Assembly: GCA_046756605.1 (NCBI GenBank)
Contig: JBHHWQ010000001.1
Location: forward strand, 1-36,255
DNA: 36,255 nucleotides
Source of the DNA: Minisyncoccia bacterium
GTDB lineage: Bacteria; Patescibacteriota; Minisyncoccia; Phycocordibacterales; Phycocordibacteraceae
Reading direction: 5' to 3'
The notes under the pieces were generated by a model, which saw only the letters and a list, made by a program, of their open reading frames with translations, was not told the DNA's origin and made no database searches. Made by a program: the position numbers and the translations under genes. Positions 1 to 36,255 of this stretch are shown in pieces (positions within the stretch are counted from its first letter, which is position 1; every line of letters begins with the position of its first letter).

Positions 1-350
1 CGGCAAACTATCTTTTGAAGCGGTGCCGCGATGTAGCGCAACTTGACCGTTCAAAGTTAACGAAAGAAATCGCAGAGAAGGGCCTTTCTATGATTGGTGT
101 GGATGGCGTAGGACTTACGGCTTCGGACAGAAAGATTCTTGAAGTGCTAATTGATAAGTTCGGCGGCGGACCCATCGGCCTCAAAACCCTCGCCGCAGCC
201 GCGATGGAAGAAGAAGAGACCATTGAAGGAGTGTATGAACCATACCTCATGCAGGAGGGCCTTCTCGAGCGCACCCCGCGCGGCCGTGTCATCACACCGG
301 CGGCTTACACACACCTCGGAAAGAAGCACCCGCAGGAGCATCTTGTGTGA
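1..350 (+). CDS. ruvB: Holliday junction helicase RuvB, C-terminal fragment (5' end outside window)
   Basis: The frame is open from the window edge to TGA 348-350. The translation DRKILEVLIDKFGGGPIGLKTLAAAAMEEEETIEGVYEPYLMQEGLLERTPRGRVIT matches the conserved RuvB C-terminal winged-helix region. Confidence 0.9.
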   Translation, partial: ANYLLKRCRDVAQLDRSKLTKEIAEKGLSMIGVDGVGLTASDRKILEVLIDKFGGGPIGLKTLAAAAMEEEETIEGVYEPYLMQEGLLERTPRGRVITPAAYTHLGKKHPQEHLV

Positions 351-847
351 TGAATACTGCAAGAAGTGTTATCGCCATCGACCCTGGGTACGACCGCGTA
401 GGTATCGCGGTTTTTGATGAGAAAAAGGCGCTTGCGCACTCCGAATGCTTCTCGCCAGAAACAAAGGAGTTCGCAGAGCGCATTGTTGCGATAAGAAAAA
501 GGGTCCAGGAATTAATTCGTGAGTTTGAACCGACATCATGCGCGCTTGAGACGCTTTTTTTCAGTAAGAACCAGAAAACAGCCATAAAAGTGGCCGAGGC
601 GCGCGGCGCCATAATTCTTGCTGTTGCAGAGCTTGGGATTCCGGTTTATGAATATTCGCCGCAGGATGTAAAGATCGCCGTCACTGGGAGCGGGAATGCA
701 GACAAGGCGGGTGTTACAAAAATGGTCACACGGCTTGTGCCGCTCGGCGGCACTAAGCGGCTTGACGATGAGCTGGACGCCATTGCGCTTGGCATGGCCC
801 ACCAGGCCGCTTTCCTGTTATCCACAGATATATCCACACAGCGGTAA
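347..847 (+). CDS. ruvC: Crossover junction endodeoxyribonuclease RuvC
   Basis: 166 aa. N-terminal IAIDPGYDRVGIAV and C-terminal DELDAIALG are catalytic acidic motifs typical of RuvC. The ATG overlaps the ruvB stop (ATGA). Confidence 0.9.
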   Translation: MMNTARSVIAIDPGYDRVGIAVFDEKKALAHSECFSPETKEFAERIVAIRKRVQELIREFEPTSCALETLFFSKNQKTAIKVAEARGAIILAVAELGIPVYEYSPQDVKIAVTGSGNADKAGVTKMVTRLVPLGGTKRLDDELDAIALGMAHQAAFLLSTDISTQR

Positions 848-881
848 TAGGGGGCTTGCCAAGTGTGGTGGTTTTGGATAA
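818..881. promoter_or_regulatory. Cluster of DnaA-box-like 9-mers
   Basis: TTATCCACA (818-826) is a perfect consensus. ATATCCACA (830-838) and TTTGGATAA (873-881, vs TGTGGATAA) each have one mismatch. The cluster lies in the ruvC 3' end and the spacer after it. Confidence 0.3.
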
Positions 882-1078
882 AAATATTGCGTCTCAAAAG
901 CACAGGTCTTTGGGAGACACACTATCAGCTAACGCATATGCATATGCAGACGCAAACAGATATCGACCTCGACATCCGTCTTGAAAACGATGACGACATC
1001 GATGAAGAGACGGGCAACGATGACGGGGACGACGCAGACATGGATGATGACGATAACGGAGAGGGTGATTGGAGTTAG
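863..1078 (+). CDS. Hypothetical small, extremely acidic protein (possibly starting at internal ATG 938)
   Basis: The ORF ends 15 nt before a strong terminator. The C-terminal 47 aa (MHMQTQTDIDLDIRLENDDDIDEETGNDDGDDADMDDDDNGEGDWS) are about half D/E. No homolog recognised and no clear SD. Confidence 0.25.
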   Translation: MWWFWIKILRLKSTGLWETHYQLTHMHMQTQTDIDLDIRLENDDDIDEETGNDDGDDADMDDDDNGEGDWS

Positions 1079-1092
1079 TTTCCTCTCTGTAT

Positions 1093-1122
1093 AAAAAAAC
1101 CGCAGCGCGCTGCGGTTTTTTT
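1093..1122. terminator. Bidirectional Rho-independent terminator between the acidic ORF/ruvC and tyrS
   Basis: aaaaaaa-ccgcagcgcgctgcgg-ttttttt: a GC palindrome (1100-1115) flanked by an A-tract and a T-tract, lying between convergent genes. Confidence 0.8.
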
Positions 1123-2311
1123 ATTTAACCACCCTTACGAAACGGTGTTTGCCAATCTTGTAGATGCCGGGCTTCATTTCGGCATTAAAATCACGCACCT
1201 TCTCGTTGGTGTCGACGTATGTGATAGCGCCCTGCCCTACAAGCCGGCGAAGTTCGCTATTTGATGAAACGACTTCGTTTCGGACCAATACATCAAGGGT
1301 GGTGGAGAGTCCACCTTTGGATACGGTTTGAATATGTTCGGGCACGCCGCCCTTGCTGAAGATCTCAATAAATCCTTCTTTCGCTTTGCGGGCCGCGCGC
1401 TTGCCGTGGTACATACGCACCAACTCCTCGGCGAGCGCAAGCTTCGCTTCTTTCGGGTGTCCGGCCACATACTCCTCCACCTGCTCGAGCGGGACACGCG
1501 TAAGTACTTGGAAGTACTTCTCTACCAAATCATCCGTGATACTCATTACTTTCCCGAACATCTCGTTGGGTGTTTCCGTAAACGCGATGGTGTTGCCCCA
1601 GCTTGAGCTCATCTTCCGCCCGTCGAGTCCCTCAATCGGAAACTGTGTCGTAACGATTCCCTGCGGAGTTTGCTTGTAGTGCGCTTGGAGCGTCCTACCT
1701 GCGAGTAAGTTAAAACGCTGGTCCACGCCGCCGATTTCGATGTCGGCCTTTACGGCAACTGAGTCATACCCCTGCATCAGTGGATAGAGTGTTTCGCGAA
1801 GCGACACCCGCGTTCCCTCGGCGAGGCGGCGGCTGATATTGTCCCTCGCGATGAACTCAGCGACCGAGAACTCATTCGCCATCTCCCCGAGTTCGGCAAA
1901 GGAGAGTGAGTCGAGCCAGTTGGAATTATAGCGCCTCTCAAAGCCGCCCTCTAGGATGGTTGCGGCTTGGGCGAAATAGGTCTCGGCGTTTTTCTTTACC
2001 GCCACTCTAGAGAGCATCGGCCGCTCGCTCTTTTTGTCGCTAGTGTCACCAACGACGCCGGTTGCGTCGCCCACGATAAGGATTGCTTGGTGCCCCAAGT
2101 CCTGAAAGTCCTTGAGTTTCAAAAGTGGCACTGACCTGCCTAGGTGAAGGTTGGGCGACGTCGGGTCGATGCCGAGCTTTACGCGCAGGCGACGACCGCT
2201 CATAAGGAGTTTTTTTATTTCCTCCTTTCCAGGAATAACCTCATCGACAGCACGAGAGAGGAGCATATCTATTTTCGCTTCGTCGGTAACGACTTTCGGG
2301 GCGCCAAACAT
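1121..2311 (-). CDS. tyrS: Tyrosine--tRNA ligase
   Basis: 396 aa class I aaRS with a HIGH-like motif (PNLHLGR), a KMSKS-like motif (KMSSSWGN) and a C-terminal S4-like domain (SNSELRRLVGQGAI), as in bacterial TyrRS. Confidence 0.9.
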   Translation of the reverse strand: MFGAPKVVTDEAKIDMLLSRAVDEVIPGKEEIKKLLMSGRRLRVKLGIDPTSPNLHLGRSVPLLKLKDFQDLGHQAILIVGDATGVVGDTSDKKSERPMLSRVAVKKNAETYFAQAATILEGGFERRYNSNWLDSLSFAELGEMANEFSVAEFIARDNISRRLAEGTRVSLRETLYPLMQGYDSVAVKADIEIGGVDQRFNLLAGRTLQAHYKQTPQGIVTTQFPIEGLDGRKMSSSWGNTIAFTETPNEMFGKVMSITDDLVEKYFQVLTRVPLEQVEEYVAGHPKEAKLALAEELVRMYHGKRAARKAKEGFIEIFSKGGVPEHIQTVSKGGLSTTLDVLVRNEVVSSNSELRRLVGQGAITYVDTNEKVRDFNAEMKPGIYKIGKHRFVRVVK

Positions 2312-2336
2312 ATCTCCCTTATGCTAGCATGGCGCT

Positions 2337-4478
2337 ATGTTCGGCCCTAGGTTTCGTGGTGTGTTCGTTGGGCTCGTCTCCATTGGATTCTTCGTGGGGG
2401 GTGCGGTCTTCATATGGGCCGCGACGTTTAAGATTCCTGACATCGAATCCCTCCAGAGCCGGAAGGTTGCGCAATCGACAAAAATATACGACCGCACCGG
2501 CGAGGTCCTGCTCTACGACCTTCATGAAGATGTCGACCGCACGGTGGTGCCAATAGCCGACATATCACTCAACATCAGGAACGCCACAGTCGCCATCGAG
2601 GACTCCACCTTCTACGAACACAACGGTATACGCCCTATCGCGACCTTGCGCGCCGTCTTCCTACAGCCGCTTCGCGGCAGGGGTGTGCAAGGTGGTTCTA
2701 CCATCACCCAGCAGGTCGTGAAAAACTCGGTTCTAACTTCAAAACGTCTTGTTTCGCGAAAAATTATCGAGTGGGTGGTGGCGCTCCGTCTTGAGAGTGT
2801 GCTCTCTAAGGACGACATCCTTGAGCTCTATCTTAACGAATCGCCTTACGGCGGAACCATTTATGGTGTAGAGGAAGCGGCGCAGTCGTTCTTCGGGAAG
2901 AGTGCGAGCGACGTGACGCTCGTGGAGGCCGCGTACCTGGCGGCGCTTCCCCAGGCCCCAACCTATTACTCTCCCTACGGCAACAATCGTGAGGACCTTG
3001 AGGAGAGAAAAAACCTCGTCCTTTCGCGTATGCGCGAACTCGGTTTCATAACGGAAGAAGAGTATGCAACAGCTATGGGGGAAGAAGTGAAATTCAAGAC
3101 ACAGGTCATCTCTGGCATCCGTGCGCCGCATTTCGTTTTCTATGTGCGCGAACAGCTCGAACGTGAATTCGGCAGACGCACGCTTGAGGAGAGTGGTTGG
3201 AAGGTGGTAACCACCATCGACATGGAACTCCAAGAGGCCGCGGAGGCGACTGTGGCAAACCACGCGGAAACGAATGAAAAAAACTTCCGTGCCTCGAATG
3301 CCGCGATGGTGGCGACTGATCCAAAGACCGGCGACATCCTTGCCATGGTTGGTTCACGCGACTATTTCGATGACGAAATCGATGGAAACTATAACGTCGC
3401 GACCGCCAAACCCGGACGCCAGCCGGGCTCTGCCTTCAAACCGTTCGTATATGCTGCAGCATTCGACCGTGGCCTATCCCCCAACACTGTTCTTTTTGAT
3501 GTAAAAACACAGTTCTCTACCGCATGCCGCCCGGACGATTTGTCCGAAGAAGCGCCTTGCTACTCACCGAACAACTACGATGAGGTGTTCAAGGGGCCGG
3601 TAACCTTGCGGAGCGCTCTGGCGGAATCGCGGAACGTTCCGGCGGTGAAGCTTTTATATTTGGTTGGTCTCTCGGACGCGCTCCGGACTGCACGCGCGAT
3701 GGGTATCACGACCTTGGAGAACGAGGCGCGCTATGGGCTCACGCTTGTCCTCGGCGGCGGTGAGGTGACGCCGCTCGAAATGACAGCGGCGTACGGAGTG
3801 TTTGCGGCTGAAGGTATGAAGCGCGACACACGTTCAATCCTCAAAGTTGAGGACCGGAACGGAAATGAAGTGCGTACGTATCCGGTTAGGGAAAATCGTG
3901 TATTGAAAGAGAGTGTCGCGCTTGCGGTGTCTGACGTCCTTTCGGACAATGAAGCGCGAACGCCCGAATTCGGCGCAAACTCGCCGCTTTACTTCCCAGG
4001 CCAACACGTTGCGGCAAAAACCGGTACGACAAACGACTCACGTGACGCTTGGATTATTGGATACACACCAAACATCGCGGTTGGCGCGTGGGTTGGAAAC
4101 AACGACAACTCTGAGATGGTAAAAGAAATAGCTGGATTCATCGTGGCACCTATGTGGCATGAGTTTATGGAGTTCGCACTCGCGAAATATCCTAATGACC
4201 CATTTCCTGAAGCCAAGACGACGACAGTGGTTGACGCAAAACCGATTCTTAATGGCATTTGGGAAGGGGTGGATATACAAGAAGATCCGTCTGGAGTGCT
4301 CCGCATTACCGCCGACATTCATTCAATACTCAACTGGATAGACAAACGCGACCCACATGGCCCGCGTCCGGAAGACCCGGCTCAGGACCCGCAATTCGCG
4401 TACTGGGAACTGGCGGTTGAACAATGGAAAATGGAAAATAATTACCGGGACGGTATGGTTCTATTCCGTAATCCGTAA
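2337..4478 (+). CDS. Class A penicillin-binding protein (bifunctional glycosyltransferase/transpeptidase, PBP1A family)
   Basis: 713 aa with an N-terminal TM. GT51 motifs EDSTFYEHNG and GGSTITQQ are present, as are the transpeptidase motifs SAFK (SxxK), SRN (SxN) and KTGTT (KTG). Confidence 0.9.
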   Translation: MFGPRFRGVFVGLVSIGFFVGGAVFIWAATFKIPDIESLQSRKVAQSTKIYDRTGEVLLYDLHEDVDRTVVPIADISLNIRNATVAIEDSTFYEHNGIRPIATLRAVFLQPLRGRGVQGGSTITQQVVKNSVLTSKRLVSRKIIEWVVALRLESVLSKDDILELYLNESPYGGTIYGVEEAAQSFFGKSASDVTLVEAAYLAALPQAPTYYSPYGNNREDLEERKNLVLSRMRELGFITEEEYATAMGEEVKFKTQVISGIRAPHFVFYVREQLEREFGRRTLEESGWKVVTTIDMELQEAAEATVANHAETNEKNFRASNAAMVATDPKTGDILAMVGSRDYFDDEIDGNYNVATAKPGRQPGSAFKPFVYAAAFDRGLSPNTVLFDVKTQFSTACRPDDLSEEAPCYSPNNYDEVFKGPVTLRSALAESRNVPAVKLLYLVGLSDALRTARAMGITTLENEARYGLTLVLGGGEVTPLEMTAAYGVFAAEGMKRDTRSILKVEDRNGNEVRTYPVRENRVLKESVALAVSDVLSDNEARTPEFGANSPLYFPGQHVAAKTGTTNDSRDAWIIGYTPNIAVGAWVGNNDNSEMVKEIAGFIVAPMWHEFMEFALAKYPNDPFPEAKTTTVVDAKPILNGIWEGVDIQEDPSGVLRITADIHSILNWIDKRDPHGPRPEDPAQDPQFAYWELAVEQWKMENNYRDGMVLFRNP

Positions 4479-4483
4479 CGATA

Positions 4484-4747
4484 TTACCGGACGTCACGCA
4501 CCGTGTCACGCGCTCGCGGAAAGCGGTCAAAAAGGTTTTTTAAAACTACAGAACGATTTATCTGAATCATATTCTTTGCGACTGAAGATGTTTTTATATA
4601 CGCAATGCCGTTTGCGATTGAAATACGGTCTGGTGTGCAGTGTATATCAAGTGTTTCCTCAAGCGCTAACATAAGTGCACGTTTTAGTGTATCGTCGGGT
4701 GGTTTAATATTCTTAAATTTTGAAAGAAAATCTCCAACAAGTTTCAT
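4484..4747 (-). CDS. Hypothetical small protein, DUF721/DciA-like by position and C-terminal pattern
   Basis: 87 aa, 16 nt downstream of dnaN, which is the position DUF721 genes often occupy. The C-terminal pattern NGIAYIKTSSVAKNMIQINRSVVLKNL...VRDVR loosely fits DUF721. The family call is weak. Confidence 0.4.
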   Translation of the reverse strand: MKLVGDFLSKFKNIKPPDDTLKRALMLALEETLDIHCTPDRISIANGIAYIKTSSVAKNMIQINRSVVLKNLFDRFPRARDTVRDVR

Positions 4748-4763
4748 AGCACTTAAATATAAC

Positions 4764-5864
4764 TTAACGGTTCATTGGCATGAGAAGGTATGTGAATCCT
4801 TTGTTGGGAGTTTCATGTATGACCAGCGGTTTACCGGGGCCTGAAAATTGCAATGTAACGCTGTCGGTGGAAATAATGTTGAGAGCATCAATAATATAGC
4901 GCGCATTAAAACGCATGGCTATATTCTCGCCGTCGATAGTACTTTCAATGGATTCATGTGTTGTGCCAACAGGAGCGCTTGATGCTGTAAGTGTAAATGT
5001 TCTTTTCTTGGTATCAATATTAAAATCTACCTGCCCGCTCTGATCGGTAACAACAGTAACCTTGCGGAGTGCTTGCGATAGATCTTCCAAAAGTACTGTT
5101 GCGGATGTTGTGTGTTTTTTTGGGATAATGGCGTGATATTCAGGGAATGCTCCATCAATAAGGCGTGAAGTAATGAAATTTCCACCGGCAATATATGTTG
5201 CTTGGTTGTCATCAACTCTAATTTCGACAGTATCGGTCGGGTCGATGGTGCGAATAATATCAGGAATGTTCCGTGCTGGAACGAGTATTGGATCGAATGA
5301 TTCTTTTGTCTTTAAGGAAGTTGTCATTTCAGCGAGGCGGAATGAGTCAGTTGCGGCTGTAGTCAATGTACCGTCTGACATACTAATAAAGACCGCTGCG
5401 AGTTCAGGGCGCATTCCAGAATTAGCCGCAGAAAACACCACACTCTTAAGTGATCGTATAAACTCTTTTGATGGAATTGATACAGAAACTCCAACACCCT
5501 TTTTAATATAGGGAAGTGATGGAAATTCTGATGCATCAACGGTCTTTAGATTTGTTTCCCCATGTTTTGTTTTTAAGTTAAGCATGTTTCCGTCAGTACT
5601 GATGTGTATTTTTTCATCAATTATTGCGTTGACTGCTTGTAAAAATACTTGAGCTGGAATTGCCACAACACCACCATCATTAATTTTTGACTTTAATTGA
5701 ACTTCGATACTAACATCAAGATTAGTTGCACGAAGCGACGCGCCATTTGTTGTTGCTGAGATAAGAATGCATCCAAGGACTGGGAGTGAGAGATTTTTAT
5801 TACTTACCCGCGAAACCATTTGTACTGCTTCTTCAAGATGTTTTTTTAGAACTTCTATTTTCAT
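4764..5864 (-). CDS. dnaN: DNA polymerase III beta sliding clamp
   Basis: 366 aa, directly downstream of dnaA. The N-terminus MKIEVLKKHLEEAVQMVSRVSNKNLSLPVLGCILI and three-domain length are typical of DnaN. Confidence 0.95.
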   Translation of the reverse strand: MKIEVLKKHLEEAVQMVSRVSNKNLSLPVLGCILISATTNGASLRATNLDVSIEVQLKSKINDGGVVAIPAQVFLQAVNAIIDEKIHISTDGNMLNLKTKHGETNLKTVDASEFPSLPYIKKGVGVSVSIPSKEFIRSLKSVVFSAANSGMRPELAAVFISMSDGTLTTAATDSFRLAEMTTSLKTKESFDPILVPARNIPDIIRTIDPTDTVEIRVDDNQATYIAGGNFITSRLIDGAFPEYHAIIPKKHTTSATVLLEDLSQALRKVTVVTDQSGQVDFNIDTKKRTFTLTASSAPVGTTHESIESTIDGENIAMRFNARYIIDALNIISTDSVTLQFSGPGKPLVIHETPNKGFTYLLMPMNR

Positions 5865-6078
5865 ATATATAAAACTTCTTTATTTTTATACTCTGTGAAG
5901 TACGTGGAAAACTTTTAACACCTTTAATATGAAAGAGAAAAAAGAAATAATACTGTATACAACGTCGTGTAGAACTACTGTGTTTTGTGTTTGTAACATC
6001 ATATATTTTTTATCCACCATTCGTTCCACAGAACAACCTTCAGATTTTTCACAATACTTATACATATACATTCCACAA
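5865..6078. other. AT-rich dnaA-dnaN spacer, candidate oriC / DNA-unwinding region
   Basis: This is the lowest-GC stretch in the window by eye. It holds TTATCCACC (6010-6018, 1 mismatch) and weaker TCCACA-core boxes at 6022-6030, 6069-6077 and 5903-5911 (complement). Confidence 0.4.
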
Positions 6079-7425
6079 TTATTTCAACATACCACGCACT
6101 TCACTCACCTCACTCTTAAAATCATCATTTTGTGAAAGGTCGGTTTTTATCTTCTCACATGCATGAATAACGGTTGTATGATCTCGTCCGCCAAACACTG
6201 AACCAATTGCCGGATATGAAAGATGAAAATCTTCCCGTAGAATATACATAATAATCTGCCGTGGACGCACAATCTCACGCTTCCGCGTCTTAGCGTACAT
6301 CGACGCCTCATCAACACCGTAAAACTCAGCAACTTTTGCAATAATATTTTTAACCGAGACCGACCGCTTTGGTTTTGTTGTTGATTTAATTATTTCCCGC
6401 ACAACTTCATCGTTCAGCGCCCCCTTTAATTGTTGTTGGATGAGAATTGTATTCAACATTCCTTCTATTTCCCGTATATTTCCAGGAATAGTGAGTGAGA
6501 GTTGTTCAATAATACTATCCGAAAGGTCAAGTCCTACAGATACCGCCTTCTTCTTTATAATTGCCATCCTTGACTCATGGTCCGGCTCTTGGATAGCAAC
6601 CGTCATCCCCGATATAAACCTCGATTGAAGACGGTCGGTCAAATCAGGTATTAGGTTCGGATGCCGGTCGGAAGAACAAACAATCTGACGGTTCGCGTCA
6701 TGTAGTGTATTGAAAAGATGGAAAAATTCCTCCTGTAAGGTGCCTTTTTTTGAGAAAAACTGTATGTCGTCAACAATAAGGATGTCGTACGCTCGGTATT
6801 TTTCCTTAAATGTCGGGATAGTCCGGTTGTTTATCGCATTCATAAACTCAAACCCAAACCTCTCTGCGGTGAGATAATACACTTTTTTATGTGCAGATGT
6901 CTTTCTAATATGATTTCCAACACCCTGTATAAGATGGGTCTTTCCGCGGCCAGTTTCTCCGTACACAAAAAGTGGGTTGTACGCAATACCAGGATTTTTC
7001 GTTACAGCATTTGCGGCGGTGAACGCGAACTCATTAAACGCACCAACGACGAATGTGTCGAATGTATAACGCGGGTTTAGATTGTCTGAGCGATTCACAT
7101 AGTATTCAGCAAGCGGCAGTTCCGCACCTCTTTCGTCCGCTGAGACAACCTTCTCCGGTGTCTTCTTCGGCTCTTGTTTGGATACAATATATTCAACCCC
7201 CCGCACAGTGTCTACAAACCCACGCACGGTCTTTAGTATTAGTTTCCCGAACCGCTCCGAAAGCCACTCCTTGGTGAGTTGGTTAGGAACTCCGACATAC
7301 ACCACCCCCCCATCAATCTTGAGCACGTGGGTCTCTCCGAACCACATCTTGAAACTCGCGGGGGAAATGGAGAGCTCTATATTGGTAAGTGTGTTCTCCC
7401 AGAGTTGTTTCGTGTCGAGTTCCAT
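6079..7425 (-). CDS. dnaA: Chromosomal replication initiator DnaA
   Basis: 448 aa with AAA+ Walker A GETGRGKTHL, Walker B ILIVDDIQF and the C-terminal DNA-binding domain (PRQIIMYILRE...SYPAIGSVFGGRDHTTVIHA). Confidence 0.95.
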   Translation of the reverse strand: MELDTKQLWENTLTNIELSISPASFKMWFGETHVLKIDGGVVYVGVPNQLTKEWLSERFGKLILKTVRGFVDTVRGVEYIVSKQEPKKTPEKVVSADERGAELPLAEYYVNRSDNLNPRYTFDTFVVGAFNEFAFTAANAVTKNPGIAYNPLFVYGETGRGKTHLIQGVGNHIRKTSAHKKVYYLTAERFGFEFMNAINNRTIPTFKEKYRAYDILIVDDIQFFSKKGTLQEEFFHLFNTLHDANRQIVCSSDRHPNLIPDLTDRLQSRFISGMTVAIQEPDHESRMAIIKKKAVSVGLDLSDSIIEQLSLTIPGNIREIEGMLNTILIQQQLKGALNDEVVREIIKSTTKPKRSVSVKNIIAKVAEFYGVDEASMYAKTRKREIVRPRQIIMYILREDFHLSYPAIGSVFGGRDHTTVIHACEKIKTDLSQNDDFKSEVSEVRGMLK

Positions 7426-7586
7426 GGGTTCGCGTTTGAGATGTCATTATACTCTTGTGGAAAAACAAATGAAACTTGCGAAGAAACCGTACACATGTTA
7501 GTAAGTTGTGAACAACCTGTGGATACTCTAAAAGTGGTGTAAACAGTAATAATGAGCTAGAATCAGCGGGACTACGGACAAAAACA
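7426..7586. promoter_or_regulatory. Divergent dnaA / rpmH promoter region with DnaA-box-like sites
   Basis: TGTGGAAAA (7456-7464, 1 mismatch), TGTGAACAA (7507-7515, 2 mismatches) and TGTGGATAC (7518-7526, 1 mismatch), all compared with TGTGGATAA. Confidence 0.4.
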
Positions 7587-7724
7587 ATGCCTAAGAGAAC
7601 CTACCAACCAAAAAAGAGAAAACGAGCAAAGACACACGGCTTTCTTTCACGCTCGAAGACACCCACTGGAAAGAGGGTTTTGATGAAGCGGCGCCAGAAA
7701 GGACGCGCTAAATTGTCGGTCTGA
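7587..7724 (+). CDS. rpmH: 50S ribosomal protein L34
   Basis: Not in the ORF track because it is under 60 aa. Hand translation gives [45 protein letters not shown] (45 aa), the canonical L34 sequence, in the canonical rpmH-rnpA position. Confidence 0.9.
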
Positions 7725-7735
7725 GCTAGAAGAGA

Positions 7736-8050
7736 ATGTTAAAAAAAACAAACCGCCTTTCTAGAACCACCTTTCCCAGAAAGCGGCCTGACGCGAAACA
7801 CTCGTTTTCGTGGGGTAGGGCGTCGTTCCATAACGCACCACGCTTCGGCGCATCGATTGTTGTGTCGAAAAAAGTCGCCAGATTCGCCCATGAGCGCAAC
7901 CGCCTGCGGCGACGGCTGTACGCCGCCGCCGAGGCGGCATACACAGGCACCTCCCTACCGAAGGTACACATTGTGGTGTTTCCGCGCTTTGAAGCATTGT
8001 CAGCTCCATTCACAAAGCTCGTCAATGACCTCAAAGGAGCGCTCTCTTAA
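7736..8050 (+). CDS. rnpA: Ribonuclease P protein component
   Basis: 104 aa, basic, with the RNR motif region (AHERNRLRRRLY). It sits directly after rpmH. Confidence 0.85.
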   Translation: MLKKTNRLSRTTFPRKRPDAKHSFSWGRASFHNAPRFGASIVVSKKVARFAHERNRLRRRLYAAAEAAYTGTSLPKVHIVVFPRFEALSAPFTKLVNDLKGALS

Positions 8051-8074
8051 AAGGTTTGCTACTATAGGGCGGAC

Positions 8075-8815
8075 ATGGTTGCGATTTTCAACACATTCAT
8101 ACACGACCCCATCTACAACGCGTTGGCGTTCCTTGTGGACATTATTCCCAGTGGTGATGTCGGTATCGCCATAATACTCCTGACGCTCGCGGTCAAATTA
8201 ATTCTCTTCCCACTCTCACTCAAAGCAGTTCGAACACAGGCCGCGATGCGCGAAATCGACCCGGAACTCAAGCGCATCCGCGAAGAACATAAAAATAACC
8301 GCGAGGAATCCGCACGCCAGACCATGGCGCTCTTGAAGGAGAAGAAAGTAAACCCACTTGCAAGCGTCTTCCTCGTTCTTATACAACTTCCAGTCATCAT
8401 AGGCCTCTACTTCGTCTTCTTTAATGGCGGGAACGGTATCAATTTTTCAGAAACACTACTATATTCGTTCGTTCCATTCCCCACCGACGCTTCGTTCACA
8501 TTTCTCGGATTCATCGACCTCACAGGAAGAAGTGTGTCGCTTTCTATACTCGTCGCTCTTACCCAGTTCGTAAACGCTCGCATTATGCAGTTACCGGCGC
8601 CTTCTGGAGAGGCCGGAACACTCTCACATGACCTCGGGAAAAGTATGCAGATGCAAATGAAATACGTCTTCCCCATCGTGATGGGGGTCATCGCCTACAT
8701 CATCTCCGCGGCAATCGCACTCTATTTCTTGGTGTCGAACCTCTTCCAGCTTTTCCAGGAGCTCTACGTCAAACGAACGGCCGCTCAGGCATCAGCTCAA
8801 AACACCTCCTCTTGA
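8075..8815 (+). CDS. yidC: Membrane protein insertase YidC (short, Oxa1-like form)
   Basis: 246 aa polytopic protein in the canonical rnpA-yidC position. It has the conserved TM1 region AIILLTLAVKLILFPLSLK followed by the charged coiled loop (MREIDPELKRIREEHKNN). Confidence 0.85.
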   Translation: MVAIFNTFIHDPIYNALAFLVDIIPSGDVGIAIILLTLAVKLILFPLSLKAVRTQAAMREIDPELKRIREEHKNNREESARQTMALLKEKKVNPLASVFLVLIQLPVIIGLYFVFFNGGNGINFSETLLYSFVPFPTDASFTFLGFIDLTGRSVSLSILVALTQFVNARIMQLPAPSGEAGTLSHDLGKSMQMQMKYVFPIVMGVIAYIISAAIALYFLVSNLFQLFQELYVKRTAAQASAQNTSS

Positions 8816-10020
8816 AGCCGCAAAGACCAGAGCGAAAGATCTTTCTTGTTTAAAAAACCGACGTATGCGCCACTTTCGCTCACAAACGGCCTCCACGCGT
8901 CAATAGCCACTCCCACATCCTCGTCTGGGAGCGCAAGCAGGGTCGCGGTGCCGCGCTCCGGCTCGACAAGCCATATATCATCATCAAAAGAAACCGTCCC
9001 TCTGAGCCAGTCGTCCGGATACGCGCCTTCAGGGAATTCTTGCGGCACGCCGCAGACCGCACGTACCGGCGACTCGGAAAGGAATACACACTTGCTTGCG
9101 AGCGTCCCGAGCGGACTCGCGCTTTCCTCGCCGGTTTCGGTATCGAGAAGTATGAGTGCCGGCTCTCCACTTGCAGGGCCAGTGCTTAAAAGCACATATC
9201 GGCCGCTCGGAGAGACGAGCGCCATCATTCCCGGCACGTCGCCCGCGACCCGTCGTAACGCTCCACTGACAACTCGATACAGGAATCCGGGGATTCCGGA
9301 AGACGGTGCCGTATATACATAAAGATTATCATCGCTCTGGAGTGGGATCCATGAGACGACAGGAGAAGAAAGGACCCTCCGTGCACCGGAGCCGTCGGAA
9401 CCCGAAAGCACGACAGAGGAGCCGTCCACACCCTCGTTTACCGTAAGGAGGTTTTCTCCGGCGGCATCCAATACCCCCCGCTCCCATCCGGCGAGGAACG
9501 AACCGGAGAGCGACTGTTCAGCAGTATCACCTTCGAGCGTCGCGTAGAAGTTCTCCCACGCGCCGTCTTTGTCGAGTGAGCGGATGATGAACGCGTCCTT
9601 GTTTGCAAACAACACCTCTTGGATGCCGGGAATAGTGGTGTTCGAGATACGGACGACACTGCGCCCCTCGGCCGGTGTGTCGTACACGTGGCCAGTCCTG
9701 CGTTCGATGAAGCGAATGACCGTTTCGTCCGCTTCGTTTTCATAGAAGAAGCCGCCTGATGACGGCGTCTCCGTCACCTGCCGTAAGTCGGGAACCGGGC
9801 GAGTGTCGACTAACTCGTCTCCAGAATCACCTGGCCCGCCTTCTGCCGGCACACGGTCTCCACCGCCGGAGTTGAACGGGAACAAAGAACCAAATAGCCC
9901 TTGGTTGCCGCCGGTGTCCCCCTGTGGCTCGCTAGTGCCGGGCACGAACACAAACACGAAGAACGCGACGATGGCGACCAAGATGAGTGCGATAAAAGAA
10001 AGGATGAATGTCCGTTGCAT
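8797..10020 (-). CDS. Hypothetical N-terminally membrane-anchored extracytoplasmic protein, beta-rich (possibly propeller-like)
   Basis: 407 aa with an N-terminal TM (FILSFIALILVAIVAFFVFVFV) and a G/P-rich linker. It has SP(S/D)GRYVLLS-type strands reminiscent of PD40/TolB-like repeats. It is the last gene of the T4SS-like operon and overlaps the yidC 3' end by 19 nt (convergent). Confidence 0.7.
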   Translation of the reverse strand: MQRTFILSFIALILVAIVAFFVFVFVPGTSEPQGDTGGNQGLFGSLFPFNSGGGDRVPAEGGPGDSGDELVDTRPVPDLRQVTETPSSGGFFYENEADETVIRFIERRTGHVYDTPAEGRSVVRISNTTIPGIQEVLFANKDAFIIRSLDKDGAWENFYATLEGDTAEQSLSGSFLAGWERGVLDAAGENLLTVNEGVDGSSVVLSGSDGSGARRVLSSPVVSWIPLQSDDNLYVYTAPSSGIPGFLYRVVSGALRRVAGDVPGMMALVSPSGRYVLLSTGPASGEPALILLDTETGEESASPLGTLASKCVFLSESPVRAVCGVPQEFPEGAYPDDWLRGTVSFDDDIWLVEPERGTATLLALPDEDVGVAIDAWRPFVSESGAYVGFLNKKDLSLWSLRLQEEVF

Positions 10021-10023
10021 ATA

Positions 10024-10989
10024 TCAGAAAGTAAGGAGAAAGTTTTGTGTTGCTCGCTCGAACAGAAGCTGGGCGTGTTCAAGCGCAAAGGCGACGTAGA
10101 AGCGACCGCCCCCCTCTCCTTCACGCCGGAGCGTGAGCTCACGCACCGTCCGTCCGGTTTCCTCTACCGGGTTGCCGTCGATGCTCCAGGCGTAGTCGGG
10201 TCCGGAAAGGTCGTTCACGAAGAACGGGTGCGCGACGAAGGTTATCTCGTCCTCGGCAAGCCGGACCTCGTCTCCAACACCGCGCTCGGTGCGGAGCCCG
10301 AAGAGTGGCGCGCGTTCGTACACCGCGATCACCGGCCGCACCGGCTCGACGGTCACGTTGTTTTCGGCACGCACCGCACCGTCCGTGGTTTCAACGACAA
10401 CCGAGACCGTGAATGGATTCTCAAACTGCGGCGTCGTGAGTGTTATCGTCCGGAGTCCGTAGCCGAAGTGTTCGGGTGTGGCGGAATGGTTCACATACCA
10501 GCTATACACAAGGTTGGCCGGCGGCACCCGTACACCACCTTGTATGATTTCCGGCACGGCTGTAAATGTCGCCGTGCCTGAGCCGTTCATGAGCGGACGC
10601 CCCAGGTACCACGGCGGAACGTACGTATCGCCCTCCCAGACGATATCGACCGAAGCGGGACGGATGGTCACAGAATCTTCTGCCGAGACGCCGTTTCCGG
10701 AGACCGAAACAGACACCGTTGTTGCCGAGCCGGCGTTTCCCACACCGGCGGTTATCGCTTCCACCCCGACACCCTGGTCGACCACCGCGCCGTTCACCCG
10801 CCAGACAAACATTGCCCCACCGGCCGCGGACACATTTTCAGCGCGCACGGTAACCGTGCTCCCCGGCGCGGGATTTGCCGGAATCACACGGAGAGTGAGC
10901 GCGGTTTCCAGAACCGGTATCTCTACCGCGAGTGCGGATACCGGAGAGAGAACAAGTAGTATGGCAAGCACCCCTTTCAGCATAGTCAT
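10024..10989 (-). CDS. Hypothetical secreted beta-rich protein
   Basis: 321 aa with a signal peptide (MTMLKGVLAILLVLSPVSALA/VE). The composition is V/T/G-rich and Ig-like. It lies 3 nt from the next gene and 11 nt after the VirB4-like gene. Confidence 0.7.
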   Translation of the reverse strand: MTMLKGVLAILLVLSPVSALAVEIPVLETALTLRVIPANPAPGSTVTVRAENVSAAGGAMFVWRVNGAVVDQGVGVEAITAGVGNAGSATTVSVSVSGNGVSAEDSVTIRPASVDIVWEGDTYVPPWYLGRPLMNGSGTATFTAVPEIIQGGVRVPPANLVYSWYVNHSATPEHFGYGLRTITLTTPQFENPFTVSVVVETTDGAVRAENNVTVEPVRPVIAVYERAPLFGLRTERGVGDEVRLAEDEITFVAHPFFVNDLSGPDYAWSIDGNPVEETGRTVRELTLRREGEGGGRFYVAFALEHAQLLFERATQNFLLTF

Positions 10990-11000
10990 AGTATACCGGC

Positions 11001-12815
11001 TTATCCGGCGCCTCCTTCGCGGGCCTGTTCCTTGATGGCGAGAATCTGTGACGGGTCGGACGTGATGATCTGGTCTTCGGTATACGACGCGATAACCTTG
11101 ATGGCGACATGCTTCAGGCCTGCAAAGAAGATGCCCTCGCCGATGTCGGACTCGAGGAGCAGGAACTTTTCCTCGTCGGTCAGGTTAAATGTTTTCTGTA
11201 CGTTGTCGATGACGGAAGGCGACTGCTTGAGGAGGAGCTGTATTGAGGAGTTCGAGATCATCGGCAGGCCGTAGGGGCTCTTCAGGAAGTCGTCCACGTC
11301 CTGCGTGATGGTGGCGAGTCCCAGGAAATACTTCCTGCCGCGCTTCGCCATACCATAGAGGAATGACGCCGTGTCTTCCGCCTTCATCATCCACCACGCC
11401 TCATCGATGATGAGGAGGCGTTTCTTAAGCTCCCGCCGGACCGCGTTCCAGATGTAGTGGGTAACGATATACATGGCGACGGGCTTCAGCTCGTCTTCCA
11501 TGTCGCGCACAGAGAATGCCACGAACTTTTTATTGATATCCACATTGGTCGGGCGGTTGATGAAGCCGGCCCACGTCCCCTTCGTGTACTTGCTCAAGCG
11601 CTGGACCAGGGATTCCGAACCCTCCATACCAGAGAGAACCAGCTCGAAGTCAGACAGCAAGGGCGGCTCCATGTTCGTAAAATCTGCCTCGCCGGTGATG
11701 TCCTTCAAGGCGTACGTTTCTGTGATAGCCCGATCGATGATGGCGTCTTCCTCAGGCGTGAGGCCTCCGAGCATGATGCGGAACAAGCCCACCAAGGTTA
11801 CGATGTTGCCGCGAAGGACATCCGACGGCGACTCGTCCTCGCGCGGCGGCGGCAGGTCGAACGGGTTGATGTGGTGCTCGCTTGAGAGAGAGATGGAGAA
11901 AAACCTGCCGCCGACCGCGTTCGCCAGGTACTCGTACTCGTTCTCCGGGTCGATAACGATGACTTCCGTGTCAAACATCAGCGAGCGGAGTATCTCAAGT
12001 TTGGTCGCGTAGCTCTTACCGGAGCCGGACTTGGCGAATGTGACGGAGTTGTAGTTTTCAAGCGAAAAGCGGTCGAAGAGTATGAGTGAAGCATTGTGCC
12101 GGTTGATGCCGTAGAGGATGCCGCGGTCTGAGGTAAGGTCGAATGAGATAAACGGAAAAAGCGACGAGAGGGGCGAGGAGTTTAGTTTTGAGTGGACACC
12201 TAAGAGGTCTTTACCCGTCGGGATGACGCTCTTGAACCCCTGCTCCTGCTGGAACAGCGCCGGCTTCACATAAACGAGCTTCGCGTCGAGGATTGACCGT
12301 ATCTCGGCCTCGGCCTTGTCGAGTTCATCCGAGTCGTCGCCGTAGACGGTGATGTAGAGCCCCACATCGAAGATGCGCTCCTGCGCTTGCTGGAGCTTGT
12401 CGCGGAGCTCTTCAATGTCGCGATAGGCGGTGTCGAGAACTGGGTCGCGCACGAGCCCCTTCTCCTCGCGTGCGATGACCTGGCTCTGGACCTCCGCTAC
12501 CTTCTTCTGGAACTTGCGAAGGACCGCTGCGGTGTCGATAGGATGCACGTAAATCGCGACATCGAACACCTTGTCCAGGTTGATAATTGGCGAAAACCAT
12601 GAATCAGAGAGGAAGCGCGGATAGGAGATGACGTAGAAGGTGCGCGCGAGCTTATCGCCCAAGTTCATCTCCCGCGGCGTGATTTTTAGCGCCGACGGCG
12701 CGATGATGTCGGCAAAGTCAAGTTTTGCCGCCTCGTAAATATCCTTCGGCAGGAACGGTGTGAGCTCTGCCTCTGTCTCTTTTTTTCTGCCGCGTATGAA
12801 ATCCAAAAACGCCAT
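11001..12815 (-). CDS. VirB4/TrbE/PrgJ-type type IV secretion ATPase (ATPase-containing portion)
   Basis: 604 aa with Walker A FAKSGSGKSY and Walker B RLLIIDEAWWMM. The N-terminal pattern (ARTFYVISYPRFLSDSWFSPIINL...IYVHPID) is typical of Gram-positive VirB4 homologs. Confidence 0.85.
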   Translation of the reverse strand: MAFLDFIRGRKKETEAELTPFLPKDIYEAAKLDFADIIAPSALKITPREMNLGDKLARTFYVISYPRFLSDSWFSPIINLDKVFDVAIYVHPIDTAAVLRKFQKKVAEVQSQVIAREEKGLVRDPVLDTAYRDIEELRDKLQQAQERIFDVGLYITVYGDDSDELDKAEAEIRSILDAKLVYVKPALFQQEQGFKSVIPTGKDLLGVHSKLNSSPLSSLFPFISFDLTSDRGILYGINRHNASLILFDRFSLENYNSVTFAKSGSGKSYATKLEILRSLMFDTEVIVIDPENEYEYLANAVGGRFFSISLSSEHHINPFDLPPPREDESPSDVLRGNIVTLVGLFRIMLGGLTPEEDAIIDRAITETYALKDITGEADFTNMEPPLLSDFELVLSGMEGSESLVQRLSKYTKGTWAGFINRPTNVDINKKFVAFSVRDMEDELKPVAMYIVTHYIWNAVRRELKKRLLIIDEAWWMMKAEDTASFLYGMAKRGRKYFLGLATITQDVDDFLKSPYGLPMISNSSIQLLLKQSPSVIDNVQKTFNLTDEEKFLLLESDIGEGIFFAGLKHVAIKVIASYTEDQIITSDPSQILAIKEQAREGGAG

Positions 12816-12816
12816 A

Positions 12817-13470
12817 CTATTGTTGATTATCGAGTGTTATCGGCTTCTCAAGCTCCCCCGGGTTGAATTCCTTGTAGAGAAGCTCGATAACTTCTTCCGT
12901 CCCCAACGGCACGGTGCGGACCCCGGTGCGCACGAGCCCCTGCTCAACCACAGCCATCCTTTGCTCAAGTTGGGTGCGGTACTCCTCAAACCCCACATCC
13001 TCCTGCTCCGCTGAGAGTTCGCTCTTCCCCAGGAAGCGTGACGCGAGCGATTTCTTCACATCAAATATCGGTGTTGAGTATGGAACGACCACGAAAAAGT
13101 TTTTCGACATGATGTTCGCGCGCTCGGTCACGGAGCGGACAAACTCGATGTATTCTCTGATCTGGACCTTCATAAGCTCGTCTGTCTGCGCTGTGAGGCG
13201 CTCTTCAAGGAGCGCCACATACGGGCGGATGTCCAAGCGGCGCGACTGCACGAAGAACTGCACCGAGAAGTCGAGCGAGTTAAGGAAGTTCTGGAACTGC
13301 GCGAGGATGGCCTGCTGTTCGTCCTGCGACTTCAAGGCGAAGTTGATACTTGAGGCGAGCATGACGCCCACCAGCGTGTCATCCTTGAGGACGATGACAC
13401 CGCCGCGCACCTCTTTAATGGGAACGAAATCCTGTGCGGCTCTGGTCTTTTCTGTCTTCTTTTCGGCCAT
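12817..13470 (-). CDS. Hypothetical protein resembling the extreme N-terminal segment of Gram-positive VirB4-family proteins
   Basis: 217 aa with no TM and no P-loop. The pattern FVPIKEVRGGVIVLKDDTLVGVMLASSINFALKSQDEQQAILAQFQNFLNSLDFSVQFFVQSRRLD matches, from memory, the start of ~800-aa VirB4/TraE proteins. Its TAG stop lies 1 nt from the ATG of the ATPase gene. Confidence 0.5.
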   Translation of the reverse strand: MAEKKTEKTRAAQDFVPIKEVRGGVIVLKDDTLVGVMLASSINFALKSQDEQQAILAQFQNFLNSLDFSVQFFVQSRRLDIRPYVALLEERLTAQTDELMKVQIREYIEFVRSVTERANIMSKNFFVVVPYSTPIFDVKKSLASRFLGKSELSAEQEDVGFEEYRTQLEQRMAVVEQGLVRTGVRTVPLGTEEVIELLYKEFNPGELEKPITLDNQQ

Positions 13471-13473
13471 GCA

Positions 13474-13905
13474 CTACTTCTGGTTTCTGTCCGAGTAGAT
13501 GGACTCCTTGATGTCCAAACTCCACGCCAGGTCCTTAAGGCGCGAGGCGGTCGCGGCCGGCACATACTTCGCCGGGTCCTCTTTTTCTTTGGCGGATTTC
13601 TGCTCGACCGGTCCTGGTTTAGCGGTGCGCGCCTTGTCCCAGATATAGAGGCGGTTGCGCATGCGATACTCAAGCGCCGCCTGCAAAACCTCGATAAACG
13701 GCCGGTCGTTCACCTTGTAGAAAGCGAGCCCCGCGCCGAGGAGCGCCACCGGTCCGCCGAGGATGACGGCGGCCCAGAGCGGGATAAGAATGGCGAGCGC
13801 AACGAAGAACCCCACGCCGCCGGCGAGATACACGAACTGCGTAACCGTCAACGGACCGAATATCTTGTCTTCAACTTCAATAAACTGCGGCACTTGGAAG
13901 CGCAT
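13474..13905 (-). CDS. PrgI-family (VirB3-like) small membrane protein
   Basis: 143 aa. The N-terminus VPQFIEVEDKIFGPLTVTQFVYLAGG is followed by two TM helices, which is the PrgI-family signature. It sits immediately upstream of the VirB4-like genes. Confidence 0.6.
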   Translation of the reverse strand: MRFQVPQFIEVEDKIFGPLTVTQFVYLAGGVGFFVALAILIPLWAAVILGGPVALLGAGLAFYKVNDRPFIEVLQAALEYRMRNRLYIWDKARTAKPGPVEQKSAKEKEDPAKYVPAATASRLKDLAWSLDIKESIYSDRNQK

Positions 13906-13906
13906 A

Positions 13907-13927
13907 CGCTAGACGCTAGGCGCTAGG
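13907..13927. repeat. Three tandem heptamers CGCTAGA-CGCTAGG-CGCTAGG
   Basis: Read directly from the sequence. It begins 2 nt upstream of the PrgI-like start codon (13905) and is followed by the CTAGGCACTAG repeat. Confidence 0.7.
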
Positions 13928-13930
13928 AAA

Positions 13931-14285
13931 CTAGGCACTAGCTCTCCCAATCATAACATTCAACATGCGCATCACTTCTTCCAATAACGACTCGACCGCG
14001 CCGTAATCGAGCTAAGTTGTTTCTGGCAATCGTTTTGCGATTTCTATTTGGGTCTCTAATTCCCCACCGGAACCAAAGGTGATTCGCAGAAAGCGGGTGA
14101 ATTTCTTGTTAGAGCTCCGCAACTTCCCATCGGCTATGTTTGACGGAATCGAAACCGCCGCATGCCGCATTTGTGAAACCAAACTGAAGCGTTCACTATC
14201 GGGGAATTTTTCAGTCAACACATATACTGCTGTGCTTAGTTCGGATAGACCGTTGCCACACGATTAGATTCTTGTAGTTCTCCAT
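13931..14285 (-). pseudogene. Decayed four-helix-bundle protein gene (23S rRNA intervening-sequence protein family)
   Basis: Hand translation gives MENYKNLIVWQRSI / ELSTAVYVLTEKFPDSERFSLVSQMRHAAVSIPSNIADGKLRSSNKKFTRFLRITFGSGGELETQIEIAKRLPETT * LDYGAVESLLEEVMRMLNVMIGRASA. That requires skipping one extra C near 14243 and reading through an in-frame TAG at 14012-14014. The SIPSNIA(E/D)G and G(S)xxELETQ motifs are the family hallmarks. Confidence 0.75.
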
Positions 14286-14317
14286 GGCTAGCCACTAGTA
14301 GCCCATCTCCCAGCTCC

Positions 14318-14962
14318 CTATTCTAGTGGTTCTCTATACGGGTCAACGCCTGAGCGGTACGGCGCGCCCTGCAACGGCGATTTCTTTTCCGCGTCGTCGT
14401 CGAACGCATCAACCGACACCTGCTCGGGTTTCTCGTTTGTCTTTTTCTCAAGCGCCGCGGCAGGAGCGGGCGGAACCGCCGCGGGCTCTTCCGACGGCCT
14501 TGTTTTTTCTGGCGTAACCGGCGCGCTTGGGGGTGCGGCTGGAACAATTGGCGGCTCTTGTGGCGGCTCTTGTGGTGTGGGTTTCGGCACCGGAGTAGCG
14601 GGAGTGCCCGACGGCGCAGGCGGTGCGGCAGAAGAAGGCGCGGTATCTTTCCCCGCGAGCTTTTGCCTGAAGACCTTGAAAATCTTTTCGTTCACGTCTT
14701 TCAAAACTGCGTCGTATTTGTCGCTATTTTGTTCGAGCGCTTCGCGAAGGAGTTCCGGGAACTCTGAAGCAGAACGCAACTCAAAGAAAACGGATACTAA
14801 AGCGTCAGTCAGTTTGTCAGCTTCATCAAAATGCAATTTATGTGCTTCCCGAATCTGCTCGAAAACTTCATTTAATTCATTAGAAGTAATGTACGACTGC
14901 ACCTGTGTCGGACCGCGGTTATACGCCTCTTGAATGTCTTGTTTCGTTGGGATTGTTATCAT
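14318..14962 (-). CDS. Hypothetical protein with helical N-domain and proline-rich C-terminal half
   Basis: 214 aa with no TM. The C-terminal half is P/A/E-rich (APPAPSGTPATPVPKPTPQEPPQEPPIVPAAPP) and ends in DPYREPLE. It lies within the T4SS-like operon. Confidence 0.7.
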   Translation of the reverse strand: MITIPTKQDIQEAYNRGPTQVQSYITSNELNEVFEQIREAHKLHFDEADKLTDALVSVFFELRSASEFPELLREALEQNSDKYDAVLKDVNEKIFKVFRQKLAGKDTAPSSAAPPAPSGTPATPVPKPTPQEPPQEPPIVPAAPPSAPVTPEKTRPSEEPAAVPPAPAAALEKKTNEKPEQVSVDAFDDDAEKKSPLQGAPYRSGVDPYREPLE

Positions 14963-14989
14963 ACCTATCTATTGCGCTTAATCCTTTTA

Positions 14990-17167
14990 TTAAGGCCTTG
15001 GCGGGCGGTCTTCGGGGCGAGCAACGAGCGGCGAATCTTCATCACCACCCTCATCTTCATCACCACCCTCATCTTCATCCGTGCCGGACTCTGTTCTCGC
15101 ATCTTCTACCATGTTCCCACGAACGGGACGCCCGTATCGGCCTGGGCCTGAAAGGAAGCGCTTCCTGACGCTCCGCGGTGCGGCACGAACGACCTGTTGA
15201 TATTGATCAAAAGTATAATTCTCTGTATCTCGTCCAACGTCAACAAGGTCTTGTACGGTGATTAATTTTTTTATATTCGGGCTCAGGAGTATGTCCATCG
15301 GAAGTTTCGCAAGTGAAACACCCATGCGCCTCAACTCGCCGACGAATTGCTCAGCGCTTCGTCTGTCCCGCACTGCATGCCGTGCACGCTGGTTGAACTC
15401 GCGGTTATCGCGAAGCGCTTCACGCGAATCGGCCGCCCTCACTTCATTCGCAAGACGCTTTACGTCGCCCTTGGTCGCGGCTCCAGAGCCACTTCCCGCA
15501 CCGCCCACACGCTTTTGTTTGTGGGAGATTCTTCCCGCACCGCGCGCGCCTTTCTTTATCTCATCAAGCATTTCTTCGGGAAGCGCGTCTTTAACCACTT
15601 CACGCTGTTTCGCGTTCATACCATTCCAGCGCCGGGCACGCTCCTTCTTCGACATGGTTTCAAACTCACCCTTCAAGTCACTGCGGCCATCCCTAGATGT
15701 TTTGGGGTCGTCGCTTTCAGCCCGACTGATTGCATCGTTGACGCGATTCGTCCTCCTTTCCTCCGCAGAGAGCGGTGCCACACCGAACAGGTGCTGTACG
15801 CCACGCACTGTTGCGCGCGTTCCGACAACCACACCTCCACCAATCTCACCCGGCGCTTCACGCACCACCTGTCGAGCGCCCCTAAAGAGCAGGTTTCGCG
15901 GGTAGAGCTGTCGCGCCACGAACTTTCTGATTGGCACCCCTGCCTCAAAGAGCGCGCCCGGCGATGGCGGCGTGAAATCCTTCTGCTGGGCTATGTTGGT
16001 CGCGATTTTCAAGGACAGGAACAGCAGTATCCACGAGATGCCGTATACCATGACCAAGTTCAGGTTTGTGTACCATGTCAATAGGTCGTCGGGGCTCGAT
16101 ATGATGCCGGAGAGCACTCCGCGGCCGCCCTGGACGGATTCGAGAAAGCCGACCTCCATGATTTTGAACGCAATTCCCACCATCACGAGGAAAGCGATGG
16201 GAAAGAGCGCTTGTGCAATCAAAGTGTCCCACCATGCCTTGCCCCACTTCACGAGCTTGGGAATGTTGACGAAGTAAAGCATGCCGATAGGAGAGAGGAT
16301 GAGGAGGATGAGGATGATAACAAACCGTATGAGAAGGAACACTGCCGCCGCCGCGAAGATGCCGGCGGTGAGCGAGAACATCGTGACGCCGAAGAACGCC
16401 AGAATGTACGGAAGGTATTGGTTTTCTGCGAACCGCCCACCGGGCGCGAAGTCGCTCGTTGATATGTCGTAAAGCGAAGTCAGGCGGGTAACCGCCATGA
16501 AGCGCTCTGATACGGGCGCTGACGCGCCGGAGGCACCGAAGTCGAGCGACAGAATGTTATTCGGATTCAATCTTCCAAGTTCCAAACTCTCGCCTGTGTA
16601 TATCGCCTCTTCATATATCTTCGTCGAGACGAAGTTTGACGCGTCAACGATAACTCCGGCGAAGAAGTAACTGAAATTAATGAGAAGCGCCGCGATGATG
16701 ATGCGCACAATCAATTTCCCCACCTGCCCTTCGTTGATGCGAAGGATAAGGGCGATTGCGGCGTATACGAGGGCGCCTATGAAGACCAGGTTGATGAGGT
16801 CGCGGATAACGGTCCAGCCGATCTTGATGCCGTTTGCGAGCGGTGAGCCCCTGCCGAGCAGTTCGCCCATGTAGGTAACTGACAAGAGGAGTGTGTAGTC
16901 GAAAAGCGTACCGACAAACCCGAGGAACCAGCCGGCAATGTGAAGGCCGAATGTCATGAACGTGATGGAGCAGGCGCGGATTACCCCCGGCTGGCCATCG
17001 CTTCCTCGGACCGAATTGATAACATCACCGAGGTTGAGCTCTTGGAAACATCCGCCGATTCCGCCGACGATTGCGAAGAGGAGAACAACGGCAGAAATCG
17101 ATGTTACGACCGTCCCGACACTCATCTTCGGTGATTTGTTGCCCGTGTCTTGCTGTTCTTCCGCCAT
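14990..17167 (-). CDS. Polytopic membrane protein, VirB6/TrbL/ConG-like by size, topology and context, with ~290-aa charged cytoplasmic tail
   Basis: 725 aa with about 8 predicted TM segments in the first ~430 aa, then an R/K/E/D-rich tail ending in DEDEGGDEDEGGDED. The VirB6 call rests on topology and neighbourhood only. Confidence 0.5.
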   Translation of the reverse strand: MAEEQQDTGNKSPKMSVGTVVTSISAVVLLFAIVGGIGGCFQELNLGDVINSVRGSDGQPGVIRACSITFMTFGLHIAGWFLGFVGTLFDYTLLLSVTYMGELLGRGSPLANGIKIGWTVIRDLINLVFIGALVYAAIALILRINEGQVGKLIVRIIIAALLINFSYFFAGVIVDASNFVSTKIYEEAIYTGESLELGRLNPNNILSLDFGASGASAPVSERFMAVTRLTSLYDISTSDFAPGGRFAENQYLPYILAFFGVTMFSLTAGIFAAAAVFLLIRFVIILILLILSPIGMLYFVNIPKLVKWGKAWWDTLIAQALFPIAFLVMVGIAFKIMEVGFLESVQGGRGVLSGIISSPDDLLTWYTNLNLVMVYGISWILLFLSLKIATNIAQQKDFTPPSPGALFEAGVPIRKFVARQLYPRNLLFRGARQVVREAPGEIGGGVVVGTRATVRGVQHLFGVAPLSAEERRTNRVNDAISRAESDDPKTSRDGRSDLKGEFETMSKKERARRWNGMNAKQREVVKDALPEEMLDEIKKGARGAGRISHKQKRVGGAGSGSGAATKGDVKRLANEVRAADSREALRDNREFNQRARHAVRDRRSAEQFVGELRRMGVSLAKLPMDILLSPNIKKLITVQDLVDVGRDTENYTFDQYQQVVRAAPRSVRKRFLSGPGRYGRPVRGNMVEDARTESGTDEDEGGDEDEGGDEDSPLVARPEDRPPRP
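15037..15079. repeat. Perfect 18-bp tandem repeat (2.4 copies) inside the VirB6-like gene
   Basis: cttcatcaccaccctcat occurs twice, plus a partial third copy cttcatc. On the minus strand it is in frame and encodes the DEDEGG repeats. Confidence 0.9.
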
Positions 17168-17173
17168 ATGTTT

Positions 17174-18652
17174 TTACCGAGCCGTGCCTTGGCACTGTGC
17201 CAGAAGGTCGGGGTTGTTCTGCACCGCGGCAAGCGCCGCAGCGTCGTTCTCGAGCGCCGTCGTGTCCACCACAGTGTGGACGGTTTGTGCGGCAAGGGCG
17301 GCGCGATACGCGTCGTCCGCCGCGTTCGTGCTCTCGACCGAGAGAGCACGCGCCGCCTGGTCGCGGACGCTCTCAAGCACCTCGACCGCCGCGCGCGACG
17401 CGTCAAGCTCGCTTTCTATGAATGCACTTCGCTCTGCAATGGTTCCACTGGCATTCAGTTTGCCGGCAGTGTCAAGAAAACAGCTATACACTGCGTCGTC
17501 AGCGAGGTTGAGCGCGGAGAGGTTCGCCTTGAGCGCCGCTTGGTACGCCTCTTCCTGGTCGAGCGAACGCTCCACCTGGAAGAGGAGTGCATCCTTGGCG
17601 CTCGTGACGGTCGAGCGGTTTGTCTCGCCTGCGAGCGACTCGACGTACGAACCCTGTACCAGCCGCCCGCTTGCGTCCACGTACGTACGTGCGGATGCGC
17701 TGGAGCGGCTCGAGAGTCCGCGCACGCCGTCGATTGAGGTGAGCGCTTGTTGCGCGAGCTGGGCGATTAGTGCGTTCACAATCTCGTTTATCTCGTCGGC
17801 GAGCTGAAGTTGTTCAAAACCGGAACCCAGGACCCGTGAAAGCTGGTCGTTTATCTGCGCACCTGGGGTTACGATCTCGTACACGGCGCACCGCTCTTCA
17901 GTTGTCGCCACACCCGAAATATGCGGACTTACCGGCACCTGTTCGTACTGCACACAGTTCCGCTTTGAGAAGAAGCCCTCGCCGAACCGGAGGTACTGCG
18001 TTTCCTCGTACTGGCGGCTGGCGATGCGCGCCCGAAGCTCGCCCGCCGCCAGAGTATACGCGCCGTACGGCGTGTTCTGGATGTCGGTGTGGAGCCGGAA
18101 CCACGCGGGCCAGCCGCCTTGCGAGAAGTCGCCGGAGAGGAACCCGTCGATATTGTCCGTTACGTCCCCCAAGGTGCAAATGGAGCGTGTGTGGAACGGC
18201 TGTTGTTGGACGGCAAGTGCAAGCCGGACATCAAGCTGGAACGGACTGCAGATGAATCCGAGCGCCGGGTCGTTATAGATAAAGTCGAGCCGCGTCTCAT
18301 CGGCGATTTCGCCAAGGAAGCGCGGTAAGTTCGTGACGAACGAAGGCCCGCCCTCGAAGCCGTTGTTTATCCAGTCAACGATTGAATGGGTCATGGCGGC
18401 AATGAGCCCTTGGGTCAGCGCGAACGCCACGCCGTCCAGTATCGTTTCCTTCGCTACGAGTTTCGCCGTACTCACCGCGACCACGCCGGTGTGTGCGGCG
18501 GTATCGGCGATCATGCCCTGCACCGGACCGACTTCAGCGACCGGCTGCGGTGTCACGCCAAAGAGCGCGTGCACGGTGTTTGGCGCACTGCCGAACAGCC
18601 CAATGCCGATGAGCAGGACGGTGAATATTCTTGTTACAAAAGCGTTTCTCAT
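17174..18652 (-). CDS. Hypothetical secreted protein with alanine-rich, probably coiled-coil C-terminal third
   Basis: 492 aa with an N-terminal signal/TM (IFTVLLIGIGLFGSAPNTVHA). The central Cys-containing domain is not recognised. It has a 4-nt overlap with the upstream gene and sits 6 nt from the VirB6-like gene. Confidence 0.75.
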   Translation of the reverse strand: MRNAFVTRIFTVLLIGIGLFGSAPNTVHALFGVTPQPVAEVGPVQGMIADTAAHTGVVAVSTAKLVAKETILDGVAFALTQGLIAAMTHSIVDWINNGFEGGPSFVTNLPRFLGEIADETRLDFIYNDPALGFICSPFQLDVRLALAVQQQPFHTRSICTLGDVTDNIDGFLSGDFSQGGWPAWFRLHTDIQNTPYGAYTLAAGELRARIASRQYEETQYLRFGEGFFSKRNCVQYEQVPVSPHISGVATTEERCAVYEIVTPGAQINDQLSRVLGSGFEQLQLADEINEIVNALIAQLAQQALTSIDGVRGLSSRSSASARTYVDASGRLVQGSYVESLAGETNRSTVTSAKDALLFQVERSLDQEEAYQAALKANLSALNLADDAVYSCFLDTAGKLNASGTIAERSAFIESELDASRAAVEVLESVRDQAARALSVESTNAADDAYRAALAAQTVHTVVDTTALENDAAALAAVQNNPDLLAQCQGTAR

Positions 18653-19578
18653 GGCGTTTGCTGCGGGGTAAGCGCATCAAAGTCTGCGTACGCGTCGCCG
18701 AACCTGTCTTCGGAGGCAACAAAAAGGTTCACTGCAAAGAGCATCTCGTACGGGTCGCGATACCCATTTCCCAGCGCCTCGACCGCGTACGCGGCGTCCA
18801 CGAGCGCGTTCACGAGCGTGATATGGACGCTCGCGCGTGCCGCCGGCACAGTTATCGAAAGCAGCTCGTCCGCAATGCTGCGATAGATATCGGCGTTGTC
18901 GAGCAAGATGCCTGCGTACGAAAGGTCGCTCGTCTCGAGGAGCGTGTAGACGGTCTTGAGTTCGTATTCCGGCACGGCGTTTGCACGCGCAATCGCCCGG
19001 TCCACCTGCGCACGGTACGCGGCAATTGCCGATGCGCTGTCGTCAGGCGTGACGGTGAGGTCGGCAACACCGTAGTGCTTTGCCGTGCCGCCTTCCTCGG
19101 TGCGGCGCGCCACAATATCATCAACAGATTCCAAAATCGCCGTCTCATCGAGGGACCCGCCTTCTTTTAGTGCGAGGTATGCGGCGAACACCTCGCGGCC
19201 CAAGGCGTCGCTCGGCGCGAGAATGTTCGGCGCGACGTACGCTGGCGCGTTTTCCGCCGACGTGCTGGTGAACGCAGCAGCACCGGCATTCTGTGCCACC
19301 CATTCGCCATCCGGCACGCCGTCTCCGTCGGTGTCCGGACTGGACGGATCCAAACCAAGGAGCGTTTCCTTCCAATCCGGCACACCATCACCATCCGAGT
19401 CGGTCTCAGCGCTACGGCTTGTCGATGCGGCCGCCTCGGAAGAGAGCGCGACAACCTCCGACCGTGCATTTTCAGCCGATTCACGCTCGTCGGAAATGGT
19501 CATAAAAGCGACCGCGACTGCACCGAACGCAACCGCGCCGGATACCAAGAGAATCCCGAAAACATTTCGGTCAGGCAT
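18649..19578 (-). CDS. Hypothetical membrane-anchored protein with thrombospondin-type-3-like calcium-binding repeats
   Basis: The ATG at 19578 gives MPDRNVFGILLVSGAVAFGAVAVAFM (TM). The track ORF extends to a GTG at 19617. Two DxDxDG repeats are present (DSDGDGVPDW, DTDGDGVPDG). This is the first gene of the T4SS-like operon. Confidence 0.7.
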   Translation of the reverse strand: MPDRNVFGILLVSGAVAFGAVAVAFMTISDERESAENARSEVVALSSEAAASTSRSAETDSDGDGVPDWKETLLGLDPSSPDTDGDGVPDGEWVAQNAGAAAFTSTSAENAPAYVAPNILAPSDALGREVFAAYLALKEGGSLDETAILESVDDIVARRTEEGGTAKHYGVADLTVTPDDSASAIAAYRAQVDRAIARANAVPEYELKTVYTLLETSDLSYAGILLDNADIYRSIADELLSITVPAARASVHITLVNALVDAAYAVEALGNGYRDPYEMLFAVNLFVASEDRFGDAYADFDALTPQQTP

Positions 19579-19638
19579 TGCTTTCAGTATAGCGTGCACA
19601 AAAGCCCCTACCCCCACATTCTGGATATGAGCTGTAGA

Positions 19639-20466
19639 TTATGCCGCCTCGCGGGATTGCAATGATTCCGCGAGTGAAAACCATGTTTCAAGCGGCACGT
19701 CTTCGGCGCGGACATCGTCCGCAAGTCCGGTTTTTACGAACCCCCGCTCTACCGCGGCGCTTTCGAATCTGCCGGAACGTTTCAGGTTCCCTTTTAAGGT
19801 TTTCCGCTTTTGCCCGAAGCCGATGCGGATGAGCCCGAAAAAAGAATCTTCACTTACCGAGCTGAAGTGCCGGCGCGAAATATCTGAAATAGAAAGGATG
19901 GCCGAGTCGACTTTCGGAGGCGGATTAAAACTCCCGGCCTTTACCGTGCGGACGTAGCGCGGCATTCCGTACGCTTTTACAGAAAGCGACAGAAGCGATT
20001 CTTTTTTCGAGCGGACAATCCGTTCCGCGACCTCTCTCTGCACAAGAAGCGCGACTGCTTCCGGCTGTGGGCGCGCGGTAAGAAAGAGACGCAGCAGTTC
20101 GCCGGTAATGTAGTACGGGATGTTCGCGACGACTTTGTAAGTTGCAAGGGAAAAGGAAAAAGGAGAAAGAAGTTCGCGCGCGTCACCTTCGACAAGCGCG
20201 AGCGTTCCTGTTTCGATTTCGCGCGGGAACATCCCGCGAAGCGCCGCGAGCATCTCCTGGTCTTTCTCGACAGCAACCACCCGCACGCCTTTCAAAAGAA
20301 GTTCGCGCGTCAGCATGCCCGTGCCCGGTCCGATCTCGAGTACAGTATCTCCCTTTTGTGCGTCCGCAGCCACCGCCACCTGCCGGGCTACATCGCCGGA
20401 TGTCAGAAGGTGTTGGCCAAGCTTCGGCGCCGCACGCCGCCTAAAGAATGATGGCATCCTCTGCAT
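19639..20466 (-). CDS. rsmA: 16S rRNA (adenine1518/1519-N6)-dimethyltransferase
   Basis: Motifs KLGQHLL, SAM-binding VLEIGPGTGMLT and NIPYYIT are present. The start is placed at MQRMPSFF (ATG 20466, or 20457), because the track ORF's further N-terminal extension runs into pcrA. Confidence 0.85.
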   Translation of the reverse strand: MQRMPSFFRRRAAPKLGQHLLTSGDVARQVAVAADAQKGDTVLEIGPGTGMLTRELLLKGVRVVAVEKDQEMLAALRGMFPREIETGTLALVEGDARELLSPFSFSLATYKVVANIPYYITGELLRLFLTARPQPEAVALLVQREVAERIVRSKKESLLSLSVKAYGMPRYVRTVKAGSFNPPPKVDSAILSISDISRRHFSSVSEDSFFGLIRIGFGQKRKTLKGNLKRSGRFESAAVERGFVKTGLADDVRAEDVPLETWFSLAESLQSREAA

Positions 20467-22384
20467 CGTACCCCTCCCCTTCGGGCATGGCGAGCACTTC
20501 GCACAATGAAGGGTCCATCTCGGTAATGAACGTGGACGGCACATTCACAATTCGCGTGCCGAAAATGCGACGCGTGAGCGCGTGCGTGAGGTACGCCCGC
20601 CTTTTCGCGCGGGTGAGCGCGACGTAAAAGAGGCGCCGTTCCTCCTCAGGGTCGTCGGCATCCATGCCATCTTTCTCGTGCGGAAAGAGCCCTTCTTCGA
20701 GGCCCGTAACGAACACATACCCAAACTCAAGGCCCTTAGCGGCGTGCACGGTCATAAGCTTCACACCGTCTTTCTTCGCGCGCTCCGCCGCGAGTTCGTC
20801 CTGGTCGCTCTGGAGCGCGGCCTCTTCCAGAAGCCGCGCCAGGCCTTCGGCGCTTTCAAACGCATCGTATTTTGTTGCCACGCTCACGAGTTCGCGCAGG
20901 TTCTCGAGCCGCTCCTCGTCCTCACCCTTCCCTTTTTCGTACATGGCCCTAAGCCCGCTTTTCTCAAGTGCGTATTTCACGAGCTCTGATGTCCGATACA
21001 CAGGAATCTTTGCGCGGATGGCTTCGACGATGGCAAAGAACCCGTCCACCCTTTGTTTCTGTGCGGCGGAAAGCGCCGCGGTCTGCCCCGAAAGCACCTT
21101 CGCGAGCGTAACCTTCCCGATGCCGCGCGTGGGTATGTTCATGACGCGTGAGAGCGTGTTCGCGCTTTCGCCGTTTTGGGCGAGCGCGAGATACGCGAGC
21201 GCGTTTTTAACTTCATGCCGCTCGAAAAAGCGTGTGCCCAAGACCTGGTAGGGCACGCCTGCCGCAAGGAACGCCTCTTCGAGCGCGCGTGACTGAAAGT
21301 TCGCGCGGTACAGGACCGCGATGTCGTTGGGCGAGGCGCCGCGTTCGATAAGGCGCGCGCATTCGCCTGTAACCACGCGCGCCTCATCCGCCTCATCCGC
21401 CATACCGATGACGGCAATCGGCTCCCCGTCCTCGTTTTCGGTGTAGAGTTCCTTGTCGAGGCGGCGCGTGTTCTTCGCTATGGCGTCATTCGCCGCCTGG
21501 ATGATGGTTTTGGTGGAGCGGTAGTTTTGGACCAAAGGCACCACAGCCGCACCAGGAAACTCACGCTCGAAGTTGAGGATATGTTCTATGGATGCACCGC
21601 GCCATGAGTAGATGTTCTGAAAATCGTCGCCCACGACGCACAAGTTCCCGTGGCGCGCGGCGAGAAGGCGGATGAGCTCGTACTGCACGCGGTTCGTGTC
21701 TTGGTATTCGTCGACGTGGAGGTATTCCCACGCGCCCTGGAAATGTTTGCGCACGTCGGCATTCCTATCGAGAAGATGAAACGCCGCAAGCAGGATGTCA
21801 TCGAAATCGAGCGCCTTCTCATTTTTTAAAAGCTTGTCATATTCCTCCCACACGTCCGCCACGGCCTCGTCTATATATGAAGAGGCGCGTTCTGCACGGA
21901 ACCCCTCAACATCAAGCGCGTCGCCTTTCGCGCGGCTCATAATGGAAAGCACCCGGCGCGGCTCGAGCTCTTTCGGGTCGAAGCCGGCGTTCCTAATGGC
22001 TTCTTTCACAGCTTTTAGGGAGTCGCTCCGGTCGAAAATGTTAGGCCGCGCCGGAAGCGCGAGATGCCGGTGGAAAGCGCGGATGATGTGGAGTGAAAGG
22101 GCGTGAAAGGTGCCGATGAACGGCGTTCCGCGCGGCGAGTCGTACGGTGAAAGCGCTAGCTCAGTTTTGAGGAGTGCTCCCACACGCTCGCGCATTTCCC
22201 CAGCCGCTTTGTTGGTGAAGGTAACGGCGAGAATCTGCTCGGGTGCTGCGCCTTGGCGGATAAGCTCGGCAATCCGGTGCGTAACGACACGGGTCTTTCC
22301 GGCGCCCGCGCCCGCCAAAACCAAAAGCGCGCCTTCCTTGTGGAAGACGGCTTCTTTCTGCTGGGGGCTTAGGGAGTCGTGCAT
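20441..22384 (-). CDS. pcrA: UvrD/PcrA-family ATP-dependent DNA helicase
   Basis: 647 aa with SF1 motifs AGAGAGKT, TFTNKAAGEM, DEYQDTN, VGDDFQNIYSWRGA, QNYRST, TVHAAKGLEF and VALTRAK. Confidence 0.9.
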   Translation of the reverse strand: MHDSLSPQQKEAVFHKEGALLVLAGAGAGKTRVVTHRIAELIRQGAAPEQILAVTFTNKAAGEMRERVGALLKTELALSPYDSPRGTPFIGTFHALSLHIIRAFHRHLALPARPNIFDRSDSLKAVKEAIRNAGFDPKELEPRRVLSIMSRAKGDALDVEGFRAERASSYIDEAVADVWEEYDKLLKNEKALDFDDILLAAFHLLDRNADVRKHFQGAWEYLHVDEYQDTNRVQYELIRLLAARHGNLCVVGDDFQNIYSWRGASIEHILNFEREFPGAAVVPLVQNYRSTKTIIQAANDAIAKNTRRLDKELYTENEDGEPIAVIGMADEADEARVVTGECARLIERGASPNDIAVLYRANFQSRALEEAFLAAGVPYQVLGTRFFERHEVKNALAYLALAQNGESANTLSRVMNIPTRGIGKVTLAKVLSGQTAALSAAQKQRVDGFFAIVEAIRAKIPVYRTSELVKYALEKSGLRAMYEKGKGEDEERLENLRELVSVATKYDAFESAEGLARLLEEAALQSDQDELAAERAKKDGVKLMTVHAAKGLEFGYVFVTGLEEGLFPHEKDGMDADDPEEERRLFYVALTRAKRRAYLTHALTRRIFGTRIVNVPSTFITEMDPSLCEVLAMPEGEGYDAEDAIIL

Positions 22385-22430
22385 CCTTGGCCTACTATAC
22401 CCCGCATCAGAGCGGAGACAAAAGGCGCGG

Positions 22431-24014
22431 CTAGAATCCCTGCACCGCGCGCTGTGCTTCCGTCACATTATATGCCGCGGTTATCAATGCGTCATTCAGC
22501 CGCACCATCGCTCCGTTTTGCATCGCGGGGCCGGAAAGACCGGCGTCATCGAGTACACGCTCATTGAACTTCAAACCTGCATCTTCGCCTAGATATCCTT
22601 CATTGATAACGATGGTAAGCTCACGCGCATCCTCTTTTGAAATAGCAACACCGCGCTCTTCCATCGCGCGCATGAGCGCATCGGCGCGTTCATCAACGGA
22701 AGTGTCGGGGTCTGCAAACGCTTCCGGAAGGCGCATATCGTCAACCATGCTCCACTCATCGCCAGACAGTCCCGCTTCACTTACCCACAGCGCATAGGTG
22801 CGTGCCGCAGAAACATCGGACGATTCCAGTACGTGCCGGCCGGCCTCGGGGTCATAGACGAATTCCTGCGGTGCACTCGGGAACAGCACTTCGCCCTCTG
22901 TCATGCCGAACGCGAGGCCGCCGGTACTTCGCGTGCCGTTGGTGCCGACGTACCCGTCAAAATATTTCTTGGCAACGCCATCGGTCATGTTGCCGACCAG
23001 GCGCTGGTTTTCGTTATACATTTCAAGGGGGAACATACGCTCAGTTGCAAGCTGCATCTCACCGCCGCGGATGCGGAATGGCAGACACTCGGCGTACCCC
23101 TCGCCATCAGCGACGACGAAGAAGCGGTATCGCTTCTGCAAAGCGTCTTGATAGTCCTCTGGAAATCCACTCACGTTTTCCGGATGTGAAAAGTACTCCT
23201 GCGCCTGTTCCACCGAGTCGAAAATCATAACGCTCTCGAATTGATTACACATACCCGGCGCCGCACACACCTCGACGGTCTGGATGCGCGGCCCCGTTAC
23301 AGTTTCAGGTTGCGCCGGCGTTACCGTCTGTGCTTCGAGTTCACGCGCCTCAATAGCGGCCATCTCCTCCGCCTGGCACGGCACACAATCAACCGAATCT
23401 ATCCACGCTCCGCTGAATTTCTCGACGACGCCGTCGCAGTCGCTCATCGCGAGCGTCTTCCCATCCGGGCCGACAATGGTGAACGTGCCGTTATCGTCGA
23501 GCACGAACTGCGTGCCAAGATGCAAAACCGCACTTTCGTCAGCCATATCAGGCCGGAGGAGATCGAATGATTGCGCCAGCCGTGCCGCCTCGCTGTCGAT
23601 GGCGGCGCTGTCGCCGGACTTCTGGGCTTCGACCAGCCGGTAGAATGGGTGGCTCGGATCAAGTTCCGCGCCCGCCTCACTCGACACCAACTGGCGCGCC
23701 TGGTCCTTGAAGCCCTCGATGGCCCCCGCGTCGCAGTCGACGCCGAGCACCGTCGTTACTGTGTCCACCTTCTCAAATACGTCGCAATCAGCCGCTGTGT
23801 CGTCACCGACCGATTCTGTTTCAACACCACCCCCCGCCGAGGCACCGTCCGCTTCCATAACTGACGCATCAAAAAACCGGATAGTCGGGGTATTGTAGTG
23901 TTCGAGGAGCCGATTAGGAACGTCGCCATACTCAAAAAAGCGTTGAGCAAACTCTTCCGGAGAGAGCTCGAGCGCCCTGGCGACGGCGCCTGCGATTTCG
24001 AGTGATTCAGTCAT
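22431..24014 (-). CDS. Hypothetical large acidic cytoplasmic protein (no recognisable domain)
   Basis: 527 aa with no signal peptide or TM, strongly D/E-rich, with several Cys. It is the first gene of the minus-strand run leading into pcrA-rsmA. The long uninterrupted ORF is in the sense direction of its neighbours. Confidence 0.75.
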   Translation of the reverse strand: MTESLEIAGAVARALELSPEEFAQRFFEYGDVPNRLLEHYNTPTIRFFDASVMEADGASAGGGVETESVGDDTAADCDVFEKVDTVTTVLGVDCDAGAIEGFKDQARQLVSSEAGAELDPSHPFYRLVEAQKSGDSAAIDSEAARLAQSFDLLRPDMADESAVLHLGTQFVLDDNGTFTIVGPDGKTLAMSDCDGVVEKFSGAWIDSVDCVPCQAEEMAAIEARELEAQTVTPAQPETVTGPRIQTVEVCAAPGMCNQFESVMIFDSVEQAQEYFSHPENVSGFPEDYQDALQKRYRFFVVADGEGYAECLPFRIRGGEMQLATERMFPLEMYNENQRLVGNMTDGVAKKYFDGYVGTNGTRSTGGLAFGMTEGEVLFPSAPQEFVYDPEAGRHVLESSDVSAARTYALWVSEAGLSGDEWSMVDDMRLPEAFADPDTSVDERADALMRAMEERGVAISKEDARELTIVINEGYLGEDAGLKFNERVLDDAGLSGPAMQNGAMVRLNDALITAAYNVTEAQRAVQGF

Positions 24015-24093
24015 GAAACGTGCGGTTACGCTATAACAAATACAGCTCTATGTCAAGGTTTTTCCGCTGTCCACCAGGCCAAGGAAACGCCGG

Positions 24094-24121
24094 TTGACTT
24101 CCTTTCCTGCCCGCGTATAGT
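24094..24121 (+). promoter_or_regulatory. Candidate sigma70-type promoter for the LysM/M23 gene
   Basis: TTGACT (24094-24099), a 16-nt spacer, then TATAGT (24116-24121). This would give a ~140-nt leader before the GTG at 24269. Confidence 0.4.
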
Positions 24122-24268
24122 GGGGCTATTCCCGAATGACGGATATGGTTGTTTATGGCTTTATAGAGCCATATTTCTGAGCCGCTGCACCGGAATCTCG
24201 CGCGAGAAAACAGTATAGAACCCAGCATTTATGACCCCGAGAGAAAGCGCATCAGGCGCGCGCTCCGG

Positions 24269-25291
24269 GTGATACAGAACAACCATTATCTCACCACCGC
24301 AGTACTCTCGGTGCTCTTTTTGGTAACCACTCTCGGTCCGCTTTCCGCGGGCGCCTTTTCGTTCGTGCGCCTTTTCGGGTCACTTTCGGCCGGAAGCGAG
24401 CCGGCGCCCGTGCTCCACTCGTCGAGCGGCACACCAGCGCTCAGGGCTGCGCTCAATGTCGACCCGAACCCCGCCAAGGGCGGCGGCGACATAGCAATCG
24501 TCGGGGGCGTAGCGCTTTCCGCCGAGAGCGGCCCATCAGGCACCTTGGCGGATATCGAGGTTGCGCGCCCCGGGGCCGACGAGATTTCTATATACGTTGT
24601 TCGCGAGGGCGACACCATATCCCAAATTGCCGAACTCTTCGGCGTTTCCACCAATACGGTTGTCTGGGCGAACGACCTGCGCGGCACGACCATCCACCCC
24701 GGGCAGACGCTCGCCATCCTTCCGGTCTCGGGCATCACGCATACGGTCGCGAAAGGCGATACACTCGCGTCCATTACGAAAAAGTATGAAGGCGACCTCG
24801 CGGAGGTCCTCGAATTCAACGGCCTTGTAGAGGGCGCGTCGCTTGCAGTGGGTGAAACCATAGTGGTTCCGTACGGCGTGGTGCCGCAGGCGGTCGGCAC
24901 GATATCGACGACAGCGGTAGCGCGGGGCACGGGCGGGCCCTACCTCGAAGGATATTTCCTTCGCCCGGTCGTCGGCGGCTCAAAGACCCAGGGGCTTCAC
25001 GGCTACAACGGCGTCGACATTGGCGCGCCGACAGGCACGACGGTTCTGGCTTCCGCTTCCGGCGAGGTCATTATTTCTCGTACCGGCGGATACAACGGCG
25101 GCTACGGCCAGTACATCGTCATTCGCCACCCAAACGGAACCCAAACCCTCTACGGGCATCTCTCGCAAAACTATGTTTTTGCGGGCGATTACGTGGTGCA
25201 GGGCCAGGTTATCGGCGCCGTGGGAAACACCGGCCGCTCCACGGGGCCGCACGTGCATTTCGAGGTGCGCGGCGCGGCGAATCCGTTTTAA
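24269..25291 (+). CDS. Secreted LysM-domain M23 family metallopeptidase (peptidoglycan hydrolase)
   Basis: 340 aa with an N-terminal hydrophobic segment and two LysM repeats (YVVREGDTISQIAELFGVS..., HTVAKGDTLASITKKYEG...). M23 motifs HGYNGVDIGAP and GNTGRSTGPHVHFEV are present. GTG start. Confidence 0.9.
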   Translation: MIQNNHYLTTAVLSVLFLVTTLGPLSAGAFSFVRLFGSLSAGSEPAPVLHSSSGTPALRAALNVDPNPAKGGGDIAIVGGVALSAESGPSGTLADIEVARPGADEISIYVVREGDTISQIAELFGVSTNTVVWANDLRGTTIHPGQTLAILPVSGITHTVAKGDTLASITKKYEGDLAEVLEFNGLVEGASLAVGETIVVPYGVVPQAVGTISTTAVARGTGGPYLEGYFLRPVVGGSKTQGLHGYNGVDIGAPTGTTVLASASGEVIISRTGGYNGGYGQYIVIRHPNGTQTLYGHLSQNYVFAGDYVVQGQVIGAVGNTGRSTGPHVHFEVRGAANPF

Positions 25292-26763
25292 TATTCTCTA
25301 AATTTCGGCCGGTACTGCAGGGCTTCGAGTACGTGCGCCGTCTCGACCGTGTTGCTTTTTTCAAGGTCGGCGACCGTGCGGGCGAGCCGAATCACACGGT
25401 GGTACGAGCGTGGCGAGAGTTTGAGCGCCGTAGCCGACTGCTGGAGCGTCGCCAGCGCGTCCGGCGCAACAAGCGCCACTTTTTCGATGTTCCGACTCCC
25501 CAGTTCGCTGTTCGGAGCGCCCTGTCTTCTTTCAGCAATTTGGCGTGCGCCCTTAACTCGGCTACGCACGGCCGCAGAGGTGTCGCCGCCGCCCCTCGAG
25601 AGCTTTTCATGTTCCACCAGCGGCACGTCTATCCAGAGGTCAATGCGGTCTACAATAGCACCCGAAAGTTTCCGCTCGAAACGTTGAATCTCCCGCGGGT
25701 CGGCATGGTCTCCCGGCGGGTTCATAGCGGCGACGAGCATGATGTTCGCCGGGTACGTTTCGGTACCTGATGCGCGGCTGACGGTTATGGCGCGATTCTC
25801 CAATATCTCGCGCAGCGACTCGACCGTCCGCCGGTCGAATTCAGGGAATTCGTCCATGAAAAGGACGCCGCGGTGCGCGAGCGTTACTTCGCCAGGCTTC
25901 ACCGTCGCACCACCGCCAACCAGAGCAACATAGGAGGAGGTGTGGTGTGGCGCACGCACGGGCGGCGCGGTAATGAGCGTCTCCTTTAGAGCGCCCGCGA
26001 CGGAGTGTATCGCGGTTACCTCAAGCGCCTCATCTTCAGAGAGTTCCGGCAGGACACCCCCTAAGGCGGCAGCGAGCATGGTTTTCCCCGTGCCGGGCGG
26101 CCCCATCATGGCAATATTGTGCCGGCCTGCCGCCGCAATCTCGATACCGCGCTTGGCGGTCTCCTGCCCCGCGATGTCGGACATATCGACACCGCTCTCT
26201 CTGCGTCTCAGAATCTCCGGTTTCGGCGTCGCTTCAAGCATAAGGGTTCCCTTAAGGTGCGCGATGACGTCTGAGAGGGTTTGAGCACCGAAGACCGCCA
26301 CGCCTTCGACCAGCGCCGCCTCTTCAGCGCTCTCTTCCGGCACGATGATGGTATGGAAACCGCGCTCGCGCGCCGCGAGCGCCGCCGGCAACACCCCGCG
26401 GACGCCTCGGAGCGCGCCGTCAAGGCCCAGCTCGCCGATGAAGAGCGTCCCTTCGGGGTCGAATGAAAATTCTTCTGCGGCGGCGAGGTACGAAAGCGCC
26501 ATCGGCAGATCGAACACCGGTCCCTCTTTCCTAATGTCCGCCGGTGCGAGCGAGATGACCACCTTATGGTTTTTGCTCTTGGGCGAGGCGAACCCAGAAT
26601 GTTTTATGGCTGACGATATCCGGTCGCGTGCCTCCTCAACTGCTTTACCGGGGAGCCCCACAACTGCAAACGCATACAGACCTCGTGAGAGGTCTGCTTC
26701 AAGGGTAACAATAGGCGCGTTTGGGAACTGCGGCTGAACGCTGTACACTCGCGCGAATGCCAT
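25288..26763 (-). CDS. comM: Mg-chelatase-like AAA+ protein YifB/ComM family
   Basis: The start is placed at MAFARVYS (ATG 26763), the canonical family N-terminus. Walker A is GPPGTGKTML and Walker B is GVLFMDEFPEF. The track ORF's 87-aa extension overlaps yebC and looks spurious. Confidence 0.85.
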   Translation of the reverse strand: MAFARVYSVQPQFPNAPIVTLEADLSRGLYAFAVVGLPGKAVEEARDRISSAIKHSGFASPKSKNHKVVISLAPADIRKEGPVFDLPMALSYLAAAEEFSFDPEGTLFIGELGLDGALRGVRGVLPAALAARERGFHTIIVPEESAEEAALVEGVAVFGAQTLSDVIAHLKGTLMLEATPKPEILRRRESGVDMSDIAGQETAKRGIEIAAAGRHNIAMMGPPGTGKTMLAAALGGVLPELSEDEALEVTAIHSVAGALKETLITAPPVRAPHHTSSYVALVGGGATVKPGEVTLAHRGVLFMDEFPEFDRRTVESLREILENRAITVSRASGTETYPANIMLVAAMNPPGDHADPREIQRFERKLSGAIVDRIDLWIDVPLVEHEKLSRGGGDTSAAVRSRVKGARQIAERRQGAPNSELGSRNIEKVALVAPDALATLQQSATALKLSPRSYHRVIRLARTVADLEKSNTVETAHVLEALQYRPKFREY

Positions 26764-26848
26764 CCAAAGAGTATACCGCATCGGTTTATACCCCACCGGA
26801 GCGCGGGTAGCATAGAAAATAAGACCAGGGCAAGCGCCCGGCCACTTC

Positions 26849-27388
26849 TTATTCTTCAGTGTCCGCGGTCGTATAGACGTCCTGCACGTCGTCCTGTTCC
26901 TCGAGCGCTTCAATGAGCTCGGCGAGCTTTTCGCCATCTTCGTTTGAGAGCTCGAGCGGGTGCTGGGGAACGTACCGGCCTTCGGTTTTTGTGAACGCCC
27001 ACGCGGCGGAGCCGGGTGCTCCAAGCTCGTACCCGGCTTTCGAGAGAATGTGGCGGATTTCCGGTGCGGTGCGGTTGTTGTTGTCGGTTACGGCCGTGAT
27101 AACGAGCGCCGCTCCGCCGGGGCCAAAGGCCTCAAACACCACCTCCTCGAGTGCCGCGCCCCCAGCGCCGCCTCCCTTCGAAACCGCCCGTTCGATGTTG
27201 TCTTTCGGCATCGAGTCCTTTTTTGCCCGCTCGATGGCTGCGGCAAGCCCTGGCGACGAAATGTCGCCGCCGGCCTTGCGCGACTCGACGGCAATTGCCG
27301 CCGCATGTTTTGAAAAAATCCTGCTTTTCTCGGCATCTGACGCCGCTTTTTTGTGTTTAATTTTCGACCACTTGTTGTGTCCGCTCAT
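26849..27388 (-). CDS. yebC: YebC/PmpR-family protein, short form lacking the middle domain
   Basis: 179 aa with MSGHNKWSKIKHKKA, MPKDNIERAV, EAFGPGGAALVI and a C-terminal EEQDDVQDVY. About 65 aa are missing relative to the ~245-aa canonical proteins. Confidence 0.85.
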   Translation of the reverse strand: MSGHNKWSKIKHKKAASDAEKSRIFSKHAAAIAVESRKAGGDISSPGLAAAIERAKKDSMPKDNIERAVSKGGGAGGAALEEVVFEAFGPGGAALVITAVTDNNNRTAPEIRHILSKAGYELGAPGSAAWAFTKTEGRYVPQHPLELSNEDGEKLAELIEALEEQDDVQDVYTTADTEE

Positions 27389-27416
27389 GACGTATAAATC
27401 GGCAGGTGCCGGCGCG

Positions 27417-27800
27417 CTATGACGCCGGCTCCTTTTTCATATGCGCGAGGCACATGCGCGCGGCGGGGTTCGCATTCAGGCGTTCGAGTTCGATGTCGTC
27501 GCCGGACTCTTCGCACACGCCGTACGTCCCCTTCTCTATTTTCGTGAGGGCGAGGTTCACGTTTGAAAGGCGTGCCTCAAGCTCGTTCATGGCCGCGTTG
27601 TTCTCGTGCAGGGCCTCGACGATGTCAGCATTTTCGTTGCGGTCGGCGTCGAATGTGTCGCCCGCGGGCTTTGCCGGCTCCCAGTCCGCCGGGTTGTCGG
27701 GGTTCCTACTGCCGAGCGATGAAAGCTCGCGCTTGAGAATGTCGCGCTCTTTCTCGAGCCGCGCCTTAAATTCCTGCACCTGTGTTTCCGTTAGTGCCAT
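27417..27800 (-). CDS. DksA/TraR-family protein with degenerate zinc finger
   Basis: The start is placed at MALTETQ (ATG 27800), giving 127 aa. A coiled-coil region is followed by GTYGVCEESGDDIELERLNANPAARMCLAHM, i.e. CxxS...CxxH instead of CxxC...CxxC. Confidence 0.7.
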   Translation of the reverse strand: MALTETQVQEFKARLEKERDILKRELSSLGSRNPDNPADWEPAKPAGDTFDADRNENADIVEALHENNAAMNELEARLSNVNLALTKIEKGTYGVCEESGDDIELERLNANPAARMCLAHMKKEPAS

Positions 27801-27841
27801 ATACCGGGGAATTCTAACACAACCCTGCTGTTTGCAGATAC

Positions 27842-28729
27842 TCACTGTCGCGCGCCGAGCCGGGTCAGGACTTCCCGCAGGGTGAATTCGTTTGTCGTGA
27901 TGATGACCGTTGTCCGGGCGGGGTACGCGTAGAGGATGGGCCACGCAGTGCCGTCTGATGTGTGCGTGCTCTGGCGCACGTCGATGTTGCGGATAACGGC
28001 GTCCTCGAACGTAAGCGACGGCGCTCCGTTTGTAGCGCCGAGTGGCGCAAAGAAGGTACCAAGGTTCTTGCCGAGCGTCGTTTCATTTGCAAGGAGTGCG
28101 CCCAACGAGCGGTCGAACGCGCTCACTGTTATCAAAAGAAACGGCTGGCTTCGGTCGAACGCGTGTATCCCGACCATGATATCCTCCACCTCGCGCGCGA
28201 ACGAAGCCGGCAGACCGAGTTGGAGCGCCGTTTCCAAAGGAGGCAATTCGACGCCATTCTCAAGCACCACCACGCGCGCGACCTCGCCGAGCGAAAGGTC
28301 GAGGCCCGCGCGGAGTGCCGCGAGCCGCTCATCCAGCAGCTCGTTTGGCGCAGGCGTAACGGTAACAGTACGGTTCGCGAACACGAGGCCTTGGCTTATG
28401 TCCGGCGGCTCATTCCGGCCGCCTAAGAAAAACATCGCGCCGGCCACGATACCGATGCCAAGCGCCACGAGCGTAAGCGCTCCGAATGCGAGAAACATCC
28501 GGCGCGAGCTCCCCGTCGATATGCCGTTTTTCGCCGCTCTCCGCGGACGTTTTTTCTCCGCTGTGATGATGGACGAGAGCGACTCGCCGCGCTCTTTGAT
28601 GGCGCGGCTCATGTCCGCGGCGTAGGTGCGGATGCGCGGAAGCGCCGCATTTTCTGGTACGTTCGTACGCGCGTCTTCCGTTCCCGCCAGTGCTTCATGC
28701 GGCACCGAATCCGTTTCTTTTTCGGCCAT
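27842..28729 (-). CDS. Hypothetical single-pass membrane protein
   Basis: 295 aa with a charged N-terminus, one TM (MFLAFGALTLVALGIGIVAGAMFFL) and an unrecognised extracytoplasmic domain. It lies between pnp and the dksA-like gene. Confidence 0.7.
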   Translation of the reverse strand: MAEKETDSVPHEALAGTEDARTNVPENAALPRIRTYAADMSRAIKERGESLSSIITAEKKRPRRAAKNGISTGSSRRMFLAFGALTLVALGIGIVAGAMFFLGGRNEPPDISQGLVFANRTVTVTPAPNELLDERLAALRAGLDLSLGEVARVVVLENGVELPPLETALQLGLPASFAREVEDIMVGIHAFDRSQPFLLITVSAFDRSLGALLANETTLGKNLGTFFAPLGATNGAPSLTFEDAVIRNIDVRQSTHTSDGTAWPILYAYPARTTVIITTNEFTLREVLTRLGARQ

Positions 28730-28758
28730 TATTCTTATTGTATATCAACGATCTAGCG

Positions 28759-30930
28759 TTACGGCCTGTTTTTGCGGTTGCCGTTTCTGTTTGTTGGACG
28801 GGTCGGCGGCTTCAGCCCTTTGCGCGCGGCAAAATCCGGGTCGGCGGCTTTTATGGAAAGCGATACCCGCCCCTCTCCGTCAGAATCTTTTACTACCACT
28901 TTCACGGTCTCGCCGACCGTAAGCGCATCCTCCATTCGGTCAATCCTGAACGGGGCGACTTCCGAGATATGCACCAACCCTTCGATGCGCGAATTAAGCC
29001 GGACGAACGCGCCGAAATCGGCAAGCCGCGTTACCTTGCCTTCGACCGTCTCACCAGGCGTGAAAACGCGCGTCATGTCGCGGATTATTGTCTCGGCCGC
29101 CTCCGGCGTATCGGCACGTCCGGTGATGAACACGCGCCCGTCGTCTTCTATGGAAATACTGTCAACACCCGTGTCCTCTTGGATCTTCTTCACCGTTTTC
29201 CCCGAGCCGCCGATAACAAGTCCGATCATGTCGGGCGGTATGGAGAGTGTGATGATTTTCGGCGCGCGCGGATTCAGGTCCGCCCGCGGCGCGGCAATCG
29301 CCTGCTTCATCGTCTCTAAGATATGGAGCCGCGCCTTCTTGGCTGCCTGAAGTGCCTCGGCAAGTATGCTCGGCGGCACGCCTTCGACCTTCACGTCGAG
29401 CTGGATGGCGGTTACCCCTTTCTCGGTTCCCGCTACCTTGAAGTCCATGTCCCCGTGGTGGTCTTCCGGTCCCTGGATATCTGTGAGAACAGCGTACCGC
29501 TCAGGCGATTCGTACATGACGCCCATTGCGATGCCGGCCACCGGCGCGGCGATGGGCACGCCGCCGTCCATTAAGGCCAAACTCGACGCGCAGACAGAGC
29601 CCATCGAGGTCGAGCCGTTCGACGCGAGTGCCTCCGATACGATGCGGATGGTGTATGGGAACGCATCCTGTGGCGGGATGACGGGCACCAACGCTTTTTC
29701 AGCGAGTGCGCCGTGGCCGATCATCCGGCGATTGAAGCCGCCGATGCGCCCCGTCTCACCGACGGAGAATGGCGGGAAATTGTAATGGTGCATAAACCGT
29801 TTCTTCTCCTCGGCGCCTTCGATTGAGTCGATAATTTGCGAATCCTCCGGCCCGCCCAAGGTCAGCGCTGAAAAGATGTGGGTGCCGCCGCGATAGAAGA
29901 TGCCGGAGCCGTGAAGAACCGGCGAGACGCCGCCGGCTTTTGCAAATAAGGGGCGCACCTCGTCGAGTGCGCGGCCGTCGACACGCTCGCCGGCGCGAAT
30001 AGCCCGCTCGCGCATGAGCGCCTCCACCTGAGATTCGAAATATTCATCTGCCGCGCGCACGTGTTCCGGGTGCTCTTCCGCAACCGCGCCAAGGTATTCA
30101 TCCTTCAAGGGCGCCGTGGCGCCCTTCCCTGGCCGCCCCGAAAACACGGCTTGTTCGAAACGACTCCCAAGTGCTTCAAAATACGCCACCACCGCCTCCG
30201 GCGTTTCCGGCTTCTCGAATAACTGCTTCTCTTTCGCGGCTGTTCCGATAATTTCTTTCTGGAACCGCTGAAGTTTTTCGAGCTCTGCCAAGCCGAACGC
30301 GAACGCCTGTGCGAGCGTCTCTTCGGATATTTCATTCGCTCCAACCTCTATCATTGTGACAGTGCCGTCTTTGCCGCAGAGCAGGAGATCGAGCTCTGTA
30401 TCAGGTGCGTCGCGCTCGGCGTATGTTGGGTTCACGATGAATGCATCACTCCCGCGCTTCTTGCCGACGCGCACTGCACTCACCGGCCCCTCCCACGGGA
30501 TGTCAGATGTTGAGAGCGCGAGCGAGGCGGCGTTTACCGCAAGCACGTCCGGGTCGTCTTCGTCTATGGAAAGGACCGTTACCACGACCTGCACGTCCTT
30601 GCGGAGCGCATGGTCGAACAGGGGGCGCACCGTGCGGTCGACGACGCGGGCCGACAAGACCGCGTCGTCCGACGGCCGCCCCTCTCTGCGGATGAACCGG
30701 CTTCCGAGGATCGCTCCCGCCGCATAGAATTTTTCTTCGTACTCGACCGATAGTGGAAAGTACCCCTTGTCGCTCTCGGCACTTCCCATGACCGCGGTTA
30801 CGAGAACCGTCGTGTTGCCGTAGCGGACGATGACCGAGCCGTTCGCCTGCTCGGTGAGGTCCGTGAATGTTGCGGAAAAGGTTTTGCCGCCTATATTGGT
30901 CTTAAAAGTTTCTTCCCGCATCGCGCGCAT
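28759..30930 (-). CDS. pnp: Polyribonucleotide nucleotidyltransferase (PNPase)
   Basis: 723 aa with two RNase PH-like domains, then KH (GLVIGGSGKTVKKIQ) and S1 (GETVEGKVTRLADFGAFVRL) domains. Confidence 0.95.
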   Translation of the reverse strand: MRAMREETFKTNIGGKTFSATFTDLTEQANGSVIVRYGNTTVLVTAVMGSAESDKGYFPLSVEYEEKFYAAGAILGSRFIRREGRPSDDAVLSARVVDRTVRPLFDHALRKDVQVVVTVLSIDEDDPDVLAVNAASLALSTSDIPWEGPVSAVRVGKKRGSDAFIVNPTYAERDAPDTELDLLLCGKDGTVTMIEVGANEISEETLAQAFAFGLAELEKLQRFQKEIIGTAAKEKQLFEKPETPEAVVAYFEALGSRFEQAVFSGRPGKGATAPLKDEYLGAVAEEHPEHVRAADEYFESQVEALMRERAIRAGERVDGRALDEVRPLFAKAGGVSPVLHGSGIFYRGGTHIFSALTLGGPEDSQIIDSIEGAEEKKRFMHHYNFPPFSVGETGRIGGFNRRMIGHGALAEKALVPVIPPQDAFPYTIRIVSEALASNGSTSMGSVCASSLALMDGGVPIAAPVAGIAMGVMYESPERYAVLTDIQGPEDHHGDMDFKVAGTEKGVTAIQLDVKVEGVPPSILAEALQAAKKARLHILETMKQAIAAPRADLNPRAPKIITLSIPPDMIGLVIGGSGKTVKKIQEDTGVDSISIEDDGRVFITGRADTPEAAETIIRDMTRVFTPGETVEGKVTRLADFGAFVRLNSRIEGLVHISEVAPFRIDRMEDALTVGETVKVVVKDSDGEGRVSLSIKAADPDFAARKGLKPPTRPTNRNGNRKNRP

Positions 30931-30932
30931 TT

Positions 30933-31568
30933 CTATTCGTCAGGGGTGTCTGAGCCGACCACGTGCGGCGAACCTTCATTTTTGCCGTCTCCGCCCTCGA
31001 CCTCAGGGTGGCTCCCCGTGTTCGGGATGTCGGCTGGTTGAGTGGTTGAAGCAAGGAACCTGTTCGGCGTGAGCAAGAATTTCCGCGGTGTCTCGCCCAT
31101 GTCGGTAAACTCATCCGCGACCTCCCGCAGTCGCCCCGACGAGGACTTGCCGAACGAGATGACCTCGACCTGGACCCCGTGGGTCTTAAGGTACTCCACC
31201 AACGGAACGAAGTCGCCGTCGCCGGTCGCTAAAACCACTGCGTCGAGCCGGCTCGAGAGCTTGATGGCGTCGACCGCCATACCGACATCCCAATCGGCCT
31301 TTTTTGCGCCGCCGTAGAACACCTGGAGCTCCTTGGTTTTGGTTTCAATGCCCATCTTGGTCAAGGCGTCGAAAAACGCCCGCTCTTCCCCGCTCTCGGT
31401 GGTTACCACGTAGGCGACGGCGCGGATGAGCTGGCGGCCGGCGACCGCTTCCTTCAAGACATTGCCGAAATGCACCCGCGCGTGGTACAGGTTTTTCGCG
31501 CTGTGGTACAGGTTCTGGGTGTCGATAAAGACCGCGACGCGCTGGTCTCTGTGTTTTATGATTGCCAT
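30933..31568 (-). CDS. NYN-domain (LabA/DUF88-like) putative ribonuclease
   Basis: 211 aa. VAVFIDTQNLYHS, ADWDVGMAVDA and VVLATGDGDFVPLV match the acidic catalytic pattern of NYN/PIN-like LabA proteins. The disordered C-tail is acidic and G-rich. The stop lies 2 nt before the pnp ATG. Confidence 0.8.
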   Translation of the reverse strand: MAIIKHRDQRVAVFIDTQNLYHSAKNLYHARVHFGNVLKEAVAGRQLIRAVAYVVTTESGEERAFFDALTKMGIETKTKELQVFYGGAKKADWDVGMAVDAIKLSSRLDAVVLATGDGDFVPLVEYLKTHGVQVEVISFGKSSSGRLREVADEFTDMGETPRKFLLTPNRFLASTTQPADIPNTGSHPEVEGGDGKNEGSPHVVGSDTPDE

Positions 31569-31569
31569 T

Positions 31570-31759
31570 TAAGAATTTCTTATGAGCAGGGCGAATTGGA
31601 AATTCTTAAACCCCGCCCCATTTTTGCTTATAAAAATCCTTCGCAACGCGCGTGCGTGAAGAGCACACCCCTCGCTGAGCGAAGTGCGTTGCTATAGAAA
31701 TGTGAATGAACACATCACACTCCCTACCCAGATTGCTCTCGCAAAAAATGGGGCAGGGT
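31570..31759 (-). promoter_or_regulatory. Structured rpsO-NYN intercistronic region (candidate processing/attenuation element or small RNA)
   Basis: A 10-bp perfect hairpin (31570-31579 / 31599-31608) ends 1 nt before the NYN ATG. An imperfect ~18-bp long-range helix (31610-31627 / 31741-31759) encloses ~113 nt that contains mutually exclusive GCAACGC/GCGUUGC and CUUCGC/GCGAAG pairings. Confidence 0.4.
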
Positions 31760-31781
31760 AAGCTCAGTATACCAGACCCAA

Positions 31782-32048
31782 CTACTTCTTCAGTCCCAAA
31801 CTTTTCACTAGCTTGTTGTACGCGCGCTTGTTGTTCTTCTCGAGGTACTTAAGGTGTGCGCGTCGGTCCGCGACCATTTGTAAAAGCCCGCGCCGCGAGT
31901 GCTTGTCTTTCGCGTTCTTCTTTAAGTGGATGGCGAGCTCGTTGATTTTTTTGGTCAAAAGGGCGACCTGAACCTCCGCTGAACCGGTATCCTTGTCGTG
32001 CTTCTGGACCGCCTTGGTCACCCGTGCTTTCTGTGTTTTGGTAAGCAT
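31782..32048 (-). CDS. rpsO: 30S ribosomal protein S15
   Basis: The start is placed at MLTKTQKARV (ATG 32048), giving 88 aa. DTGSAEVQVALLTKKINELAIHLKKNAKDKHSRRGLLQMV is canonical S15. Confidence 0.9.
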   Translation of the reverse strand: MLTKTQKARVTKAVQKHDKDTGSAEVQVALLTKKINELAIHLKKNAKDKHSRRGLLQMVADRRAHLKYLEKNNKRAYNKLVKSLGLKK

Positions 32049-32139
32049 GAGATGCCACTCTACCATAAATACTCTTTGTTTGCAACACATTCTCTTGAAT
32101 TCACCTCTGATATGCAAAAGACAAAGACAGCAAAGCACC

Positions 32140-32192
32140 GCCAAACCCCATAAAAACCCGACATCGGATGTCGGGTTTTTATGGGGTTTGGC
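32140..32192. repeat. Perfect 53-bp palindrome (26-bp arms) between divergent rpsO and xerC
   Basis: Every base from 32140 to 32165 pairs with 32192 to 32167 around centre 32166 (gccaaaccccataaaaacccgacatc g gatgtcgggtttttatggggtttggc). The inner part looks like a bidirectional terminator. Confidence 0.9.
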
Positions 32193-32224
32193 CTGGTATT
32201 ATAAATATTGTGCGAAGCTAATGT

Positions 32225-33154
32225 ATGGCAAATGTGCAAGATTTAAAGCGCGATTTTCTCGAATATATTGAGATTTCAAAAGGTCGAGCGGTAAAAACGA
32301 TCGAAAATTATGATCGCTACCTCACCCGATTTCTTGAGTTTTCAAAAGCAAAATCACCAAAAGACATTACAGACCGTACCGTCCAGGAGTTCCGGCTGTG
32401 GCTGAACCGCCAAAGCGCGCCCGGCGGGGGCACTCTGAAGAGGCGAACCCAGAACTACTACCTCATCGCGCTCCGCGCTTTCCTGAAGTATCTCCAGCGA
32501 AGCGGCATCGAGACCCTGCCGCCGGAGCGCATCGAGCTCGCGAAGGTTCCCGACCGCTCGCTCGACCTCATCTCCTCAGCGGAGCTCGGGCGCCTCATGG
32601 ACGCCCCGGCGGAAGCCCTGAAGAAGGCCGAAAGTGATGCTGAAGTATTGAAGCTCATGCGCGACCAGGCGATTCTTGAGCTTCTATTTTCTACAGGCCT
32701 CCGGGTTTCAGAGCTTGTTGCTTTGGACAGCGACCTCGACCTCTCGCGCGATGAGTTGCCGGTCCGCGGCAAGGGCGACAAGGTGCGCGTGGTGTTCCTG
32801 TCGGAGCGCGCGAAAACAGCGGTGTGCGCCTATCTCAAAGCGCGGCGTGACATGGAAGCGCCGCTTTTCGTGGATTACGGCCGCGGCCGAAAGGAGCCGC
32901 GCCGCCTTTCCGCTCGTTCGGTCGAGCTTTTGGTGAAGCGCTACGCGGCACTTGCCGGCATTACGAAGAAGGTTACTCCTCACGTAATTCGACACAGCTT
33001 CGCCACCGACCTTTTGGAAAACGGCGCGGACCTTAGAAGTGTTCAGGCGCTTCTCGGGCACGCGAACATCGCCACCACCCAGGTATACACACACGTTACC
33101 GACAAGCACCTTCGCGACGTGCACAAATCCTTTCACGGAAAGAAACGCCGATAA
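32225..33154 (+). CDS. xerC: Tyrosine recombinase XerC/XerD family
   Basis: 309 aa with an N-terminal SAM-like domain and catalytic motifs GLRVSEL, HVIRHSFAT and LLGHANIATTQVYTHV. XerC and XerD cannot be distinguished by eye. Confidence 0.85.
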   Translation: MANVQDLKRDFLEYIEISKGRAVKTIENYDRYLTRFLEFSKAKSPKDITDRTVQEFRLWLNRQSAPGGGTLKRRTQNYYLIALRAFLKYLQRSGIETLPPERIELAKVPDRSLDLISSAELGRLMDAPAEALKKAESDAEVLKLMRDQAILELLFSTGLRVSELVALDSDLDLSRDELPVRGKGDKVRVVFLSERAKTAVCAYLKARRDMEAPLFVDYGRGRKEPRRLSARSVELLVKRYAALAGITKKVTPHVIRHSFATDLLENGADLRSVQALLGHANIATTQVYTHVTDKHLRDVHKSFHGKKRR

Positions 33155-33168
33155 TCTCCTCATTCACC

Positions 33169-33195
33169 AATAAACGAAGTCCGACTTCGTTTATT
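33169..33195 (+). terminator. Rho-independent terminator after xerC
   Basis: aataaacgaagt-ccg-acttcgtttatt: a 12-bp stem followed by a short T run. Confidence 0.7.
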
Positions 33196-33198
33196 TTC

Positions 33199-33232
33199 CC
33201 AAATACCCAAGGTTCGGACCTCGGGTATTTGG
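33199..33232 (+). promoter_or_regulatory. Second strong hairpin upstream of xth, partly sequestering a GGAGGAG Shine-Dalgarno
   Basis: ccaaataccc-a-aggt-tcgg-acct-c-gggtatttgg gives 14 bp with no T-tract. Its 3' arm overlaps GGAGGAG (33231-33237), which precedes a 6-codon mini-ORF (33247-33267). Confidence 0.4.
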
Positions 33233-33272
33233 AGGAGAAGAAATCCATGAGTGGAGTGGTATTCTAAACTTC

Positions 33273-34067
33273 ATGAAACTGGTTTCGTGGAATGTAAACG
33301 GCATACGCGCAGTTATCAAAAAAGACGCCCTCATGCCGATGGTAAAAGCATTGAAGCCCGACATCATCTGTCTTCAGGAAACCAAAGCGCAAAAAGGCCA
33401 GGCAGAAATCGACCTTCCAGAATATGAAGAGTACTGGAACTCGGCTGAGAAGAGGGGCTACTCGGGGACGGCAATCTTTACGAAACTGAAACCACAGACG
33501 GTCCTGCTCGATTTTCCACCTGATATAACGAAGCGCTACGAGCTCAAAGACGGGTACGGCGACTTGACGACCGAGGGGCGCGTTATCACGCTTGAATTCG
33601 ATGAGTACTACGTCGTTACCGTTTACACCCCTAATTCGAAGGGCGACCTCTCGCGCCTTCAGATGCGCCACAAGCACTGGGACCCGGCGTTCCTCGCATA
33701 CATGAAGCGGCTGAAGAAGAAAAAGCCCGTGGTTTTCTGCGGCGACCTTAATGTCGCCCGCACGGAAGACGACCTTGCGCGGCCGAAGGAGAACGAGGGC
33801 GAACACGGTTTCACGAAAGAGGAGCGCGAGGGGGCGAACAAAATAGTACAGGCAGGTTTCACAGACACGTTCCGGATGTTCACACAGGGAAACGGCCACT
33901 ACACGTGGTGGAGCCCCTTCAGGAAGGCGCGCGAGCGCAACATCGGCTGGCGCATCGACTACGTGTTCGTTTCAGAGGTGCTCGAGAAACGCGTCAAAAA
34001 GGCCAAAATTCATGCCGATATCATAGGAAGCGACCACTGCCCGGTTTCGATTGAATTAGGAAGCTAG
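33273..34067 (+). CDS. xthA: Exodeoxyribonuclease III (AP endonuclease)
   Basis: 264 aa with MKLVSWNVNGIRA, CLQETK, GDLNVA and GSDHCPV motifs. Confidence 0.9.
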   Translation: MKLVSWNVNGIRAVIKKDALMPMVKALKPDIICLQETKAQKGQAEIDLPEYEEYWNSAEKRGYSGTAIFTKLKPQTVLLDFPPDITKRYELKDGYGDLTTEGRVITLEFDEYYVVTVYTPNSKGDLSRLQMRHKHWDPAFLAYMKRLKKKKPVVFCGDLNVARTEDDLARPKENEGEHGFTKEEREGANKIVQAGFTDTFRMFTQGNGHYTWWSPFRKARERNIGWRIDYVFVSEVLEKRVKKAKIHADIIGSDHCPVSIELGS

Positions 34068-34145
34068 GCAACTAGGATGCTGCCGGATGTTATTAAATTT
34101 GTTTTTTTACTAGAATCCTAGGGCCTCGATGCATAGCCCATAATC

Positions 34146-34354
34146 TAAAGGACACATGTGGATAATGTCCTTTACGCCTATAAAAGACATGTATGATTGT
34201 AAAGGACAGTTCTTTCATCGACAGGGTTTCGCCGAGCTATACGTGCTCTCAAACCTATTGAATGATACTGGCGGCGTCATAGATTAGCTCCCTGTCCTAA
34301 AGAAAACACCCCTCGGGATCCGAGGGGTGTTTTTTGTCCTTTATTTGTCCTTTT
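34146..34354. repeat. Dispersed 8-mer repeats AAAGGACA/TGTCCTTT around a perfect DnaA box
   Basis: There are exact copies at 34147-34154 (+), 34166-34173 (-), 34201-34208 (+), 34335-34342 (-) and 34346-34353 (-), plus a variant TGTCCTAA at 34293-34300. TGTGGATAA at 34157-34165 sits in the loop of the first inverted pair. Confidence 0.6.
34303..34335. terminator. Bidirectional Rho-independent terminator
   Basis: aaaa-cacccctcgg-gat-ccgaggggtg-ttttt: a 10-bp GC-rich stem extended by A/T pairs. It lies between convergent xth and the small membrane ORF. Confidence 0.8.
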
Positions 34355-34529
34355 TCCGCAAACTCTTCGGAAGCGGTGGTTGCTCAAGTTTTTCAATCGC
34401 GCCCATGAGCCCACGCATAAGAGCATAGAACACTATAAGTCCAAAGAAACTAACTTCGGTCAACTGGAGCCATTCTGGCTGTGCGGCAAACCCTTCTACT
34501 GACCTTGCGAGATTTTCTGGTGCATTCAT
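34341..34529 (-). CDS. Hypothetical small membrane protein
   Basis: 62 aa with one TM (VSFFGLIVFYALMRGLMGAI) and a basic C-tail. It lies 61 nt downstream of cca and is followed by the terminator. Confidence 0.5.
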   Translation of the reverse strand: MNAPENLARSVEGFAAQPEWLQLTEVSFFGLIVFYALMRGLMGAIEKLEQPPLPKSLRKKDK

Positions 34530-34590
34530 GCGATATGTTCAGCGATTTTTATATCTTGTCGCGGCTATTATAGTACGCAACAAACTTTTG

Positions 34591-36087
34591 TCAATTTACG
34601 TGGTGCTTCTCGCGGATGGCCTTAATGGCCTCCGTTTCTTCCTTTTCAAGCGCCAGCTTCCCTGCCTCACCAAGCTCTTTTAGTTTTGCATCCGGCAACC
34701 CACCAAGCTCACGCGCCCGCGATTCCATATACGCTTCGGTATTTTTTGAGGTGTCGTCAAGCACCTCTTCCAAAAGCGCGTGGAGTATCCAGCCGATGCG
34801 CGGTCCGCGCGTTATACCAAGCTTCTCTTGAAGTACGTCGCCGTCGATTTTGAGCATCTTCACACTTGTTGGGTCGCGAAGCGCCTCCTCCACATAAGAT
34901 ATGTATTTACGCAAGCGAAACGGTTGCTCTTTTGGTCTTCCCGTGCCGATACGGTCGCACACTCTGAGGTTTAAAAGATCCCAAATATTCTCCTCCCCCA
35001 CGTTCCGTATGGTGCGCCGCACGGCTGAGAGCGTTACCTGATCCGGGTCTGAAAAGAACATATGCCACCTGACCAGCGCCACCACCTTCTCGCTGAATTC
35101 TTTCGGGAAACGCAAATCAGCCAGGATTTTCTTCGCCACACGCGCACCCACCACATCGTGGCCGTGGAACGTCCAGTCCTTTTTCTCGTTGCTGAAACGA
35201 CGGGTTTCGGGTTTTGAGATGTCATGCAAAAGGCCAGCCACGCGGATTAGCAAACTCCACTCTTTGTCTGCACCGTGCTGCATGGCGCGCAGGTTGTGCT
35301 CAAATACATCGAAACTGTGCGCCTGGTTCTGCTCTACGCCGATTCCCCGCTCCAAGTCCGGCATGATGTATTGCAAGAGACCCAGGCGCTGCGCCATAAA
35401 AAGCGCTTGCATCGGGGTTTTCGTCTCCACCGTGCGGATAAACTCGTCGCGGATGCGCTCTTTGGAAATACGGCCCAGATTATCGGCATTTTCCTGTATT
35501 GCCGCGGCCGTTTCCGTCTCTATCGCAAAATTAAGCTCCGCCGCAAGCCGCACTGCCCGCATCATGCGGAGCGCGTCTTCGGCAAAGCGCTCGCGTGCGT
35601 CCCCCACCGCGCGGAGTATTTTTTTCTTCAAATCTTCCTGTCCGCTGTGCTCATCAATAAGGGATTCGTCTGCTACCCGGTACGCCAGCGCGTTCACCGT
35701 GAAATCCCTTCGCTCCAGATCCTCGGAGAGCGTTTGAGCCCAGGTTACTTCGTCCGGCCGTCTGGCGTCTGAATACTTCCCCTCTTTTCTGTACGGCGTT
35801 ACCTCAATGATTTCCGTCGCCGGAGTACCGGAGTCGGTTTTCACCCCAACCGTTCCGAATTCGTTCTCATAGAACGAATTCGGGAACACTTTCTGGATTT
35901 CCTCAGGCGTGGCGTTTGTCGTGAAGTCCCAGTCTTTGGGAACTTTGCCAAGCATGAGGTCACGAACACACCCCCCTACCAGGTATGCCTCAAACCCCGC
36001 CTTCTCGAGCGCCTCGGAAACCGCTACGACCTCTTTCGGAATGCCCTTTATATTGATAATCACACCTCCATTGTGCCACAGTTCCAT
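34591..36087 (-). CDS. cca: tRNA nucleotidyltransferase (CCA-adding enzyme family) with HD domain
   Basis: 498 aa with class II NTase motifs GGCVRDLMLG and DWDF, plus an HD domain (LLHDISKP). CCA-, CC- and A-adding specificity cannot be told apart by eye. Confidence 0.85.
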   Translation of the reverse strand: MELWHNGGVIINIKGIPKEVVAVSEALEKAGFEAYLVGGCVRDLMLGKVPKDWDFTTNATPEEIQKVFPNSFYENEFGTVGVKTDSGTPATEIIEVTPYRKEGKYSDARRPDEVTWAQTLSEDLERRDFTVNALAYRVADESLIDEHSGQEDLKKKILRAVGDARERFAEDALRMMRAVRLAAELNFAIETETAAAIQENADNLGRISKERIRDEFIRTVETKTPMQALFMAQRLGLLQYIMPDLERGIGVEQNQAHSFDVFEHNLRAMQHGADKEWSLLIRVAGLLHDISKPETRRFSNEKKDWTFHGHDVVGARVAKKILADLRFPKEFSEKVVALVRWHMFFSDPDQVTLSAVRRTIRNVGEENIWDLLNLRVCDRIGTGRPKEQPFRLRKYISYVEEALRDPTSVKMLKIDGDVLQEKLGITRGPRIGWILHALLEEVLDDTSKNTEAYMESRARELGGLPDAKLKELGEAGKLALEKEETEAIKAIREKHHVN

Positions 36088-36119
36088 TTTCGTATTCTGT
36101 AGCGTACTATTCTACTGTC

Positions 36120-36191
36120 GCACCCGTGGTGAAATGGATATCACACCTGGCTTCGGACCAGGCGTTCTGGGTTCGAGTCCTGGCGGGTGCA
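36120..36191 (+). tRNA. tRNA-Arg (anticodon UCG)
   Basis: A 72-nt cloverleaf folded by hand. Acceptor is GCACCCG/CGGGTGC, D stem GTGA/TCAC, anticodon stem CCTGG/CCAGG with loop CTTCGGA. T arm is CTGGG-TTCGAGT-CCTGG, with discriminator A. The 3' CCA is not encoded (followed by CAA). Confidence 0.85.
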
Positions 36192-36206
36192 CAATTTCTT
36201 GGAATG

Positions 36207-36232
36207 AGTCGCCTTCGGCGGCTTTTTCTTTT
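36207..36232 (+). terminator. Probable terminator after tRNA-Arg
   Basis: agtcgcc-ttc-ggcggct is a 7-bp stem with one G-U pair, followed by ttttctttt. Confidence 0.5.
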
Positions 36233-36255
36233 ACTTCAGGAATGAAAGACCAAGA

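Follow-up and report, generated by a model that had tools for sequence, protein, structure and literature searches.

The window analysed here spans an entire contig (36,255 bp) of a Candidatus Paceibacteria MAG, in which nine co-directional open reading frames, all intact, occupy the minus strand between positions 8797 and 19617. In their own reading direction they are g9, g8, g7, g6, prgI, trsD, virB4, g2 and g1. The original prediction had described nine genes with spacers of -4 to +27 nt and one 412-nt interruption, and the coordinates agree with this, all reading frames being at the stated places and the individual spacers, from g9 down to g1, being -4, 6, 27, 412, 3, 1, 11 and 3 nt. Upstream of the cluster, the same-direction run goes on with ksgA, pcrA and a 527-aa ORF, and therefore the operon boundary at 19617 is provisional. 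This acidic ORF had no homologue in 80 related loci and no domain match. The GC content of the cluster (54–62%) lies well above that of dnaN (40%) and dnaA (44%), so the GC content of the contig is uneven. The cluster had also been called mostly unrecognisable, which was overstated: five of the nine genes could be placed (the VirB4 C-terminal part, the TrsD-like N-terminal part, PrgI, the VirB6-like protein and, via its TSP3 repeats, g9) and two more by fold, and only g8 and g6 were left with no structural homologue.

The 604-aa product of the gene at 11001–12815 (minus strand) corresponds to the C-terminal two thirds of a VirB4 ATPase and would be the motor of the system. It matched the NCBIfam profile NF045971 (VirB4-like conjugal transfer ATPase, CD1110 family) with 372 bits against a curated cutoff of 325, residues 25–571 aligning to profile positions 179–733, and additionally PF19044 (3.8e-24). 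Both catalytic motifs named in the original prediction are present and intact: AKSGSGKS as Walker A, and LLIIDEAW as Walker B, with LLIIDE at residue 467. Membership in the FtsK/HerA clade was considered and ruled out by the score above the curated cutoff. Weak local matches of the same protein to CedB (5.2e-7) and CedD were far below cutoffs and reflect the shared ATPase fold only.

The neighbouring gene at 12817–13470 (minus strand) encodes a 217-aa TrsD-like protein, the equivalent of the VirB4 N-terminal domain. It covers positions 2–165 of the CD1110 VirB4 profile and 4–166 of TIGR00929, both below cutoff, and matched the TrsD profile NF041427 at 1.6e-9 with a score under the curated cutoff; its orthologues bear the TraC-like domain PF26593. 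The gene was found in all 80 loci with a median identity of 60%. Since the 217-aa protein matches the N-terminal VirB4 profile positions, as had been proposed for it, VirB4 is split here into two polypeptides. The expected PrgI/VirB3-like protein (143 aa; 13474–13905, minus strand) was recognised by PF12666 (3e-9, 37.7 bits against a cutoff of 27), has a single long hydrophobic hairpin region (residues ~20–62) and was found in 78/80 loci. The VirB6-sized protein with a charged tail was likewise confirmed in g7 (725 aa; 14990–17167, minus strand), an extended VirB6/TrbL-like polytopic membrane protein with at least six strong hydrophobic segments and a 295-aa hydrophilic tail, of which 36% is charged. 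The window copy of g7 had no Pfam match; nine of 41 orthologues matched PF04610 (TrbL/VirB6; best 1.9e-7), and residues W118, N164-F165-S166, D175, N178 and R281 are invariant. The split VirB4 may dock on the membrane via PrgI/VirB3 and the extended VirB6-like protein, and these parts together would form the translocon.

Four further proteins are predicted to be exported or anchored. The protein g9 (322 aa; 18649–19617, minus strand) appears to consist of an N-terminal membrane anchor (one hydrophobic segment, residues 19–37), two TSP3-type calcium-binding repeats and a helical extracellular domain of ~200 aa. Its two DxDxDG motifs, already noted in the original prediction, are DSDGDG at residue 73 and DTDGDG at residue 95; 18 of 29 orthologues matched PF18884 (TSP3_bac, best 2.8e-10), and a profile search matched the calcium-binding region of the Bap surface protein (7c7u, 2.2e-6). 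The adjacent g8 (492 aa; 17174–18652, minus strand) has a signal peptide or anchor, a conserved, predicted extracellular domain with cysteines and a C-terminal helical bundle. Conserved columns include W93, N95, G97, F98, G100 and P102 and the cysteines C134, C158, C232 and C254. Its AF2 model reached a pLDDT of 72.7 overall and >90 in the C-terminal bundle. The model had no PDB match with E<0.1 in Foldseek, and the window copy matched neither Pfam nor NCBIfam; a few orthologues gave a near-threshold N-terminal match to DUF4141 (a 53-aa model). In other orthologues the C-terminus is replaced or extended by Bact_surface_Ig-like, F5/8 type C, Big_7 or SprB modules, and g8 is probably a surface-exposed or adhesive part of the machine.

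On the other side of virB4, g2 (321 aa; 10024–10989, minus strand) is a predicted secreted protein with a hydrophobic N-terminal segment (residues 6–24). It had been described as beta-rich, and a profile of 41 orthologues gave weak matches to Ig-type proteins (T4 Hoc 3shs at 8e-4 and antigen-receptor domains), which suggest Ig-like beta-sandwich repeats. The last protein, g1 (407 aa; 8797–10020, minus strand), has a TM segment at residues 6–24 and is best read from its profile as an anchored extracellular TolB-like beta-propeller, in line with its earlier description as propeller-like: the 41-orthologue profile matched TolB 7mx5_A (1.6e-7) and, more weakly, eleven other TolB chains. Invariant residues are K310, C311, C323, W338, G341, D347, D374 and W398, with C311 and C323 forming the invariant Cys pair. 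Unlike TolB of the Tol-Pal system, however, g1 belongs to a monoderm, where a TM helix at its N-terminus would anchor it; the N-terminal domain of TolB could not be recognised in it, and no tol or pal genes lie next to its gene. The likeness is one of fold and not of Tol-Pal membership. Together, g9, g8, g2 and g1 may form the wall-crossing, host-touching part of the machine.

The remaining protein, g6 (214 aa; 14318–14962, minus strand), has no TM segment and is predicted to be cytoplasmic. A six-helix N-terminal domain (residues 1–102; AF2 pLDDT >90 for residues 1–100) is followed by a variable, disordered Pro-rich linker and a C-terminal DPYRE tail, which ends three residues before the stop. 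In alignments D207, P208, Y209 and E211 are invariant and R210 nearly so. When all six frames of the 80 loci and the window were searched, 61 of 63 occurrences of DP[YF]RE were C-terminal, and all of these lay in the cluster's own reading direction just upstream of prgI (related loci were oriented with VirB4 on the plus strand; the window cluster is on the minus strand). A relaxed form of the tail motif was found in 62/68 loci. The family is large and unannotated, with 3,322 cluster representatives at E<=1e-10, no Pfam match in the 16 members examined and a best Foldseek hit of the g6 model against the PDB at E 0.9. FtsZ and SSB bind partner proteins through conserved C-terminal peptides, and by this analogy g6 would most likely tether a partner to the ATPase or translocon through its DPYRE peptide. 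Because neither the g6 nor the g8 fold has a structural homologue, the roles given to both are guesses.

The tail of g6 also bears on a possible role of the machine in effector or toxin export, by which proteins would be injected or released to breach or reprogramme the host. Substrates of T4SSs generally carry a C-terminal signal by which they are recognised, and under export g6 would be either a substrate with such a signal or a recognition adaptor replacing the coupling protein. Its lack of a TM segment, its disordered linker and its near-invariant terminal peptide, kept in the cluster in most loci, are consistent with this, as are the two or three tandem head domains of some family members and the fusion of relatives' pilin-domain proteins to hydrolases (VanY in L083, subtilase in L030). 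Exporters that lack a T4CP exist in Bordetella (Ptl) and Brucella (VirB) (cited in PMC12102498), and Wang et al. favoured protein export or an alternative role (PMC10633639). However, no effector candidate with a domain recognisable as toxic or enzymatic is encoded in the window, and the acidic 527-aa ORF lacks homologues in the 80 loci and domain matches. Moreover, a substrate would not be expected to stay at one position, in one copy, in every species while its body evolves fast and its tail hardly changes, a pattern more in keeping with a structural or adaptor subunit. Export is rated as somewhat unlikely.

The 412-nt gap (13906–14317) separates g6 from prgI. A 69-aa ORF at 14012–14221 matched TIGR02436 (9.7e-21), and a 24-aa fragment at 14211–14285 lies upstream of it in a different frame. 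This minus-strand remnant (14012–14285) belongs to the 23S rRNA intervening-sequence protein family. L081 has an undamaged copy of 129 aa, to which it shows 61% identity, and both L081 and L082 carry intact versions at the same g6–prgI junction; in most loci, a g6-type gene abuts prgI. A decayed four-helix-bundle gene, an unrelated insert and not a T4SS part, accounts for the gap. Another irregularity is at the g2–g1 junction, where 62 of 66 relatives have a VirB2-like pilin gene that was not found on this contig; either it is encoded on a different contig or those features of the model that depend on a pilus do not hold here. The pseudogene and the missing pilin might be taken to mean that the cluster is a decaying, now functionless leftover of an integrated conjugative element, which we consider highly implausible: the nine ORFs and the VirB4 catalytic motifs are intact, the same order is kept in dozens of species at the VirB4 (76–85%) and TrsD (60%) identities found, and the pseudogene belongs to the insert.

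The sole candidate wall hydrolase is a secreted LysM and M23 peptidoglycan endopeptidase (PF01551, 1.1e-29; PF01476, 1.3e-19) encoded at 24269–25291 on the plus strand, opposite to the cluster and 4.6 kb from it. Homologues lie just past pcrA in ~8 relatives and directly beside prgI in L023 and L038. VirB1-like proteins with LysM/M23 domains have been described, and VirB1 homologues are associated with virB4 in Paceibacteria (PMC12102498). The protein is a possible cell-wall-opening helper analogous to VirB1, although its association with the cluster is uncertain.

In GTDB contigs with one genome per species, 563 relatives were confirmed, all labelled as Patescibacteria or CPR lineages. Most of 80 species-level relatives share the order pcrA-ksgA-g9-g8-g7-g6-prgI-trsD-virB4-g2-(pilin)-g1, followed by yidC and rnpA, dnaA and dnaN, and pbp1A; nearly every locus that is long enough shows it, and independent metagenome contigs likewise. 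By tblastn (E<=1e-5), g2 was found in 76 of the 80 loci (invariably downstream of virB4), g1 in 66 (as the final gene before yidC), g7 in 62, g8 in 53 and g9 in 30 (every time between ksgA and g8); together with the g6 type (62/68), the unassigned genes are thus conserved alongside the ATPase. VirB4 identity was 76–85% within the 80 Patescibacteria genomes versus 31–35% to the nearest plasmid copies, which come from Firmicutes and Actinobacteria. From the fixed dnaA-side order and this identity contrast it follows that the cluster is a vertically inherited resident machine and not a mobile element. The original prediction of a resident envelope machine was thereby supported and coincides with the published view (PMC10633639, PMC12102498, PMC11665869).

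All large ORFs of the 36-kb contig (not of the genome) were scanned, and no relaxase, T4CP or VirB11 was found among them, as had been claimed. The accompanying claim of no integrase needs a correction, as the contig has one recombinase, a tyrosine recombinase of the XerC/XerD housekeeping type (32225–33154). In the related clusters, which are chromosomal beside dnaA, no relaxase was seen, and a T4CP-like gene was near the cluster in one of 84 loci (L006), inserted between g6 and prgI. Because distal VirD4 homologues are common in the phylum, with thousands in Patescibacteria (PMC12102498), a coupling protein may sit elsewhere in the genome. The cluster could then be the mating pore of a chromosomal conjugation system whose relaxase and T4CP are distant or too divergent; the analysis covers one contig of a MAG, VirB4 stems from a conjugative family, and of the 4,073 plasmid records matching it, which hold its nearest non-CPR relatives, 2,888 were typed as conjugative. 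However, the position next to oriC is fixed in most of the 80 species with no integrase or att-type boundaries seen, and relaxases, found in just 103 Patescibacteria genomes, seldom lie close to virB4 (PMC12102498). Moreover, the distal T4CP of Southlakia epibionticum is not essential while its T4SS is (PMC12102498), and growth essentiality is unexpected for a conjugation apparatus. A conjugative function is therefore very improbable.

We consider it likely that the locus is a resident, vertically inherited Paceibacteria T4SS derived from MPF-FATA conjugation machinery. Where the cell meets its host, it would provide a VirB4-powered passage for macromolecules that can do without a coupling protein. 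The data show the core identities, the chromosomal residency, the conservation and the lack of a relaxase and T4CP in the contig; accessory-protein topology, DPYRE docking, and transport direction and cargo are inferred. Import of host material (nucleic acid) may be slightly more likely than effector export. The import reading is a specific version of this explanation and is set apart here for its direction of transport: a T4SS working in reverse would pull host RNA or DNA into a cell unable to make nucleotides. The ComB and Ced importers likewise have neither T4CP nor relaxase, which accords with the gene content of the cluster, and the CedB and CedD matches of VirB4 and the presence of comM/yifB and PNPase genes on the contig point the same way. 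In S. epibionticum, which has no recognisable T4CP or relaxase with its T4SS, the cluster is essential and comEC dispensable (PMC10633639, PMC12857230), T4SS-mediated uptake has been proposed (PMC11665869), and uptake of host RNA has been seen in one cultivated Patescibacteria member, whose tubular structures are possibly T4SS pili (bioRxiv 10.64898/2026.06.21.733656). However, that preprint itself calls the uptake mechanism unresolved, none of the nine proteins gave a match to a nucleic-acid-binding domain, the Ced matches mirror a common fold far below cutoff, and the housekeeping genes comM and pnp show no synteny with the cluster in relatives (each in 1/80 loci). Nucleic-acid import is a tentative option.

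Non-conjugative, chromosomal T4SS adaptations without a VirD4-type coupling protein include Helicobacter pylori ComB (DNA uptake), Bordetella Ptl and Brucella VirB (protein export) and archaeal Ced (DNA import), and they are a precedent for transport in either direction. They differ from the present cluster in that ComB, Ptl and VirB are diderm MPF-T types with VirB7/9/10 cores and Ced is built from unrelated membrane proteins; sequence similarity to any of them is confined to the VirB4/HerA-type ATPase fold (CedB far below cutoff). Closer are the MPF-FATA conjugative systems (pCF10 Prg, pGO1 Trs, the Clostridioides CTn2/CD1110 family and ICEBs1 Con), which share the VirB4 family, PrgI, a TrsD-like protein, a polytopic VirB6-like protein and no outer-membrane core, as expected in a monoderm envelope. 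They are plasmid- or ICE-borne, whereas the present cluster is fixed in the chromosome; the VirB4 here, which is in two polypeptides, is only 31–35% identical to the nearest plasmid copies, and no relaxase, T4CP, VirB8-like component (PrgL/ConB) or PrgB-type adhesin was recognised here.

The cluster is a Patescibacteria-type T4SS descended from this monoderm class. With the systems of S. epibionticum (SEML1_0006-0019, PMC10633639) and of a phylum-wide survey (PMC12102498) it shares a VirB4 of MPF-FATA ancestry, a separate TrsD-like protein, a PrgI-type VirB3, a VirB6 homologue, the lack of a relaxase or T4CP in the cluster, a nearby LysM/M23 hydrolase and the chromosomal site beside dnaA, dnaN, rnpA and ksgA, which was reported for Paceibacteria together with the same T4SS repertoire (PMC12102498). 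It differs in the VirB2-like pilin, a published hallmark with no gene on this contig. The five lineage-specific proteins (TSP3-anchored, g8, DPYRE-tail, Ig-repeat and TolB-like) are not named in the main texts of these two reports (PMC10633639, PMC12102498). Chromosomal, origin-proximal T4SSs, which occur across the ultrasmall Patescibacteria, were already described in 2023–2025, and the locus, which is real and important but not new, agrees with Wang et al. 2023 and Quiñonero-Coronel et al. 2025, the dnaA/ksgA neighbourhood included. To that picture, the present analysis adds the missing pilin gene, the decayed four-helix-bundle gene in the 412-nt gap, the putative TolB-like propeller and Ig-like protein, the swappable adhesin-type modules of g8 and the DPYRE-tail family.

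Nine intact open reading frames were found on the minus strand between 8797 and 19617, as had been stated in the original prediction, and the spacers reported there (-4, 6, 27, 412, 3, 1, 11 and 3 nt) were reproduced. In the direction of reading, the genes are g9 (18649-19617), g8 (17174-18652), g7 (14990-17167), g6 (14318-14962), prgI (13474-13905), trsD (12817-13470), virB4 (11001-12815), g2 (10024-10989) and g1 (8797-10020). The window is a full contig of 36,255 bp from a metagenome-assembled genome (MAG) named Candidatus Paceibacteria bacterium, and two of its genes carry the locus tags ACE5F4_00090 and ACE5F4_00100. The run of co-directional genes extends upstream of the cluster through ksgA (19639-20544), pcrA (20441-22384) and, directly upstream of pcrA, an acidic open reading frame of 527 aa (22431-24014, minus strand). 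At the opposite end, the cluster converges on yidC, which is followed by rnpA, dnaA, dnaN and pbp1A. The 527-aa protein has no transmembrane segment, no Pfam or NCBIfam match and a homologue in none of 80 related loci, and it is thus a strain-specific gene next to a highly conserved block. A promoter and terminator scan of 8500-20700 gave site counts not above those of shuffled sequence and is therefore uninformative on operon limits and structure. Rfam and tRNA scans of the window found a tRNA-Arg at the contig end only.

The 604-aa protein encoded by virB4 is a VirB4 ATPase, which matches NF045971 (VirB4-like conjugal transfer ATPase, CD1110 family) with 372 bits at a curated cutoff of 325, aligns over residues 25-571 to profile positions 179-733, and also matches PF19044 (3.8e-24). 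Both motifs on which the ATPase had first been named are intact, Walker A as AKSGSGKS and Walker B as LLIIDEAW. The 217-aa protein encoded directly upstream by trsD covers positions 2-165 of the same NF045971 profile, so that VirB4 is encoded as two polypeptides; it matches the TrsD family (1.6e-9), and precomputed annotation assigns PF26593 (TraC-like) to its orthologues. The predicted PrgI/VirB3 protein of 143 aa, whose gene is two genes upstream of virB4, was confirmed by PF12666 (3e-9, 37.7 bits at a cutoff of 27). In the 725-aa product of g7, strong hydrophobic segments number at least six, and 36% of the 295-aa tail is charged. The window copy has no Pfam or NCBIfam match, including TrbL/VirB6 (PF04610), which is matched by 9 of 41 orthologues (best 1.9e-7); it probably corresponds to what PMC12857230 calls an 'extended VirB6'. 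A VirB8-like protein (PrgL/ConB/TcpC, NTF2-like) was recognised among none of the nine proteins with Pfam, NCBIfam and PDB profiles or in the fold models of g6 and g8. A peptidoglycan hydrolase of the VirB1/PrgK/CwlT type is absent from the nine genes, and a LysM+M23 endopeptidase is encoded 4.6 kb away on the other strand.

Relatives of this VirB4 were collected by scanning GTDB with each species represented by a single genome; 563 were confirmed and 80 retained. All 80 lie in Patescibacteria/CPR MAGs with identities of 76-85%, and the nearest plasmid VirB4s, from CD1110-family genes of Firmicutes and Actinobacteria, reach 31-35%. Wherever contigs were long enough, the gene order of the window was found nearly everywhere: pcrA, ksgA, g9, g8, g7, g6, prgI, trsD, virB4, g2 and g1, followed by yidC and rnpA, which are encoded on the opposite strand, and further on by dnaA, dnaN and pbp1A. 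The same order was seen in three independent metagenome contigs, and in most of the 80 species-representative genomes the cluster sits in the same housekeeping neighbourhood.

All window open reading frames of at least 140 aa other than shadow frames were scanned for mobility genes. A relaxase, a VirD4/TcpA-type coupling protein (T4CP) and VirB11 are absent from the 36-kb contig, as had been predicted. The claim that there is no integrase did not hold, as a tyrosine recombinase of the XerC/XerD/XerA type (about 240 bits) is encoded at 32225-33154 on the plus strand; it is the only recombinase on the contig and lies 12.6 kb from the cluster. Its neighbours are housekeeping genes for rpsO, a NYN-domain protein, PNPase, an exonuclease III-like protein and the CCA-adding enzyme. 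In the relatives, the ten largest and least explained open reading frames of at least 300 aa were scanned for T4CPs and relaxases, and no relaxase was recognised among them. The sole T4CP-like gene near any related cluster (locus L006, 428-3196, minus strand, 923 aa) has TraG-D_C, T4SS-DNA_transf and HerA-type P-loop matches and is inserted divergently between g6 and prgI; tblastn with its product matched neither the window nor any other related locus. A survey of the phylum found relaxases in 103 genomes only and T4CP homologues mostly distant from virB4 (Quiñonero-Coronel et al. 2025, PMC12102498). Conjugation served by a relaxase and a T4CP encoded elsewhere is very unlikely. Judged from the fixed gene order, the clade-internal VirB4 identity and the lack of mobility genes in the contig, the locus is an ancient, vertically inherited, origin-proximal chromosomal machine. 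The reading as a resident envelope machine rather than a conjugative element was favoured by ATPase family, by genomic context and by conservation of the accompanying genes.

Several observations concern other genes of the contig. The GC content dips at 4764-7425, where dnaN has 40.4% and dnaA 44.2% against 54-62% in every other contig gene; the related loci show a smaller dip, with medians of 46% for VirB4, 42% for dnaA and 39% for dnaN. A chimeric assembly at dnaA/dnaN was ruled out, as the nearest relatives of these two genes are the loci L002-L004, the same as for VirB4 and pbp1A, and it is also contradicted by the same adjacency in 56 loci. No tie to the cluster was found for the comM/yifB gene, PNPase and the NYN RNase, which show no synteny with it in relatives. 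The comM/yifB frame (25288-27024, minus strand, TTG start) is about 100 residues longer than expected at the N-terminus and runs into the next gene, and its true start is probably further downstream. The adjoining YebC/PmpR-like frame (26849-27388, minus strand) is short, with 179 aa against a profile of about 240 aa.

The 412-nt gap (13906-14317) holds the remnant of a four-helix-bundle gene (23S rRNA intervening-sequence protein; TIGR02436, 9.7e-21), which is frameshifted and lies in two minus-strand frames at 14012-14221 and 14211-14285. Intact genes of this kind were found in two other Paceibacteria contigs, L081 (8510-8872 and 10099-10488) and L082, at the g6/prgI junction and between trsD and virB4, and homologues occur in about 13-14 of 82 loci. 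The four-helix-bundle gene seems to insert repeatedly within the secretion cluster. That the cluster as a whole, with its nine intact frames around this decayed one, is itself a dead remnant is unlikely, and the least probable of the readings considered.

Of 66 relatives, 62 have a pilin gene with the T4SS_pilin domain (PF18895) between g2 and g1, and two more have it after g1; examples are L081 13953-14786, L083 15283-16416 and L030 13293-15032. In the window, g2 and g1 are just 3 nt apart (junction 10020-10024). A hidden VirB2-like pilin was ruled out, as tblastn gave no match in the window even at E<=10 and no unassigned open reading frame with two transmembrane segments is present anywhere in it, so the pilin gene is either on another contig or lost. 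A pilin gene lies near virB4 in only 1,135 of 1,948 virB4-carrying assemblies that have one (PMC12102498), and a cluster lacking it is therefore still compatible with membership in this group of systems. In relatives, the pilin domain is sometimes fused to enzymes, namely a VanY carboxypeptidase (L083) and a Peptidase_S8 subtilase (L030), which suggests that wall- or host-degrading activities may be displayed on the pilin. Some relatives also have a gene for a polytopic membrane protein of about 200 aa between virB4 and g2, which the window lacks. In two loci (L023 7519-9354 and L038 85-1861), a LysM+M23 peptidase gene abuts prgI, and the half with g9-g6, ksgA and pcrA is not adjacent. The cluster thus behaves as two modules, g9-g8-g7-g6 and prgI-trsD-virB4-g2-pilin-g1. 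Several relatives have a divergent gene pair between ksgA and g9 (for example L063 2021-3474 and L080 1737-3209, minus strand), also missing from the window; as read from the sequence, one gene encodes a protein of about 355 aa that has repeated beta domains and an N-terminus of peptidoglycan-binding-like character, and the other a secreted Cys-rich protein of about 126-130 aa.

For the proteins that had been left unassigned, orthologue alignments were built from the loci and their profiles were compared with PDB sequences and Pfam. The TM-anchored g1 (407 aa) matches a TolB beta-propeller (7mx5_A, 1.6e-7) and eleven further TolB chains, and its orthologues share an invariant Cys pair. Matches of g2 (321 aa, signal peptide) to Ig-type domains are weak (T4 Hoc, 8e-4). 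The TM-anchored g9 (322 aa) carries bacterial TSP3 Ca-binding repeats (PF18884 in 18 of 29 orthologues) and its profile matches the surface protein Bap (2.2e-6); its C-terminal domain of about 200 aa is without assignment. In g8 (492 aa), a Cys-containing domain is conserved, and the C-terminus is helical. The AF2 model of g8, from 69 sequences, reached a pLDDT of 72.7 and gave no Foldseek match in the PDB at E<0.1, and the PDB profile search returned coiled-coil noise only. An identity of g8 as DUF4141 was set aside, because the match is to a 53-aa N-terminal model, near threshold and found in few orthologues; proteins of this family presumably derive from Bacteroidetes conjugative transposons. 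The C-terminal modules of g8 orthologues vary between Ig-like, discoidin, Big_7 and SprB, which suggests a surface-exposed, host-facing protein.

The 214-aa product of g6 (14318-14962) has no transmembrane segment. Its first 100 or so residues were modelled as a six-helix domain (AF2, pLDDT >90) for which Foldseek found no structural match in the PDB (best E 0.9); no Pfam model matches the protein, the PDB profile search was empty, and a look-up of its clusters yielded no names. The head is followed by a Pro-rich linker of variable length and, at the C-terminus, by DPYRE with another two to four residues after it. Within this tail, D, P, Y and E are invariant in every alignment, and R is near-invariant, with H or K in a few. 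When all six frames of the 80 loci and the window were searched, DP[YF]RE was C-terminal in 61 of 63 occurrences, and all 61 run in the cluster's own direction (plus in loci oriented with VirB4 on the plus strand, minus in the window) immediately upstream of prgI. With a relaxed motif, such a frame was found in 62 of the 68 loci that reach far enough upstream, mostly less than 100 nt from prgI. When 1.84 billion representatives were searched exhaustively with the profile, 6,245 members were obtained at E<=0.001, and 3,322 cluster representatives passed E<=1e-10. Many have two or three tandem head domains, and the tail is kept in 149 of 159 sequences examined. All named members are called 'hypothetical protein', and their sources are Paceibacteria-type or unclassified MAGs in nearly every case, with two labelled Acetobacteraceae and Thermodesulfobacteriota. 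By these profile matches, g6 represents a large unannotated Paceibacteria protein family. A literature search on the DPYRE motif found nothing relevant.

Conserved C-terminal tails are also present in FtsZ and SSB. By analogy, the folded head, flexible linker and conserved terminal peptide suggest that g6 is a tether and docks on a partner that is conserved as well; the most plausible partner is the VirB4/TrsD/PrgI/VirB6 assembly. DPYRE could instead be a C-terminal recognition signal. It is tentatively proposed that the DPYRE(P) peptide is the docking or recognition element of a secretion system without a coupling protein, and that it would either tether VirB4/TrsD to the translocon or mark g6 and cargo bound to its head for transport. 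If true, this would give a first handle on substrate selection in the essential type IV secretion system (T4SS) of Patescibacteria.

Core-part identities, conservation, residency and the lack of mobility genes in the contig are observed features; what they build can be outlined as follows. TrsD and VirB4, PrgI and the VirB6-like protein would form a VirB4-powered translocon, and g9, g8, g2 and g1, together with the pilin in most relatives, may form its extracellular part. Such a machine would act at the site of host contact without a coupling protein. The direction of transport and the cargo are unconstrained by the present results. A 2024 review regarded the function of these systems as wholly unknown (PMC11665869), and effector delivery or uptake have been discussed as roles (PMC11665869, PMC12857230). 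There is a slight and tentative lean to import of host nucleic acid. The absence of a T4CP speaks for it, as do the dispensability of comEC where the secretion system is essential and the inability of the phylum to synthesise nucleotides. A further reason is that uptake of host RNA by a cultivated member was described in a preprint, which left the route open (bioRxiv 10.64898/2026.06.21.733656); according to the same preprint, tubular structures on this organism may be T4SS pili. However, homology to ComB/CedA was not found in the components other than the ATPase, and matches to CedB/CedD were far below cutoffs. Effector export, the other role raised in the reviews, is rated only slightly less likely than import, and both are held with low confidence.

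Living attached to host cells and unable to make nucleotides, lipids or most amino acids, Patescibacteria account for a large part of bacterial diversity. The window is a clean Paceibacteria example, and comparison of more than 80 loci extends the parts list beyond the four recognisable core proteins, adding a candidate adaptor whose C-terminal peptide is near-invariant, and surface proteins whose variable adhesin modules probably set host contact. The adaptor and the surface proteins offer concrete starting points for multimer modelling, pull-downs and genetic work on the few members in culture.

Compared with known systems, the contig lacks the relaxase and coupling protein of conjugative plasmids and ICEs and has a recombinase only of the XerC/D type. 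MPF-FATA conjugative systems have a VirB8-like protein, whereas none was recognised in the cluster, and of the components of ComB/Ced uptake systems only CedB/CedD are weakly matched, by the ATPase. Closer likenesses come from within the phylum. In the Saccharibacterium Southlakia epibionticum, a T4SS cluster (SEML1_0006-0019) was essential in co-culture, most resembled Gram-positive conjugative systems, included pilins and had no recognisable coupling or relaxase proteins (Wang et al. 2023, PMC10633639); the Patescibacteria T4SS is the first shown essential to its own bearer (PMC12857230). In the phylum survey, VirB4 formed a monophyletic clade related to MPF-FATA, TrsD was the commonest associated component, PrgI-type VirB3, VirB6 and VirB2-like pilins were also reported, and Paceibacteria systems lay near dnaA, dnaN, rnpA and ksgA (PMC12102498). 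The window cluster differs in lacking the pilin and agrees in its clade VirB4 (76-85% identity to those of 80 CPR genomes, 31-35% to those of plasmids), its adjacent TrsD-like gene, and its position between dnaA/dnaN/rnpA/yidC on one side and ksgA/pcrA on the other, which recurs in related loci. The original observation was thus confirmed and its interpretation supported, and, given the descriptions by Wang et al. and Quiñonero-Coronel et al., the system is already known and the window is a further example of it rather than a new system.
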